Below are positions 1 through 64,000 of a DNA stretch of 64,000 bases, one piece after another. Source of the DNA: an uncultured SAR86 cluster bacterium (GTDB taxonomy: Bacteria; Pseudomonadota; Gammaproteobacteria; Magnimaribacterales; D2472); assembly GCA_964276235.1 (NCBI GenBank), contig CAXYEK010000002.1, positions 69,216 to 133,215 on the forward strand, in the 5' to 3' direction. How positions within the stretch are numbered: the first letter of the stretch is position 1; each line of letters opens with the position of its first letter. The position numbers and the translations under genes are program-made. Under the pieces are notes generated by a model that saw only the letters and a program-made list of their open reading frames with translations, did not search any database and was not told the origin of the DNA.

Positions 1-214
1 GGCCATCCAATCCGGCAATCATTTCTCCCGCCTGTTGAGCATGAACTAATGATTCTGCAGCTTGTTCTTTTAGGAAAGCTACTATAGGTAAACGATAAGG
101 TCCTGTAACCATCATAGAGGAGTGGGTATACCTAACAACTCCAGCTAATTCAGACTCCATTATCTCGTTTAATATTTCACATACCTGTTCTTGATTCATC
201 TCTTGCATTGGCAT
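1..214 (-). CDS. ferritin-like (bacterioferritin-family) protein, N-terminal 71 codons; gene runs off the window start
   Basis: Own reverse-strand translation from ATG (complement of 212-214): MPMQEMNQEQVCEILNEIMESELAGVVRYTHSSMMVTGPYRLPIVAFLKEQAAESLVHAQQAGEMIAGLDG... The helix pattern and E/Y/E..H spacing resemble the first helices of ferritin-like di-iron proteins. Absent from the ORF track because it is open at the window edge. Confidence 0.5.
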   Translation of the reverse strand, partial: MPMQEMNQEQVCEILNEIMESELAGVVRYTHSSMMVTGPYRLPIVAFLKEQAAESLVHAQQAGEMIAGLDG

Positions 215-310
215 TATTTTGCTCCTTAAGTGTATAAATAATGATTTGATTTCGATAAATATAAGATATTTATATTAATATGTAAAGCACTGATATAAGG
301 TATTTATTTA

Positions 311-338
311 ATGATAATCGTTCTGATAATCATTCTCA
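311..338. promoter_or_regulatory. Fur-box-like site upstream of the ferritin-like gene
   Basis: aatGATAATcgttctGATAATCATTcTCa. Positions 325-337 match 12/13 of the 3' part of the Fur consensus GATAATGATAATCATTATC. A further GATAAT lies at 313-318. The site is about 100-120 nt upstream of the minus-strand ATG at 214. Confidence 0.35.
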
Positions 339-339
339 T

Positions 340-1602
340 TTAATTTGCTCTTGGTAGCTCATACCAGTTAGTTGTGTATTTAGGAGATGTCATATTTTGT
401 TTCATGGGCGACCATTGATTTGTATTCTGTGAAGCAAAATAAATTTGAGTTTCGTAAGTATTTAATCGATCTATATATTTCATAAATTTTGAATCTTCTT
501 TAGGATCATTAGGATCTTTAAATAAAGAATATTGTTTTGATGTTTCGTTTGAGAACCTACTTAATAAAATTCCTGCTTTTGCATAATCATAGCCTGACCT
601 GAAGATTGGCATTAAAGCTCTTTTCGCTGCAATTAAAATGTCTCTCGTGTCATTAGTGGGAGTAAAGAGTTCTATGGTTTTATATCCAGTATGTTGAGGT
701 TTGTGATCTCTAAAAGGACTAGTCCGAACAAAGACTGAAACTTGAGAACATTTTTGCTTTTCATTTCTTAATTTTTCAGAAGCTCTTACTGCAAAGTTAC
801 TCACTATAGGTTTTAGGGTTTCCAAATTAGTCACTCTGGTTCCAAAACTACGACTAACTACAATTTGTTTTTTTGCCGTAATACTATTTTCTATATTGAG
901 GCACCTTTGACCTCTAAGTTCTCTAACTGTTCTCTCCAAGACAACACTAAATTTACGTTTGATATGTTGTGGATCTATATCTGCCAGATGAAGAGCATTT
1001 GTAATTTTAGCTTTATTGAGATGTTCGTTAAGTCTTCTGCCAACTCCCCAGACATCTTGGACAGGCGTATTAGCCAAAGCATGCCTAACTTCATCTGTTG
1101 TATAGAGTCTATGAACCTTTGTTGGAGTATTTAGTCTCTTAACCTCGTTAAGAGCTATTTTAGTTAAAGTTTTAGTTGGGGCGATGCCAATACGAACAGG
1201 GACACCAGTCCATTGCTTTACTAAGGTTCTCATATGGCAGCTAAAATCATATAGATTATAGTTTTGCTCTAAAGTATCTAAGTCTAAAAAAGCCTCATCA
1301 ATACTATAAATCTCTACTCTAGGAACAAAGCCTTCTAGAATATTCATAACCCTGGCTGACATATCTCCGTAAAAGGTAAAGTTAGATGAGAAAACTTGAC
1401 CGCCTTGATTGAGAAAATCATTTTTCACTTTAAACCAAGGAACTCCCATGCCAATTCCCATTTTCTTTGCTTCAGTACTTCTTGCAATAACACAACCATC
1501 ATTATTAGAGAGAACAACTATAGGAATATTTTTTAGATCAGGGCGAAAGATTCTTTCGCACGAAGCATAAAAGCTTTCGCAATCAACTAAAGCCAAAGCC
1601 AT
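340..1602 (-). CDS. umuC: DNA polymerase V catalytic subunit UmuC (Y-family polymerase)
   Basis: 420 aa. The N-terminus MALALVDCESFYASCERIFRPDL...VVLSNNDGCVIARS is the canonical UmuC/Y-family start. Start overlaps the umuD stop (TAATG). Confidence 0.9.
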   Translation of the reverse strand: MALALVDCESFYASCERIFRPDLKNIPIVVLSNNDGCVIARSTEAKKMGIGMGVPWFKVKNDFLNQGGQVFSSNFTFYGDMSARVMNILEGFVPRVEIYSIDEAFLDLDTLEQNYNLYDFSCHMRTLVKQWTGVPVRIGIAPTKTLTKIALNEVKRLNTPTKVHRLYTTDEVRHALANTPVQDVWGVGRRLNEHLNKAKITNALHLADIDPQHIKRKFSVVLERTVRELRGQRCLNIENSITAKKQIVVSRSFGTRVTNLETLKPIVSNFAVRASEKLRNEKQKCSQVSVFVRTSPFRDHKPQHTGYKTIELFTPTNDTRDILIAAKRALMPIFRSGYDYAKAGILLSRFSNETSKQYSLFKDPNDPKEDSKFMKYIDRLNTYETQIYFASQNTNQWSPMKQNMTSPKYTTNWYELPRAN

Positions 1603-2030
1603 TAGAATTTATTAATAGCTGCTGTAACAGTTCCTACTATTTCTAATTCTTGACCATGATTAATAAAGATAGGAGGGTAGTCTGGGTTATCTGGCATCAA
1701 ACACATCTTTGGCTTGAGCTTTAAACGCTTGCATACAAATTCTCCGTCAATAGAGGCAACTACAATACTGTTATGAGCAGGCTTCACACTTCTATCAACA
1801 ACAAGTACCGCTTGATCTGTAATTCCAGAACCAATCATTGATTGGCCTTGAGCTCTAACTAAGAAAGTTGCAGCACCATTTTTAATAAGATGTTTATTAA
1901 GATCTATTGGACTCTCTATATAGTCACTTGCAGGGCTGGGGAACCCTGCATGCACTGACTCAAGAAAATAAGGGACAAATATGGCCGGCAGATTTTCTTC
2001 AGAGATTTTTCCGATGTAGTTAACTTTCAT
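1602..2030 (-). CDS. umuD: UmuD, LexA-like S24 self-cleaving peptidase subunit of Pol V
   Basis: 142 aa. Has AGFPSPA (Ala-Gly cleavage site), GQSM (catalytic Ser) and CKRLK (Lys). Sits directly upstream of umuC. Confidence 0.9.
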   Translation of the reverse strand: MKVNYIGKISEENLPAIFVPYFLESVHAGFPSPASDYIESPIDLNKHLIKNGAATFLVRAQGQSMIGSGITDQAVLVVDRSVKPAHNSIVVASIDGEFVCKRLKLKPKMCLMPDNPDYPPIFINHGQELEIVGTVTAAINKF

Positions 2031-2046
2031 AAGGGTTTTTTATTAG

Positions 2047-2066
2047 TACTGTACAAATATACAGTA
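2047..2066. promoter_or_regulatory. LexA (SOS) box
   Basis: TACTGTACAAATATACAGTA, a perfect CTGT-N8-ACAG gammaproteobacterial SOS box, 17 nt upstream of the umuD ATG. Confidence 0.85.
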
Positions 2067-2158
2067 TAAATTAAATGACGACAATATCTTTTTTATCTAT
2101 CAATGAATGTGCAGAATTATGATCACTATGTTGAGATAATTTTGTGTAAGATAAACCT

Positions 2159-2638
2159 ATGTTTGATTTTTCTAAAGTATTACCTAAGGTAGCCAATAAT
2201 GAGCTTAATAGCCCAAAAATTGCTTTGTGGGCCTTTGTATTATTTACAGCGCTTATGACTTGGAGATCTATCGTACATATGTTTTTTGAGTCTTGGGGCT
2301 TTCATGGTATTGCAAATTTTATTGTTTTAACTGGCGACCCTGATCCAATGCCGGTGATCTATAGATTTTTCTCAATGTGGGGGTCGGCTCAGCTTCTTTT
2401 TTGTCTTGTATGTTGGACAGTAATTTTTAAATATAAATCTCTTATACCTTTGATGAATATATTTTGGATGATCGATTGGGGGCAGAGATTATTTATTTAT
2501 CCCTTTATTAGGGAAGATATAACCGTTGTAGGCCTATATAACAATGATCTTACTCCAGGATCAGAGCTAGCTTCGATGGCATTCGCAATGACAGTATTAT
2601 TGTTTTTAATATCTGTAGCTAATAGAAAAGAGAAGTAA
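2159..2638 (+). CDS. hypothetical polytopic membrane protein
   Basis: 159-aa ORF with about 4 hydrophobic segments and no motif I recognise. Divergent from umuD. Confidence 0.45.
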   Translation: MFDFSKVLPKVANNELNSPKIALWAFVLFTALMTWRSIVHMFFESWGFHGIANFIVLTGDPDPMPVIYRFFSMWGSAQLLFCLVCWTVIFKYKSLIPLMNIFWMIDWGQRLFIYPFIREDITVVGLYNNDLTPGSELASMAFAMTVLLFLISVANRKEK

Positions 2639-3352
2639 TTAGGAAATAGAAAATTTTTCTAAATCAAAATCTTGATCATTAATATTTAGGACCCATCCAT
2701 GATTTCCCCAATCTCCAAGAACAACTCTTTTAGAAGATTCGACATCATGAATATTAGGCCTGTGAGTATGGCCATGAATAAATAGGTCGGGTTGATGTTC
2801 ATTCATAAAACCTAAAACTGATTGCTCATTTACATCGGTAATAGCTTTTGATTTTTTAGAAGTTGCCTCTTTACTACCTGTTCTTAAGTCAGCAGCAATT
2901 TGTTTACGCTCATCAAGACTTTTGCTTAAAAAATTAGACTGCCAATCTTTTTCTCTAACTTGGTTTCTGAAATCAATATATTCTTTATCATCAGTGCACA
3001 AGAAGTCGCCATGGCTAAGAACAACTTTCTGGCCATTAATTTCTAAAGTATAGGGATCGGGGAGAATACTTATACCAGTATCTTTTGCAAACAATTCACC
3101 AACTAAAAAATCTCTATTACCATGCATAAAGAAAGTTTCTGGGCCATTGGTTGTAAAAGATAAAAGAGCTTCTCTAATTTCATTGTAGAGAGGTGAGTTA
3201 TCATCGTCTCCAATCCAGCTTTCAAATAGATCGCCTAAAATATAGAGATGAGTGCAGGTCTCTTTAGACTCATTTAAGAATCTAAAGAAAGCTTGCGTAA
3301 GTTGTGGTTGTGATTCGCTTAAATGTATATCTGATATAAAGCGAGGCTTCAT
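2639..3352 (-). CDS. lpxH: UDP-2,3-diacylglucosamine diphosphatase LpxH
   Basis: 237 aa. Calcineurin-like metallophosphoesterase motifs: [29 protein letters not shown]. Confidence 0.85.
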
Positions 3353-3969
3353 TCAGCAACAGTTACCGATTCAATAGTAATAACTTCAACAGGTACATCT
3401 TGATGTCCGCCAGTAGAACCAGTTTCAACATCAGCAATTGCATCTACTACATCCATACCTTCAGTTACTTTACCGAATACTGCATATCCCCATCCTTGTG
3501 AGTTTTCTCCAGTATGATTCAAGAAACCATTATCTTTATGGTTTACAAAGAATTGACCTGTAGCTGAATGAGGTTCCATAGTTCTTGCCATTGCAACAGT
3601 TCCACGATCGTTTGTTAGACCATTATTTGCTTCATTTTGAATTGGAGCAGTGCCACTAGACTTATTGCTCATGTCTGCATTAAGGCCGCCACCTTGAACC
3701 ATGAAGCCATTAATAACTCTGTGGAAGATAGTTCCGTCGTAATAACCAGACTTGGCTATTGCAACAAAGTTTTCAACAGTAATAGGGGCTTTTTCACCGT
3801 CTAGTTCTAAATGAATATCTCCAACGGAAGTTTTTATAGTAACTTGTGTCATGCTCGTCTCCTGAATAATTGGCATTTCAGCTTCATCGCTTTTGTTAGA
3901 ACAAGAATTAAGTACAAATGTGAGAGCAAAAGTACATAAACCTAGTTTGTATATATTATTATTTTTCAC
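3349..3969 (-). CDS. ppiA: cyclophilin-type peptidyl-prolyl cis-trans isomerase, lipoprotein/periplasmic
   Basis: 206 aa. Signal peptide with lipobox LNSC. Cyclophilin core: [13 protein letters not shown]...GTVAMAR...SQFFV. The lpxH-ppi adjacency is typical. Confidence 0.85.
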
Positions 3970-4005
3970 AGACTTAGCTTTAAATTTAAAAAGTTGATTT
4001 TATCA

Positions 4006-5124
4006 TTAAAAATCATAGTTAAGCATGTAGTCTCTAAATTCATCCCTTACATTTTTTTCGTTCAAACCAAATTCCTTTAATGAATATCGATGCAATGATT
4101 TAGATGTTGTTTGACCTTGAGAAAGATAGTTCTCAATATTATTTTCAGTTTCAATTGTCATATCAAAACCTAATTGAAGATAGGCAGACTTAACCTGGTT
4201 TAATGGACTTGCAATAAAGTCTTGATAATTAATATCTACAATTTGATTCGAAGATAAATTTTTTCTATCTTCCATGCCTTTATTAAGGTTGTGTTTCCAG
4301 AAATCTATAACAGTGCTCCCAATATCACTAGTATTCACTTTTTTTGAAAAGGAGGATCTTATATTTTTAGTTAAGCTACAAAAAGATGCCACTGCTTCAG
4401 TCGGATCTCTATGTATATGAATAAACTTAGCTTTAGGATATGTCTTAAGTATTTCTGGAAGATGTCCAATATGACTTGGATCTTTTAGGAGCCATCTTTT
4501 TGGTCGCCCATTTATTTCCAACGCCTGAAAGAATCTTTTATGCCACATAAATACTGAATCAAAAGGACAGTTTTTTAAATACTCTACATATTCTGGAACA
4601 TCAGCCATGCACATATAAACAAAACTTTTAACGTTTATTGTAGCTATTTGCTCACACTCCTCTGGACTATTTGCTCTTATAGTATGCATCTCTCTAAGTT
4701 TTGGTATTAATGTCTTAGCCAATGTAAGTTCTCTATTGGTCTTTTTCTCTCTTTTTATCTTTTCTCTACTACTTTTTACCATCGGAAAAGGATGCATAAT
4801 CTCCCAATACAATGGCGACCTATGAGAACTATCAAGAGACAATAAATTAAACAATAAAGTAGTTCCAGATCTCGGTAATCCTATTACAAAAACAGGATCT
4901 GCTGGATCAGTAAAATTATTTTCTTGATGCAAGTTATAAAGATCTCTTCTCACTTTAAGTCTACTTTTTAACTGATGATTAAATGCAATCTTTCCAAAGG
5001 GATTAAATTTATTATGTTTATTTAATGAATGAATAAGAATCTCAAGGGGCTCAACATAGTCATCTTCGCCTAGCTTGCCATTAAGACCTCTAAGCATTGA
5101 TTTAACAGTGAATTGTTGCTTCAC
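4006..5124 (-). CDS. PAPS-dependent sulfotransferase family protein
   Basis: 372 aa. 5'-PSB-like motif GLPRSGTTLL and 3'-PB-like IHRDPTEAVAS. GTG start in the track; an internal ATG at about 5097 is an alternative. Confidence 0.65.
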   Translation of the reverse strand: MKQQFTVKSMLRGLNGKLGEDDYVEPLEILIHSLNKHNKFNPFGKIAFNHQLKSRLKVRRDLYNLHQENNFTDPADPVFVIGLPRSGTTLLFNLLSLDSSHRSPLYWEIMHPFPMVKSSREKIKREKKTNRELTLAKTLIPKLREMHTIRANSPEECEQIATINVKSFVYMCMADVPEYVEYLKNCPFDSVFMWHKRFFQALEINGRPKRWLLKDPSHIGHLPEILKTYPKAKFIHIHRDPTEAVASFCSLTKNIRSSFSKKVNTSDIGSTVIDFWKHNLNKGMEDRKNLSSNQIVDINYQDFIASPLNQVKSAYLQLGFDMTIETENNIENYLSQGQTTSKSLHRYSLKEFGLNEKNVRDEFRDYMLNYDF

Positions 5125-5187
5125 AATATTGATTACCTCTATTAACTATAAGATACTCTTTATTAGTTAAATGCTCAATTATGATTT

Positions 5188-5607
5188 ATGAATATACTTT
5201 TTCTATGCGTAGCTAATTCAGCTAGAAGCCAAATGGCAGAAGGGCTTGCTAAATCAATGCTAGGTAACAAACATAACATCCAAAGTGCTGGATCTATTCC
5301 TTCAGGAGAGATTCATCCTCATGCAATTCAAGCAATGGATGATATAGGTATCGATATTCGTGATCAGTATTCTAAATCTATAGATGATTTAGATAAGAAT
5401 TTTATAGATAATTTAGACTATGCAATAACACTTTGTGCAGAAGAAGTATGTCCAGTATTAGGATCAGATGCTAATAACCTTCATTGGTTAAATGAAGATC
5501 CTGCAAATGAAAATTATTCTGATAAGCAATTAAAAAATTCTTTTTCAAACACAAGAGAAAATCTTTTTAAATTGATCAAGAAATTTATGATCATGAATGT
5601 ACAATAA
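5188..5607 (+). CDS. low-molecular-weight phosphatase family protein (ArsC-like arsenate reductase / LMW-PTP)
   Basis: 139 aa. N-terminal CX5R(S) P-loop (LCVANSARS) plus a second Cys pair (LCAEEVCP). Confidence 0.6.
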
Positions 5608-5616
5608 GAGCTTAAG

Positions 5617-5691
5617 TGGCTCCCGAAGTTGGGATCGAACCAACGACCAATTGATTAACAGTCAACTGCTCTACCGCTGAGCTATTCGGGA
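5617..5691 (-). tRNA. tRNA-Asn (anticodon GUU)
   Basis: The reverse complement folds as a cloverleaf: TCCCGAA/TTCGGGA acceptor, anticodon loop CTGTTAA, TTCGATC T-loop, encoded CCA. 75 nt. Confidence 0.9.
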
Positions 5692-5703
5692 ACGCGGACG
5701 TGC

Positions 5704-5709
5704 ATTATA
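5704..5709 (-). promoter_or_regulatory. -10 hexamer (TATAAT) of the tRNA-Asn promoter
   Basis: Plus-strand attata equals TATAAT on the minus strand, 12 nt upstream of the mature tRNA 5' end. A GC-rich discriminator (gcacgtccgcg) follows it in an otherwise AT-rich spacer. Confidence 0.45.
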
Positions 5710-5732
5710 AGTAATTTTTAATAGATAAGTAA

Positions 5733-7742
5733 ATGACAAAAACACTAAAGGTTGTATCTAATTTTGAGCCAGCAGGATCTCAGCCTGATGCTATAAAAAG
5801 TTTAACCAGCGGATTAGATGATGGATTGCTTCACCAGACACTTTTAGGAGTCACTGGTTCTGGTAAAACTTATACTATGGCTAAGGTTATTGAGGAGACT
5901 CAGAGACCTGCAATTATTATGGCCCATAATAAAACATTAGCTGCACAGCTATATGGAGAGTTTAAAGATTTCTTTCCTGAGAATTCTGTTGAGTACTTTG
6001 TTTCTTATTATGATTATTATCAACCTGAGGCTTACGTCCCAACTTCTGATACTTATATAGCTAAAGATGCTTCTATTAATGAACACATTGAGCAAATGCG
6101 TTTATCAGCAACAAAAGCTTTGCTAGAAAGAAAAGATACTATTGTTATAGCGACTGTTTCATCTATCTATGGATTAGGAGCTCCTGAGTCTTATCTCAAA
6201 ATGGTAGTTCATTTAGACAGAGGAGACATTATTGATCAAAGAGATTTACTCCGTCGCCTTTCATCTCTTCAATATACTCGGAACGATTTAGATTTTAGAA
6301 GGGCAACTTTTAGAGTTCGAGGAGATACGATTGATATCTACCCTGCTGATTCAGATAGTGAAGGGCTAAGAATAGAATTATTTGGTGATGAAATTGAAAA
6401 GCTATCTTGGTTTGATCCATTAACAGGGGCTATTATCAGAGAAGTGCCTCGAGCAACCATCTTTCCTAAAACACATTATGTAACTCCAAAAGAAACAGTT
6501 TTAAATTGTATCGATAGTATTAAGGAGGAACTTAAAGAACGTTTAGATTACTTAAGATCAATTAATAAGCTTGTAGAAGCCCAAAGGCTAGAAGAAAGAA
6601 CTAATTACGATATAGAGATGATGAGAGAGCTAGGTTATTGTCAGGGAGTGGAGAACTACTCAAGATATCTTTCTGGAAGAAATCCAGGACAATCCCCACC
6701 TTGTTTATTTGATTATATTCCTAAAGATGCCATCGTTTTTATCGATGAATCACACGTTTCTGTGCCTCAAATAGGCGCTATGTACAAAGGAGACCGTTCT
6801 AGAAAGGAAACCCTTGTAGAATATGGCTTTAGACTACCTTCAGCTATGGATAATAGGCCTCTAAAGTTCGAGGAATGGGAGCTTTTAGCCTCTCAAAGGG
6901 TCTATGTATCAGCCACACCAAGTCGATATGAGAAAGAGCATCAAGATAACCTAGTTGAATTACTTATTAGACCTACAGGACTAACTGATCCAGACGTAGA
7001 AATAAGACCAGCTTCCACTCAAATTGATGATGTAATTGGTGAGTGTAATGAAAGAGTTGCATTGAAAGAAAGAGTTTTAATTACAACATTAACAAAAAGA
7101 ATGGCCGAAGATCTTACAGATTACTTAAATGAAAATGGAATACAAGCAAGGTACATGCATTCAGATACAGATACAGTTGAACGTGTAGAAATTATTCGTG
7201 ATTTAAGATTAGGTAAATTTGATGTCTTAGTTGGAATCAATTTATTAAGAGAAGGGCTAGATATTCCAGAGGTAAGTTTAGTAGCAATATTGGATGCAGA
7301 TAAAGAAGGTTTCTTAAGATCTGAGACAACCATGATTCAGACAATTGGAAGAGCCGCTAGAAATTTAAGAGGCAGAGCAATTTTATATGCTGACAAAATT
7401 ACAGGTTCTATGGAACGAGCAATTGCAGAAACTGACAGAAGAAGAGCTATCCAAGAAAAATATAATAAAGAAAATAACATAACTCCAAAATCAATTAGTA
7501 CAAAAGTAAAAGACATTATGGAAGGGGCGAGAGTTGTCAAAGGAAAGGCAAAAGCTAAGAAAGAAGATATCGAAAAATCACTGCCTTTTAAAATTCAAGA
7601 TGACTCTTTTGACAACCTAAGTGAGACCATTCAAAAGATCGAAAATCAGATGTATATTTATGCCAAAGAAATGGAATTTGAGAAAGCTGCACAGTGCAGA
7701 GACAAGATGAAATATCTTAAAAGAAAGTTAATTGATCTTTAG
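5733..7742 (+). CDS. uvrB: excinuclease ABC subunit B
   Basis: 669 aa. GVTGSGKT Walker A, helicase motifs, C-terminal UVR domain ([11 protein letters not shown]). Confidence 0.97.
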
Positions 7743-8442
7743 GATTGGTACAAGAATGTGCTGCCATTAAATCGTAATAACTTCGAATTCTATAAACATA
7801 GTCAATCGCTTGCTGACCTCTTGAGTAACCATTTACATCAACAAGATTTACGTCTTCACCGTTTATATTTTTAAGCTTATCTTCGATATCAATCCAAGTT
7901 ATTTCTGATGGAATCTTATCAATAGTTTTAGCAATATTTATAATATTAGTAGGTCCTAAATTATAGCTAGCTAAAGTTATAGATAACTGGTCTGCGGTTG
8001 TTTTTCCAAAAACATTCTTCTCTTTTAATATAGCTAAATACCTAGCTCCGCCTTTAATATTCTGCTCAGGATTTAATCTTTTCTCTACACCAACGAGAGC
8101 TGCTGTTTCAAGGGTAACCATCATCATTCCTCGTACTCCCATATTAGATTTTGCACGAGGATCCCATTGGGATTCTTGGAATGATATTGCAGCTAATAAA
8201 TCTGAATTGATAGATGTTTCTATGGAGGCTTCTTTAAACATTTCTTCATAAAGTGAAAAACGTTTAATCAAAAGATTTGAAAATTTATCCCTTTCAAAAT
8301 TATTTAAAGGTGAGTTTTTATAGACCTCAATAAGTTGATTTTCACATAACTCAATCTGTCTTTTTTCAGAGTCAAAAGAATCACAACCACTCAACAAAAA
8401 AATCGCTGAGATGCCAAAAAAAACTTTAAAGATATTCCCCAT
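7717..8442 (-). CDS. lytic transglycosylase (SLT domain) lipoprotein, MltF C-terminal-domain-like
   Basis: 241 aa. Lipobox LLSGC and SLT catalytic motif [10 protein letters not shown]...GVRGMMMV. Divergent from purL, as mltF is in enterics. 3' end overlaps uvrB by 26 nt. Confidence 0.75.
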
Positions 8443-8504
8443 TTTTAATTATTTTTTTCAAAAGACTTTATAATTGTTCTATACAATATTTCAGACCGAG
8501 AGAA

Positions 8505-11500
8505 GTGTCAAAGACTAATACCTTTATATTGCAAGGCAAGAAAAGTTTCTCAGACTCTAAATTAGAGCAACTGAATATCGACTACAACAAATTAAATAAT
8601 CAAAAGGCTCAAATTTCTTCTAATGAGATTTATATTCTTGCTTCTAAAAATCCAGATTTAAATTTAGAAGAGCTTAAAAATATTTTAGATGCCGATGTCT
8701 CAACAGAATCATTTTCATTTTTGGTAGGGCCAAGATCGGGGACTATTTCTCCTTGGTCATCAAAAACTGAGGACATTATAAAAAATGTTGGGGTTGAAGG
8801 TGTAGATAGAGTTGAAAGATTTTTTGGTTTTAATGTTTCATCTTTTTCTGACCAATCAAATTTAGATTTATCTCTTTTGTTTGATCGAATGACCCAATCT
8901 GTGTATTCAAATTATGAAAGTTGTACTGATTTTTTAAATACAGATGCTCAAAGACATGTAAGTCATATAAATATTATTGATGGCGGCATAGAATCCCTTC
9001 AAAAAGCTAACAAAGTCTTTGGTTTTGCTATGAGTAATGATGAAATCGAGTATTTATATGATTTTTACTCAAAAATAGCCAGAAATCCTACAGATGCTGA
9101 GTTAATGATGTTTGCACAGGCTAATTCTGAGCATTGCAGGCATAAAATATTCAATGCTAAGTGGACTGTTAACGGCGTTTCTAAGAATAATACCCTTTTT
9201 GATCTAATTAAAGAGACTAGCAAGCAATCACCTAGAGGAATAATCTCTGCTTATAAGGATAATGCAGCTATTACCGAGGGAACTGAGGTTGAGCGTCTTA
9301 ATTTAGGGGCAGACTTTAAATATAATCTTGTTAAGGACTCATTAAATTCTACTATTAAGGTAGAGACTCACAATCATCCAACTGCAATTTCTCCTTATCC
9401 TGGAGCAGCTACTGGCTCTGGTGGTGAAATTAGAGATGAAGGAGCAACCGGTAGAGGAGCAAAACCAAAAATAGGATTAGTTGGTTTTAACGTTTCCAAC
9501 CTAAGAATTCCACAACTGCCAAGAAGTTGGGAAGGTGATGAGAGTAAACCTGAGAGAATTGCATCCCCATTAAACATTATGATCGAAGCTCCTATTGGTG
9601 CAGCAGCATTTAATAATGAATTTGGCCGACCTTCAACACTTGGGTACTTCAGATCATTTGAAACCATGTTTAACGAAAATAAAAATGCCTTTGGTTACCA
9701 CAAGCCAATTATGTTGGCAGGCGGTATAGGAGAAATAAGAGAAAGAAATAATTTTAAACTACAAATATCTGAGGGATATCACATTGTGGTTCTTGGTGGG
9801 CCTGCAATGTTAATTGGTCTGGGTGGGGGTGCTGCATCCTCAGTTTCATCAGGTGATAGTGATGAAGATTTAGATTTTGCATCGGTGCAAAGAGATAACG
9901 CTGAAATGGAAAGGCGATGCCAGGAAGTTATTAATGCGTGCTCATCACAAGACGATAGCTTCATAGAATTCATTCATGATGTCGGAGCTGGTGGATTGTC
10001 CAATGCTATTCCAGAATTAGCTGGTGATTCTGATTTAGGGGTATATATAGATTTAGATAAAATTCCTAATTCGGATAAATCCATGTCACCTATGGAAATT
10101 TGGTCTAACGAATCTCAAGAAAGATATGTTATGGCTATTCATCCTGATAATAAAAATGCCTTCGAAGATATATGTAAAAGAGAAAGATGTGTGTATGCAT
10201 TTGTTGGAAAAACAACATTAGAAAAATCAGTAAAACTTTTTGATGCAAAAACAAATTCTTATCCTGTGGACGTTCCTTTATCTATGTTATTTGGAGATCT
10301 ACCTATTACTGATATGAATGTTTCTAACAGTAACAAAAAAAATGTAAACGAAGACAGCTCTTCGAATTATTTATTTTCTGAAACTCTTATAAAGGTTCTT
10401 CAGCATCCAACAGTAGCTAGTAAATCATTTCTTATCACCATTGGTGACAGAACAGTTGGTGGCATGGTTGCAAGAGATCAATTCATCGGACCGTATCAAG
10501 TTCCTGTATCTGATTACTCCATGAGTTTACGATCTTTTACCTCAAACTCAGGAGAGGTTTTAACCGTTGGTGAAAAGCCAACGCTAGCAATTAATAATCC
10601 AGCAGCTTCAATGAGGATGGCGATGGCTGAAGCTCTTTGTAATATGTCTGGGGTTCATATAAATGGACTAGATGAAGTTCAAGTCTCTGCGAATTGGATG
10701 GCAGCAACTGGTGAAGAAGTAGAGGACTTATCTTTAAGGGAAGGAGTTGAAGCACTCTCAAAATGCTGTGTTGATTTAAAAGTTTCTGTTCCTGTCGGAA
10801 AAGATTCTCTTTCAATGCGCACTAAATGGGATGATGACTCAGTTGAGCATACGGTAAAAAGCCCATTGTCAGGAGTTATAACTGCCATGGCACCAGTAAA
10901 AGATGTCACTTGTTCGGTAACTCCAGAATTAAATACTGAAAAGGACTCAAAGATTATTTATGTTCAATTAAATAATAATAAGCGACTTGCAGGTTCTATT
11001 TTTTCTGAAGTAACTCAATCAAGTTATATAGAAACTCCTGATGTCGATGATATGAATGCATTTAAAGAAATGTTTAATTCAGTTCAAGAATTAGTATCAC
11101 AAAATAAAATTTTAGCTCTTCATGATGTTTCAGATGGAGGTTTGATAACAACTCTATTGGAAATGTCATTCACTAAAAGGATTGGTTTGGATATTAGTAT
11201 TGATTCTTTGTCAGAGGAGAGCTTAAACGCCGATCTTTTTTCAGAAGAAATAGGTTTGGTTCTTCAAGTATTAGACCAAGATGTAAATGATGTAATTGCA
11301 CAATTCACATCTAAAAATTTGGTAGTAAATGAAATTGGTTGTCCTTCGTCTTCCAAAGAATTAACCATAAGTAATTCTGAGAATTTGCTATACAAAGAAT
11401 CTGTTATCAAACTTGAAAGAAGTTGGAGAGAAGTCTCTCATGCCATTCAAGCGATCAGAGATAACAAGTCTATAGCAGACTCTGAATTGAATTTATTGGT

Positions 11501-12350
11501 GGATGAAGAGCATAAAGGATTGTATGCAAAAGATGCTTTTGATGAAAAAATATTAAGCACTTTTGAAATAAAAAAGACAAAACCAAAAGTTGCTGTATTA
11601 AGAGAGCAGGGCGTAAACGGTCAAATGGAAATGGCTGCTGCATTCACATTGGCAGGTTTTGAAGCTATCGATGTTCATATGCAAGATCTTTTAGATAATA
11701 AAGTTAATTTAAAAGATTTTAATGGTTTGGCAGCATGCGGAGGTTTCTCATACGGAGACGTCCTTGGTGCAGGAGGAGGTTGGTCTAAAACCATTCTTCA
11801 TAATAATTTAGTAAAAGATCAATTTGAGAATTTCTTTAGCAATGAATCTACATTCACTCTTGGAGTGTGTAACGGTTGTCAGATGGTATCTAAATTAAAA
11901 GATATTATTCCTGGTGCAGATTATTGGCCTAGTTTTGAAAAAAACCTTTCGGATCAGTTTGAGGCTAGACTAGCTCAAGTTAAAGTTAAGAAAAGTGATT
12001 CTGTTCTTCTCTCTGATATGGAGGGATGGTCTATGCCTATAGCATCTGCTCATGGAGAAGGGCATGCAAAATTTATTAATAATGATTTAGATAATTTAAT
12101 GAATTCAGATCAAATTGCGCTTAACTTTGTTAACTCAAATGGATCTAGCACTGAAACTTACCCGCTTAATCCAAATGGTTCTGTAAATGGTATAACTGGT
12201 ATTACAGCTGCAAATGGAAGAGTAACAATAATGATGCCTCATCCTGAAAGAGTTTTTAGAAAGTTACAGATGAGTTGGAAGCCTGACCATTGGAAAGAAT
12301 TTTCACCTTGGATGCAGATTTTTATAAACGCAAAAAAATTTACAGACTAA
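8505..12350 (+). CDS. purL: phosphoribosylformylglycinamidine synthase (single-chain large PurL)
   Basis: 1281 aa. FGAM synthase domains plus a C-terminal glutaminase (GVCNGCQ, HPER). GTG start. Confidence 0.97.
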   Translation: MSKTNTFILQGKKSFSDSKLEQLNIDYNKLNNQKAQISSNEIYILASKNPDLNLEELKNILDADVSTESFSFLVGPRSGTISPWSSKTEDIIKNVGVEGVDRVERFFGFNVSSFSDQSNLDLSLLFDRMTQSVYSNYESCTDFLNTDAQRHVSHINIIDGGIESLQKANKVFGFAMSNDEIEYLYDFYSKIARNPTDAELMMFAQANSEHCRHKIFNAKWTVNGVSKNNTLFDLIKETSKQSPRGIISAYKDNAAITEGTEVERLNLGADFKYNLVKDSLNSTIKVETHNHPTAISPYPGAATGSGGEIRDEGATGRGAKPKIGLVGFNVSNLRIPQLPRSWEGDESKPERIASPLNIMIEAPIGAAAFNNEFGRPSTLGYFRSFETMFNENKNAFGYHKPIMLAGGIGEIRERNNFKLQISEGYHIVVLGGPAMLIGLGGGAASSVSSGDSDEDLDFASVQRDNAEMERRCQEVINACSSQDDSFIEFIHDVGAGGLSNAIPELAGDSDLGVYIDLDKIPNSDKSMSPMEIWSNESQERYVMAIHPDNKNAFEDICKRERCVYAFVGKTTLEKSVKLFDAKTNSYPVDVPLSMLFGDLPITDMNVSNSNKKNVNEDSSSNYLFSETLIKVLQHPTVASKSFLITIGDRTVGGMVARDQFIGPYQVPVSDYSMSLRSFTSNSGEVLTVGEKPTLAINNPAASMRMAMAEALCNMSGVHINGLDEVQVSANWMAATGEEVEDLSLREGVEALSKCCVDLKVSVPVGKDSLSMRTKWDDDSVEHTVKSPLSGVITAMAPVKDVTCSVTPELNTEKDSKIIYVQLNNNKRLAGSIFSEVTQSSYIETPDVDDMNAFKEMFNSVQELVSQNKILALHDVSDGGLITTLLEMSFTKRIGLDISIDSLSEESLNADLFSEEIGLVLQVLDQDVNDVIAQFTSKNLVVNEIGCPSSSKELTISNSENLLYKESVIKLERSWREVSHAIQAIRDNKSIADSELNLLVDEEHKGLYAKDAFDEKILSTFEIKKTKPKVAVLREQGVNGQMEMAAAFTLAGFEAIDVHMQDLLDNKVNLKDFNGLAACGGFSYGDVLGAGGGWSKTILHNNLVKDQFENFFSNESTFTLGVCNGCQMVSKLKDIIPGADYWPSFEKNLSDQFEARLAQVKVKKSDSVLLSDMEGWSMPIASAHGEGHAKFINNDLDNLMNSDQIALNFVNSNGSSTETYPLNPNGSVNGITGITAANGRVTIMMPHPERVFRKLQMSWKPDHWKEFSPWMQIFINAKKFTD

Positions 12351-12355
12351 AAAAA

Positions 12356-12877
12356 TTATTCTCGATGAGTGTTAAGACCTTTTTGTCTTTCTCTGAGTGC
12401 CTCATCCATAAAAATTTCTCTTTCATAGATTTCGTATTCGAACCACTTAATAAATTCTTCATCACGATTTACTTTCATGTACTCCCAAATACCTTTCCCA
12501 GCTGCACTTTTCATAACACCTAATCTTAAAGGACTCATTCTTATATCCAGATGTTTTTTCTCAACAAAGCCCTGTTCAACTTTGTCATAAACGTCAAACA
12601 GATCAACTAAACACATAATTATAAAATGATTAATTCTCCATTTATCTGTATTTGTTAAATCATCACCAGCCCAGTCCTTAGATAAAAACTCAGAAAATTC
12701 TGCGTCTTTAGTGGTATGGAAATATCTATCGTATAGTCTTTGGGTTAGAGAATGACCAAAAGAAGCTTTTGTAATTTCATTCTGTTGATTTATTTGAACA
12801 CCAAGATAAATAACCGATATAACTACACCAGCTGCAGCAATTACCTGGACTATCAACAATATAATATCTGTATTCAT
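12356..12877 (-). CDS. hypothetical protein with N-terminal membrane anchor
   Basis: 173-aa ORF with one N-terminal hydrophobic helix. No recognisable motif. Confidence 0.4.
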   Translation of the reverse strand: MNTDIILLIVQVIAAAGVVISVIYLGVQINQQNEITKASFGHSLTQRLYDRYFHTTKDAEFSEFLSKDWAGDDLTNTDKWRINHFIIMCLVDLFDVYDKVEQGFVEKKHLDIRMSPLRLGVMKSAAGKGIWEYMKVNRDEEFIKWFEYEIYEREIFMDEALRERQKGLNTHRE

Positions 12878-12878
12878 A

Positions 12879-13415
12879 CTACCAAAGATTAATATCTTCT
12901 TCTCTAAAAATAAAGTTTTTAGTCTTACTATCTTCTAAATAATATTTTAATGTTCTTTCAACAGTAGGGAATGCTAGCTCATCCCATAGGATTTCATCTT
13001 CGCTAAATAATCTGACTTCCATACTTTCAGTAGTTGGGCCAAAGTTATCATCAAGAAGATCGGCAAGATAAAATAAGTGAACTTGATTGATGTGAGGAAG
13101 ACTAAACATGGTGTAAGGCATTATTGCTTTTGCTACAGAACCAGTTTCTTCCATTGTCTCTCTAAGAGCCCCAGCTTGAAGTGTTTCTGCATTTTCCATA
13201 AAACCGGCAGGCAGCGTCCATAGTCCTTTTCTTGGATGGATATTTCTTTTAGCCATTAAAATCTTTTCATCCCGAATACATATTGCCCCTACGATCATAT
13301 TGGGGTTGGTGTAAAAAATCTTATTACATTCAGGACAGTTGTATCTTTTTAAATGATCATCTTTTGGAATTTTGAATTCTAATTTTGAGCTTCCGCAGTC
13401 TGGACAATATTTCAA
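12879..13415 (-). CDS. NUDIX hydrolase with N-terminal zinc ribbon
   Basis: 178 aa. CPDCGS...CPECN ribbon, then Nudix box GFMENAETLQAGALRETMEETG. Confidence 0.8.
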   Translation of the reverse strand: MKYCPDCGSSKLEFKIPKDDHLKRYNCPECNKIFYTNPNMIVGAICIRDEKILMAKRNIHPRKGLWTLPAGFMENAETLQAGALRETMEETGSVAKAIMPYTMFSLPHINQVHLFYLADLLDDNFGPTTESMEVRLFSEDEILWDELAFPTVERTLKYYLEDSKTKNFIFREEDINLW

Positions 13416-13469
13416 TTTTTTGTTCCTAAATAAAAGTATAAGGAGGCTTAAGAAGTTAAACTAACCTTA

Positions 13470-14072
13470 ATGATAGACAGCATAAAGCAAAAGCTTGAAA
13501 AACTAAATAATCCTAAGCCAACTTCTTTTAAAAAAGCTGGGGTTTTAATAGGTATTCTTTATTTTGATGAGTTTATAAAGGACCCTCATATTGTTTTTAC
13601 AAAAAGATCTACAAAAGTATCTACCCATTCTGGTGAAGTGAGTTTTCCAGGCGGCAAATGGGAAGAAGGAGATGAAGATCTGTATCAAACATCATTACGA
13701 GAGTCTTTCGAGGAAATTAACCTCACTGATGAATATATAACAAAGTTAGGGTCATTAAATTATTTAATTTCTCGACACAAGATAGAGGTTAATCCCTTTG
13801 TTGGACTAATTACACAAAAACCAGACTTTAGTGCTAATGAGGAAATCGAAGATATATTCACAGTTCCTTTTAGCTATCTTCTTAATAAAGAAAACGCAAT
13901 TCAAAATGAGCTTGAGAGGGACAATATGAAGATAATAATACCTAGTTGGGTTTATAATGAACAAAGAATATGGGGATTAACAGCTATGATTACTGCAGAT
14001 TTTTTAAATATTTGTTTCGATGCTGGTATCCCATCAAATATGGATGTTATTAGAGAAAAATATGATAGTTAG
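13470..14072 (+). CDS. NUDIX hydrolase, CoA pyrophosphatase-like (NudL/YeaB type)
   Basis: 200 aa. FPGGKWEEGDEDLYQTSLRESFEEINL Nudix box with the upstream context typical of CoA pyrophosphatases. Confidence 0.65.
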   Translation: MIDSIKQKLEKLNNPKPTSFKKAGVLIGILYFDEFIKDPHIVFTKRSTKVSTHSGEVSFPGGKWEEGDEDLYQTSLRESFEEINLTDEYITKLGSLNYLISRHKIEVNPFVGLITQKPDFSANEEIEDIFTVPFSYLLNKENAIQNELERDNMKIIIPSWVYNEQRIWGLTAMITADFLNICFDAGIPSNMDVIREKYDS

Positions 14073-14586
14073 CTTAGGTGATAAAAAATTGACCACCGCT
14101 GGTGATGATTATTATATTGCACCAAATGCAACAGTTATTGGCGATGTTCAATTATCAAAAGATGCTAGCGTTTGGTTTAATGCAACGCTGAGGGGAGATA
14201 ATGAACCTATAATTGTTGGCGAGGGTTCTAATATTCAAGATGGATCAGTACTTCATACCGACCCAGGATATAAATGTATTGTTGGTAAATATGTAACTGT
14301 TGGTCATATGGTTATGCTTCATGGTTGTGAAATTGGTGACGGAAGTCTAGTTGGGATAGGTTCGGTAGTCTTAAATGGTGCAAAGATAGGTAAGAATTGT
14401 ATTATAGGAGCTAAAGCACTTATTACAGAGGGTATGATAATTCCAGATGGGTCAATGGTTTTAGGAATGCCTGGAAAAATTAAAAAGACTCTAACTGATG
14501 AAGAGCAAGAATTGGTCTCGCTAGGAGCTCATCACTATATAGAGAATTATAAAAAATATAAAAAAATAGCAACCACCTTGAAATGA
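14062..14586 (+). CDS. gamma-carbonic-anhydrase-like hexapeptide-repeat protein (YrdA/PaaY family)
   Basis: Left-handed beta-helix repeats and the HTD...GH.V.LHGC pattern. I prefer ATG 14062 (MIVSLGDKK...) over the track start 14020, which lies inside the upstream gene. Confidence 0.8.
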   Translation: MIVSLGDKKLTTAGDDYYIAPNATVIGDVQLSKDASVWFNATLRGDNEPIIVGEGSNIQDGSVLHTDPGYKCIVGKYVTVGHMVMLHGCEIGDGSLVGIGSVVLNGAKIGKNCIIGAKALITEGMIIPDGSMVLGMPGKIKKTLTDEEQELVSLGAHHYIENYKKYKKIATTLK

Positions 14587-17159
14587 AAACAAGCGATATC
14601 AGACAGGCCTTTCTTGATTTTTATAAATCAAAAGAACATCAAATTGTAGATTCTAGTTCTTTGATTCCAGTTAACGATGAAACTCTGTTATTCACAAATG
14701 CAGGTATGGTTCAATTCAAAGATGTCTTTTTAGGAACAGAAAAAAGAAAATATGTTCGTGCTACAAGTTCACAGAGATGTATAAGGGCTGGAGGCAAACA
14801 CAACGACTTAGAAAATGTTGGCTACACTCTTAGGCATCATACTTTTTTTGAAATGCTGGGTAATTTTAGTTTTGGAGACTATTTTAAAGAAGATGCTATT
14901 AAATATGCATGGGAATTTTTAACAGACGTTCTTAAACTCGAAAAAGAAAAATTATGGATATCTGTATATAAAGATGATGATGAGGCTGCGGCAATATGGA
15001 AAGATATTATTGGCGTTAATCCAGATAGAATAGTTAGATTAGGAGACGAAGATAATTTTTGGTCTATGGGAGATACTGGACCATGCGGACCATGTTCAGA
15101 AATTTACTATGATCATGGTGATCATATAGAGGGAACACCGCCAGGCTCAGATGGTGATGAAGGCGATAGATATATAGAGATATGGAATCTAGTATTTATG
15201 CAATCAAATAGAAGTGAATCAGGTGAAATGACTCCTTTACCTAAACCATCAGTAGATACGGGTATGGGCCTAGAAAGGATTGCAGCTGTCATGCAAGGCG
15301 TTAACTCAAACTATGAAACAGATCTATTTAAAGATCTTATAAATGCATCTGAAAGAATTCTTGGTAATAAAGAAAGTCCTTCTCATAAAGTTATTTCAGA
15401 TCATATTAGGTCAACAAGTTTTCTTATTGCTGATGGTATTTCTCCAGAAAATGAAGGAAGAGGATATGTACTTAGAAGAATATTGAGAAGAGCTATTCGA
15501 CATGGCTATAAAATGGGAGCAAGCAAACCTTTTTTAAATGAGTTAGTTCATGACCTTGCAGATCTTATGCAAGATGCTTATCCAGTTCTTTTAGAAAAGA
15601 AAGATCAAATCTCAAAAATAATTAAAGACGAAGAAATTAAATTTTTTGAAACTTTGGAAAAAGGAATCAATATATTAGAAGATGCAATTAAAAATCTTGA
15701 TGGCAATACTCTTGATGGAGAGACGGTTTTCAAACTTCATGATACTTTTGGTTTCCCTTTTGATTTAACAGCAGACATTGCTCGCGAAAAAGATTTAAAA
15801 ATAGATGAAGAGGGCTTTACAAGGTGTATGAACCAGCAAAAGCAATCATCAAAGGCTGGAAGTAGTTTTGTTTCTTCTCTTCCTGCTGCATCGGGAGTTG
15901 GTGAGACTGAATTTCTTGGTTATGAGTTACTAGAAGCAGATTCTAAAGTTTTAGTTCTATGGAAAGATCAGGATAGAGTGGATGAGGCCTCTGATGCAGA
16001 CGAAATATTTATTGCATGTGATAAGACTCCATTTTATGCAGAATCAGGAGGTCAGATAGGTGATACAGGAAGGTTTAACTCTAGTGAAGCAACTGGTACT
16101 ATTTTAGATTGTAAGAAACAAGGAAAGGTATTCCTTCATAAAGCAAAGATAGATTCAGGAACTTTAAAAAATGGTGATGTTATAAACATGAGCGTTGAAA
16201 AAGACAAAAGAGCTGCGATAGCAATACATCATTCATCAACGCACTTGATGCATGCTGCATTAATAAAGGTTCTTGGCGATCATGTTCAGCAAAAAGGTTC
16301 TCTGGTAGATGAAAGCAAGCTTCGCTTTGATTTTTCTCATTCTAAACCTTTAACAAAAGAAGAAATTTCTGAAGTTGAAGATATTGTGAACAAAGAATCT
16401 CTTAATAATTTAGAAGTCACAACAGAAATAATGAAATTAGATGATGCTATGAATTCTGGAGCACAAGCTTTATTCGGTGAAAAATATGAAGACGAAGTAA
16501 GGGTTTTAAATATGGGAGAAAACTCATTTTCTGTAGAGCTTTGTGGTGGTACTCATGTTGATAGAACAGGAGATGTTGGTGTTTTTGTTATAACCGGTCA
16601 ATCAAGCGTCGCATCTGGAGTAAGACGAATAGAGGCATTGGGTGGAAAAAAAGCTTTGTCATATATAAACAAAGTTAGAAATGTTAATGATGCACTTCAG
16701 CAAAAACTCAATGTTCCTTCAGATTCTATGCTTGAAAAAGTAGAAGCGTTGATAGAAGAAAATAAGAAATTAAAAAAGTCTGGGGGGCAGGCTTCACCCG
16801 CAGCTGAGATAATTTTTACAGAATCATCTGAAATAAATGATTTCACACTTGTGATAGAGCAAGTGGCAATCGATGACAATAAGTTGCTAAGAGGGATGGT
16901 TGATCAAAGAAAAACAATCCTTGAAAAAGGAATTATTATTTTATTGAATGCACAAGGCAATAAGATCGCAGTAGTCTGCGGAGTAACCGACAATCTTATC
17001 AATGCAATTTCTGCCAAAGAAATAGTTTCTAATCTATGTGAGCAATTAAACGGGAAGGGTGGCGGTCGCCCTGATTTTGCTCAAGGTGCCGGTGAAACTG
17101 AAAATATTAATGATTTCGTGACTTCTATTGCAAATTCAGTAAAATCTCTCGCAAACTAG
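14583..17159 (+). CDS. alaS: alanine--tRNA ligase
   Basis: 858 aa. Has FTNAGM, the WNLVFMQ-type core, an HHSSTHLMH editing domain and a C-terminal DHHA1-like GGGRPDFAQG. Confidence 0.97.
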   Translation: MKTSDIRQAFLDFYKSKEHQIVDSSSLIPVNDETLLFTNAGMVQFKDVFLGTEKRKYVRATSSQRCIRAGGKHNDLENVGYTLRHHTFFEMLGNFSFGDYFKEDAIKYAWEFLTDVLKLEKEKLWISVYKDDDEAAAIWKDIIGVNPDRIVRLGDEDNFWSMGDTGPCGPCSEIYYDHGDHIEGTPPGSDGDEGDRYIEIWNLVFMQSNRSESGEMTPLPKPSVDTGMGLERIAAVMQGVNSNYETDLFKDLINASERILGNKESPSHKVISDHIRSTSFLIADGISPENEGRGYVLRRILRRAIRHGYKMGASKPFLNELVHDLADLMQDAYPVLLEKKDQISKIIKDEEIKFFETLEKGINILEDAIKNLDGNTLDGETVFKLHDTFGFPFDLTADIAREKDLKIDEEGFTRCMNQQKQSSKAGSSFVSSLPAASGVGETEFLGYELLEADSKVLVLWKDQDRVDEASDADEIFIACDKTPFYAESGGQIGDTGRFNSSEATGTILDCKKQGKVFLHKAKIDSGTLKNGDVINMSVEKDKRAAIAIHHSSTHLMHAALIKVLGDHVQQKGSLVDESKLRFDFSHSKPLTKEEISEVEDIVNKESLNNLEVTTEIMKLDDAMNSGAQALFGEKYEDEVRVLNMGENSFSVELCGGTHVDRTGDVGVFVITGQSSVASGVRRIEALGGKKALSYINKVRNVNDALQQKLNVPSDSMLEKVEALIEENKKLKKSGGQASPAAEIIFTESSEINDFTLVIEQVAIDDNKLLRGMVDQRKTILEKGIIILLNAQGNKIAVVCGVTDNLINAISAKEIVSNLCEQLNGKGGGRPDFAQGAGETENINDFVTSIANSVKSLAN

Positions 17160-17168
17160 AAAAAAATA

Positions 17169-18383
17169 ATGACAGATATCTTAGTTCAAAAGTTTGGAGG
17201 AACATCCGTTGGCTCGGAAGAAAGGATTGCTGCCGTAGCAAAAATAATTAAAGAAGCCTCAGTCACAAACTCTATAGTTGTTGTAGTATCTGCAATGAGC
17301 GGAGAAACTAACAGATTAATCAAATTAGCTAAAAGTTTTGGCGATAACCCAAGTAAAAGAGAGTTCGATGCCCTTATTTCAACTGGTGAAAAAGTAAGTG
17401 CTGCATTATTGGCAATGGCACTTCATCAGATTGGTGTTGATGCAAAGTCCTACACAGCATCTCAAATAGCTATGAAAACTACAGATAGTTATTCTAAGGC
17501 TCGAATACTTGGAGTAAACAGTAAAAAAATTCAAGATGCATTAGATAACGGAATTATTCCCATTATTACTGGTTTTCAAGGTATTACCGAGTCAGGTGAT
17601 GTGACAACACTTGGAAGAGGGGGATCAGATACTACTGCAGTAGCAATCGCAGCACAAATGAAAGCAAAGAGATGTGATATCTATACAGATGTTGAAGGAA
17701 TATATACTACTGATCCAAGAGTAGTTCCTGAAGCTAAAAAATTAGACTCTATTACTATGGAAGAAATGCTAGAACTTTCTGGACAGGGTGCAAAGGTAAT
17801 TCAAATTAGAGCAGTAGAATTTGCAAATAAATATAAAGTACCAGTGAGAGTTTTATCCAGTTTTAAACCTGGAAATGGTACGCTAATATCTCTTGAGGAG
17901 AATGATATGGAAAATGGACTAGTATCTGGAATAGCCTTTCAGAAAGATCAAATTAAGTACACACTTCATGGGGTGAGCGACACACCTGGAATGGCTTATG
18001 GAATTCTAGGACCTTTAAGCGATGCAAATATAGAAGTAGACGTTATAGTTCAGAATGTTAGTGTTAATGGAAAGACTGATTTCACATTTACTACATCTAA
18101 AGATGATGAAGCTGCAACAACAAGCTTAATAGAAAGTATGAAAAGCTCTTTAGAGTTTGATGATCTTTTGGTTGACTCAAATATTTCTAAAGTTTCATTA
18201 GTTGGAGTGGGCATGAGAACCCATGCTGGTATAGCTAGTACTGCCTTTAAGGCTCTATCAGAGAATGGAGTGAACATTCAAATGATAAGTACTTCAGAAA
18301 TAAAAATTACTATAGTTATAAATGAAAATAATGTTGATAATGCTGTTAAAGCACTTCATTCCGCTTTTAAATTAGAGGAATAA
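17169..18383 (+). CDS. lysC: aspartate kinase
   Basis: 404 aa. KFGGTS N-terminus, GRGGSDTTA motif, two C-terminal ACT domains. alaS-lysC synteny. Confidence 0.92.
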   Translation: MTDILVQKFGGTSVGSEERIAAVAKIIKEASVTNSIVVVVSAMSGETNRLIKLAKSFGDNPSKREFDALISTGEKVSAALLAMALHQIGVDAKSYTASQIAMKTTDSYSKARILGVNSKKIQDALDNGIIPIITGFQGITESGDVTTLGRGGSDTTAVAIAAQMKAKRCDIYTDVEGIYTTDPRVVPEAKKLDSITMEEMLELSGQGAKVIQIRAVEFANKYKVPVRVLSSFKPGNGTLISLEENDMENGLVSGIAFQKDQIKYTLHGVSDTPGMAYGILGPLSDANIEVDVIVQNVSVNGKTDFTFTTSKDDEAATTSLIESMKSSLEFDDLLVDSNISKVSLVGVGMRTHAGIASTAFKALSENGVNIQMISTSEIKITIVINENNVDNAVKALHSAFKLEE

Positions 18384-18388
18384 ATAAT

Positions 18389-19723
18389 ATGTATGACTTG
18401 ATCTTAAAAAATTGCAAAATTGTTAATGAAAATCAAATATTAGAATCTGATATTGCAATTAAAAATAACAGAATTGAACTAATTTCACCTGATATTAATG
18501 CAGAATCAAAAAAAGTTTTAGAGATTGATGGGAGATATGTCATTCCAGGGTTAATAGATGATCAAGTTCACTTCAGAGAACCAGGATTAACACATAAAGG
18601 AGAGATAGCAACTGAATCAAAGGCTGGACTTGCTGGCGGTGTTACAAGCTATTTTGAAATGCCGAATGTTAATCCAACCACTACAACAAATGAAAACCTG
18701 ACTAAAAAATTTGAATTAGCCAGTACAAGATCCCTCTCTAATTACTCCTTTCATCTTGGAGCAAGTAATAAGAATATTGAAGAAATAAAAAGAGTTGATA
18801 TTAATCAAGCAGCAGCTTTGAAAGTATTTATGGGAGCATCTACAGGAGAAATGCTAGTGGACAGCCTCGATGCGCTTGATGATATATTTAATTATTCACC
18901 TCTTATAGTGGTTACTCATTGCGAGGATCCACAACGAGTTATTGATAACGAAAAATTATTTTTTGATAAATATGGTAGTGACCTTTCAGCTCAACACCAT
19001 CATTTAATTAGGGACGTAGAGAGTTGTTATTTATCAAGCTCACTGGCTGTTGATTTAGCAAAAAAATATGATTCAGATTTACATGTCTTTCATTTAACTA
19101 CTGAAAAAGAAATGAGTTTGTTTTCTTCAGGTGCAATAGATGGCAAAAAAATAACTGCTGAAGTTTGTGTACATCATATGTACTTTAATGAAACGTTTTA
19201 TGCTGAACTTGGTAATCAAATTAAATGTAATCCTTCAATTAAAGAAGAATCCGACAGGATGGCTCTCATCAATGCATTGCATGAAGGAAAAATTGATATT
19301 ATTGCAACAGACCATGCGCCTCATACTTGGGATGAAAAAATGATGCACTATAAAGATGCACCAGCTGGCCTGCCTCTTGTGCAGCATGGACTGCAAATCC
19401 TTATGGATTTTTATCATCAGGACGTATTAAGTCTTGAGGCTATTGTTGAAAAAACTAGTCACAACGTTGCTAAAAGATTTCAGGTAAAGGATAGAGGGTA
19501 TATTAGAGAAGGTTATTACGCAGATTTGGCAATACTGGATATTGATAAACCGTATACAGTTTCTGAAGAAAATATTTTGTATAAGTGCGGCTGGTCTCCA
19601 TTCTCTGGAAAGACATTTAATTCATCTGTACATATGACAATAGTAAATGGTCATATTGCTTTTCAAGATGGTCAGATAAGCCAAGATCTTCCGTACGGAA
19701 TGCAGATAGAATTCGATAGATAA
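18389..19723 (+). CDS. dihydroorotase-like cyclic amidohydrolase (long class I form)
   Basis: 444 aa. DDQVHFREPG, ALKVFMG (Lys), VTHCED, VFHLTT and ATDHAPH metal-ligand motifs. The first His of the HxH pair is Gln. Confidence 0.7.
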   Translation: MYDLILKNCKIVNENQILESDIAIKNNRIELISPDINAESKKVLEIDGRYVIPGLIDDQVHFREPGLTHKGEIATESKAGLAGGVTSYFEMPNVNPTTTTNENLTKKFELASTRSLSNYSFHLGASNKNIEEIKRVDINQAAALKVFMGASTGEMLVDSLDALDDIFNYSPLIVVTHCEDPQRVIDNEKLFFDKYGSDLSAQHHHLIRDVESCYLSSSLAVDLAKKYDSDLHVFHLTTEKEMSLFSSGAIDGKKITAEVCVHHMYFNETFYAELGNQIKCNPSIKEESDRMALINALHEGKIDIIATDHAPHTWDEKMMHYKDAPAGLPLVQHGLQILMDFYHQDVLSLEAIVEKTSHNVAKRFQVKDRGYIREGYYADLAILDIDKPYTVSEENILYKCGWSPFSGKTFNSSVHMTIVNGHIAFQDGQISQDLPYGMQIEFDR

Positions 19724-19752
19724 TTAAGTATTTTTTTATATCAGCAAAGGGT

Positions 19753-19758
19753 TATAAT
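19753..19758 (+). promoter_or_regulatory. -10 hexamer (TATAAT) of the tRNA-Ser promoter
   Basis: Perfect TATAAT 14 nt upstream of the mature tRNA 5' end. Confidence 0.4.
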
Positions 19759-19772
19759 CTTGCATCAATTTC

Positions 19773-19862
19773 GGAGAGTTGGCTGAGTGGTCGAAAGCGC
19801 CTCCCTGCTAAGGAGGTAACTGGGTAACTGGTTCGAGGGTTCGAATCCCTCACTCTCCGCCA
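19773..19862 (+). tRNA. tRNA-Ser (anticodon GCU)
   Basis: GGAGAGT/ACTCTCC acceptor, anticodon stem CCTCC/GGAGG with loop CTGCTAA, long variable arm, GGTTCGAATCC T-arm, encoded CCA. 90 nt. Confidence 0.9.
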
Positions 19863-19870
19863 GTCTTAAG

Positions 19871-20588
19871 TTATCCTGCAAACGCTCTTTCAAGCATAAA
19901 ATCGCCCATTTCACCTGTATTGCCTTCTTGCCATCCAAGTTCTGAAAACATTGTTCGACATTCTTTATTCAGTTCTGGTGAACCGCATACCATAATAGAG
20001 TCTCTTTCCATCGAAAAATTATTTGGCAAACTCTCTTCTATCCAGTCCCAAAATCTTCCTTCCCTAACATAATTTCCGTTAGTAACAGATTCAATATATT
20101 TAAGATTCATATTTTGACTTAATTCAGTGAGCTCTTTTAAATAAGCTAACTCATTTTTATCTCTTACTGTATGAAACAGTAAGACATTTTCAAACCGCTC
20201 ATAAGTTTCATAGTCATTCACTATACTTATAAAAGGAGCTATACCTGTACCTGTTGCTAGAAGAACCAAATTCTTTTTTGGTTTTAAGTAATCAATAACT
20301 AAACTGCCTGTAGTTTTAGGTTTTACTCAAAATAATATCGCCTTCTGAAATATTTTGAAGTCTGCTAGTGAGAGGTCCGTCTGGAACCTTAATGCTTAAA
20401 AACTCTAAATGATCTTCGTAGCATGTTGAAGTAATGCTATATGCTCTCAATAATGGTTTGGTCTCTGTTTCAAGTCCGATCATAGCGAATTCACCATTTT
20501 TAAACTTAAAAGATTTATCTCTAGTAGTTTTAAACTTAAATAATCTATCAGTGTAATGAGTAACTTCTAGAACTGTTTCGTATTGCAT
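19871..20588 (-). pseudogene. fpr: ferredoxin--NADP+ reductase (Fpr), reading frame broken by 1 nt
   Basis: ORF 20316-20588 is the FAD-binding half (RAYSITS, LEFLSIKVPDGPLTS). ORF 19871-20269 is the NADP half (LLATGTGIAPF). The downstream frame stays open back to 20326 (VKPKTTGSLVIDYLKPKKN). The frames can only be joined inside gagtAAAAcc (T4 on the plus strand at 20321-20324). Confidence 0.8.
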
Positions 20589-20697
20589 TTGTATTTTAGG
20601 TTAAATTTATTCAAGGATTTTAAAGAATTTTTTTTAAATAGACCATAGAATGTATTTAAAATTGTATTATTTAATCACCTTATACTTATAATTAATT

Positions 20698-21555
20698 ATG
20701 ACAGATACAAAAAATTTAAAAAATTTTCTTGAAGGCTATTCGATAGAGGTAACACCGGGTGCTGCTGCAAAGATTGATAGCTTTTCTGATGCTCTACCAA
20801 AAGGTACAAGAGTTTATATAGCTCATATAGAAGGCACCCCAATAGAGGATATGTTAGTAACTGCTAAAAAAATTAATGAGCAAGGCTTTAAAGCTATGCC
20901 ACATTTCCCAGCAAGAATTATTAAAGATAAAAACATCCTAAGCGAATGGATTGAAAAATATCAAGGAGAAGCGAATGTTGATGAGGCATTGCTTATAGCT
21001 GGAGGGGCAAATAACTCATACGGGGACTTTGATTCATCTATTCAGCTTCTTGAAACTGAATTATTTGATAAATTTAGTTTTAAAAGAATACATATAGCAG
21101 GGCATCCTGAGGGTAACAAAGATATTGATCCGGATGGATCAAGCTTGAATGTTGATGAAGCACTTTCATGGAAGTATGAATTTTCTCAAAGGACAGATGC
21201 TAAGATGGCTTTAGCCACCCAGTTTTGTTTTGAATCTGCTCCGGTTATTGATTGGGTTAATGGCATTCAGAACAAAGGCATTGATATTCCTGTTCACATT
21301 GGTATTGCTGGACCAGCAAAACTACAAACATTAATAAAATACTCTATTGAATGCGGAGTTGGAGCATCTATAAAGATTTTACAAAAAAGAGCATTAGACC
21401 TAACGAAACTTCTACTTCCCTATAAACCTACTCAAGTTCTTCAAGAACTGGCAGATTATAAAAGTGTAAATCCAAGTTTTAACATTGAACAAGTTCACTT
21501 TTTCCCACTAGGCGGTATGAAAAGAGTTACAGATTTCGTTCAAGAATCTGCATGA
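20698..21555 (+). CDS. methylenetetrahydrofolate reductase family protein (MetF-like)
   Basis: 285 aa. TIM-barrel MTHFR-like pattern (SIEVTP...IAGHPEG...FCFE...GIAGP). By-eye family call only. Confidence 0.6.
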   Translation: MTDTKNLKNFLEGYSIEVTPGAAAKIDSFSDALPKGTRVYIAHIEGTPIEDMLVTAKKINEQGFKAMPHFPARIIKDKNILSEWIEKYQGEANVDEALLIAGGANNSYGDFDSSIQLLETELFDKFSFKRIHIAGHPEGNKDIDPDGSSLNVDEALSWKYEFSQRTDAKMALATQFCFESAPVIDWVNGIQNKGIDIPVHIGIAGPAKLQTLIKYSIECGVGASIKILQKRALDLTKLLLPYKPTQVLQELADYKSVNPSFNIEQVHFFPLGGMKRVTDFVQESA

Positions 21556-21557
21556 TT

Positions 21558-22454
21558 TTAGAATAATTCTGACAACATACATCTTGCAGAACCTCCTCCA
21601 TATTTTTCAATCGAGGATAAGTCTGAGTAAATTATTTTTTTGAAATATTTCTCTAAAGTCTCTATCTGAATAGGGGATAAAGACGAAAATGCCTTAGTAG
21701 ACATTATTATAAATTTTTCATTCTGCCTATTTCTTGCTTCTAATGAGTTTCCGCAGAAATTTAGAATTTGTTGCTCATTAATAATCATTACATCATGAAA
21801 TCTTGATACCTTTTCTAAGACCATCTCCTTGTATTCTTCATTAATAACATCAATACATATTCCAATCATTTCAGTGCCAACGTACATAAATACATCAGAA
21901 TGATAAATAGGTTTTCCAACATGACTGGTGGTTTCGAATAAGACCATTTCAAATGAATTATCTTGACACCATTGTGTCGCTAATTCTTTATCTGTTCTTG
22001 GTGAAAGACCAATATAAGCAACTTTATTAACTCTATCAAATACCATGCTGCTAGTAGACTCTAAAAAGATATCTTTATTTTCAAAATCACTATAGTCAGA
22101 AGTTAGCTCATAGCTTTCTTTTAAAAGACTTATCATCTCTGGTGTCTTTTCCGTTCGTCTATTTTTGGCCTTCATACTGAATATTTGCATTGTTTTATCA
22201 GAAAAAGTTGTGAACCAGTTTGGAAAAATATGATCAGGACAATTCTCATTTCCAACACATGAGATTACTTCTATACCATTCTTTTCGATCTCATTTTTTA
22301 ATTTATGAAATTCCTTTTTGGCATTCTCTAAAATAACCTCTCTACTTTGATTTGAGTCATCTGACTGATAGTGATTTGAGTCAGTAGTTTGAGTGTTTGT
22401 GTAAAAGCAAGCAGGCTCTACCATGAATAATTGAGTTGGAGATTGTTGTTTCAT
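21558..22454 (-). CDS. amidinotransferase-fold (guanidino-group-modifying) enzyme, CtlX-like citrulline utilisation hydrolase
   Basis: 298 aa. N-terminal FMVEPACFYTN...N..Q and a C-terminal GGGSARCM catalytic-Cys motif of the superfamily. Divergent from an ornithine aminotransferase gene. Confidence 0.55.
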   Translation of the reverse strand: MKQQSPTQLFMVEPACFYTNTQTTDSNHYQSDDSNQSREVILENAKKEFHKLKNEIEKNGIEVISCVGNENCPDHIFPNWFTTFSDKTMQIFSMKAKNRRTEKTPEMISLLKESYELTSDYSDFENKDIFLESTSSMVFDRVNKVAYIGLSPRTDKELATQWCQDNSFEMVLFETTSHVGKPIYHSDVFMYVGTEMIGICIDVINEEYKEMVLEKVSRFHDVMIINEQQILNFCGNSLEARNRQNEKFIIMSTKAFSSLSPIQIETLEKYFKKIIYSDLSSIEKYGGGSARCMLSELF

Positions 22455-22499
22455 TAATTTATCCTAGCAGTAATAGTTCATCAGGTTTAAAATGCCTTT

Positions 22500-23735
22500 A
22501 TGAAATATGAGTCATCAAATACATATATTGAAAAAGAATCAATATACGGTGCTGCCAATTATCAGCCATTACCCGTTGTTCTTGCAAGAGGTTCTGGTGC
22601 TTATCTATGGGATATTGATGATAATAAATATTTGGATATGATGTCAGCATATTCAGCAGTAAGCCATGGTCATTCTCATCCTGAATTGGTTGATACGATG
22701 CATAAGCAATCAATGAAGCTTGCTATTACTTCGAGAGCTTTTTATACAGAACCATTTGCAGAATATATAGAATATTTATCTAAAGTAAGTGGATTCGAAG
22801 CTGTATTGCCTATGAATACTGGAGCAGAGGCAGTTGAGACTGCAATAAAAGCTGCAAGAAGATGGGGATATTTTTCTAAAGGAATACCTGAGAATAAGGC
22901 AGAAATAATAGTTGGAGAAGGAAACTTTCATGGAAGAACCTCTACGATAGTTGGCTTCTCAACTGATGAGGATTATAAAAAAGGTTTTGGTCCCTTTTCT
23001 GATGGATTTATTGCAGCTGACTATTGTGGACATGGTAAAAATTTAAAAGAGTCTATTGCATCCATTAAGAATAGTATTAATGAAAATACATGCGCTGTTC
23101 TTTTAGAGCCAATTCAAGGTGAGGGTGGAATCATCATTCCTGAAAAAGGTTGGCTTAAGGAATTAAGAGAGTTATGTACTGAGAATAATGTTTTGCTTAT
23201 TTTGGATGAAATTCAGTCTGGACTTGGAAGAACTGGCAAATTATTTGCTTTTGAGCATGAGGATATAGTTCCAGATGGCCTAATTCTTGGAAAAGCACTT
23301 GGCGGTGGATTAATGCCTGTATCTGCCTTTTTAAGCTCCAGAGAAGTTATGGACCACTTTAATCCTGGATCTCATGGTTCGACATTTGGAGGTAATCCAC
23401 TATCTGCTGCAGTTGCAAAAAGGGCATTAGAGTTACTTTATGAAGATAAATTAATAGAAAATAGCGATATATTGGGAAAATTCTTTTTAGGAGAACTACA
23501 AAGATTAAATCACCCCATCATAAAGGAAGTAAGAGGAAGAGGTTTGTGGATTGGAATGGAGTTTCATGAGTCTAAAACATCTGCAAAAGATATATGTAAA
23601 ATGCTTCTCAAAGAGGGTATTCTTTCAAAAGAAACTCATAAAACTGTAATTAGATTTGCCCCACCACTTATGATAAAAAAATCTGAAATCGAATGGGCTA
23701 TGACAAAAATTAGTAAAGTATTAAATTCAATCTAG
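22500..23735 (+). CDS. rocD: ornithine--oxo-acid aminotransferase (class III PLP)
   Basis: 411 aa. YGAANYQPLPVVLARGSGAYLWD...SAYSAVSHGH is the OAT-type N-terminus. Also DEIQSGLGRTG and a GKALGGG lysine region. Confidence 0.85.
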   Translation: MKYESSNTYIEKESIYGAANYQPLPVVLARGSGAYLWDIDDNKYLDMMSAYSAVSHGHSHPELVDTMHKQSMKLAITSRAFYTEPFAEYIEYLSKVSGFEAVLPMNTGAEAVETAIKAARRWGYFSKGIPENKAEIIVGEGNFHGRTSTIVGFSTDEDYKKGFGPFSDGFIAADYCGHGKNLKESIASIKNSINENTCAVLLEPIQGEGGIIIPEKGWLKELRELCTENNVLLILDEIQSGLGRTGKLFAFEHEDIVPDGLILGKALGGGLMPVSAFLSSREVMDHFNPGSHGSTFGGNPLSAAVAKRALELLYEDKLIENSDILGKFFLGELQRLNHPIIKEVRGRGLWIGMEFHESKTSAKDICKMLLKEGILSKETHKTVIRFAPPLMIKKSEIEWAMTKISKVLNSI

Positions 23736-23745
23736 AGATTCAATT

Positions 23746-24201
23746 ATGAAATATCCATTTAAGACAAAAGAAGAAAACTTAAAAAACTATATTTTTCAGT
23801 TAAAGGAAGTTTGCATAATTGAGCATGAAGATAATTGGTTCAAAGAAAAGTCTCATACGAAGCTTTATCCTAACCTCGAAGAAGCAAAAGCTAAGGTTGG
23901 TAAACCACATTATTGGATACTAAATGCAATAGATAAATATGAGGATGAAGAGTGTGAAGATATTCAAATTGCTCTTATTGAATTAGGACAGCTAGTTTTT
24001 AAGACTAATTATTATTCTCAAAAGCTTACATCTGAAAATGAAAATGAAGATGCTAAGAAGGATTTAGCAGGCTCTTTAAAAAATCTGGATATTAGTATTG
24101 AGACAATCGCTGAACAAATGATATCTATGGATACTCCTAAATATGCACGTCTTGAGATGTCTAAGGAAGATGCATCAAGTCTAATCGCTTCATGGGTTTA
24201 A
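23746..24201 (+). CDS. hypothetical acidic protein
   Basis: 151-aa ORF tightly packed between rocD and the MGMT gene. No recognisable motif. Confidence 0.4.
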   Translation: MKYPFKTKEENLKNYIFQLKEVCIIEHEDNWFKEKSHTKLYPNLEEAKAKVGKPHYWILNAIDKYEDEECEDIQIALIELGQLVFKTNYYSQKLTSENENEDAKKDLAGSLKNLDISIETIAEQMISMDTPKYARLEMSKEDASSLIASWV

Positions 24202-24207
24202 TATATA

Positions 24208-24468
24208 TTGGCTACTGAGTTCCAAAAAGCTGTTTGGGATGAAATAGATAAAATACCTTATGGAAGAACTAAATCTTATAAAGAAATAGCAATAATACTA
24301 GGAAAGCCTAGGGCCGCCAGAGCAGTAGCAAATGCATGTGGTAAAAACCCAACACCCATTATCAGGCCTTGTCATCGAGTCATATGCTCTAATGGAGAAA
24401 TAGGTGGATATAGCGCCTCAGGAGGCGCTACTTTAAAGAAGAGATTGTTAGAAAAGGAAAAATCTTAG
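24208..24468 (+). CDS. methylated-DNA--protein-cysteine methyltransferase, minimal single-domain form
   Basis: 86 aa. Helix-turn-helix SYKEIA..LGKPRAARAVANAC and active-site PCHRV. TTG start in the track. Confidence 0.8.
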   Translation: MATEFQKAVWDEIDKIPYGRTKSYKEIAIILGKPRAARAVANACGKNPTPIIRPCHRVICSNGEIGGYSASGGATLKKRLLEKEKS

Positions 24469-26960
24469 CTTTCTAAGGCCTTACCTATTTTCCAGTTTAA
24501 AAATTTCAAATGATTTTTTACTTCAACAGTGCCGTAAGGCCTTTTTGTATATAATTGAATTTTTAAAACAGAGTTATATATAGCTGCTTTAGATATCTCA
24601 TCGTATTCATCATTACCAAGACCGCCTAACAAAGCATCAACATACTTTGATTGGAGGTTCATTTTAAATGTTGTTGGAATCTCCTTGGAAACAAAAATAC
24701 CAGAAAATAGATCATCTAAAACTTCACCAGGAAGATAGGTATTTCCATACTGAGAGCTATCAACAAGTCTTGTCATAACGGTAGGGTGAAGAATATGAGC
24801 TATTACTCGTCCTTGCATATTAACAACTAATTCATGTAATTGAGGATCTTCATTACCTCTTCGTCTACTGCTATAAGCTGCTCTTTTTTCATTTTGCAAA
24901 TATTTGACATGTTCTGGATCAAAAACAAAAGCATCATTTGCTAATAATTTAGACGTAATTAAATTCATGGCTCTTTTTTGATCTTCGTAAGCAACAGCTT
25001 CGAAGGGCGACATCTCATTATTATCAGTATTAATAATTCTATTTGAGTAAACCCCACCAATTAATCTAGAAACACCATCCATAAATCTTCCTTTCTCTCT
25101 AGTGAGAGATAGAAATGCTGTTCTAAATGCTGTTGAAGTTTCACCTTCTTCTAAATATATAGAAGGGAGCTCTTTAATTTTTGCATTTAATACATCTATT
25201 CTTTGATCTGTGTATGTTACCGGATCACCTGAAAGGTCGTATCTTTTTGCTCTTGGATCAATATTTGCTCCAGGAGAGCTCATCGCGTCACCATCAGTTC
25301 CAAATATATATTCTGGGATAGAAGATTTTGATAAGATTTGAGATCTTTCTTCATCAGTCATACCTGGTGTATATCCAAATTCAATAGCCCACTTATCATA
25401 TATCCCTGGACCATGTGGAAAGAAATTTCCTTGAGTAATTCCTTCTGGCGCCAAGTTTATAGGATCATAATCCATAACAGATCCAATATGACTGTTACCA
25501 GTTATTGATACATCGTGAATATCTTTAGCATCATAAATCCAACTAGATTTAAAATTATGCCTAAGACCAAGCGTGTGACCAACTTCATGCATTGTTAAAG
25601 ATACTATCCATTGCTCTAAAGGATCATTATCTTCAGTGTATCCCCATAGTTTTCTGTAGGTATATCCTCTTTTTATAGCATTAAATTCCTGAACTATATC
25701 AGCAGCTATAATTTCTCCTGTTCTTGGATTTGCAATACTTGGTCCATATCCTGAAAACTGTGGATTAGGGGTAGATGCCCATCGGACAACATTGTATTCA
25801 ATATCTCCAGCATCCCACTCAGCATCGTCAGGTTGAATTTTTGCCACAACTGCATTTTTGAAACCAGCTTTTTCAAAAGCAACATTCCATCCTTCAATAC
25901 CTTTTACAACAAAAGGTCTAATTTCTTCAGGAGTTGAATTTTCTACCCAGTAAACTATAGGCTTTACAGGCTCAGACATTTCAGCTTCAGGATTCTTTTT
26001 TACCAATCTCCATCTATTCATCAAGTCTCTTGCAGGATAATTATCATAAGAAGACAAATCAGTTACCTTCTCAGAAAAATATCCAATTCTCTGATCTGCT
26101 ATCCTTGGTTCAAAATTATCATCAGGCATCTCAACAAAAGAATGCCTTACTGAAATATATGTATACCTAACATCAGCAACCGCATCTACAGGTCCACCGG
26201 ACTTTGGTTTTGGATTAAAGAATCCATAGTTAACCTCAACAGCAGTATTTTTTGAATAATTCCTGACATCATTTATGAAGGTTTTTTCTTTATCCATCCT
26301 TCCTAAGCTAAGATCGTAATATTCCATATATTCCTTTGGAATATTAGGTGTTATGCCTTCAAGCATTTCACTTAAAAATAACTTATCTACATTAATAACA
26401 AATTTACCTTCCTCTTTGACAGCAATTTTAAATCTACCCATAAATGCTTCAATAATATTGGTAAGTTTTGACTGTGATATTGCATTTGAATCGTCGTAGG
26501 TATACTTAGTATTAATCTTATATAAGCCTATATCATCTTTAAATTTTCTAAATTCAAGGATAGAGCCATCGCCCATTGAGCCCCCACTTGCTCCAACATC
26601 TTGTGGCCCATTTAATATATAAGCAAAATAAATAAACTCTTTATTAAGTTGATCTTCTTCAAGAACTAAAAAGTATTTATCCTTCTTTGTTTCATGAAGT
26701 ATATTCATAAAACCATCTATTGCTTTATATTCACCATCTTCCAGAAACTCTTCAACTGATTCATATTCTTTTTTCTTGCCTTTTCCGCCTTTCATATCTT
26801 TAGAATCTGACTTTTTTGAATCTTTAGTTTCTTCAGATGTTTCTGGCTTTACGTCGTCATCAGAATGAATATTTGGTGTGAACGATACCAATGCATAACT
26901 AGTAAAGATAATTGAAAAAAATGATAAAAGTGTTTTGTAATATTTCATATTGGTTTCCAT
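24465..26960 (-). CDS. secreted zinc-dependent metalloprotease (large, HExxH...RHNF type)
   Basis: 831 aa. N-terminal signal/anchor and zincin motif HEVGHTLGLRHNF. Start may be the internal Met at 26948. Confidence 0.75.
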   Translation of the reverse strand: METNMKYYKTLLSFFSIIFTSYALVSFTPNIHSDDDVKPETSEETKDSKKSDSKDMKGGKGKKKEYESVEEFLEDGEYKAIDGFMNILHETKKDKYFLVLEEDQLNKEFIYFAYILNGPQDVGASGGSMGDGSILEFRKFKDDIGLYKINTKYTYDDSNAISQSKLTNIIEAFMGRFKIAVKEEGKFVINVDKLFLSEMLEGITPNIPKEYMEYYDLSLGRMDKEKTFINDVRNYSKNTAVEVNYGFFNPKPKSGGPVDAVADVRYTYISVRHSFVEMPDDNFEPRIADQRIGYFSEKVTDLSSYDNYPARDLMNRWRLVKKNPEAEMSEPVKPIVYWVENSTPEEIRPFVVKGIEGWNVAFEKAGFKNAVVAKIQPDDAEWDAGDIEYNVVRWASTPNPQFSGYGPSIANPRTGEIIAADIVQEFNAIKRGYTYRKLWGYTEDNDPLEQWIVSLTMHEVGHTLGLRHNFKSSWIYDAKDIHDVSITGNSHIGSVMDYDPINLAPEGITQGNFFPHGPGIYDKWAIEFGYTPGMTDEERSQILSKSSIPEYIFGTDGDAMSSPGANIDPRAKRYDLSGDPVTYTDQRIDVLNAKIKELPSIYLEEGETSTAFRTAFLSLTREKGRFMDGVSRLIGGVYSNRIINTDNNEMSPFEAVAYEDQKRAMNLITSKLLANDAFVFDPEHVKYLQNEKRAAYSSRRRGNEDPQLHELVVNMQGRVIAHILHPTVMTRLVDSSQYGNTYLPGEVLDDLFSGIFVSKEIPTTFKMNLQSKYVDALLGGLGNDEYDEISKAAIYNSVLKIQLYTKRPYGTVEVKNHLKFLNWKIGKALES

Positions 26961-27007
26961 TTATTTAGTCGGTAATTCTATCGCAGAAATATATATACTG
27001 GTAGTAT

Positions 27008-27814
27008 ATGTTCATGGAAAATTCATATGCATTAATTACTGGAGCTTCTTCAGGTATTGGTTTAGAAATATCAAATTTGTTAGCAGAGAAGGGGTTCAAT
27101 CTTGTTCTTACTGCAAGAAGAGAAGATAAACTTCGAGAGCAAGCACAAAAAATTTCAGATAAATATAAGGTTAATGTTGATTTTATTTCAAGTGACTTAA
27201 GTGATGAACGAGCGCCAAAAGATATATATGATTTTTGCGAACAAAAAAATTATGAAGTAGATATCTTAGTTAATAATGCAGGGTATGGAATTAAAACTCC
27301 ATTTCATGTGACATCCATGGAGGATGAAGAGAAATTTATCAGAGTTCTTGGAACATCTGTAATAGCTCTATCAAAGATATTTATTCCAAAAATGCTAGAT
27401 CGTGGAAATGGAAAAATAATGATAGTTACATCTGTTGCAGCATTTGCTCCTCCTTCAGCCATTCAGGCACTTTACGGACCTATTAAAACTTTTATGAATA
27501 GATTTAGTGAATCTCTAAATATTAACTACAATGCCAAAGGTATTACTTCAACAGCAGTATGTCCTGGTTTTACAATTACTGAATTCCATACCGCAAGTGG
27601 TGTTCAAGATGAAATGGATAGAGTGCCAAAATTTTTGAAATTTAGTGCAAAAAGAGTTGCAAAAGAAGCGGTAGAAGCAACTTTGCAAGGAAAGCCTTTA
27701 TGTGTTCCTACAAAAACTTATAAGACGTTAGTATTTCTTTTAAAAAATGCTCCAACATGGTTCCTATCATTGAGTAGCTCATTTTTTGCTCCAGGCAGAT
27801 ACGATAACAAGTAA
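27008..27814 (+). CDS. short-chain dehydrogenase/reductase (SDR)
   Basis: 268 aa. TGASSGIG, NNAG, S...YxxxK (YGPIK). Confidence 0.85.
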   Translation: MFMENSYALITGASSGIGLEISNLLAEKGFNLVLTARREDKLREQAQKISDKYKVNVDFISSDLSDERAPKDIYDFCEQKNYEVDILVNNAGYGIKTPFHVTSMEDEEKFIRVLGTSVIALSKIFIPKMLDRGNGKIMIVTSVAAFAPPSAIQALYGPIKTFMNRFSESLNINYNAKGITSTAVCPGFTITEFHTASGVQDEMDRVPKFLKFSAKRVAKEAVEATLQGKPLCVPTKTYKTLVFLLKNAPTWFLSLSSSFFAPGRYDNK

Positions 27815-28471
27815 CTAAACTTTATTAAGAATACTATCTGCAACAAAGGCATTGGTTTTTCTTTCTTGTCCAAAATTAGATACAGGTCCATGACCAGGTA
27901 TGAATTCCACATCACTCCCAAGCGGCCAAAGCTTTGTAACTATTGAATCAAGCAGTTCTTGGTGATTTCCTCTAGGCAGATCAGTTCTTCCGATGGAGCC
28001 TTGAAATAAAACATCACCAACTAAAGCAAATCGCTCTTCTTTATTGTAGAAAATTATATGACCTGGAGAATGGCCAGGACAAAAATAGACATCAAAACTA
28101 ACATCACCAATACTGACAATATCACCTTCAACTAGCCAGCTATCTGGTGAGCAGTTTCTTGACTGCATACCAAACATTTCTCCCTGTCTTACAAGGTCAT
28201 CAAGTAAGAATTTATCAGCAATATGCGGACCTTCTATTTTTATATTAAGTATTTCAGATAATTCTGTTGCACCACCTGCATGATCAATATGACCATGTGT
28301 TAGTAATATCTTTTCAGGTATTAAATTGTTCTCTTGAGCAACCTTTAAAATTCTTTCTATATCACCACCCGGATCGACGAATGCACATTTTTTTGTCGAT
28401 GCACAATAAATAATCGATGCATTTTGTTCCAAAGGGGTTACAGGAATAATTAGAGCTTTTATTGATTGCAT
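27815..28471 (-). CDS. MBL-fold metallo-hydrolase (glyoxalase II / YcbL-like)
   Basis: 218 aa. THGHIDHAGG plus PGHSPGH and GD..F motifs. Confidence 0.85.
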   Translation of the reverse strand: MQSIKALIIPVTPLEQNASIIYCASTKKCAFVDPGGDIERILKVAQENNLIPEKILLTHGHIDHAGGATELSEILNIKIEGPHIADKFLLDDLVRQGEMFGMQSRNCSPDSWLVEGDIVSIGDVSFDVYFCPGHSPGHIIFYNKEERFALVGDVLFQGSIGRTDLPRGNHQELLDSIVTKLWPLGSDVEFIPGHGPVSNFGQERKTNAFVADSILNKV

Positions 28472-28613
28472 TAATTTATCTTTAATATATAAATTTATTA
28501 CACATTATGCCTATTAAAATTCATTAATTTAAATATTAAAAATTATATTTTAGTATTACAATATTTTTTATATTTCCGTAGGAGGAAATCACAGTTTATT
28601 TTTATACTCTGGG

Positions 28614-28645
28614 ATTAGGAAGAGGAATTAGTTTCTCTTCCTAAT
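28614..28645. other. perfect 11-bp inverted repeat (hairpin) spanning the stop codon of the CNNM/CorB gene
   Basis: attaggaagag-N10-ctcttcctaat, followed on the plus strand by ttttattttt. A second hairpin, atttcc-gtagga-ggaaat, lies at 28572-28589. Confidence 0.5.
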
Positions 28646-29884
28646 TTTTATTTTTGTTATTGAATTATCATCAATTTCCAATACTTCAAATCTATAATTT
28701 CTTATTTCAACGCATAAGTTTGCCTGCGGAATTTGATCTAAATATTCAGTTATTAAACCATTTATAGTCTTTGAGTTTTCTTCTGGTATTTTCCAATCTA
28801 AAAATTTATTTAAATCGCGTATTCTTGAATTTCCATCAGTAATGACAGAGCCATCTTTAAGTTTAGTAAATTCTTTTTCAAGTTCGACTCTATCACTGCC
28901 AAATTTACCAGCAATTTCCTTAAAAATATCTTCAATAGTTATTAAGCCCTGAATCTCTCCATACTCATCAACTACCAATGCCATATTCTTATCATTAAGT
29001 TGAAACTCTCTTAATTGCTTCATAAGAGCAGTTGACTGAGATACAAAGTATGAAGTTAATAAGATTTTATCTATATTTTCGTCAGCCTCAATTCTATCTA
29101 AGAAAGCATGAGAATCCTTCAAATGAAGCATTCCAACCTCATTATCGATAGAGTCATTAAAAACCGGAAGCCTTGTATACTCAGCAGACTCTATAATATT
29201 TTTATTAACTTTATAACTTTTACTTAAATCAATTCCAATAATTTCTGATGTTGGAGTCATGATGTCTTCAACTACAAGCTCTTCCATTCCAAGTATTGAA
29301 GAAAGCATGCCTCGATATTGTTTAGGTATTAGATCTCCAGATTCATCTAAAAGTGTTTTTAACTCTTGAGTATTTAAATTATCATTATCATTTGCATCTT
29401 TTGCATTTAATTTAAATATTCCAAGGACTCTCGAGCTTATAAAATTTGTAATTGTAATGAGCGGTTTAAAAATAGAAAGAAGAATTTTTAAGAGCATGGA
29501 TGATCTTGTTGCAACACTTTCTGGCTTTATAGCTGCCATTGTCTTCGGCGTAATTTCTGAAAATATTAATATTACCAAAGTGAGTATTACTGAACCTAAC
29601 AAAACATTGCCGCCAAAATAGTCAATCATAATGATGGTAACAATTGCTGAGGCTAAAATATTTGCAAAGTTATTTCCAACTAGAATAGTCGATAACAATA
29701 AATCGGGTTGCTTTAAAAGTTTTAATGCTCTTTTTGCGCCTCTATGAGGTTTCTTAGATAAATTTTTAAGTTTGATTTTATTGGCTGCCATCATCCCAGT
29801 CTCAGAACCTGAAAAGAAAGCACTCAGGACTAAAAGCCCAATAAGAATGCCAAATAAAAATAATAAGGAGGGGTCTTCTTGCAT
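28628..29884 (-). CDS. CNNM/CorB-family transporter (DUF21 + CBS pair + CorC_HlyC), YfjD-like
   Basis: 418 aa. N-terminal 4-TM DUF21 (SGSETG), tandem CBS region, C-terminal CorC/HlyC domain. Confidence 0.85.
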   Translation of the reverse strand: MQEDPSLLFLFGILIGLLVLSAFFSGSETGMMAANKIKLKNLSKKPHRGAKRALKLLKQPDLLLSTILVGNNFANILASAIVTIIMIDYFGGNVLLGSVILTLVILIFSEITPKTMAAIKPESVATRSSMLLKILLSIFKPLITITNFISSRVLGIFKLNAKDANDNDNLNTQELKTLLDESGDLIPKQYRGMLSSILGMEELVVEDIMTPTSEIIGIDLSKSYKVNKNIIESAEYTRLPVFNDSIDNEVGMLHLKDSHAFLDRIEADENIDKILLTSYFVSQSTALMKQLREFQLNDKNMALVVDEYGEIQGLITIEDIFKEIAGKFGSDRVELEKEFTKLKDGSVITDGNSRIRDLNKFLDWKIPEENSKTINGLITEYLDQIPQANLCVEIRNYRFEVLEIDDNSITKIKIRKRN

Positions 29885-29887
29885 TAA

Positions 29888-30454
29888 CTAATTATAAATC
29901 AAATATGAGTTAGCAATGTAAGCAAATAAAACTGCCCACATAGAAATAAATAATCCTCTTATGGCATATTTAATTGGAAAATTTAAAAACTTGATACCAA
30001 TCAAAGTTATTAAAAAAATCAACCAAGCAACCACAGTAAATGATGTTTTGATAACTAAGTTTGCAGTAAACACAGACTGAATTGCAAATCCAGAAACAAG
30101 AGCAAGAGTTAAAAATATTAGTCCAATTCCAAGAATTTTAAAAACAAGTTTATAGCTTTTCTCAATAGAAAATGAATCTGTAAATTCAAATTCTCCTAAT
30201 TTAATTTTTCTTACATTTTTTTCCAAGATTAGTATTTCGTAATAGGCTATAAATAGAGTAATTAAACTCAAGCCAGTAACTAAAAAGTGAAGAGTTGGCA
30301 TTAACGTTATTGTTTTATATGTTGATAAGTACATTCCAATGTATGAAAGACTTGATATAAAAGACGCTATATACAATGAAGAAATACCTCTTATAGATAT
30401 TCGCAGAATGAAATATAGCACTATAGATATAGTGACTTGTGTTATGAAACTCAT
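29888..30454 (-). CDS. cytochrome c assembly-family inner membrane protein (YpjD-like, short)
   Basis: 188 aa, polytopic. The C-terminal helices resemble YpjD (K..F.VVAWLIFLI..IG). The ypjD-yfjD pairing next to the rpsP operon mirrors enteric synteny. Confidence 0.5.
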   Translation of the reverse strand: MSFITQVTISIVLYFILRISIRGISSLYIASFISSLSYIGMYLSTYKTITLMPTLHFLVTGLSLITLFIAYYEILILEKNVRKIKLGEFEFTDSFSIEKSYKLVFKILGIGLIFLTLALVSGFAIQSVFTANLVIKTSFTVVAWLIFLITLIGIKFLNFPIKYAIRGLFISMWAVLFAYIANSYLIYN

Positions 30455-30559
30455 ACTAAATTTAGGTTAATCAAATCTTTGCATATTAATACTATCAATA
30501 TTATCAAGGTTAACCTAAAATACACATCTTTTTTAACAAATAGAATATATAGATAAATT

Positions 30560-31144
30560 ATGGTAATTATAAGATTGGCGAGAAGTGGGGCTAAAAAGAA
30601 CCCTTATTACTTTGTAACTGTTGCGGATGAAAGACGTCCTCGCGACGGAAAATTTATTGAAAGATTAGGTTTCTTCAATCCTTCAGCTAGTGGTCAAGAA
30701 GAAAGACTGAGAGTAGATCTTGAAAAACTTAATGAATGGATATCTAAAGGCGCACAAGTTAGTGAAAGAGTGCAGTCTCTTGTTAAAGAAGCAAGCTTAA
30801 GTCCAGAAGATTTAAAAGCAAAGATGGATGCTAAGAAAGCCAAATCCGATGCAAAAAAAGCAGCTGTTGAAGAAAGAATGGCTAAAGAAGCTGAAGAAAA
30901 AGCGGCTGCAGAAGCTGCCGAGGCTGCAGAAGCAGAAAAAGCTGCTGCTGAAGAAGCTCCTGCTGAAGAAGTAGTTGCTGAAGAAGCTCCTGCTGAAGAA
31001 GCTCCTGCTGAAGAAGTAGTTGCTGAAGAAGCTCCTGCTGAAGAAGTAGTTGCTGAAGAAGCTCCTGCTGAAGAAGCTCCTGCTGAAGAAGTAGTTGCTG
31101 AAGAAGCTCCTGCTGAAGAAGTAGTTGCCGAAGAAAGTTGCTGA
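30560..31144 (+). CDS. rpsP: 30S ribosomal protein S16 with long acidic Ala/Glu/Pro/Val repeat tail (frame as read; the tail continues out of frame to 31322)
   Basis: The first ~80 aa ([41 protein letters not shown]...) are canonical S16. These are followed by a KAK/AEA-rich linker and ([10 protein letters not shown])n. TGA at 31142 arises directly after a 2-nt gap in the repeat. ORF 31125-31322 continues the same peptide repeat in the +1 frame. Confidence 0.9.
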
Positions 31145-31283
31145 AGAAGCTCCTGCTGAAGAAGCTCCTGCTGAAGAAGTAGTTGCTGAAGAAGCTCCTG
31201 CTGAAGAAGTAGTTGCCGAAGAAGTAGTTGCTGAAGAAGCTCCTGCTGAAGAAGCTCCTGCTGAAGAAGTAGTTGAAGAAGAA
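30947..31283 (+). repeat. tandem coding repeat built from 15-bp sub-units gctcctgctgaagaa (APAEE) and gtagttgctgaagaa (VVAEE)
   Basis: Direct reading gives about 22 sub-units with a 75-bp higher-order pattern ([25 protein letters not shown]). Near-identical to the array at 32664-32866. Confidence 0.95.
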
Positions 31284-31305
31284 TCTGAACAAAAAGATTC
31301 TTCAA

Positions 31306-31848
31306 ATGATGAAAGTAAATAGTACAGAAAAAAATAATCTTATTTGCGTTGCTTCAATAGGAAAGCCTAGAGGCCTTAAGGGTGAGTTTTTTTTAAATTC
31401 ATTCTGCACACCTAAAGAAAATATTCTCAACTACAATAATTTTATTATTCAAGATAATAAAATAGAAAACTTCAAAATTAATTATATTAAAAAAAGTAAT
31501 TCAAAATTTTATTCCAAAATAGATTGCATTAATTATGTTGATGAAATCAAAAATTACACAAATCTAAAAATTTATATAAAAAAAGAAGATTTACCCGATC
31601 TCATCGATGGAGAAGTCTACTGGCATCAATTAATAAATATGAAAGTAGTTGATCAAAAGTCAGATGATGTTTTGGGTAAAGTTGAAAATCTTAATAATTT
31701 TGGTTCGAACGACTGTTTAGAAATTGTTCCTACTGATGATTCTGTAGACTCAAACACAAGACTTATTCCATTTATTGAAAAGGAGTTTATTGATTCTATT
31801 GATTTTAAAGAATCTGTTATTTTTGTTAACTGGAGTAAAGATTTTTAA
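31306..31848 (+). CDS. rimM: 16S rRNA processing protein RimM
   Basis: I prefer the start MMKVNS...ICVASIGKPRGLKGEFFLNSF (RimM N-terminal motif G.P.G.KGE). The track start 31273 lies inside the S16 tail. Confidence 0.85.
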   Translation: MMKVNSTEKNNLICVASIGKPRGLKGEFFLNSFCTPKENILNYNNFIIQDNKIENFKINYIKKSNSKFYSKIDCINYVDEIKNYTNLKIYIKKEDLPDLIDGEVYWHQLINMKVVDQKSDDVLGKVENLNNFGSNDCLEIVPTDDSVDSNTRLIPFIEKEFIDSIDFKESVIFVNWSKDF

Positions 31849-31850
31849 AA

Positions 31851-32579
31851 ATGAATTTTAATATTTTAACAATATTTCCAGAAATATTTGATATTTTGAA
31901 TAGTGGAGTTCTTTCAAAAGGCCTTGGCAAAAGTTTTTCAATTAACTGTTTAGACATTAGAAAACATGCAATTAATAAACATGGTCAAGTTGATGCAAAA
32001 CCATATGGTGGAGGAGAAGGAATGGTTATGATGGCTGAACCATTAAAAAATTCTTTAAACGAAATCCCTTCAGAAGATTTAGGTCATGTAATTTATTTAT
32101 CACCACAAGGAATAAAGCTTGATCAAGAAAAGGTAATAGACCTTTCCTCTAAAAAAAATATCACATTAATATGTGGAAGGTATGAAGGAGTCGACCAAAG
32201 ATTTATAGACAAATATGTTGATGAAGAAATTTCAATTGGAGATTTTATAATTAGCGGTGGAGAATATGCTGCACTATGTCTTATAGATTCTGTGGCAAGA
32301 AATATCCCAGGAACCATTGGAAATAAAGATTCAGTATCAAATGACACGTTTTCTAATGGTTTGCTAAAAGGTCCTGTCTATACGAGACCAGAAAAATTTG
32401 AGGATAAAGATGTCCCAGATGTTCTTTTATCAGGCAATCACGCAAAAATTAACGAATGGAAATCAAGAAATTCCTTAATTCAAACCCTTTTAAGAAGACC
32501 GGATCTATTAAATAAGGTAAAATTAACAAATAAACAAAAAAAACTCTTGGAAGAATGGGAATCTAAGGATATCCTATAG
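31851..32579 (+). CDS. trmD: tRNA (guanine37-N1)-methyltransferase
   Basis: 242 aa. ILTIFPE, PYGGGEGMVM, LICGRYEGVDQR and SIGDFIISGGE motifs. Confidence 0.95.
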   Translation: MNFNILTIFPEIFDILNSGVLSKGLGKSFSINCLDIRKHAINKHGQVDAKPYGGGEGMVMMAEPLKNSLNEIPSEDLGHVIYLSPQGIKLDQEKVIDLSSKKNITLICGRYEGVDQRFIDKYVDEEISIGDFIISGGEYAALCLIDSVARNIPGTIGNKDSVSNDTFSNGLLKGPVYTRPEKFEDKDVPDVLLSGNHAKINEWKSRNSLIQTLLRRPDLLNKVKLTNKQKKLLEEWESKDIL

Positions 32580-32663
32580 CACTTTTTAGGCAAATATAAT
32601 GAATGAATCATCTGATAAAGAAAATATAACTAACGAAGAAGCTTCAACAGAAGAGGTTGTTTC

Positions 32664-32866
32664 TGAAGAAGTAGTTGCTGAAGAAGCTCCTGCTGAAGAA
32701 GTAGTTGCTGAAGAAGCTCCTGCTGAAGAAGTAGTTGCCGAAGAAGCTCCTGCTGAAGAGAGTAGTTGCTGAAGAAGCTCCTGCTGAAGAAGTAGTTGCT
32801 GAAGAAGCTCCTGCTGAAGAAGTAGTTGCTGAAGAAGCTCCTGCTGAAGAAGTAGTTGCCGAGGAG
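32664..32866 (+). repeat. tandem coding repeat, alternating [10 protein letters not shown] 30-bp unit (gtagttgctgaagaagctcctgctgaagaa)
   Basis: About 6.5 copies, with the same DNA unit and orientation as the S16 tail array 1.4 kb upstream. Confidence 0.95.
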
Positions 32867-33250
32867 GATAACACTCCTAAAGTTTCTCTTAAAGAAAGAA
32901 GTCCTGCTCAAATTGTTAGTGATTTTGAAGCTAAGCAAATTAGAACTGACATACCACCATTTAGACCTGGAGATACAGTAGTTGTTTCTGTGAAGGTTAA
33001 AGAAGGTGATAGAACAAGACTTCAGGCTTTTGAAGGCGTAGTAATGGGTGTTAAAAAAGGCGGTCTAAATGCTTCATTTATAGTAAGAAAAATTTCAAGT
33101 GGAATAGGCGTTGAAAGAACTTTCCAAACACATAGCCCAATCATCGATTCTATTAAAGTTAAAAGAAAAGGTGATGTTCGCCAAGCAAAATTATTCTATC
33201 TAAGAGAAAGGTCTGGTAAATCTGCCAGAATTAAAGAAAGATTAGATTAG
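32735..33250 (+). CDS. rplS: 50S ribosomal protein L19 with acidic repeat N-terminal extension (in-frame part only; true start probably ATG 32599 in another frame)
   Basis: The C-terminal ~115 aa ([44 protein letters not shown]...[25 protein letters not shown]) are canonical L19. There is no ATG in this frame upstream of the conserved domain. ORF 32599-32772 encodes the same repeat peptide in the -1 frame. Confidence 0.88.
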
Positions 33251-33254
33251 TCCA

Positions 33255-34145
33255 ATGATCAAAGAATTTAAAAAAGATCATGTAATAGGATCTTTTTTAG
33301 ACTCTTTATACATCGAAAAAGGTCTTTCTAAAAATACTGTTGATTCCTATGAAAATGACATAAAAGCATTTTCAAAATGGACAACAAAAACCCTAGGTCT
33401 CCACATTAAGAATTTAAATAAGATTGATATCAATAGCTATATAGCTTTTTTATTTAAAGAAGGTCTAAAAAGTTCATCAGTAAACAGAAAAATATCAACC
33501 TTAAAAGCGTTTTATTTATTTCTTATAAAAAAGAAAATAATTAAAATATCACCAACTGATGATGTTGTTATGCCTAAGTTAGAAAAGTATTTACCAGTAT
33601 CAATGTCTGAAATAGAGGTAGAGAAATTATTGGATAGTCCAAACATCTCTATACCAATAGAAAAAAGAGACAAAGCGATGATAGAAATGTTGTATGCAAC
33701 TGGAATGAGAATCTCTGAATTAACAGGGTTAAAGATTACTGATATTGATACCAATAGGCTTGTTGTTAAAGTACTTGGAAAAGGATCTAAGGAAAGATTG
33801 ATACCATATGGAGAAAAAGCTGCAGATTCTCTTAACTCGTATATTAAGGATAGACCTAAATCTAATTGCAAAGAAACGTTTTTAAGTAACAGAGGCACAG
33901 CAATTACAAGAGGAGCTTTTTGGCAAAGGATAAAAGTTTATATTGCTAGAGAAAATCTTAAGATTTCAATATCACCTCATACACTAAGACACGCCTTTGC
34001 AACACATTTGCTCAATAGGGGTGCAGACCTAAGATCTGTTCAAATTCTGCTCGGACATAGTGACTTATCAACAACCCAAATATATACTCACATTGCAAAA
34101 CAAAGATTAGGCGAAATTCTAAAGAAACACCATCCTAGAGGTTAA
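33255..34145 (+). CDS. xerD: site-specific tyrosine recombinase XerD
   Basis: 296 aa. R...HTLRHAFATHLL...LLGHSDLSTTQIYTH catalytic signature. xerD-dsbC synteny. Confidence 0.9.
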   Translation: MIKEFKKDHVIGSFLDSLYIEKGLSKNTVDSYENDIKAFSKWTTKTLGLHIKNLNKIDINSYIAFLFKEGLKSSSVNRKISTLKAFYLFLIKKKIIKISPTDDVVMPKLEKYLPVSMSEIEVEKLLDSPNISIPIEKRDKAMIEMLYATGMRISELTGLKITDIDTNRLVVKVLGKGSKERLIPYGEKAADSLNSYIKDRPKSNCKETFLSNRGTAITRGAFWQRIKVYIARENLKISISPHTLRHAFATHLLNRGADLRSVQILLGHSDLSTTQIYTHIAKQRLGEILKKHHPRG

Positions 34146-34147
34146 AA

Positions 34148-34861
34148 ATGAATAAATTATATATTTTTTGTATTCTTCTATTGTCTAGTAGCCTCCTTAC
34201 TGCTGATGAGGAGATTATTAAATCGAAACTTAAGAATGTATTGCCAGCAGACGCAGTAATCGAGTCAATAGAGCCATCTCCATTTAAAGGGGTATATAAA
34301 GTTTACTATGGAGATTTACAGCCTATTTATGTTTCTAAAGATGGGAATTTCTTCATTTTTGGCGATATGTATAAAATTAATGGTCAAAGAATTGAAAATA
34401 TAACTGATCAAGAAAAGAGAGATGTTAGAGTACAAATCATTAATAAAATGCCAGAAGAAGAATTTATATCTTTTAAAGCAAATAATGAGTTACATGTAGT
34501 TACTATTTTTACAGATGTTGACTGTGGCTATTGTAGAAAGCTTCATAATCAGATTTCTGAATACAATGATTTAGGTATCTCAGTTAGATATGCTGCTTTT
34601 CCAAGGTCAGGTATTGGTACTGAAGCTTTTTCTAAAATGGTTGGAGCATGGTGTTCAAATAACCCAAAGAAAAGTCTAACCAGTCTTAAAAATAATAAAA
34701 AAATAGATTTGTCCATTTGCGACAACCAACCAGTATCAAAACATTATGTTATTGGTCAAAGAATAGGAGTTACTGGAACACCTGCAATATTCACTGCAAG
34801 TGGAGAAATTATTCCGGGATATTTATCTCCTGAGGATTTAATTCAAAAATTAAAGTCTTAA
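34148..34861 (+). CDS. dsbC: thiol:disulfide interchange protein DsbC
   Basis: 237 aa. Signal peptide, N-terminal dimerisation domain, thioredoxin fold with CGYC, GTPA cis-Pro loop. Confidence 0.8.
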   Translation: MNKLYIFCILLLSSSLLTADEEIIKSKLKNVLPADAVIESIEPSPFKGVYKVYYGDLQPIYVSKDGNFFIFGDMYKINGQRIENITDQEKRDVRVQIINKMPEEEFISFKANNELHVVTIFTDVDCGYCRKLHNQISEYNDLGISVRYAAFPRSGIGTEAFSKMVGAWCSNNPKKSLTSLKNNKKIDLSICDNQPVSKHYVIGQRIGVTGTPAIFTASGEIIPGYLSPEDLIQKLKS

Positions 34862-34868
34862 ATTTATT

Positions 34869-36056
34869 ATGCCTGATCTTAATTTTCAGAATGCAGAGAA
34901 ATTACCTCCATATATTTTTGGTCAAATTAATGCATTAAAGTCAGAAGCCCGATCGCGAGGAGAAGATATCATTGACTTTGGTATGGGTAATCCTGATCAA
35001 GCAACACCCAGTCCAATAGTTGAGAAGTTAATTGAGACGGTTCGCAATCCCTTATCTCATAGGTATTCTCAATCAGCAGGACTCCCAAAACTTAGAAAAG
35101 CTATTCAAAATTGGTATTCGAGAAGGTATCAAGTTGATTTGGACTCAGATTCTGAAATAGTAACCTGTATGGGATCTAAAGAAGGTATTGCACATCTCTC
35201 TTTAGCCACTTTATCTAATCAAGATACTGTCTTAGTTCAGTCACCTACCTATCCTATTCATTCATATGGCGTTCTAATTGCTGGTGCCAATCTTCATTCG
35301 ATTGAATTAAAAAGTAATTTAGATGATTTTTTAATTGATGTTGAGAATATTATTATTAATTCTCCAAAAAAACCAAAAATGATTGTCATCAATTTTCCTT
35401 CTAATCCAACAACACAGACAGCAACTATAGATTTCTTTAAAAAAATTGTTGAGATCGGAAAAAAGTATGATATTTGGATTATTCATGATCTTGCATACGC
35501 TGATATAGCATTTGATGGTTATAAGGCGCCATCTATTTTAGAAGTTGAAGGCGCAAAAGATATAGCTGTTGAATTTTTTACTCTATCTAAATCATACAAT
35601 ATGCCAGGATGGAGAGTTGGCTTTTGTTGTGGTAACAGTGAGCTAGTTAAGGCTCTTACTAAAATAAAATCATATTTAGATTATGGAACTTTCACACCAA
35701 TTCAGGTAGCTGCCATAAAAGCCATCAATGATTGTGATGAAGAGGTCAATCAAATTTGTAAAATGTATGAAAGCAGAAGAGATGAATTGTGTTCTGGTTT
35801 AAATAGAATAGGCTGGGATGTTGAAAAACCTCTTGCTACAATGTTTGTTTGGGCAAAAATACCAAATAAATATATATCCTTAGGGTCGCTTGAGTTTAGT
35901 AAATTACTTATCAAGCATGCTTCTGTTGCTGTTTCTCCAGGAGCTGGATTTGGAAAAGATGGCGATAGTTATGTTAGATTTTCTTTGATAGAAAATGAGC
36001 ATAGAACAAGACAAGCTATAAGAGGCATAAGAAATTTTTTATCTATGGAGATGTAA
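34869..36056 (+). CDS. class I/II PLP-dependent aminotransferase (alanine/aspartate aminotransferase-like)
   Basis: 395 aa. NPTT, D.AY and SKSYNMPGWRVGF (PLP lysine) motifs. Confidence 0.85.
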   Translation: MPDLNFQNAEKLPPYIFGQINALKSEARSRGEDIIDFGMGNPDQATPSPIVEKLIETVRNPLSHRYSQSAGLPKLRKAIQNWYSRRYQVDLDSDSEIVTCMGSKEGIAHLSLATLSNQDTVLVQSPTYPIHSYGVLIAGANLHSIELKSNLDDFLIDVENIIINSPKKPKMIVINFPSNPTTQTATIDFFKKIVEIGKKYDIWIIHDLAYADIAFDGYKAPSILEVEGAKDIAVEFFTLSKSYNMPGWRVGFCCGNSELVKALTKIKSYLDYGTFTPIQVAAIKAINDCDEEVNQICKMYESRRDELCSGLNRIGWDVEKPLATMFVWAKIPNKYISLGSLEFSKLLIKHASVAVSPGAGFGKDGDSYVRFSLIENEHRTRQAIRGIRNFLSMEM

Positions 36057-37321
36057 TGACAAATTTAAAAATAGGCATTTGTGGATGGGGAAATGTTGCT
36101 ACTGGGTTATTTAATGCTTTAAACGATAATGCAAATGAAATCCAATCTAATTCTGGAACTAGTTTTTCTGTGGATATAATAGGTGCAAGAAGAGATAATC
36201 CAAAGTGTAATCCTGGTGATACTAAGATCGTAAGAGATATATTTGAAGTTATAGATCATGACATTGATGTTGTAGTGGAGCTAATCGGTGGAGTTGAAGT
36301 TGCAAGAGAGTTAATACTCCATGCTATAAAAAATAAGAAACATGTTGTAACTGCCAATAAAGCTGTAATTTATCATCATGGAGACGAGATATTTCAGTCT
36401 GCCCAAGATCATGGTGTTAAAGTTCTTTTTGAATCTGCAGTTTGTGCAGGCACGCCTATAATCAAATTGCTTAAAGAAGAACTTGCAGCAAACAAAATTT
36501 TTAAAATCTCTGGTATGTTAAATGGAACTTCCAATTTTATTCTTTCGAATATGGAAGAGGGTAGTGAGTTTGAAGCTACTTTAGCATTGGCACAAAAAGA
36601 GGGTTATGCAGAACCAGATCCAACCTTTGATATTGAGGGAACAGATGCTGCTCATAAAATTGGAATATTATCATCAATCGCATATGGTACTTCTCTTCCA
36701 CCCGAAGATTTTTACGTTGAAGGAATTACTAAAATTGAAAAAAGTGATTTCCATCACGCTAACGAAATGGGCTACACAATTAAACATTTAGCAGTTGCTA
36801 AGCTTGATGATGATGGGGTTGAATTAAGAGCTCATCCAGCTTTAATAAATTTGAAATCTCACTTAGCTAATCTAGAAGGCGTTAGGAATGGAATGGAGGT
36901 TGATACCGATTTGATTGGAAAAGTCCATATAGCAGGCTCTGGAGCAGGCCAAGAATCAACAGCATCAGGCTTGATATCAGATCTAATTCACTTAGCTAAT
37001 ACCAGCAATATTAAAATGCCTATTTCTAGTTCTAAAAAAGATATCTCTTTAAGTGTATTTTCTGATTTGTCATTCCAATATTATTTTTATATTGAAGCTG
37101 AAGATATACCTGGAGTCATGGCTTCAATAACTTCTTTGCTTGCCATGAAAGATGTAGGTATTGAATCAATAGTTCAAAAAGAGGAATTAACTGAAAATTG
37201 TGTACCTATTATATTAATTACAGACATATTCAAAGAAGATGATCATTCATTACTTCAACAAGAGCTTCTTAATTTAGATTCTGTAAGAGCAATAAGATCA
37301 ATTAGGATAGAAGCTGATTAA
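36056..37321 (+). CDS. hom: homoserine dehydrogenase
   Basis: 421 aa. GxGxVG-type N-terminus, NGTSNFIL, AEPDPTFDIEGTDAAHK, C-terminal ACT domain. Confidence 0.9.
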   Translation: MTNLKIGICGWGNVATGLFNALNDNANEIQSNSGTSFSVDIIGARRDNPKCNPGDTKIVRDIFEVIDHDIDVVVELIGGVEVARELILHAIKNKKHVVTANKAVIYHHGDEIFQSAQDHGVKVLFESAVCAGTPIIKLLKEELAANKIFKISGMLNGTSNFILSNMEEGSEFEATLALAQKEGYAEPDPTFDIEGTDAAHKIGILSSIAYGTSLPPEDFYVEGITKIEKSDFHHANEMGYTIKHLAVAKLDDDGVELRAHPALINLKSHLANLEGVRNGMEVDTDLIGKVHIAGSGAGQESTASGLISDLIHLANTSNIKMPISSSKKDISLSVFSDLSFQYYFYIEAEDIPGVMASITSLLAMKDVGIESIVQKEELTENCVPIILITDIFKEDDHSLLQQELLNLDSVRAIRSIRIEAD

Positions 37322-37323
37322 AA

Positions 37324-38712
37324 ATGCTATTTCACAGCACAAGAGGTAAAGACTCGGGAAAAAGCTTTGAAGAAGTTCTTATGCAAGGGCTTGCTAATGA
37401 TGGTGGCTTATTTATGCCAGAATCTTGGCCTCAGATAGATATTGAGCATATAAAACAATTAGAATCGTTTATAGATGTAGCAAAATATATAGTTCCTCTT
37501 TTTACAAAATCTTCTTTTACTGATGAGGAGGTTAAAGAATTACTTGATCATACTTGGCATGACTTTTCAGATGAAGATTTTGCTCCAATTCATAATTTAG
37601 ATGAATCTAAATCAATATTAGAACTCTTTCATGGCCCAACCGCTGCATTTAAAGACTTTGGACTTCAGCTAGCAGCAGCATTTTTCGATAAATCATTAGT
37701 AAAGCAAAATAAAACAGCTATTGTCCTGGGGGCTACATCTGGTGATACAGGGTCTGCAGCTATAGATGCGTGCAGAAGATTTGATTCTATTAAAAGCTTT
37801 ATATTACTTCCTGATGGAAATATGTCAGAAGTACAAAGAAGGCAAATGACAACAGTCAATAGCCCAAATGTTTTCACACTACGGATTAATGGTACTTTTG
37901 ATGATTGCCAAGCAATTGTTAAAGAGGCTTTTAAAGAAAGATCATTTTTGAAGGAAGATCAATTTTTGCTTGCTGTAAATTCCATAAACTGGGTTAGGAT
38001 TATTGGACAAATTTGCTATTACTTTTATGCTTCTTTAAAAATGACTAGGTTTGAAGAGCCTATCAATTTTTCAGTACCTACAGGAAACTTTGGTAATGTT
38101 TTTGCATGTTACTCTGCTCATAAGATGGGAATGCCACTTAACAAGATTTTGGTAGCAGTAAATAATAATAATATTCTCCATAGATTTTTCTCTAATAATG
38201 ATTACTCTAAGATAGAGGTCTCTGAAACAATATCTCCTAGTATGGACATAAGCATTGCTAGTAACTTTGAAAGACTTATTTATGATTTATACGCCAATAG
38301 AGATGCTGGTTTGTGTAACGATTTTTATTCTAATTTCCCCCAGTCCCCAATTAAATTAAATAATGAAATGTGGAATAAATCTAAAGATCTATTCTTAAGT
38401 TACTCTGTGGATGATTTTTCAACTATTCAAGCGATGAAGGATACTTATGAACAATCTAGTTATTTAATGGATCCACATACTGCAGTGGCTTCCATGGCAG
38501 TTGATAAGCTTAAAAATGAAATCCAAGGAAAGACACTTATTCTTTCAACAGCTCATCCTGCAAAGTTCCCTAAAGTAGTTGAAGATGCAGGCCTTACTCT
38601 TAAAAATATACCTGAAAATTTATCTATTATTTTTGAAAAAGAAGAGCATTCATTTAGTTTTCCAGCTTCAAAGAATTTAATTTTTGATTTTATAGTGGAA
38701 AATAATTCATAA
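37324..38712 (+). CDS. thrC: threonine synthase
   Basis: 462 aa. FHGPTAAFKDFG (PLP Lys) and GATSGDTGSAA. Confidence 0.93.
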   Translation: MLFHSTRGKDSGKSFEEVLMQGLANDGGLFMPESWPQIDIEHIKQLESFIDVAKYIVPLFTKSSFTDEEVKELLDHTWHDFSDEDFAPIHNLDESKSILELFHGPTAAFKDFGLQLAAAFFDKSLVKQNKTAIVLGATSGDTGSAAIDACRRFDSIKSFILLPDGNMSEVQRRQMTTVNSPNVFTLRINGTFDDCQAIVKEAFKERSFLKEDQFLLAVNSINWVRIIGQICYYFYASLKMTRFEEPINFSVPTGNFGNVFACYSAHKMGMPLNKILVAVNNNNILHRFFSNNDYSKIEVSETISPSMDISIASNFERLIYDLYANRDAGLCNDFYSNFPQSPIKLNNEMWNKSKDLFLSYSVDDFSTIQAMKDTYEQSSYLMDPHTAVASMAVDKLKNEIQGKTLILSTAHPAKFPKVVEDAGLTLKNIPENLSIIFEKEEHSFSFPASKNLIFDFIVENNS

Positions 38713-38713
38713 C

Positions 38714-39811
38714 ATGGATTCTGCAGAGTTAAAATCTGGTTTAACTGATTTAAGTCTTCGTCTAGCTGAAATTAGAGAAGGTATTTTTGATGTTTCTTCT
38801 AAGGAAAAAAGATTAAAGGTTATTGAGGAGGATTTAGCTAAAGAAGAAGTTTGGTCAGACCTAGAGTTATCTCAAAAAATAAGTAAAGAAAAAACTGCTC
38901 TAGAAAAATCATTACTTTCTTTCAAATCAGTTGAAGAAAAAGTTTCTGATGGATTGGTTTTGTTGGAAATTGCAGAAAGTGAAGCCGATGATAGTTCGAT
39001 AAAAGAAATAGTAAATGAATTTTTTGAATTAGAGCAGGCAGTTTCTGAATTAGAATTCAGCAAAATGTTCACAAATAAAATGGATCCAGCATCAGCATAT
39101 GTTGAAATACAATCAGGATCTGGAGGAACAGAGGCTCAAGACTGGGCAGAAATGCTTCTTAGGATGTATTCTAAGTGGGCTGAAAGTAGAGATTTTGATA
39201 TAGATGTTACTGAAATATCTCATGGTGAAATTGCTGGAATTAAATCAGCAACACTTCATGTGAAAGGAGACTATTCATATGGATGGCTGAGAACAGAAAC
39301 TGGAATTCATAGACTTGTAAGGAAATCACCCTTTGATTCAGGAAGCCGGCGTCATACCTCCTTTGCATCGGTTTTCATATCTCCTGAGGTTGATGATTCT
39401 ATTGAAATTAACATAAACAATGCTGATATAAGAATAGATACTTATAGAGCATCAGGTGCTGGTGGACAGCATGTTAATAAAACTGATTCTGCTGTCAGGT
39501 TAACGCATACACCAACTGGCGTAGTTGCTCAGTGCCAAAGCGATAGATCTCAACATAAAAACAAAGAAAATGCTTTGAAACAATTAAAATCAAAGCTATA
39601 CGAGTTAGAATTACAAAAACAAAATGAAGAAAGGCAAGAATTAGAGGAAAGCAAGTCAGATATAGGTTGGGGAAGTCAGATTAGATCATATGTATTAGAT
39701 CAATCTAGAATTAAAGATTTAAGAACTGGTCATGAGACTGGAAACACTTCAGCTGTTCTTAATGGCGACCTTGATGAATTTATGAAAACTAGTTTAAAAG
39801 CAGGAGTTTAA
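38714..39811 (+). CDS. prfB: peptide chain release factor 2 (uninterrupted ORF)
   Basis: 365 aa. SPF tripeptide (KSPFDS) and GGQ (SGAGGQHVNKTDSAVR). No in-frame TGA at the usual recoding position. Confidence 0.95.
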   Translation: MDSAELKSGLTDLSLRLAEIREGIFDVSSKEKRLKVIEEDLAKEEVWSDLELSQKISKEKTALEKSLLSFKSVEEKVSDGLVLLEIAESEADDSSIKEIVNEFFELEQAVSELEFSKMFTNKMDPASAYVEIQSGSGGTEAQDWAEMLLRMYSKWAESRDFDIDVTEISHGEIAGIKSATLHVKGDYSYGWLRTETGIHRLVRKSPFDSGSRRHTSFASVFISPEVDDSIEININNADIRIDTYRASGAGGQHVNKTDSAVRLTHTPTGVVAQCQSDRSQHKNKENALKQLKSKLYELELQKQNEERQELEESKSDIGWGSQIRSYVLDQSRIKDLRTGHETGNTSAVLNGDLDEFMKTSLKAGV

Positions 39812-41245
39812 ATGTCAGAAGAGAATATTGGTGGCGAAGAGGGAATTATCGAAGAGAGAAGAAAGAAACTCGAGTCTCTTAGGGCTAAAGATAAAGCTTA
39901 CATAAATGATTTCTTTAAAGAGCACTATGCTGCTGATATTCACAGTCAGAATGATTCTTTTTCAAAAGAAGAGTTAGAGGAAAAAAATGTAGATGGTATT
40001 TCTGTTGCTGGTAGAGTTGTTCTTAGAAGAGTAATGGGTAATGCAAGTTTTGCTACTATTAGAGATTCTAGTGGAGACATTCAAATATATATAAGCAAAA
40101 ATACTGTAGATATTGATCTCTATGAAGATTTCAAGACCTGGGATCTTGGAGATATTATTGGAATTAAAGGAAAATTATTTAGAACAAGAACAGATGAGCT
40201 CACTATAGAAGCCAGCGACGCTGTTTTGATTACAAAATCTATTAGGCCTATGCCAGATAAATTTAAAGGGTTGTCCGATATAGAAACAAGATATAGGCAA
40301 AGATACCTAGATCTAATGAGCAACGAAGAGTCCAAACAAGTCTTTATTGATAGAACAAAAATCATTGAGTCGCTTAGGGTCTCTTTAAGAGATAGGGACT
40401 TTATTGAAGTCGAAACTCCTATGATGCATCCAATTCCTGGTGGAGCTGTAGCAAGACCTTTTGTAACTAAACATAATGCATTGGATAGAGAGTTATTTCT
40501 TCGAATCGCACCTGAACTTTATTTAAAAAGATTACTAGTAGGTGGTTTTGAGAGAGTTTTTGAAATTAATAGAAGCTTCAGAAATGAGGGCTTATCAACA
40601 AGACATAATCCAGAATTCACAATGCTCGAATACTATGAGGCCTTCACCTCATTAAGCAATACAATTGAATTCACTGAAAATATGATCAAGACTGCTTCCA
40701 AAAAAGTTAATGAGTCAGAAAAAATTAAATGGGGTGATGACGAGATCGATTTAGGTAATTTTAGACAAGCTTCTCTTGCTGATTTAGTCCTGGCGGAAAA
40801 TAAAGATTTAACTCAAGATGACATTGATAAAATGGATGGAAAGAAACTTTTAGAACTTTTTGAAAACTCTGTTGAGGATAAACTTATACAGCCTACTTTT
40901 GTGATTGGTTATCCGGTTGAAGTTTCACCATTATCTAGAAGAAATAATGATAATCCTGAAATAGCCGATAGATTTGAGTTATTTATTGGTGGTAAGGAAA
41001 TAGCTAACGGTTTTTGTGAGCTTAATGATCCAGATGATCAGGCTGAAAGATTTTCAGAACAAGTCAAAGCAAAAGATACTGGTGATAAAGAAGCCATGTC
41101 ATTTGATGAGGATTATGTAATAGCATTAGAGCATGGTATGCCACCTGCAGTCGGAGTAGGTATAGGTGTTGATAGACTTGTGATGATGATAACAAATCAA
41201 ACATCTATTAGAGATGTTCTTCTTTTTCCTCAGCTCAAATCTTAA
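39812..41245 (+). CDS. lysS: lysine--tRNA ligase (class II)
   Basis: 477 aa. OB anticodon-binding domain and class II motifs (FRNEG, GGGIGIDRL-type GVGIGVDRLVM). prfB-lysS operon synteny. Confidence 0.97.
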   Translation: MSEENIGGEEGIIEERRKKLESLRAKDKAYINDFFKEHYAADIHSQNDSFSKEELEEKNVDGISVAGRVVLRRVMGNASFATIRDSSGDIQIYISKNTVDIDLYEDFKTWDLGDIIGIKGKLFRTRTDELTIEASDAVLITKSIRPMPDKFKGLSDIETRYRQRYLDLMSNEESKQVFIDRTKIIESLRVSLRDRDFIEVETPMMHPIPGGAVARPFVTKHNALDRELFLRIAPELYLKRLLVGGFERVFEINRSFRNEGLSTRHNPEFTMLEYYEAFTSLSNTIEFTENMIKTASKKVNESEKIKWGDDEIDLGNFRQASLADLVLAENKDLTQDDIDKMDGKKLLELFENSVEDKLIQPTFVIGYPVEVSPLSRRNNDNPEIADRFELFIGGKEIANGFCELNDPDDQAERFSEQVKAKDTGDKEAMSFDEDYVIALEHGMPPAVGVGIGVDRLVMMITNQTSIRDVLLFPQLKS

Positions 41246-41251
41246 AAACTT

Positions 41252-42472
41252 CTAAGAATTTCCAGAAGGGATGTCTTTAAAAGCTACATTTTTATCTGCT
41301 CTTATATCCTGAGGAAGTCCCAAAACTCTTTCTGCAATAACATTTTTTAGAATTTCATCTGTTCCACCAGCTATTCTTAGGCCTGGAGCCCCAAGCCACG
41401 CTCCTTGAAACTTTAGAACATCAGAATCTTCAGGCTTTAACATTCCAGCCATGTCCAATGAATCAATACCAAAGTTTCCAATATCTTGAAGTTTATTTGC
41501 ACTAACTATTTTAGTAATGGAAGCTTCAGGACCAGGAGTCTGACCTTTAGAGAGGGCTGACATAGTTCTTAATTTTGTATTCTTAAGACCATTTGCTTCA
41601 CAATACCAATCGGCTATAGACTCTCTTGCTGCTCTATTGTTTATTAAAGCTTCTCCAGAGTCGTCTTGAGTTTTAGCCCATTTAAATGCTTCCTCAACAT
41701 CAGCTCCATCTGCATCCCCAACTGCTAACCTTTCATTCATTAAAGTTGTAATTGCAACTTTCCATCCATCACCTATTGCTCCAAGGCGTTGTGAATCTGG
41801 AATAACAACATCTGTAAAATAAACTTCATTAAAACTAGATCCACCTGTGATTTGTTTAATTGGTTTTACTTCTATTCCAGGAGATTTCATATCAACAAAA
41901 AAGAAAGTCATCCCTTTGTGTTTGTCCAAGTTAGGGTCATGTCTAACAACCAATATTCCATAATCAGAGAAGTGAGCTCCTGAGGTCCAAACTTTTTGAC
42001 CATTAATAACCCATTCATCTCCATTTTGAACAGCTTTACTTCTAAGTCCTGCTACATCAGAACCAGCAGAGGGTTCTGAGAATAATTGACACCATATTTC
42101 ATTTCCTTCAGCCATTGAAGGTAAGTATCTTGATTTTTGTTCTTCGGTTGCATACTCCATCATCACAGGACCACACATACCTAAACCAATTTCAAAAATT
42201 CCTTTAGGGACATCGAATTTAGACTCTTCCTCAGCCCATATAATTCTTTCAATAGCAGAAGCTGCTATTCCGCCATATTCTTTTGGCCAATGCAACATCG
42301 CCCAACCAGCATCATACTTTTTCTTCTGCCAGTTTTTTGCAGATTCCAAATTATCAATATTTGCAAAAGATTTTTCTTTGTCATAAGCCGTTTTAGGCTC
42401 TGCATTTTCCTCCAACCATTTTTTGCATGTTTGTCTAAATTCTGCTTGTTCTTGTGTATCATTAAAATCCAT
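41252..42472 (-). CDS. acyl-CoA dehydrogenase family protein (carries ACAD signature 1)
   Basis: 406 aa. FSEPSAGSDVAG and QKVWTSGA. The C-terminal region has IAGGTDEI where MCAD-type enzymes have YEGTxEI. Confidence 0.85.
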   Translation of the reverse strand: MDFNDTQEQAEFRQTCKKWLEENAEPKTAYDKEKSFANIDNLESAKNWQKKKYDAGWAMLHWPKEYGGIAASAIERIIWAEEESKFDVPKGIFEIGLGMCGPVMMEYATEEQKSRYLPSMAEGNEIWCQLFSEPSAGSDVAGLRSKAVQNGDEWVINGQKVWTSGAHFSDYGILVVRHDPNLDKHKGMTFFFVDMKSPGIEVKPIKQITGGSSFNEVYFTDVVIPDSQRLGAIGDGWKVAITTLMNERLAVGDADGADVEEAFKWAKTQDDSGEALINNRAARESIADWYCEANGLKNTKLRTMSALSKGQTPGPEASITKIVSANKLQDIGNFGIDSLDMAGMLKPEDSDVLKFQGAWLGAPGLRIAGGTDEILKNVIAERVLGLPQDIRADKNVAFKDIPSGNS

Positions 42473-42480
42473 AATTTATC

Positions 42481-43593
42481 CTAATTTGTATTTGACTGTT
42501 CTAAGCTGCTAACAAGCTTTTCTTTCCAATTCGTCAATGATCCAATATTTACTGAAAGTAATTTAGATCGTTTGTAATAAAGGTGACAGTCATACTCCCA
42601 AGTATAACCATTACCACCATGTGTTTGAATATTCTCTTTTGAACATAGTTGATATGCCTTTGTTGCACTAACCCTTGCTGTTGCTGAAGCGGTTGCTAAA
42701 TCTGATGATTCAGAAGAAAGAGCCCATGCAGCATAGTAAGAATTAGATTTTGCTAAAGTAATAGCTACATACATATCAGCTAATTTGTGTTTTATAGCTT
42801 GAAAAGAACCAATAGGTCTTCCAAAAGCATAACGTTCTTTTGCATAATCAATAGACATATCTAAAGACGCTTGTGATCCACCAATCTGTTCAAAGCTAAA
42901 TAAAACTGCAGCTTGATCTATTATAGATTCGTAAAGTTCCCATCCATTAGATTCATCTCCAATAAGAATGCTTGGGGTTTCATTACATTCAACAGAAAAA
43001 TGACCGCGACTTTCATCTATAGTTTCTTGATGTTTAATAGTCACACTTTCGTGAGAGTGATCAATCAATCTTAAATTGATACCTTCATCACTTTTTGAAA
43101 TAACAATGGAGTGAGTAGCTATTTCAGCATCTGGTACAGCAATTTTTTTACCAGTAGTAATATTATTTGAGGTAGAGGTTTTGATATTTAATTCTGTAGG
43201 AGCAAAAAGATCCTCAGTTACTGCTAATGTTCCAACACATTCTCCTGAGATAAGTTTAGGGAGGATATCTTTCTTAACTTCTTCACTAGCGTACTTCACT
43301 ATAGCTTCAGTAAATAGATAAACAGATGATGAGAAGGGTACAGGAGCTAAATATCTACCAAGCTCCTCAGCTATGACACACAGTTCTAAATGGCTCAGTC
43401 CTAACCCTCCATATTCTTCAGGAATTCTTATACCAGTCCACCCTAGCTCTACTATTTTATCCCATAGCTCTTGGTCAACCTTACCTTTGGTATCTAATAC
43501 TCCTCTACTTCTATTTAGTGAATCTTCTTTTTCAAGAAATTTTCTAGCTTCTTCTTGAAGGAATTTTTGGTCATCTGAGAAATCTAAATTCAT
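42481..43593 (-). CDS. acyl-CoA dehydrogenase family protein (degenerate, lacks ACAD signature 1)
   Basis: About 370 aa from MNLDFSDDQKF (the track start 43623 adds 10 aa). ACAD fold pattern (GGLGLS, IQTHGGNGYTWE), but TEDLFAPT replaces the TEPxxGSD motif. Confidence 0.8.
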   Translation of the reverse strand: MNLDFSDDQKFLQEEARKFLEKEDSLNRSRGVLDTKGKVDQELWDKIVELGWTGIRIPEEYGGLGLSHLELCVIAEELGRYLAPVPFSSSVYLFTEAIVKYASEEVKKDILPKLISGECVGTLAVTEDLFAPTELNIKTSTSNNITTGKKIAVPDAEIATHSIVISKSDEGINLRLIDHSHESVTIKHQETIDESRGHFSVECNETPSILIGDESNGWELYESIIDQAAVLFSFEQIGGSQASLDMSIDYAKERYAFGRPIGSFQAIKHKLADMYVAITLAKSNSYYAAWALSSESSDLATASATARVSATKAYQLCSKENIQTHGGNGYTWEYDCHLYYKRSKLLSVNIGSLTNWKEKLVSSLEQSNTN

Positions 43594-43650
43594 AAATTTT
43601 TTTATAGTTAATGTAAAATACATTATAAAGTAAATTTTTATTAATAATAA

Positions 43651-44295
43651 ATGAGTAAAGACATGAAGGCAGATAAATCATCTCCTGCATATTTAAAACA
43701 ATCTAGCTCAGGAGGTCTTTTTATTGGCTTCTTGTATGTCTTGGTGTTTATGAGTATTTTTTCTTTAGGTATTTGGCAAAGCCTTGAGTCTAAATCAATC
43801 GAATCCGCTTCCAAGTTATTTAATGAAAGATTGGTAGTAATAGAAGAACAGATAAATATTGCTGATGAGACAAATAATGATTCTTTGAGTGATATATCTT
43901 CTTCTATTCAGTTTTTAGACAAAGAAGTTAGAAAATTATGGGATTTAAGTAATAAAAGGAACAAAACTAATATTGCAAAACTAACTAAAGCTACTCAAAA
44001 ACTTGAATTGTCTGTTGAAAGCATTAATAAGATGCTTAATGATTCATCTAAGTTGATAGAGGCAAATAAAAAGGATCTTCAAATTAATAGAGAAAGTATT
44101 AATAACCTTAGTCTTACAAATTCTGAAATAGAAAATATCCAAATAACCTTAAAGACAATAGAAACTCAATTAATTTTAATAGATGATTCGGTTCAGGCTT
44201 TAAACAATTATAAAAAGCAATTGAATCAATCTATTTCTGAGATCCAAACAGAGATATCTTTGATGAATCAGGAAACCATAGAACTCCAGGAGTGA
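43651..44295 (+). CDS. hypothetical membrane-anchored coiled-coil protein
   Basis: 214 aa. One TM helix near the N-terminus, followed by heptad-like low-complexity K/E/N/L/I sequence. Confidence 0.4.
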   Translation: MSKDMKADKSSPAYLKQSSSGGLFIGFLYVLVFMSIFSLGIWQSLESKSIESASKLFNERLVVIEEQINIADETNNDSLSDISSSIQFLDKEVRKLWDLSNKRNKTNIAKLTKATQKLELSVESINKMLNDSSKLIEANKKDLQINRESINNLSLTNSEIENIQITLKTIETQLILIDDSVQALNNYKKQLNQSISEIQTEISLMNQETIELQE

Positions 44296-44335
44296 CAGAA
44301 TTGACAATATATTTAAATAGTTGTCTCATATAATT

Positions 44336-44548
44336 ATGAATAAAACAGTTTTGCAGGTTTTTTTGCTTCTTGCATTCATTCCTTTGGCTATATTAGTAGG
44401 CTATGGGGTGCTTGTTATTGCTCCAATATTTTGCTGTTTTCTTGCAATTAACTCATATAAGTTTAAAAATTATAAAGAAATGTACATATGGATGGCCATT
44501 GGGGGAATATCCTTCTTGGTCGCACTTTATATGTTGGGAGTTCTATGA
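44336..44548 (+). CDS. hypothetical small membrane protein
   Basis: About 70 aa from ATG 44336 (MNKTVLQVF...) with two hydrophobic helices. ATGA overlap with the next ORF. Confidence 0.35.
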   Translation: MNKTVLQVFLLLAFIPLAILVGYGVLVIAPIFCCFLAINSYKFKNYKEMYIWMAIGGISFLVALYMLGVL

Positions 44549-44931
44549 TTATTAGAGGAATCATTCTTATAGCATCAATTTTATTGCTTTCAGTAGGCCT
44601 ATTAACCTCTCTTACTCCTGGCCTAAATAATTTTCTTCTACCAGTAGAGGTCACTAGTAAAGAGTCTGTAATAATGATTAGATCAATAGCTGGTTTATTT
44701 ATCGGTCTTGGGTATTTATCTGTTCGATTTGTATTTTCATCATCTCGAGTTCAAATCGGGAATGTTCTCCTTTCTATAACAAGTTGTGCAATATTTTCAA
44801 AAATTTGTAGTTTCATATTTGATGGGGTTACAAATTATTCAATAATTGTTTTCTCTTTTATGGTTCTTTATGCAATTGGTCTTTATTACCTCCAAAAGAA
44901 AAGAAAAAATGAAATAGACTATAATTTATAA
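44545..44931 (+). CDS. hypothetical polytopic membrane protein
   Basis: 128 aa from ATG 44545 (MIIRGIILIASILLL...) with 4 hydrophobic segments. The track start 44488 overlaps the previous ORF. Confidence 0.4.
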   Translation: MIIRGIILIASILLLSVGLLTSLTPGLNNFLLPVEVTSKESVIMIRSIAGLFIGLGYLSVRFVFSSSRVQIGNVLLSITSCAIFSKICSFIFDGVTNYSIIVFSFMVLYAIGLYYLQKKRKNEIDYNL

Positions 44932-44968
44932 TCTTTTTTTAATCTTTCCATTCAACAATAATAATCTA

Positions 44969-44974
44969 TATAAT
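44969..44974 (+). promoter_or_regulatory. -10 hexamer (TATAAT) of the tRNA-Leu promoter
   Basis: Perfect TATAAT 12 nt upstream of the mature tRNA 5' end. Confidence 0.4.
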
Positions 44975-44986
44975 GCATCAGTGTTT

Positions 44987-45071
44987 GGGGATGTGGTGGA
45001 ACTGGTAGACACGCCAGGTTTAGAACCTGGTGCCGCAAGGCGTGTGGGTTCGATTCCCTCCATCCCTACCA
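44987..45071 (+). tRNA. tRNA-Leu (anticodon UAG)
   Basis: GGGGATG/CATCCCT acceptor (G1-U72), anticodon stem CCAGG/CCTGG with loop TTTAGAA, long variable arm, GGTTCGATTCC T-arm, encoded CCA. 85 nt. Confidence 0.9.
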
Positions 45072-45085
45072 TTAAAGATATAAAA

Positions 45086-46048
45086 ATGAATAAACTTATC
45101 CTTTTATTAATATTCTTTAACGCAACTAGCTTGATATCGGATGAAGGCGATATTGTTGTTAGCCAAACAATAAATTCAGAAGACTACTTAATAGATAGAG
45201 AATCTTATTGTAGAAATAGAACCTCTGATGAACAACTAGACTGGTCTGAAGAGTTTCAAGAAAACTCACTATCAAAATCTACATGGAAATATGCTGTATC
45301 AAATGGATTTGAGGACAGAGGACAATACATTACTGGTTGGGGTAATGGAGAACTTCAATACTATACAAAGCCATCGCGAAAAAATAAAAAGACTCATACG
45401 TCCAAGAACTTATTTATCGAGAATGGATTATTAAAAATCCAACCCACATATAGTAAATACAAAGGCTTCAATTTTACTTCTGCCAGAATTGATACTAAAG
45501 CATTAAAAAACTTTAAATATCCCTCAAGAATTACTGTCTGTTTTAAGGTACCAACAGGGGTTGGTTTTTGGCCAGCTTTTTGGCTAATGCCTGATGAAGA
45601 TATTTTATGGCCGCAAGGAGGTGAAATAGATATCATGGAAAACAGAGGAAGAATTTCTAATATCTCGAGTTCAGCTCTTCATTTTGGAAAAAAATATGAT
45701 AATAAATCTACTTTAGTTGGTGAAGTTTTAATTCCAAGATCTGTAAAATTTCAAGAGAAATACCACTCAGTTTCTCTTTTATGGCAAGAAGATAAAATAG
45801 AGTTCTATTTAGATAATGAGAAAAATCCCTATTTCGCTATAGATAAAAACCATCCAGAATTTGCTGATTATCCTTATCCTTTTAACAGAGAATATTACAT
45901 GATTATAAATGTTGCTGTTGGAGGTAAGTATGATGATTATTGGGTTGATAAAGATGCTTTTTGTACTGATAGCAAATGTTCTAATAAGGAAAAACCTGAC
46001 AATCATAGGTTTCTAATAGATTGGATAGAGTATGAGCAACTGGACTAA
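45086..46048 (+). CDS. secreted glycoside hydrolase family 16 (laminarinase / beta-1,3(4)-glucanase-like)
   Basis: 320 aa from ATG 45086. Signal peptide MNKLILLLIFFNATSLIS and GH16 catalytic motif GGEIDIMEN (ExDxxE). The upstream part of the track ORF is the tRNA-Leu gene read as protein. Confidence 0.85.
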   Translation: MNKLILLLIFFNATSLISDEGDIVVSQTINSEDYLIDRESYCRNRTSDEQLDWSEEFQENSLSKSTWKYAVSNGFEDRGQYITGWGNGELQYYTKPSRKNKKTHTSKNLFIENGLLKIQPTYSKYKGFNFTSARIDTKALKNFKYPSRITVCFKVPTGVGFWPAFWLMPDEDILWPQGGEIDIMENRGRISNISSSALHFGKKYDNKSTLVGEVLIPRSVKFQEKYHSVSLLWQEDKIEFYLDNEKNPYFAIDKNHPEFADYPYPFNREYYMIINVAVGGKYDDYWVDKDAFCTDSKCSNKEKPDNHRFLIDWIEYEQLD

Positions 46049-46051
46049 AAG

Positions 46052-46079
46052 TTTACAATTGCAGTTATACATATATACT
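46052..46079 (+). promoter_or_regulatory. candidate sigma70 promoter for the arg leader (-35 TTTACA, 16-nt spacer, -10 TATACT)
   Basis: Hexamers at 46052-46057 and 46074-46079. The predicted start is about 46086, which would make the leader ORF almost leaderless. Tentative. Confidence 0.25.
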
Positions 46080-46088
46080 ATTTCGACA

Positions 46089-46136
46089 ATGAGTAAGTTA
46101 AATACACAATTAAGACGGGTTTCAGCAATTAGCTGA
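46089..46136 (+). CDS. candidate arg operon leader peptide MSKLNTQLRRVSAIS (tandem Arg codons AGA-CGG)
   Basis: This is the only ATG-initiated ORF in the 152-nt spacer. The Arg codons at 46113-46118 lie just upstream of alternative hairpin segments, and the stop codon lies inside segment 2. Confidence 0.4.
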   Translation: MSKLNTQLRRVSAIS

Positions 46137-46154
46137 GTCTTTCTATTGTGAATT

Positions 46155-46181
46155 AGACCCAGCTTTAGCTGGGTTTTTTTT
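46155..46181 (+). terminator. Rho-independent terminator / attenuator upstream of argF'
   Basis: (ag)acccagc-ttta-gctgggt(tt) followed by a run of T (46174-46181). It ends 20 nt before the argF' ATG. Confidence 0.7.
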
Positions 46182-46200
46182 ACTTTAAAAAAAGGTGATT

Positions 46201-47202
46201 ATGAAAAATTTTATTTCTACACAGGATTGGTCAAAAAAAGAACTTCAAGATATCTTGGATTATGCAAAAGATCTTAAAACTAATAAATTTCAAGACACGT
46301 TGAAAAATAAGTCAGTTGCACTTTTATTTTTTAATCCCTCGATGAGAACAAGAACTAGTTTTGAGCTTGGAATTCAAGAGTTGGGCGGATATGCAGTTGT
46401 TCTTCACCCAGGCAAGGATGCTTGGCCAATAGAATTCAAACCTAATTCAGTAATGGATGATGATTCTGAGGAGCATATTATTGAGGTTGCTAAGGTTCTT
46501 TCAGAATATTGTGATCTTATTGCTGTGAGAGCATTTCCTAAATTTATTGATTTAGAAGAAGACCTTTCTGACAAAGTTATAAATGGCTTTGCAAAATATG
46601 CTTCAGTTCCAGTTGTTAATATGGAAACAATTACTCATCCATGTCAGGAACTGGCACATATTTTAACAATGCAGGAAGAATTAGGAGACCTTTCAGGTAA
46701 AGATTACCTATTAACTTGGACTTACCATCCAAAACCTTTAAACACTGCTGTTGCAAACTCCTCTTTGATGATTGCAAGTAAATTTGGCATGAATGTAAAA
46801 CTTTTATGTCCAAGCCAAGATTATTTATTACATCAAAACTATCTAGATCAAGCTAAAGATAATTGTGACTCTAATGGTACTTCATTTGCAATAACTCATG
46901 ATATTGAAGAGGGCTACAAAGGAGCTGATATTGTTTATGCAAAGAGTTGGGGTTCTCTTAATTACTATGGTAATCCAAGTGAAGAAAAAATTATTAGAGA
47001 TAACTTTAAACACTTTATAGTTGATGAGAAAAAAATGGCATTAACTAATAATGCAAAATTTAGTCATTGCCTTCCATTAAGAAGAAATATAAAAGCAACA
47101 GATGCTGTCATGGATTCTGATTATTGTGTTGCTATTCAAGAAGCAGGCAATAGGCTGCATGTTCAAAAATCACTACTTACAAAATTATTAAAGGAAAATT
47201 AA
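46201..47202 (+). CDS. argF': N-acetylornithine carbamoyltransferase (ArgF' type; the N-succinyl alternative is not excluded)
   Basis: About 333 aa from ATG 46201. FFNPSMRTRTSFELG, GKDAWPIEF, NMETITHPCQELAH and HCLPLRRN match the Xanthomonas/Bacteroides AOTCase/SOTCase family rather than classical OTCase. Recall-based comparison. Confidence 0.8.
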   Translation: MKNFISTQDWSKKELQDILDYAKDLKTNKFQDTLKNKSVALLFFNPSMRTRTSFELGIQELGGYAVVLHPGKDAWPIEFKPNSVMDDDSEEHIIEVAKVLSEYCDLIAVRAFPKFIDLEEDLSDKVINGFAKYASVPVVNMETITHPCQELAHILTMQEELGDLSGKDYLLTWTYHPKPLNTAVANSSLMIASKFGMNVKLLCPSQDYLLHQNYLDQAKDNCDSNGTSFAITHDIEEGYKGADIVYAKSWGSLNYYGNPSEEKIIRDNFKHFIVDEKKMALTNNAKFSHCLPLRRNIKATDAVMDSDYCVAIQEAGNRLHVQKSLLTKLLKEN

Positions 47203-47203
47203 A

Positions 47204-48394
47204 ATGAAAAAAATCGTTCTCGCATTCTCTGGAGGCTTAGACACTAGTTTTTGCGTTCCCTACCTTATTGAAAAAAACTATGAGGTGCATACCATTTTTG
47301 TAAATACTGGAGGCACATCTAAAAAAGAAGAAGATAAGATTACAAAAAGAGCAAATGAGCTCGGGGCTAAAAAGCATATAAATGTAAATGTTGATACTTC
47401 TTTATGGAATCAAATAATAAAGCCTTTAATATGGTCCGGATCCTTATATCAAGACAAATATCCAGCCTTATGTTCTGATAGATATTTAATTGTTTCAGAG
47501 GCAATAAAACTTTGTAAAAAACTTAATACAAAATATATATCTCATGGTTGTACAGGTATGGGAAATGATCAAGTTAGATTTGATTTATCTATTCAAGCAT
47601 TTGGTAATTACAAAACCATAACCCCCATAAGAGAAATTCAAAATAAAGTTGATGATGTCAGGGGTTATGAGCAAAAGTATCTTGAAGAAAGAGGTTATAA
47701 AGTCTCTGGGCTGCACTCGACATACAGTATTAATGAAAATTTAATGGGTGCTACAGTATCCGGTTCTGAAATAGACGAATGGAAAGAGCCGTCAGAAGAA
47801 AGTTACATTCTATGCAGTACTCCAGACAAATACCCTTCTAAGACTAAAAAAGTAATTATTGATTTTGTTAAAGGAGAGGCTAAAAAGCTTAATGGTAAAT
47901 CTATTAAAGGTCCTGAACTTCTGAGAGTGTTAAATAAGATGGGTGGAAAATATGGCATAGGAAGAGAGATTTTTGCCAGCGACACTATTATTGGGATTAA
48001 AGGCAGGTTTTTATTTGAATCACCGGGTATAACTATATTGCAATCGGCTCATAGAGCACTTGAAGAATCAGTTTTTACTGATAAGCAGAATTTCTTTAAA
48101 CCTATTGTAGGTAAAAAGTGGGTAGAATTAGTTTACGGTGGATTTTATTTTGATCCTTTAACAAAAAATCTTGAGAACTTTCTTCAGGATATCCAACTTC
48201 CCGTAAATGGTAAGGTTACTATTCTTTTAAGTCCTGGCAAGGCAGAAGCTGTAGAAGTTGATGCCAAAAAAATATTAATTAGCAAAGAAGCTATCTATGC
48301 CCAGTCCGCATCGTGGGGAGTTGAAGAGTCAGCAGGATTTATTAAGCTTTTAGGACAAAGTACTGCAACATGGACAGATATTAATAAGAAGTAG
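47204..48394 (+). CDS. argG: argininosuccinate synthase
   Basis: 396 aa. AFSGGLDTS N-terminus and HGCTGMGNDQVRF. Confidence 0.95.
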   Translation: MKKIVLAFSGGLDTSFCVPYLIEKNYEVHTIFVNTGGTSKKEEDKITKRANELGAKKHINVNVDTSLWNQIIKPLIWSGSLYQDKYPALCSDRYLIVSEAIKLCKKLNTKYISHGCTGMGNDQVRFDLSIQAFGNYKTITPIREIQNKVDDVRGYEQKYLEERGYKVSGLHSTYSINENLMGATVSGSEIDEWKEPSEESYILCSTPDKYPSKTKKVIIDFVKGEAKKLNGKSIKGPELLRVLNKMGGKYGIGREIFASDTIIGIKGRFLFESPGITILQSAHRALEESVFTDKQNFFKPIVGKKWVELVYGGFYFDPLTKNLENFLQDIQLPVNGKVTILLSPGKAEAVEVDAKKILISKEAIYAQSASWGVEESAGFIKLLGQSTATWTDINKK

Positions 48395-48395
48395 T

Positions 48396-49706
48396 ATGAA
48401 TAACAGCATTCAAAAAGATACGATTATTAAGCTTCTCAGTGGAATGAGTAGTGAGAAGGAAATAAGAAAATATCTTGATAGATTTTCATCAGATGATTTT
48501 AGATTTGCTGTTATAAAAGTTGGCGGTGCTGTGATTCAAAATGATTTAGATAATTTAGTGACTTCTTTAGCTTTTTTAAATGAAGTTGGCTTAAGACCTA
48601 TCATTGTTCATGGAGGAGGGCCAAGGCTATCTAATGAACTTGAAGAGAGAAACATAAAATTTTCATTTGAAGAGGGACAAAGAGTTACTTCTAAGGAAGT
48701 ACTTGATGTCGCGATATCAATTTTTACAGAAGAAAATAATAAAATTACTTCTGCCCTGAAAAATAAGGGCATTAATGCAGTCCCATTAGTTAAAAATATT
48801 TTTGAATGCCATATAGCTAATAAGAAACTTGGATTTGTTGGTGAAGTTGTTAAGGCTCAATGTGAAGATATTAAAGACATCATATCTAAAGGAGGAATAC
48901 CGGTAATAGCTCCAATTGGGAAAACTGACAATGGACAAATTGTAAATGTTAATGGTGATAAGGCGACCCTAGCCTTAGCCAAAGAAATAATTCCTGATAA
49001 AGTTATTTTTTTAAGTGAAATCGGTGGTATTTTTGATGGCTCTGACAAACTTATTTCTACTATTAATATCAAAGATGATTATGAAAGATTAATGAGCCAA
49101 GAATGGCTTCATTCAGGCATGAAACTGAAGCTTCAGCAAATTAAAATTTTATTAGATTCAATGCCAAGTAATAGCTCTGTTTCCATTACTAAGCCCTTGA
49201 ATCTAAACAGAGAGTTATTTACAGATGCTGGCTTTGGTACATTGGTTAAAGCTGGACATCAAATAGATAAGTACAAAAAACTTGATAATAATAATCAAGA
49301 AAATATTACATCCATTCTTGAGTCCGCCTTTCAAGGTAAATTAATTAATAATTATTTTAATGGTGAAAAAAAAGACTTCTATATTAGTTCTTGCAATAGA
49401 TCTTCGATAATTATTTCTTATGATCAGGATATTGCTTATATGGACAAGTTTGCTGTTATAGGTTCTGCAAGGGGAGAAGGGCTAGGAGCTGCTATGTGGA
49501 ATAGAATGAAAGCTGACCATAAAAAAATTTTCTGGAGATCAAGATCAACAAATACAATCAATAGTTTTTATAAAGATGTTTGCGATGGCTTTCAGAAATA
49601 TGATGAATGGAATATTTTTTGGATTGGCATTAATGATTTAAAAGAACTTACTGGCTGTATTGAATACGCCGTAAGCCAACCTGAAACAATTACTTATGAA
49701 AAATAA
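48396..49706 (+). CDS. argB: bifunctional N-acetylglutamate kinase / N-acetylglutamate synthase (AAK domain + C-terminal GNAT)
   Basis: 436 aa. VIKVGG...HGGGP...NVNGD kinase domain followed by a ~150-aa acetyltransferase-like domain (RGEGLGAAMW). This architecture is known from Xanthomonadales NAGS/K. Confidence 0.8.
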   Translation: MNNSIQKDTIIKLLSGMSSEKEIRKYLDRFSSDDFRFAVIKVGGAVIQNDLDNLVTSLAFLNEVGLRPIIVHGGGPRLSNELEERNIKFSFEEGQRVTSKEVLDVAISIFTEENNKITSALKNKGINAVPLVKNIFECHIANKKLGFVGEVVKAQCEDIKDIISKGGIPVIAPIGKTDNGQIVNVNGDKATLALAKEIIPDKVIFLSEIGGIFDGSDKLISTINIKDDYERLMSQEWLHSGMKLKLQQIKILLDSMPSNSSVSITKPLNLNRELFTDAGFGTLVKAGHQIDKYKKLDNNNQENITSILESAFQGKLINNYFNGEKKDFYISSCNRSSIIISYDQDIAYMDKFAVIGSARGEGLGAAMWNRMKADHKKIFWRSRSTNTINSFYKDVCDGFQKYDEWNIFWIGINDLKELTGCIEYAVSQPETITYEK

Positions 49707-50637
49707 ATTTAATATAGCTATGGTTGGAGGTAGGGGTTATGTGGGCCAAGAAATTATTGGTATTTTGAACAATCATCCCCTATTTATTCTATCAAAAGTT
49801 TTTTCAAGTTCTGCAGCTGGAAAATCTGTAAGTGAATATACAAAAGCAATTAATTTAAATTACTCTTTGCTTGAAGATTCTAATGTAGATCTTGAGGGCA
49901 TAGACTTACTCATAATGGCATTACCAAATGATGATTCTTATAAATACATTAAATTAATTGATAAAAAATACCCCGATATAATTATCATAGATTTAAGTTC
50001 TGATCATAGATTTAACCCTGATTGGCAATATAGAGTGCCTGAAATTAGCAATCTAAAAGCATCAAATAGAATAAGTAATCCAGGCTGTTACGCATCTGCA
50101 ATGCAGTTTTCCCTGGAGCCTATTAAGGGATTAATTAAAGGAAAGGTTAGTTGCGTGGGTATATCAGGCTTTAGTGGAGCTGGAGCTTCTCCTAATGAGA
50201 AGAACGATCCAGAGAACCTTAAAGACAATATTATTCCTTATTCACTATCCGGACACACTCATGAGCAAGAAGTTTCTTCATATTGTTATAAAGATTTATC
50301 TTTTAGCCCTCATGTAGGTAACTTTTTTAGAGGGATTCTGATAACTTCTCATATTGAGTTAAAAGATAAATACAGTAATGACGAAATAAGTTCATTATTT
50401 AAAAATTATTATGAAAGCTCTAATCTTGTTAGTATTTCTGAACACATACCGATGATTAATAAGGTAATTAATTCACATAAAGTTTTTATTGGTGGCATTA
50501 CTGTTGACGAGTCAGGTAAAAATTTAACAATATGCTGCGTTTTAGATAATTTATTAAAAGGAGCTGCTACTCAAGTTATACAAAACTTAAATTCAGCATG
50601 CGGCATAGATGAATTAACAGGAATTAACTATGAATAA
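49696..50637 (+). CDS. argC: N-acetyl-gamma-glutamyl-phosphate reductase
   Basis: 313 aa. VGGRGYVGQE N-terminus and active-site NPGCYA. Confidence 0.9.
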   Translation: MKNKFNIAMVGGRGYVGQEIIGILNNHPLFILSKVFSSSAAGKSVSEYTKAINLNYSLLEDSNVDLEGIDLLIMALPNDDSYKYIKLIDKKYPDIIIIDLSSDHRFNPDWQYRVPEISNLKASNRISNPGCYASAMQFSLEPIKGLIKGKVSCVGISGFSGAGASPNEKNDPENLKDNIIPYSLSGHTHEQEVSSYCYKDLSFSPHVGNFFRGILITSHIELKDKYSNDEISSLFKNYYESSNLVSISEHIPMINKVINSHKVFIGGITVDESGKNLTICCVLDNLLKGAATQVIQNLNSACGIDELTGINYE

Positions 50638-51913
50638 AAAAATATGGAACACTAATGGTAAAAAACAATCCAATGAGGTAGCTGCATTTCTAGCAGGCGA
50701 GGATATTGAATTAGATAAATCTATTTTTATATATGATATTCAAGCCAGTATTGCTCACGTTAATAATCTCTTTTCCATTGGAATAATTAAAAAAGGAGAA
50801 TCAACTAAAATAATTAAGTCTTTAAAAGATCTAAAGAAAAAATTTCAGGAAGGCTCTTTTAAGTTAACTAATAAGTATGAAGACTGTCACTCAGCTATAG
50901 AGTTTTATCTAACAAAGGAGTTGGGAGAACTTGGTAAAAAAGTACACACAGGAAGAAGCAGGAATGATCAGGTAATAGTTGCTATGAGATTATTTGCAAA
51001 ACAAAACCTTATAAATTTTAAAATAGAAAATAAATTAGTAGCTAAAACCTTCTTAAAGCTTGCTAAAAAGCATGAAAATCATCAAATGCCAGGCTACACT
51101 CATCTCCAAAGAGCAATGCCATCTTCATGGGGACTTTGGTTCTCTTCCTATGCTGAATCCTTTATAGATAATATAGATCTTATAAATAGCACTATTGACT
51201 GGATAGATTCAAATCCGCTTGGGAGTGCTGCTGGTTATGGAGTGTCTCTTCCTTTAAATAGAAAGCAAGTTACTAAAGAGCTGGGATTTAAGAGAATTCA
51301 ATTGAACAGTCTTTATGTTCAAAATAGTAGAGGCAAATATGAGATGCAAATTTTAAATACACTGAAGCAGTCCATGTTAGATATAAGAAAATTTTCATGG
51401 GATATGAGCTTATTTCTATCTCAGGAGTTTGATTTGGTAGAGATCGATAGTATTTATCAAACAGGATCTTCGATAATGCCAAACAAACATAACCCTGATG
51501 TTATTGAAATTTTAAGAGCAAATTATTCAATTGTTGCTGGGCAGTCAGCTGAACTAGAAAATCTTTTATCACTACCTAGTGGTTATCACAGAGATCTCCA
51601 ATTAACAAAGAGAAGCTTAATAGCGAGCTTTGAAATCACTTCTAAGTCCCTAAAGATATTACCTAAACTTATTAACTCTATCAAAATAAATAAATCTAAA
51701 TCAGAAAGTTATATCGATGAAGAGATGAAAATGACAGATAAAGTTTATGGTTTAGTATCTAAAGGAGTGCCTTTTAGAGATGCCTATACTGAAATAAAAA
51801 ATACTGACGATCTCTCGGATTTTTCAGACTCAGATTATGCAAATTCGTCAGAAGGGTCGCCTGGTAATTTAAATCTCAAGTTTTTAGAAAATAGACTTAA
51901 AAAACAAAAATAG
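50630..51913 (+). CDS. argH: argininosuccinate lyase
   Basis: 427 aa. TGRSRNDQV, GYTHLQRA and the GSSIMPNKHNPD fumarate-lyase signature. Confidence 0.93.
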   Translation: MNKKIWNTNGKKQSNEVAAFLAGEDIELDKSIFIYDIQASIAHVNNLFSIGIIKKGESTKIIKSLKDLKKKFQEGSFKLTNKYEDCHSAIEFYLTKELGELGKKVHTGRSRNDQVIVAMRLFAKQNLINFKIENKLVAKTFLKLAKKHENHQMPGYTHLQRAMPSSWGLWFSSYAESFIDNIDLINSTIDWIDSNPLGSAAGYGVSLPLNRKQVTKELGFKRIQLNSLYVQNSRGKYEMQILNTLKQSMLDIRKFSWDMSLFLSQEFDLVEIDSIYQTGSSIMPNKHNPDVIEILRANYSIVAGQSAELENLLSLPSGYHRDLQLTKRSLIASFEITSKSLKILPKLINSIKINKSKSESYIDEEMKMTDKVYGLVSKGVPFRDAYTEIKNTDDLSDFSDSDYANSSEGSPGNLNLKFLENRLKKQK

Positions 51914-51920
51914 TATTTAT

Positions 51921-53213
51921 ATGGCCTTAGAAAGAAGTATGAAGCTTCCTGCAAGATTTCAGCTCATTATAATGTGTTTTTTTGCAGTTGTTATTTGCTA
52001 TATGGATAGAGTTAACATTTCTGTAACTATTCTTGAGATGGTTAAAGAATTTGGGCTCAATGAAAAACAAAAAGGGTGGGTTTTAAGTTCAGTCTACTTA
52101 GGCTATGTAATTTCAATGAGTATAGGTGGAATTCTAGCTGATAAATATGGTGGAAAAATTGTACTGGGATGGGGGTTATTGCTTTGGTCAATTTTTACAA
52201 TGTTAACGCCTTTTTTTGCTCATCACGGCTTCTTTTTTTTAATTTTAATAAGAGTTCTAATGGGCTTAGGTGAGGGTATTACCTTTCCTGCATGGCACTC
52301 AATGTATGCTAGATGGATCCCTTTTAAGGAAAGGACCAGAGCTATTGCAATAACCAATGCAGGGATTGCAACTGGAACTATAATTGCCCTTGTTGGAGCA
52401 GTAATTATTATGAATACTTATTCATGGGAATGGGTATTTTATTCTTTTGGAGCTATTGGGATAATCTGGTTTTTTGTCTGGAATAAATATGTTACATCTA
52501 ATCCAGAGGATCATTTAACAATATCGGAAGAAGAACTTCACTTAATAAAAAAAGAAGCACCAGCATCATCTAAGGCTGAAAAATTACCTTTTAAAAAGTT
52601 AGCTAGCAATCTTCCCTTTATAGCCATATGCGTAGCTTCATTTTGTAATGGCTGGGTACTTTTTTTCTTTATTTCATATCTTCCTAGCATCATTGAAGCA
52701 GATATCTCTATGGGAGGACTTGGAATTAGTGTTGACAGTAATATTTATATCTTATTAATTACAATACCTGCAATTGTTGGTGTTGTAACTTTAATACTTG
52801 GAGGGATTCTTGGAGATCACTTAATTAAAAAAGGCTATAAAGTTATTAATGTTAGAAAATCAGTTAATTCAATTGGATTTTTTGGATCTGCAATTCTTTT
52901 ACTAATCATGTCAATGCAAGATACTCCTGCTGGATTAATTATTTGCTTATGCTTAGTTAATACATGCTCTGGTATTTGTGCTGGTGGGTTCAATGTAAAT
53001 CAAGCAGATATAGGTCCAAAATATACAGGATCATTATTTGGTATTTCTGGTGCTATGGGTATTTTGGCCGCAATAATAAATCCTATTGTTGCTGGAATTA
53101 TCTTAGATGAAACTAATTCGTATCTACTTTTATATTATATAAACTGCATCATTCTTCTCTTTGGCGGATTTTTCTATCTATTTTTTGCTAGCGCTGATAA
53201 ACAATTTGAATAA
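51921..53213 (+). CDS. MFS transporter (anion:cation symporter-like)
   Basis: 430 aa, about 12 TM. D-R-x-N and G..ADK.GG-type MFS loop 2-3 motif. Confidence 0.8.
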   Translation: MALERSMKLPARFQLIIMCFFAVVICYMDRVNISVTILEMVKEFGLNEKQKGWVLSSVYLGYVISMSIGGILADKYGGKIVLGWGLLLWSIFTMLTPFFAHHGFFFLILIRVLMGLGEGITFPAWHSMYARWIPFKERTRAIAITNAGIATGTIIALVGAVIIMNTYSWEWVFYSFGAIGIIWFFVWNKYVTSNPEDHLTISEEELHLIKKEAPASSKAEKLPFKKLASNLPFIAICVASFCNGWVLFFFISYLPSIIEADISMGGLGISVDSNIYILLITIPAIVGVVTLILGGILGDHLIKKGYKVINVRKSVNSIGFFGSAILLLIMSMQDTPAGLIICLCLVNTCSGICAGGFNVNQADIGPKYTGSLFGISGAMGILAAIINPIVAGIILDETNSYLLLYYINCIILLFGGFFYLFFASADKQFE

Positions 53214-53280
53214 TTTCTCATTACAACATCAAAAAATTCTTAATATATTGATAGAAAGTCGTATGGAGTTATAATGATGG

Positions 53281-54054
53281 ATGGAAACAAAATTAGAAAT
53301 AGCAAAAAACTGGCTACCTAGATATACAGGCATGCCACTCGAAAAATTTGGTGATCATATACTGATTACAAATTTTAAAGATTACGTTACTAAGTTCGCT
53401 GATAGATTCTCTTCAGAAATATATGGAGAGGGTAGAGCTATGCAAGCAACAACAAATGATGACGGTTTAACAATTATTAATTATGGTATCGGGTCTCCTA
53501 ATGCTGCAACAATTATGGATCTGCTGGTGGCTGTTAAGCCAAAAGGAGTTTTATTTTTGGGTAAATGTGGTGGCTTAAAAGGCTCTTCAGAAATTGGTAA
53601 CTTTATCCTTCCTATAGGAGCAATTAGAGGTGATGGAACATCAAATGATTACTTTCCACCTGAAGTTCCAGCACTTCCGTCATTTAAACTTCATAAATTT
53701 GTTTCAGACATTATTATTGAGAAAGAGAGTGACTACAGAACAGGAGTTATTTTCACAACAAATAGAAGGGTATGGGAGCACGATAAGCCATTCTTAAAAA
53801 GACTAAAGAAAACAACTGCTATTGGTGTTGATATGGAAACTGCTACTGTTTTCTCTGTTGGGCACTACAATGAAATCGCAAGAGGTGCCTTGTTATTGGT
53901 TTCAGACGTTCCTTTAACTCCAGAGGGAGTTAAAACAGAAACCTCAGATAAAGAAGTAACCCAAAAATGGGTAGATCTTCATTTAGAAATTGGAATTAAG
54001 GCAATGACAGATATTGGTCAAAGTGGAGAAGAAATCAAGCATTTTAAATATTAA
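53281..54054 (+). CDS. nucleoside phosphorylase-superfamily protein (short AMP nucleosidase-like)
   Basis: 257 aa. PNP_UDP-like GIGSPNAA...GKCGG...GVDMETA pattern. By-eye call only. Confidence 0.5.
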   Translation: METKLEIAKNWLPRYTGMPLEKFGDHILITNFKDYVTKFADRFSSEIYGEGRAMQATTNDDGLTIINYGIGSPNAATIMDLLVAVKPKGVLFLGKCGGLKGSSEIGNFILPIGAIRGDGTSNDYFPPEVPALPSFKLHKFVSDIIIEKESDYRTGVIFTTNRRVWEHDKPFLKRLKKTTAIGVDMETATVFSVGHYNEIARGALLLVSDVPLTPEGVKTETSDKEVTQKWVDLHLEIGIKAMTDIGQSGEEIKHFKY

Positions 54055-54057
54055 AAC

Positions 54058-54561
54058 TTATTTAACTAGTTCCTGAAAGTAATCAAATACATCTTGCATC
54101 TTTCTGTCTCTTACGGTGGTCCATTCCTTAGTAGAAGAACTATTCAATAAATTTTTATTTTTATCAAATACCAATACTCTTGGTACTCCTTCTTCTTTAG
54201 CTACACCAAAATAGCTAATAAGATTCATATTTTTATCATATCGACCAACGTCTATATGAAGCACTTGATAGTGGTTATTCATAAATTTTTCTATTGAAGG
54301 AGTCTTTAATGTGCCAGATAAAATTCTGCAATCAGGACACCAATTGCCACCAAAAATAATAACGGGTTGCTTAAGATTGTTAACAGCATCTTCAATAAAA
54401 TCATTGACTTCGACTTCGCTATAAATATCTCCATTATATGGAAGGGGAAGAGGTATCTTTAGAACATCTTCTGAAGAAATTTGTATATTCTCAGCATTAA
54501 TCATTGTGCAAATTAAAAATAGGTATGAAATAGATAAATATTTAATTAAACTCTTAATCAT
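54058..54561 (-). CDS. secreted thioredoxin-fold protein
   Basis: 167 aa. Signal peptide and WCPDC redox motif (GGNWCPDCR). Confidence 0.6.
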   Translation of the reverse strand: MIKSLIKYLSISYLFLICTMINAENIQISSEDVLKIPLPLPYNGDIYSEVEVNDFIEDAVNNLKQPVIIFGGNWCPDCRILSGTLKTPSIEKFMNNHYQVLHIDVGRYDKNMNLISYFGVAKEEGVPRVLVFDKNKNLLNSSSTKEWTTVRDRKMQDVFDYFQELVK

Positions 54562-54617
54562 GGATAATTTATTAAAAAGATATTGTGTAACTTGTCAGGG
54601 AGCATTGCAATAAAATA

Positions 54618-55040
54618 ATGATTTGGCTAATTAGATTTTATTTATTTTTTATGGCAATAACTTATTTGCTAATTGGGGTATGGGCAATATTAGATCCTCT
54701 CCTTGGAGCATTAGATACTGGAATGCCTTCTTTTTTGGAAGCTGTTGGGCTTAATATTTCATCTGAAATTGGATACTCTGAAATAGCCGGCTTATATGGT
54801 GGTCTTAATCTTGGTATAGGTTTAATGTGTTTGATTGGAATTTTTAAATTTAATATTGGAGTTTTTGCCATAAAGTTTTTAACTTTTTTAACTGGCTCAA
54901 TTGCTGCAGGTAGAGTAATCTTTTCATTACTTCCCACAACTCCAGGGTTTTATAATTCTTTCTTTATTTTTGAAGTTTGTGCCTTGTTAATAGGCCTAAC
55001 GTTTTTATACTTTATAAAAAAATCAAATCAAGTTACTTAA
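54618..55040 (+). CDS. hypothetical 4-TM membrane protein (DUF4345-like)
   Basis: 140 aa with four hydrophobic helices. The family guess is weak. Confidence 0.4.
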   Translation: MIWLIRFYLFFMAITYLLIGVWAILDPLLGALDTGMPSFLEAVGLNISSEIGYSEIAGLYGGLNLGIGLMCLIGIFKFNIGVFAIKFLTFLTGSIAAGRVIFSLLPTTPGFYNSFFIFEVCALLIGLTFLYFIKKSNQVT

Positions 55041-55974
55041 ATTCAAAATATATCCTAAATAACCAGCTACAAATAAACATCCTATAAATTTTATAAAATT
55101 TATATTGAGCCGCGAATAAGAATAAGAAGCAGCAACAACGACAAACAAAATCGTAGCAATAATCATCACCAAGTAATCTCTTGAGAATATCGTTGAATGA
55201 AGGGTTGTATCTGAAAAGATACCAATGATGGGAACAACAAGTGCAATATTCATCACATTTGATCCAATAACATTACCAATAACCATGTCATTCTTATTCT
55301 TCATAATTGCAGAAATAGTAGCTGCCAATTCTGGAAGACTAGTGCCAATAGCTATAATTGTTAATCCAATTATGAGTTGAGGAACATTAAGCATAATTGC
55401 TATTTTTTCAGCATGTATAACAGCAAAATTAGATCCACCAATTAATGCTAAGAGACCAATAATCAAAAAGAATATTGTTAAGCTTGATCTTAAAATCAGA
55501 ACTTTCAACAACTTCTTTTTCATCATCAGCTCCACGACCAATATAGGTAACATAAATAAATGCTAGAAATAAACCTAAAAATATCCAACTTTCAGCGCTA
55601 GTTATTTTTAAATCAATAAGGCTAATTCCAAGGATTACTGCTCCTAAAATAAAAGGAACAAATTGAATAAAAGGTGTCTTTGCTGGTCTTGTAGATAGCC
55701 CAATACAAGAAACACCAAATATTAAGGCAATATTTGAAATATTAGATCCAACAACAGTTCCCATTGCTAGTTCTTCGGTTCCATTTAGCACAGAAGATAT
55801 ACCAACAAAAATTTCTGGTGCAGACGTTCCTAAAGCAACAATAGTTAAACCTATTGTCAATTCACTTAATCCTAATTTCTTTGCAACTAATGATGAGTTA
55901 TCTACAAATTTATCAGCACCCCATACGAGAACCGCTAAAGAAATTGCTAAACAAGTTAAGTGGTATAAAAACAT
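55023..55974 (-). pseudogene. CaCA-family Ca2+/Na+ antiporter (YrbG-like), reading frame broken by 1 nt
   Basis: ORF 55429-55974 carries alpha-1 (ALGTSAPEIF). ORF 55023-55553 carries alpha-2 (AIGTSLPELA). The two frames overlap and can be joined at gatgAAAAAgaag (T5 on the plus strand at 55516-55520). Confidence 0.8.
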
Positions 55975-56050
55975 AGCTTATTCTATCACTTAAAATTTTA
56001 TTTTCTGTATGTGTTTAATCGCACAGCTTATAATAAATAATAAGCTATTA

Positions 56051-56068
56051 ATTGAATATATATTCAAT
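56051..56068. promoter_or_regulatory. perfect 18-bp palindrome matching the ARG-box consensus (candidate operator)
   Basis: ATTGAATATATATTCAAT versus ArgR box wnTGAATwwwwATTCAnw. It lies 35 nt upstream of the SDR ATG (56103) and 77 nt from the antiporter start. Confidence 0.4.
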
Positions 56069-56102
56069 ATATAATTGTGAAAAATTACATCAGGACATAC
56101 AA

Positions 56103-56900
56103 ATGGAAATCAATAATTTATTTAGCGTAAAGGGAAAAGTGGCAGTGGTAACTGGAGGTTCAAGGGGAATTGGCGAGATGATTACTGCTGGATTTCTTGC
56201 CAATGGAGCAAAAGTATATATATCAGCAAGAAAAGCACCAGCACTAATAGAAAAAGCGAAGGAACTTTCTGAACGTTATAACGCTGAATGTATAGCTATT
56301 CCGTGTGATTTGTCCACGATCGAAGGAATTGAGTCATTCACTAAAGTTATAGAAGAAAAAGAGGGCACTATTGATTTTTTAATTAATAATGCTGGGGCAG
56401 CTTGGGGAGAGCCTTTTGAGAATTTTTCAGAAGCAGGATGGGATAAGGTTATGGATCTAAATGTTAAAAGTATGTTTTTTATGACTCAAAAAATGACACC
56501 TCTATTAAAACCAAATGCATCAAATGAAGATCCATCTAGAGTTATCAATATTGGTTCTATAGATGGTTTAAATGTTCCAATGTTCCCAACATTTTCTTAC
56601 AGCACATCTAAAGCAGCTGTTCATCATTTAACTAGAGTTCTAAGCGCTCAACTTGTTTCACAAAATATTTTAGTAAATGCTATTGCCCCAGGACCTTATC
56701 CAAGTGCAATGTTAGGATCTGCTGTCCAAGGTGATTATTCTGAAATTGAAAAGAAGAATCCTAGAAAAAGAGTAGGAAGTCCAGAAGACATAGCTGGTTT
56801 GGTAATCTTCTTATGCTCAAGAGCTGGAGCATATACAGTTGGAGAAACGATTACCTCTGATGGAGGAATAGTTAAGACCTCAGGCCATAACCTGGGATAG
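56103..56900 (+). CDS. SDR family oxidoreductase (3-oxoacyl-ACP reductase / RhlG-like)
   Basis: 265 aa from ATG 56103. TGGSRGIG, NNAG and S...YSTSK motifs. The track TTG start 56052 falls inside the palindrome. Confidence 0.85.
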   Translation: MEINNLFSVKGKVAVVTGGSRGIGEMITAGFLANGAKVYISARKAPALIEKAKELSERYNAECIAIPCDLSTIEGIESFTKVIEEKEGTIDFLINNAGAAWGEPFENFSEAGWDKVMDLNVKSMFFMTQKMTPLLKPNASNEDPSRVINIGSIDGLNVPMFPTFSYSTSKAAVHHLTRVLSAQLVSQNILVNAIAPGPYPSAMLGSAVQGDYSEIEKKNPRKRVGSPEDIAGLVIFLCSRAGAYTVGETITSDGGIVKTSGHNLG

Positions 56901-56907
56901 TTGATAG

Positions 56908-57810
56908 TTATTTCTTTGCGTCAATAAAGGCTTTTATTATCAAGTCTTTCATCCAAAGATGGCCTCCGTCACCTTCGTCACTTTTATGCCATATCAAGAA
57001 GTATTCCATTGATGGGAGCTTAGTAGGAAACTCTATAAAAGGTAAATTATGAGACTTGGCGAAGCTTCTGGTACCCATTAAAACAAGATCAGTTGCTCTT
57101 ATGATTCCTGGAGCAATAAGGAAATGTTGGCATCTCAAAGCAACCTCTCTTCTGTAACCAATCTTATCTAGTTCTACATCTATTAGATGAAGGCCTCTTT
57201 TTCTGTTAGAAACATGTAAGTGTCTCTGCGCAAGAATATCATCTACTGATACTTCACTTATTTCAGTTAGAGGATGTCCTTCTCTATGTATAACAACAAA
57301 ATCATCTTCAAACACTTTATAAGAATTAATTTCTTCTGATTCAGGTATTACAGGATCAACAACAAAATCTAAATTATTTGTAGCAAGTGCGTGAACTTGA
57401 TCTGCTCTGCTGTATGCATAACTTCCCATAGAAATAAATGGAGCACTTTTATCTATCTCATTCATAATAAAAGGAAGAACTCTGATTTCAGAAATATCAC
57501 CCAAGGAAAGTTTAAAATTTCTGTTTGATAGTTTATGTTCAAAAGTATCTGGCTCATTAACACTTGCCTGCATAAGAGATAAAGCATTTTGAATATCATT
57601 AATTATATTTTCAGTTTTTTGAGTTGGAACCATTCCTGATCCAGTTCTTATAAATAATTCATCCCCAAATCTTTCTCTTAATCTTGAAAGAGCATTACTT
57701 ACCGCAGGCTGGGTAATACCAACTACTTCAGCTGCTTTGGTAAGACTACCTTCGGTATATATAGCATTAAGAATTACAAATAAATTTAAATCAAAAGAAC
57801 TAATTTTCAT
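56908..57810 (-). CDS. LysR-family transcriptional regulator
   Basis: About 300 aa from MKISSFDLNLFVILNAIYTEGSLTKAAEVVGITQPAVSNALSRLRE (winged HTH), plus a C-terminal substrate-binding domain. Confidence 0.9.
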   Translation of the reverse strand: MKISSFDLNLFVILNAIYTEGSLTKAAEVVGITQPAVSNALSRLRERFGDELFIRTGSGMVPTQKTENIINDIQNALSLMQASVNEPDTFEHKLSNRNFKLSLGDISEIRVLPFIMNEIDKSAPFISMGSYAYSRADQVHALATNNLDFVVDPVIPESEEINSYKVFEDDFVVIHREGHPLTEISEVSVDDILAQRHLHVSNRKRGLHLIDVELDKIGYRREVALRCQHFLIAPGIIRATDLVLMGTRSFAKSHNLPFIEFPTKLPSMEYFLIWHKSDEGDGGHLWMKDLIIKAFIDAKK

Positions 57811-57965
57811 ATACGCCTCATTAACATTAATAACGAACAATCGCTTTGCATTTTTAGATATAGATTTGTTATCAACATAAAGCTATTATATCTAAGAACA
57901 CTAATCGCACTATTCACCACACTTATAATGGTAACAAATATAGCAATATAAAGGGAGATTTTTAA

Positions 57966-59177
57966 ATGATAGCTGAACTAAGACCCGTCGCTCAAGATTT
58001 AATAGATAGAGTTAATGATTTTATTCAAAAAGAGGTAGCTCATAATGAAAGTCTTTATGAAGAGCAATCAAAAGATAAGAATGGTACATGGGTAGTTCCA
58101 CCTATTATGGAAGAAATGAAGGTCAAAGCTAAGGCAGCTGGACTATGGAATCTATTTTTACCTGAAAGCAAGAACGGTGCTGGCTTAACAAACTTTGAAT
58201 ATGCTCATTTAGCAGAAATAATGGGCGCATACGGCATTGCCTCTGAAGTTTTCAATTGCTCTGCCCCAGATACTGGAAACATGGAAGTGCTAGAAAGGTA
58301 TGGAAATGAGGAACATAAAGAGAAGTATTTAAAGCCTTTATTAAATGGCGAAATGCGCTCTGCATTTGCAATGACTGAGCCAGGTGTTGCCTCATCTGAC
58401 GCAACTAATATTGCTTCTTCTGCAGTTCTTGATGGGGATGAATATGTTATTAATGGTGAAAAATGGTGGACTTCAGGAGCTGGGGATCCAAGATGTGAAA
58501 TTCTTATTTTTATGTGCGTAACCAACCCAGATAATCATAGACATCAAAGACAGTCTCAAATCTTAGTTCCAATGAATTCAGAAGGTATTGAAATACAAAA
58601 AATGATGCACGTATTTGGTTATGATGATGCTCCACACGGGCATGGTCATATTAAATTTACTAATGTAAGAGTGCCAAAAGAGAATCTTTTATTAGGTGAA
58701 GGCAGAGGTTTTGAAATAGCACAGGGTAGACTAGGACCTGGCAGAATTCATCATTGTATGAGAGCCATAGGTTTAGCAGAAAGAGCATTAGAAATGATGT
58801 GTAGACATGGCATGGAGAAAGTTGCTTTTGGAAAACCTTTAGTTCAACTAGGCGGAAACATGGACCTTATTGCTAATTCAAGAATTGAAATCGACCAAGC
58901 AAGATTATTAACTTTAAAAGCTGCTCATATGATGGACACAGTAGGTAATAAAGTTGCTGCAAGTGAAATAGCACAAATTAAAGTAGTTGCACCAAATATA
59001 TGTTGCGATATTTTAGATAGGGCTATTCAAATGCACGGTGGAGCAGGGGTATCACAAGTTTACCCACTTGCTGCCATGTATGCTCACATGAGAACTCTTA
59101 GACTTGCTGATGGTCCTGATGAAGTGCATAGAAGAGCTGTTGCAAGACAAGAACTTGGCAAGTATATATCTTCATAA
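57966..59177 (+). CDS. acyl-CoA dehydrogenase (FadE2 / ACAD10-11-like subfamily)
   Basis: 403 aa. [20 protein letters not shown] and LADGPDEVH motifs. Confidence 0.88.
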
Positions 59178-59178
59178 A

Positions 59179-60582
59179 TTGTCAGATAAAAACTTAATAT
59201 TTTATGATACTGAAACGACTGGAATTCTAAAAGATTTCAGTCAGATACTTCAGTGCGGCTCTGTTCTCACAGATGAAGAGCTAAATACATTAGGTGAGCA
59301 AAATATAGGATGCGCTCCATTGCCATGGGTTATACCTCAGCCAATGGCTATGATAACTAATAAGAAGATTGATCTTTTTAATTCAAATGTATCTCATTAT
59401 CAAATGATGAAGGACCTTCAAATGCAATGGAAGCAATGGTCTGCTCAAAAACCTGGAATTTTTATAACTTATAACGGACATGCTTTTGACGAAGAGATGG
59501 TCAGAAGGCAATTCTTTTGGAATCTATTAGAGCCATACACCACAAATACCAATGGAAATGGCAGATTGGATTTGATGTTAATGATTCACAACATAGCAGC
59601 TTTCTTTTCTGATGAAATATCCATGCCTTTATTTGAAGGAGGTCCAGGAATTAGTTACAAGCTTGAACATTTAGCTATAGAGCATGGTATAGATGCTGGA
59701 GACGCTCATGATGCTATAGCTGACTGTAATTTAATGATAGAGATGTGCAGGATTATTAAAGATAGACTGCCAGAGGTATTTGAATCATTTGTTAATATTT
59801 CAACAAAACCTGGCGTTAAAGAATTACTTTATTCAGATGACTTTTTAGCTCTTGGTGAAATACATAGAAGGCATACATTCAGATATCCAGTTGTAATGTG
59901 TGGAGCAGATGCAAGCAGGCCAAATGAAATAGTATTTTATGACCTTAGTTATGATCCTGATGATATTTTAGAATTAGACTTTACTGAGATTAATAAACTG
60001 GTTCAATCAAAAGGTAGAGATGGTCCTTTAAAGAAATATAAAATAAATAAAACAATACCCATATGCTCTCATAAGCATTTAAATAATGTAGATGCTTTTG
60101 ACATCGAATTTTCAGAGTTACAAAGAAGAGCAGAGATAGTTAGATCTGATAAAGATTTTCAACAAAAAGTCTCTCAAGCTATGGAAGATAGAATGATGAG
60201 CTTCCCTGAATCTGACTATATAGAAGGTACAATTTATTCAGGTGGATTTCCTTCAAATAAAGACAAGGATTTAATGCAGCAATTTCATATGTCTGATGAC
60301 CCGCTGCATTTAATAAAAATATCAAGAAACTTTGAAGATGAGAGGTTAAGACTTTTTGCTGAAAGAATCATATGTTATCAATATGCATCGGATATACCTG
60401 AGGATATTAGTAAAAGATATCAAGATTTAATCCATGAAAGAAATGGCACAGATGGTGCATGGGGCTCAATAGGTAAAGCATTATCACAGATTGATAAATT
60501 AATGGATGAAAGAACCGATGACGAGAGTCAAGAAATTCTAAAAGCAACAAAAGAAAAGATAGAGTCTATGAAGATCGGCTAA
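59179..60582 (+). CDS. sbcB: exodeoxyribonuclease I
   Basis: DEDDh exonuclease motifs (FYDTETTG, YNGHAFDEEM, HDAIADC) plus an ExoI-type C-terminal domain. The start is uncertain: TTG 59179 just after the ACAD stop, or ATGs at 59104-59119 overlapping it. Confidence 0.8.
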   Translation: MSDKNLIFYDTETTGILKDFSQILQCGSVLTDEELNTLGEQNIGCAPLPWVIPQPMAMITNKKIDLFNSNVSHYQMMKDLQMQWKQWSAQKPGIFITYNGHAFDEEMVRRQFFWNLLEPYTTNTNGNGRLDLMLMIHNIAAFFSDEISMPLFEGGPGISYKLEHLAIEHGIDAGDAHDAIADCNLMIEMCRIIKDRLPEVFESFVNISTKPGVKELLYSDDFLALGEIHRRHTFRYPVVMCGADASRPNEIVFYDLSYDPDDILELDFTEINKLVQSKGRDGPLKKYKINKTIPICSHKHLNNVDAFDIEFSELQRRAEIVRSDKDFQQKVSQAMEDRMMSFPESDYIEGTIYSGGFPSNKDKDLMQQFHMSDDPLHLIKISRNFEDERLRLFAERIICYQYASDIPEDISKRYQDLIHERNGTDGAWGSIGKALSQIDKLMDERTDDESQEILKATKEKIESMKIG

Positions 60583-60661
60583 CAATAAACCTATATTAAA
60601 TAAAAAAGAAAAATGTATAATGCTTCTCTAAACCCTCTATCTAATGGGTTTTAGTAGATAT

Positions 60662-60740
60662 AGACCCGTAGCTCAGTTTTGGTTAGAGCGCCGCATTGAC
60701 ATTGCGGAGGTCGATGGTTCGAGTCCATTCGGGTCTACCA
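60662..60740 (+). tRNA. tRNA-Val (anticodon GAC)
   Basis: AGACCCG/CGGGTCT acceptor, anticodon stem CCGCA/TGCGG with loop TTGACAT, GGTTCGAGTCC T-arm, encoded CCA. Unusually long 11-nt D-loop; 79 nt. Confidence 0.88.
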
Positions 60741-60882
60741 GTTTAAATTAGCGCATCAATCTCAATAATCAACCGAACACAAAAATAAAGACAATGCTAA
60801 ACTTCCTCCAATACTATTTTGATTAACTTTTATGTACCTTCAAGTATGCAAGCAATGTTTACATCATTAAATATTTATAACT

Positions 60883-61647
60883 ATGACAATAATTAAAGCA
60901 ACCAACCTTGTTAAGACATATAAAGATTCAGAAGATTCAAATAAATCTTTCAATGCAGTGGATGGAATATCTTTATCCATTAACGCTGGAGAAATTTATG
61001 GAATTTTAGGTCCTAATGGAGCAGGAAAAACTACAACGCTAGAAATGCTGGAGGGCCTAAAAGATATAGATGGAGGTACAGCTTTCATCAACTCAATAAA
61101 TGTTAGCAATAATCCATATGAAGTTAAACAAATTATTGGAGTTCAACTTCAAGCAAATGAATATTTTGATAACATGACCTTATCCGAACTGCTCAATCTA
61201 TTTAGTGCCTTATATAGCTCAAGAAACAATCCCAAAGACCTCCTCAAAAAAGTTAATCTAGAAGATAAAGCTAACGCTATGGCTAATGAACTTTCAGGAG
61301 GACAAAAGCAAAGATTTTCTATTGCCTGCGCACTCGTTAATAACCCATTAGTACTATTTTTAGATGAGCCTACCACAGGATTGGATCCGCAAGCTAAACG
61401 TAGCTTATGGGACTTGGTAACAGAGTTAAACAAGACTGGTATGACTATAGTGTTAACTACTCACAATATGGAAGAAGCTGAAACGCTTTGCCAAAGGATT
61501 GCTATTATGGATTTTGGCAAAATTATCGCTGAAGACACTCCTCAGAATTTAATTTTACAACATGCTCCGGTTAAAGAGAGGGTAGTCATGCACGGCAACA
61601 TGGAAGATGTTTTTATTGCTTTAACTGGCCATGGGCTGAGGGATTAA
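60883..61647 (+). CDS. ABC transporter ATP-binding protein (ABC-2 / DrrA-like exporter)
   Basis: 254 aa. GPNGAGKTT, LSGGQKQR, LFLDEPTTGLD. Confidence 0.9.
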   Translation: MTIIKATNLVKTYKDSEDSNKSFNAVDGISLSINAGEIYGILGPNGAGKTTTLEMLEGLKDIDGGTAFINSINVSNNPYEVKQIIGVQLQANEYFDNMTLSELLNLFSALYSSRNNPKDLLKKVNLEDKANAMANELSGGQKQRFSIACALVNNPLVLFLDEPTTGLDPQAKRSLWDLVTELNKTGMTIVLTTHNMEEAETLCQRIAIMDFGKIIAEDTPQNLILQHAPVKERVVMHGNMEDVFIALTGHGLRD

Positions 61648-61648
61648 G

Positions 61649-62737
61649 ATGTTAAATAAACCTCAAGCCTATTTAACTAAGGTATTTATTCAAATTTTTT
61701 TAAGGAATAAACAGTACATTGTTTTTAGCCTTATTTTACCTCTTCTGATCTTAGCTATAGTGGGACTTAATGATGGTGACAATGATCCTATAGAAATTGG
61801 TATAGTAAATAACTCCAAATCAAATCTATCACAGCAGTTTGTTGATCAATTAACCTCTAATAACTTATTTAATATTATTCAGGGTAGCGAGGAAACTCTT
61901 CGAAATGAATTGGTTAACGGTGACTTGATGATTGTTCTTATAATTCCAAGCGCCATGGATGATAAAGTTAAATCATCAAACATTAAGCTTTTAGTAGATA
62001 AATCCCAAGCCCAATTCATTCAAACCATTGAGCCAATTCTCAATCAATCTCTTTTAAGTATTGAGCGAGAAATTACTGGAAGAGCCTCTATGTTCAACTT
62101 AGTAATTGAAGATGTGAAATCAAGAACTCTTAGTTACATTGATTTTTTGCTACCAGGAATAATGGCCTTTATGCTCATGAACTTAAGTATTGCTGGAAGT
62201 GGTTTCAATGTTGTCGAATTTAGGAGAAGAGGTATTCTTAAACGTTTATTTGTAACTCCAATAAAGCCTATTGATTTTGTTTTAGCAATTGTTATAGCTC
62301 GAATGGTAATTGTTCTAGGTCAACTTAGTATTATCTTTGGTTTTGCATTGGCAATACTCGATGCAAATATAGTTGGCAGTGTTGTTAGCCTATATTTTGT
62401 AATAATGCTAAGTGTTCTTATGTTTTTAACCCTAGGTTTTTCAATTGGGAGCCTTGCAAAAACACAAGAAAGTGTGGGTGTATTGGCTACTATATTTATA
62501 TACCCTCAGCTAGTTTTATCTGGAATTTTTTTCCCTATAGAGACTCTTCCTGAATATATACATCCATTTGCAGAGTTATTGCCATTGAGTTTAGTAGCCG
62601 ATGCGATGAGATCTATAGCCAATGACGGCTTAGAACTCATTGATATTTATGCCAATTTCATTGGTATAGGAATTTGGATAGTAATTGGAATGCTTATCTC
62701 AACAAAACTTTTTGTATGGAAAGAAGTAGCCGGTTAA
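61649..62737 (+). CDS. ABC-2 type transporter permease
   Basis: 362 aa. N-terminal TM, large extracytoplasmic loop, then a 5-TM bundle. Starts 1 nt after the ATPase stop codon. Confidence 0.8.
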   Translation: MLNKPQAYLTKVFIQIFLRNKQYIVFSLILPLLILAIVGLNDGDNDPIEIGIVNNSKSNLSQQFVDQLTSNNLFNIIQGSEETLRNELVNGDLMIVLIIPSAMDDKVKSSNIKLLVDKSQAQFIQTIEPILNQSLLSIEREITGRASMFNLVIEDVKSRTLSYIDFLLPGIMAFMLMNLSIAGSGFNVVEFRRRGILKRLFVTPIKPIDFVLAIVIARMVIVLGQLSIIFGFALAILDANIVGSVVSLYFVIMLSVLMFLTLGFSIGSLAKTQESVGVLATIFIYPQLVLSGIFFPIETLPEYIHPFAELLPLSLVADAMRSIANDGLELIDIYANFIGIGIWIVIGMLISTKLFVWKEVAG

Positions 62738-62760
62738 TGTCTAACCCCAAATCTTTATTT

Positions 62761-63198
62761 TTAAAGTTGATTAATATACGAATCCAATCTGTCTTTATTC
62801 ATTACAAAAGAAGCTTTTTTAGCTTCGGCAGCTGATTTAACGTCAGTAATATTAGATATATCGTTACCAACCCTAATAACACCAACCATGGCCATCATTG
62901 AGTGTGGTGTGCACTGATAAGCATAAACACCCGGAACATCAAACGTCACTGTGATATCTTTGCTAAGATCACTGTTCCATGATTGAGCTCCTGCTGGAAT
63001 CATTCCTGCCATTGATGCCGAATTATGTGCAGCATCAGTAGATTCAAAAGTGACTGAATCTCCAACTGCAACATTAAGAACTGCTGGTTCAAAAACCATA
63101 TATCCTTCGGTACCTTGATTTAGCATTTTTACAGTATGTTCAGCACTATGAATACTAAAGTTTATTGTAAGAATTAATGTTAAAAGTAATTTTTTCAT
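62761..63198 (-). CDS. pseudoazurin-like blue copper protein (cupredoxin)
   Basis: 145 aa. Signal peptide and type-1 Cu ligands H (DAAHNS) and C-x2-H-x4-M (CTPHSMMAM). Confidence 0.75.
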   Translation of the reverse strand: MKKLLLTLILTINFSIHSAEHTVKMLNQGTEGYMVFEPAVLNVAVGDSVTFESTDAAHNSASMAGMIPAGAQSWNSDLSKDITVTFDVPGVYAYQCTPHSMMAMVGVIRVGNDISNITDVKSAAEAKKASFVMNKDRLDSYINQL

Positions 63199-63350
63199 AA
63201 AAGAGTTCCTGTAAATATTATCAATGTTGTAACTATAGAAAGAAACAAAAACCCTAGTAAAACAGCTACAGCAAAGATTTTTAATGGAGAGGGGATAAAA
63301 TTTTGCTCTGCAGTTCCAACTCCTATTAAAAGTTTAAATATCCTAACCAA
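63195..63350 (-). CDS. candidate 51-aa single-TM protein (not in the ORF track)
   Basis: Own translation: (TTG)VRIFKLLIGVGTAEQNFIPSPLKIFAVAVLLGFLFLSIVTTLIIFTGTLL. Its TGA overlaps the pseudoazurin ATG (ATGA), and its TTG overlaps the upstream ORF end by 8 nt. Confidence 0.3.
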   Translation of the reverse strand: MVRIFKLLIGVGTAEQNFIPSPLKIFAVAVLLGFLFLSIVTTLIIFTGTLL

Positions 63351-63525
63351 AAATTAAGCCAGTTATATACATAGAAGCAAGCATAAAACCTAACACCACT
63401 ACCTGTATTAAGCCTGGAATTGCAACAAGAAGAACTAAAGGGTCAAACTTCATGGCCATAAAATAGTCATTTTCATTCCATGCTGCTGTTTCTTCTGGGG
63501 TTGCGTTACGAACTTTAGTATTCAT
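63343..63525 (-). CDS. hypothetical 60-aa single-TM protein
   Basis: ATG preceded by ggag. Hydrophilic N-terminus (PEETAAWNENDYF), then one TM helix. Confidence 0.45.
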   Translation of the reverse strand: MNTKVRNATPEETAAWNENDYFMAMKFDPLVLLVAIPGLIQVVVLGFMLASMYITGLIFG

Positions 63526-63702
63526 TTATATGCTCCAATAGCTGTTAAAACGTCATTATTATATATATTTATAATCACATATCAATACTTTTTATATATA
63601 TATTAAGTAATATTGTAAAATTTTAATTTTTTAGCAAAAAGAAGTGATTACACATATATAAAAACTATATATAATCTTTTGACACGCCAAGGAGATATTC
63701 GA

Positions 63703-64000
63703 ATGAATTACACAAAAAAATTATATATTTTTATAACTTTACTTACTGTCCCATCAATCAATGCATTAGATTTATATTATCCAAACGAAGTATGGGAGGA
63801 AACATCCCCTGAAAGCCAAAATGTTGACTCTGTTAAAGTTCAAAAATTAATTGATTTATCTTTTGAAGATGATTCAACAATGAGCGTCTTAATAATTAAA
63901 AATGGAAAGATAATTGGTGAAAAGTATGCTGAAGGTTATGACTTAAATTCATATGGCACTTCATGGTCCATGGCAAAAAGTTTTTATGCTGCATTAATAG
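63703..64000 (+). CDS. beta-lactamase-related serine hydrolase, N-terminal part (runs off the window end)
   Basis: Own translation from ATG 63703, preceded by aaggaga: MNYTKKLYIFITLLTVPSINA...IIKNGKIIGEKYAEGYDLNSYGTSWSMAKSF. Signal peptide plus S-x-x-K (SMAK). Confidence 0.65.
   Translation, partial: MNYTKKLYIFITLLTVPSINALDLYYPNEVWEETSPESQNVDSVKVQKLIDLSFEDDSTMSVLIIKNGKIIGEKYAEGYDLNSYGTSWSMAKSFYAALI

Follow-up and report, generated by a model that had tools for sequence, protein, structure and literature searches.

A candidate leader-peptide attenuator with tandem arginine codons upstream of the argF'-argG-argA/B-argC-argH operon of an uncultured SAR86 bacterium

Introduction

What governs the entry of RNA polymerase into the arginine biosynthesis genes of an uncultured SAR86 cluster bacterium? 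In the window, the whole 64,000-nucleotide stretch of contig CAXYEK010000002.1 analyzed here, argF' is preceded by a 152-base spacer (46049-46200) with an intrinsic terminator close to its end. Proteobacterial arginine biosynthesis is taught as ArgR-controlled, and leader-peptide attenuation is a textbook mechanism for a handful of amino acids. A first-pass annotation of this DNA had proposed that the spacer resembles the trp, his and leu attenuators, with arginine codons placed in a short leader peptide. Folding, conservation, covariation and codon usage, all of them comparative or computed evidence, support this reading, and we consider it likely, with a probability of roughly 78%, that the spacer acts as a ribosome-mediated (leader-peptide) transcription attenuator tying argF'-argG-argA/B-argC-argH to the supply of charged tRNA-Arg.

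The arg operon and the anatomy of its leader

According to NCBIfam, all five genes downstream of the terminator have their role in arginine biosynthesis. They are arranged as follows.

46201-51913, + strand: arg operon argF'-argG-argA/B-argC-argH, genes abutting or overlapping
46201-47202, + strand: argF', N-acetylornithine carbamoyltransferase (PRK04523, 1.5e-161)
47204-48394, + strand: argG (PRK04527, 2.7e-175)
48396-49706, + strand: argA/B-type bifunctional acetylglutamate kinase (PRK04531, 3.3e-155)
49696-50637, + strand: argC (TIGR01850, 1.5e-75)
50630-51913, + strand: argH (TIGR00838, 5.8e-95)

The spacer in front of them contains these elements.

46052-46079, + strand: sigma-70-type promoter of the arg leader, with -35 TTTACA (46052-46057), a 16-nt spacer and -10 TATACT (46074-46079)
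46089-46136, + strand: leader ORF of 15 codons plus stop, MSKLNTQLRRVSAIS, with the sole ATG on the + strand of the spacer
46113-46118, + strand: regulatory Arg codons AGA CGG, codons 9-10 of the leader, assigned from RR conservation in relatives
46105-46126, + strand: segment 1 (CACAAU..AGAC..UCAGC), which forms the 5' side of the 1:2 hairpin in the MFE fold and contains the Arg codons
46131-46150, + strand: segment 2, of which AGCUGAGUCU (46131-46140) pairs with segment 1 or segment 3
46155-46164, + strand: segment 3, AGACCCAGCU, which serves both as 5' arm of the terminator and as partner of segment 2 in the antiterminator
46167-46181, + strand: segment 4 (AGCUGGGUUU) and T-run, forming the intrinsic terminator with segment 3
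46194-46203, + strand: Shine-Dalgarno GGTGA (46194-46198) and argF' ATG at 46201, a start that agrees with homologues beginning MKNFIST

Checked against the sequence, the positions given in the first-pass annotation for the terminator, the argF' ATG, the ORF at 46089-46136, AGA CGG and the stop codon were all correct. Its four-segment fold held in outline, since segments 1-4 lie where it had placed them, and needed correction at segment 1, which is longer (46105-46126) and has the Arg codons inside it rather than upstream. The stop codon of the leader, TGA at 46134-46136, falls within segment 2, and AUUGUG of the same segment (46145-46150) closes the outer 1:2 stem. The core of the terminator consists of ACCCAGC (46157-46163), the loop TTTA, GCTGGGT (46168-46174) and eight T's to 46181; in the terminator scan, the RNA forms a stem of 9 pairs (46155-46176) with a UUUA loop, followed by eight U's to 46181. 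Between the T-run and the argF' ATG lie just 19 nt (46182-46200), too few, as the annotation had argued, for a promoter, and the arg genes depend on read-through.

The promoter TTTACA-16-TATACT (46052-46079), a conserved element that the earlier account lacked, matches the consensus at 10 of 12 positions in the promoter scan. The leader ATG lies 9 nt past the -10 hexamer, and the leader ORF has no Shine-Dalgarno sequence. From the position of the promoter, transcription probably starts at or within ~2 nt of the ATG at 46089; the spacing of this ATG to the -10 and the missing Shine-Dalgarno sequence suggest that the leader mRNA is leaderless or nearly so, and the leader ORF would thus be translated as a leaderless mRNA. 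Two other leader starts were discarded, namely an in-frame ATG at 46032 (34 aa), which lies upstream of the conserved promoter, and a TTG at 46059 inside it, neither of them conserved.

Within the window, the terminator motif occurs once in 64 kb, compared with 0.02 copies expected. The 100-nt leader folds at -30.2 kcal/mol vs -16.7 +/- 3.0 for shuffled sequences (z = -4.45), and 0 of 200 shuffles were as good. An ATG-initiated ORF of at least 8 codons with RR appeared in 94 of 5000 dinucleotide shuffles of the spacer (1.9%). Taken from a single sequence, the leader ORF is therefore mildly unusual, and its significance comes from conservation in relatives. Codon usage, which the annotation had raised in asking whether CGG is rare, gave a clear answer: CGG is the rarest sense codon of the window, with 4 occurrences in 17,952 codons, or 0.6% of Arg codons.

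Conservation among SAR86 relatives

The SAR86 comparison set comprises 27 distinct, aligned leaders. The leader frame is open over 14 codons in all 27, compared with 2 and 4 of 27 for the other two frames, and the ORF is exactly 14 codons long throughout the set, the window alone having 15. The distance from ATG to terminator is fixed at 67-72 nt, and every relative has 7-9 nt between the -10 and the ATG. Upstream of the leader ORF, the -35 and -10 blocks are the best-conserved columns of the alignment; in the -35 block (GTTTACA), TTT is invariant and ACA is found in at least 90% of the 27, while TAT..T is invariant in the -10 block.

RR stands at codons 9-10 in 23 of the 27 leaders, encoded by AGA CGG in 21 of them, by AGG AGA in L009 and by CGG AGA in L109, and L102 reads CGA ATA CGG (R-I-R). 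Two Arg codons are present in 24 leaders, and one only is left in L011 and L118 (both R-G) and in L090 (S-R). Leader codons 2-8 vary freely while RR stays, and diverged lineages encode RR by different codons. The TAG stop of the leader in SAR86 relatives directly adjoins GCTGG. Nucleotide conservation in close relatives covers UAUUGUGAAUUAGACCC and, in most of them, AGACGGG; RR conservation could partly reflect a constraint on the RNA, as AGACGGG is kept as nucleotides and its AGAC pairs with GUCU in the 1:2 helix. For other SAR86 clades, the leaders of which end in ...R-x-R-S-[ILV]-stop 35-41 nt before argF', no consensus fold was obtained with MAFFT and RNAalifold.

The module of promoter, ORF and terminator stays with argF' whether tRNA-Leu, GH16 or another gene lies upstream. 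The first-pass annotation had itself allowed that the hairpin might serve only as the terminator of the upstream tRNA-Leu/GH16 unit, and a module that follows argF' whatever the upstream gene speaks against this.

Alternative RNA structures

In the MFE fold, the 1:2 helix pairs 46105-46110 with 46145-46150, 46112-46116 with 46137-46141 and 46122-46126 with 46132-46136, and the ground state of the window leader is the 1:2 hairpin together with the terminator. The competing 2:3 antiterminator, as formed in nascent RNA with a ribosome on the Arg codons, has an energy of -12.3 kcal/mol vs -13.3 for the terminator hairpin alone. The alternative fold proposed in the annotation is thus obtained by computation, and covariation among the SAR86 leaders supports both 2:3 and 1:2. 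For 2:3, 88.5% of cells are paired vs 15-51% with slid partners, and 2 pairs show compensatory changes; for 1:2, 82.4% of cells are paired vs 32-44% when slid, and 5 pairs are changed on both sides. RNAalifold arrived independently at the inner 1:2 stem and at the terminator. The stem of the latter is invariant in the 27 relatives and therefore provides no covariation evidence within SAR86.

The effect of a ribosome was modeled by constraint folding with a 28-nt footprint in 14 homologues. When the nascent RNA ends just before segment 4 and the ribosome sits on the Arg codons, 2:3 forms in all 14, with energies of -11 to -20 kcal/mol vs -13 to -15 for the terminator hairpin alone. A ribosome placed at the stop codon leads to the terminator in every homologue folded. 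The geometry of an attenuator, in which the ribosome covers segment 1 alone when stalled and segment 2 on reaching the stop, hence holds for nascent transcripts and not at full-length equilibrium. At equilibrium of the full transcript with a ribosome on the Arg codons, the MFE structure of the window leader and of most relatives is the terminator; a switch under these conditions is seen only for L002 and L006, whose 10-bp antiterminator is perfect. In four relatives (L001, L002, L006 and L109), 2:3 is favored even without a ribosome. A purely thermodynamic switch was rejected, as the terminator still wins in the window leader with a ribosome on the Arg codons; the switch would therefore have to be kinetic, as in trp.

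Related leaders in Kangiellaceae and Lysobacterales

Conservation of a short ORF with Arg codons and of a terminator, for which the annotation proposed to look, extends from the 27 SAR86 leaders to Kangiellaceae and Lysobacterales. In Kangiellaceae, the leader peptide has RRRRR or RRRSR, and its closing ..AG.. is specified by the GCUGGG that constitutes segment 2. The Lysobacterales-type loci (n = 53) encode ..SA(R)MA(A/S)GMTSRARRP..AG followed by a stop, and the leaders of the two groups together have 3-6 Arg codons each. Most variation in the Lysobacterales leader falls at third codon positions (entropy 0.45, 0.36 and 0.83 for positions 1 to 3) and includes switches of serine between TCN and AGY; such mostly synonymous variation shows, at the level of comparative evidence, that this leader peptide is translated. 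Runs of Arg are the sole feature common to otherwise unalignable leaders from three orders.

Among 86 distinct leaders, segments 2, 3 and 4 covary in a three-way manner, with GCUGG/CCAGC in 53, GCCGG/CCGGC in 21, a G.U pair in 9 and a mismatch in 3. The antiterminator base thus covaries with both arms of the terminator, and 83 of the 86 leaders are compatible with the pairing (Fisher p = 3e-10, not corrected for phylogeny; for this value as for the shuffles, kinship among leader sequences makes the statistics overstate independence). Ribosome-masked folding of 7 Kangiellaceae and Lysobacterales leaders followed the same logic in most cases, with two exceptions, as in Kangiella L024 a ribosome on the Arg run did not bring about 2:3, and in L016 2:3 persisted when the ribosome stood at the stop. 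This design is shared before argF' in both groups, whose forms have longer Arg runs, and the element of the window is therefore a minimal SAR86 form of an old family.

In Xanthomonas and Pseudoxanthomonas, the Rfam family RF02242 (Xoo5) matches directly upstream of argF', and position 1 of the Xoo5 model lies 2 nt before the ATG of the Xanthomonas leader. An experimental hint comes from X. oryzae, in which Xoo5 appeared on northern blots as RNAs of ~130 and ~100 nt, with a 5' end located by 5' RACE (Liang et al. 2011, PMC3039613). On the assumption that position 1 of the model is this RACE-mapped 5' end, the leader ORF of Xanthomonas would begin almost at the start of the transcript; the sizes in northern blots are shorter than the ~160 nt predicted for an end at the Xanthomonas terminator. 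The Xoo5 covariance model gave no match at 44000-48000 of the window even at E <= 10, and at its gathering threshold (50 bits) it matched none of SAR86 L002 and L013, Kangiella L024 and Aliikangiella L064. The proposed relationship of the SAR86 element to Xoo5 is drawn from position and shared motifs only.

Alternative explanations

The spacer might chiefly be an independent trans-acting sRNA gene running from promoter to terminator, with a hairpin that ends both its own transcript and that of the upstream gene and an arg operon served by constitutive leakage. Xoo5 does accumulate as a discrete ~100-130 nt RNA (PMC3039613), released attenuator RNAs such as rnTrpL can act in trans (PMC6614838), and a terminator of 9 pairs and eight U's is strong. 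Yet, the 19 nt before argF' are too short for a further promoter, so the arg genes need read-through, and in all lineages examined the unit accompanies argF', irrespective of the gene before it. A plain sRNA would moreover give the Arg-rich ORF and the conserved antiterminator no role, and a function in trans would supplement attenuation, not replace it, which makes this explanation improbable. More improbable still is a structured cis-regulatory RNA, either a riboswitch or an RNA recognized by a protein, in which a ligand or protein would set the terminator choice and the short ORF would be incidental. It draws on the strong structure of the leader (z = -4.45), the nucleotide conservation of AGACGGG and UAUUGUGAAUUAGACCC in close relatives and the leader ORF without a Shine-Dalgarno sequence; with regard to the latter, an ATG fixed 7-9 nt from the -10 is what leaderless initiation predicts. 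Such an RNA would also leave unexplained why the frame is kept in 27 of 27 relatives at fixed length while the 5' half of the ORF varies freely, why Arg residues are retained through different codons, why the Lysobacterales peptide varies at third positions and between TCN and AGY, and why Arg runs are the one feature common to unalignable leaders of three orders. No Rfam family matched at threshold, and neither a curated aptamer nor a T-box model was found in the Rfam scan. At E <= 10, the scan of the region returned sub-threshold sRNA matches only; these, STnc180 at 33 bits among them, are driven by the terminator, with a best score of 33.4 bits vs a gathering score of 50, and were dismissed as meaningless.

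That an ordinary tRNA-Leu/GH16 terminator happens to stand next to a fortuitous short ORF is barely credible. A short ATG-ORF containing RR does arise in 1.9% of shuffled spacers, and the hairpin would also stop GH16 transcripts, but GH16 and the hairpin have a conserved promoter between them, and the ORF, Arg codons, segment 2 and terminator are conserved together, with covariation, across SAR86, Kangiellaceae and Lysobacterales. Chance thus appears effectively refuted by the comparative data. With respect to an ArgR-operated promoter, the annotation had seen no ARG box in the spacer, and a search for the 18-bp box (TNTGAATWWWWATTCANW) likewise found no match with <=3 mismatches at 46049-46200. 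The best ARG-box match of the window, at 56051, precedes an SDR gene beside a LysR regulator and is probably unrelated.

Proposed mechanism

For the leader-peptide attenuator, the following elements come together in the spacer: a short ORF between promoter and first gene that is kept in relatives; adjacent codons, though only two, for arginine, the end product of the operon's pathway, with a single Arg left in three SAR86 leaders; an intrinsic terminator between ORF and first gene without an intervening promoter; and mutually exclusive 2:3 and 1:2 pairings backed by conservation and covariation. The anatomy, its conservation and covariation, the preserved frame and Arg codons and the energetic feasibility of the switch are shown by the analysis. 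From these we infer a transcription start, translation of the leader, stalling and a dependence on arginine, which may be combined as follows.

The conserved promoter would start transcription at the AUG at 46089 or no more than ~2 nt away from it, and the 15-codon ORF would be translated leaderless. When arginine is plentiful, the ribosome would pass AGA CGG, reach the stop codon in segment 2 and mask this segment, leaving segments 3 and 4 to form the terminator, so that transcription would end at 46181, 19 nt before argF'. If no ribosome is loaded, segments 1 and 2 would pair, and the terminator would form here too. When charged tRNA-Arg is scarce, the ribosome would stall on AGA CGG inside segment 1 and leave segment 2 free, and the rare CGG probably raises the sensitivity to stalling. 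Free segment 2 would then pair with segment 3 once the latter is transcribed, no terminator would form, and RNA polymerase would enter the arg genes.

A broader scheme could be speculated, which we regard as rather unlikely as a whole. In this scheme, leader-peptide attenuation, not ArgR, would be the main control of arginine biosynthesis in SAR86, Kangiellaceae and Lysobacterales/Xanthomonadales, with Xoo5 as the terminated leader. The nascent peptide of Lysobacterales would sense as an arrest peptide, like the fungal arginine attenuator peptide, TnaC and SpeFL; the GMTSRARRP core of this peptide is invariant beyond the needs of codon counting, which suggests that the nascent chain takes part in sensing. 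The SAR86 form would in turn be stripped down, purely codon-based and tuned by the rarest codon, and the released leader might act in trans.

Significance

A conserved Arg-codon attenuator before argF'-argGBCH would add arginine to the list of amino acids controlled by attenuation, and it would show how, in streamlined marine genomes like that of SAR86, an expensive pathway is placed under an RNA element and not under a dedicated repressor at the promoter. Xoo5 (RF02242), an orphan among Rfam families that belongs to Xanthomonas plant pathogens, would also acquire a function. Among the three lineages concerned are important plant pathogens as well as a bacterial group that ranks with the most abundant in the ocean; as Kangiella and Xanthomonas are culturable, the mechanism is directly testable there, while in SAR86 metatranscriptomes the ratio of leader to operon coverage could mark arginine limitation in situ.

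Comparison with known systems

The first-pass annotation knew of no characterized Arg-codon leader attenuator for arginine biosynthesis genes, and none was found described in the openly accessible full-text literature searched; the same literature contained no relevant report on SAR86. In Enterobacteria and other Gammaproteobacteria, arg genes are repressed via ArgR and the ARG box (PMC5343134). The purpose, feedback control of arginine biosynthesis, would be the same, yet ArgR is a DNA-binding repressor acting at operators, whereas the proposed signal in SAR86 is charged tRNA-Arg and not free arginine.

Translation of a short upstream ORF reports arginine status in other settings as well. In the fungal arginine attenuator peptide (arg-2/CPA1), the nascent chain senses free arginine in a eukaryotic scanning system. 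The only Arg-codon upstream ORFs found in the literature were orf34 in the leader of Salmonella speF (PMC6386406) and rbfL of S. aureus (PMC13009471), the latter acting by occlusion of a ribosome-binding site and using rare Arg codons, comparable to CGG in the SAR86 leader. The genes controlled by these two ORFs differ from the SAR86 operon in not being arginine-biosynthesis genes. To our knowledge, neither speF nor rbfL uses an intrinsic terminator/antiterminator switch.

Leaderless leader ORFs have precedents in trpL/rnTrpL of Sinorhizobium meliloti (PMC6614838) and in the poly-cysteine leaderless sORFs of mycobacteria (bioRxiv 10.1101/834739). As proposed for SAR86, these ORFs begin at the 5' end of the transcript and sense the cognate amino acid through tandem codons, and the released attenuator RNA can persist as an sRNA. 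They sense Trp and Cys, respectively, and belong to different phyla or classes; no report was found in the literature of leaderless leader-ORF attenuators in SAR86, Kangiellaceae or Lysobacterales or for arg genes.

Xoo5 has been described only as an sRNA of unknown function of X. oryzae (PMC3039613), and no mention of "leader" or "arginine" was found in the main text of that paper. It shares with the SAR86 element the position directly upstream of argF', a terminator of the form AGACCCAGC...GCUGGGUUUUUU with an upstream GCUGGG partner and an Arg-rich ORF, which starts 2 nt after model position 1 (taken as the RACE-mapped 5' end). The Xanthomonas peptide differs in having ~33 residues with the invariant GMTSRARRP core, compared with 14-15 residues in SAR86, of which only RR is conserved.

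In its design, the SAR86 element closely resembles E. coli trpL, which encodes a 14-residue leader peptide with Trp-Trp at codons 10-11. Both leader ORFs have 14-15 codons, with two regulatory codons side by side some four codons ahead of the stop; in both, segment 1 includes these codons, and the stop falls at segment 2. The pairings 1:2, 2:3 and 3:4 exclude one another, the first biosynthetic gene is immediately preceded by an intrinsic terminator, and this terminator is more stable than the antiterminator, making the choice a kinetic one. Unlike trpL, the SAR86 leader is proposed to sense arginine and to regulate argF'-argG-argA/B-argC-argH; its ORF has no Shine-Dalgarno sequence and lies at or next to the predicted 5' end, one of its regulatory codons is the rarest in the genes of the window, and there is no sequence similarity between the two. 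The leader-peptide design itself is known for tryptophan and histidine, and its specificity for arginine would be new.

Anatomy of the argF' leader

The 152-nt spacer between the GH16-like gene and the argF' operon probably carries, as predicted from its sequence and that of its relatives, a leader-peptide attenuator of this operon, with a leaderless ORF of 15 codons that includes Arg-Arg. An Arg-codon attenuator had been proposed in the first-pass annotation; the observation behind it is real, and this interpretation is the best explanation of the data, with confidence in it put at about 0.78. The coordinates of the terminator, argF' start, leader ORF and Arg codons agree with that annotation:

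44987-45071: tRNA-Leu(TAG)
45086-46048: GH16-like glycanase gene, TAA stop at 46046-46048
46052-46079, +: promoter, TTTACA (46052), 16-nt gap, TATACT (46074-46079), 10/12 consensus match in a pattern scan
46089 (ATG) to 46134-46136 (TGA), +: leader ORF, 15 codons, MSKLNTQLRRVSAIS
46113-46118, +: Arg codons AGA CGG
46157-46181, +: terminator, ACCCAGC (46157-46163), loop UUUA, GCUGGGU (46168-46174), eight U's to 46181
46201, +: argF' ATG, with GGTGA upstream at 46194-46198

The pattern scanner extends the terminator stem to nine pairs (46155-46176), and the 19 nt from the T-run to the argF' ATG leave no space for a promoter, as had been argued. The ATG at 46089 is indeed the sole one on the + strand of the spacer; it lies 9 nt from the end of the -10 block, and its ORF has no Shine-Dalgarno sequence. 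Judging from the promoter position, the transcript would start at, or at most ~2 nt from, the leader AUG, so that ribosomes would read the ORF from a leaderless mRNA. In the MFE fold, the upstream hairpin (1:2) consists of an outer stem pairing CACAAU (46105-46110) with AUUGUG (46145-46150), a middle stem pairing AAGAC (46112-46116) with GUCUU (46137-46141) and an inner stem pairing UCAGC (46122-46126) with GCUGA (46132-46136). Segments 1-4 lie where the annotation placed them. The 1:2 element is longer than it described, and the Arg codons fall within segment 1 instead of upstream of it, which is also the position of the Trp codons in trpL.

The operon downstream comprises (NCBIfam model, E-value):

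argF', N-acetylornithine carbamoyltransferase (PRK04523, 1.5e-161)
argG (PRK04527, 2.7e-175)
bifunctional argA/B-type acetylglutamate kinase (PRK04531, 3.3e-155)
argC (TIGR01850, 1.5e-75)
argH (TIGR00838, 5.8e-95)

An MFS transporter gene (51921-53213) starts just 7 nt past argH and may share the transcript of the arg operon, and hence be controlled by the attenuator; the gene after it encodes an AMP nucleosidase (53281-54054).

ArgR regulons occur in other Gammaproteobacteria (PMC5343134). The spacer contains no ARG box, in line with the annotation. Elsewhere in the window, the perfect palindrome ATTGAATATATATTCAAT (56051-56068), one mismatch from the ARG-box consensus, precedes an SDR oxidoreductase gene (56103-56900), with a convergent LysR-family regulator gene (56908-57840, minus strand) just beyond; it is probably an operator for a regulator other than ArgR. 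Nearby, a calcium/sodium antiporter gene is split by a frameshift into two overlapping ORFs (55023-55974, minus strand), 55429-55974 matching the N-terminal and 55023-55553 the C-terminal half of the family; the gene may be a pseudogene, or the assembly may be wrong here.

Conservation and chance expectation

Folding the leader RNA (46086-46185) gives -30.2 kcal/mol, compared with -16.7 +/- 3.0 in dinucleotide shuffles (z = -4.45; 0/200 fold as well), and the terminator motif occurs once in the 64-kb window, where 0.02 are expected. The leader ORF alone is only mildly unusual, an ATG-initiated ORF of at least 8 codons with RR arising in 94/5000 spacer shuffles (1.9%). The weight of the case is carried by comparison with relatives.

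Marine metagenomes were rich in argF' homologues (70-99% identity), and scanning them yielded a further 80 loci; handles such as L002 denote argF' loci in relatives. Among 27 distinct SAR86 leaders of the window type (alignment A2), conservation ahead of the ORF is highest in the -35 block GTTTACA (TTT invariant, ACA in at least 90%) and the -10 block (TAT..T invariant), the latter always 7-9 nt upstream of the leader ATG, which lies 67-72 nt from the terminator. The ORF has exactly 14 codons in all except the window leader, which lacks the TAG stop of the others and ends at the following TGA codon. As the annotation anticipated, the ORF, Arg codons and terminator recur: the frame stays open for 14 codons in 27/27 leaders (the remaining frames in 2/27 and 4/27), and codons 2-8 vary freely (MIRTKAQF, MNNYLTQE, MININTQP, MHNLSLQN and others) and are directly followed by Arg-Arg in 23/27. 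These are AGA CGG in 21 leaders, AGG AGA in L009 and CGG AGA in L109; the exceptions are CGA-ATA-CGG (R-I-R) in L102, CGG GGU (R-G) in L011/L118 and AGU CGG (S-R) in L090. Arg is thus kept while its codons change, placing the constraint at least partly on coding. CGG, whose usage the annotation proposed to tabulate, is the rarest sense codon in the window genes (4/17,952 codons; 0.6% of Arg codons), AGA making up 73% of Arg codons.

The hairpin could instead have been the mere terminator of the upstream tRNA-Leu/GH16 unit, whose transcripts it would also be able to stop. This reading is ruled out, since the promoter-to-terminator module remains with argF' whether its upstream neighbour is tRNA-Leu (L003-5, L007, L082-84, L089, L090, L094), a GH16 gene (window, L085, L102) or another gene (L002, L006, L008, L086-88). 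In many relatives the same tRNA-Leu adjoins the arg leader promoter without an intervening gene, so that GH16 looks like an insertion beside the tRNA in the window lineage.

Pairing and energetics

Across the SAR86 alignment, the antiterminator (2:3) is paired in 88.5% of cells (slid controls 15-51%), with compensatory changes in two pairs (UCU:AGA to UCA:UGA in L102, for instance), and the extended 1:2 in 82.4% (slid controls 32-44%), with both partners changed in five pairs, e.g., CACAAU:AUUGUG to CACAAC:GUUGUG in L008/L098. RNAalifold, blind to the window fold, recovered the inner 1:2 stem and the terminator; the terminator stem (3:4) is invariant and therefore uninformative within SAR86.

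The annotation held that a ribosome stalled on the Arg codons would allow 2:3 to form. With the ribosome modelled as a 28-nt footprint there, this holds for nascent RNA ending just upstream of segment 4, in which 2:3 forms in 14/14 homologues (-11 to -20 kcal/mol; window -12.3), but not for the full-length window leader, where the terminator is still the minimum-energy structure; the full-length leader switches to 2:3 solely in L002 and L006, both with a perfect 10-bp 2:3. By itself, the terminator hairpin has -13 to -15 kcal/mol across the homologues. Without a ribosome, 1:2 is formed and segment 3 is free in most homologues, while a ribosome at the stop codon masks segment 2 and the terminator forms. 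In attenuation the choice is made during transcription.

A wider family of argF' leaders

A one-genome-per-species scan assigns the window to a gammaproteobacterium of the SAR86 cluster, and after SAR86 the nearest relatives of its argF' are in Kangiellaceae and Lysobacterales/Xanthomonadales; the window element would be the minimal SAR86 form of a family common to these groups. Among the peptides encoded by Kangiellaceae leaders are MNINFSNINLVIRRRRRSLNAGCDNVCV and MNFKTLTVVAASNSVQQRRRSRIMPAGNC, each followed by AAACCCAGCC...GGCUGGGUUUUUUU; segment 2, GCUGGG, codes for the Ala-Gly close to the C-terminus. Runs of 3-6 Arg codons (RRRRR, RRRSR, RLRRLRRLR), then GCUGGG and a matching terminator, are seen in Kangiellaceae and allied marine gammaproteobacteria (L016, L019, L021, L024, L025, L029, L041, L044, L064, L130, L132, L133, L138).

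Every locus examined in Lysobacterales (Xanthomonas, Stenotrophomonas and Lysobacter among them) encodes ...SA(R)MA(A/S)GMTSRARRP...AG-stop before a terminator. Over 45 distinct nucleotide versions, mean entropy by codon position is 0.45 / 0.36 / 0.83, and variation, mostly synonymous, includes TCN-AGY serine switches, indicating that the peptide is translated and under amino-acid-level selection. Its invariant GMTSRARRP core (L026-L080, L134-L160; e.g., L071 2733-2834) is conserved far beyond the need of codon counting and may thus act as a nascent-peptide sensor.

Across all 86 distinct leaders, segment 2 (GC?GG) covaries at its middle base with segments 3 (CC?GC) and 4, segment 2:3 being U:A in 53, C:G in 21, U.G wobble in 9 and a C/A mismatch in 3 (Fisher p = 3e-10, uncorrected for phylogeny). 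In the Ala codon the position is synonymous, and its base is picked to match the terminator arm. Ribosome-masked folding gave the same logic in most of seven Kangiellaceae/Lysobacterales leaders, L024 and L016 deviating.

Other SAR86 clades have no terminator-type leader within 200 nt upstream of argF' (L010, L012-L015, L017, L018, L103, L104, L106, L108, L110, L112, L113, L116, L117, L119-L122, L124, L125, L127, L128). There, a conserved promoter, TTGGNT-17-CATACT, is followed after 9-10 nt by a ~42-codon ORF, whose last residues are (K/R)(R/L)RS[ILV]-stop (e.g., KRRLRSI, SRRRRSI, PKLRSL), just 35-41 nt upstream of argF'. After the stop comes a short hairpin, CC..AAUGG(C/U)G, usually without a T-run. 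At some of these loci the motif SSIPTQRLRSL-stop ends an apparent upstream panD gene, and no consensus fold was found among these leaders; the element may reflect a translational mechanism, or its ORF may be left over from the 3' end of panD.

Relation to known systems

The Rfam family Xoo5 (RF02242), a Xanthomonas 'sRNA' directly upstream of argF', matches the Xanthomonas vasicola (L071 2731-2854) and Pseudoxanthomonas (L033 2745-2866) leaders at the gathering threshold; the window leader has no match to the model. sRNA-Xoo5 was discovered by cDNA cloning in X. oryzae, with northern bands of ~130 and ~100 nt and a RACE-mapped 5' end (PMC3039613), sizes below the ~160 nt predicted from start to T-run. 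The words 'leader' and 'arginine' are absent from the main text of that paper, and a later dRNA-seq study noted merely a transcription start for the homologue (PMC3300014). Model position 1 lies 2 nt upstream of the leader ATG (L071 2733) and, if taken as the RACE end, supports by experiment, for this relative, both the leaderless arrangement and a short transcript that is terminated. For SAR86, we infer the arginine response, ORF translation and transcription start.

Arg-codon uORFs control speF in Salmonella (PMC6386406) and rbf in S. aureus (PMC13009471), and leaderless leader ORFs are known from S. meliloti trpL/rnTrpL (PMC6614838) and mycobacteria (bioRxiv 10.1101/834739). In the openly accessible literature searched, no Arg leader-peptide attenuator was found described for genes of arginine biosynthesis; subscription-only papers may hold an earlier description. 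The novelty lies in the amino acid that is sensed and in the operon and lineages concerned, together with the new reading of Xoo5. The mechanistic class is that of trp/his. The folding outcomes of the SAR86 leader follow the logic of trp, in which 3:4 is likewise more stable than 2:3.
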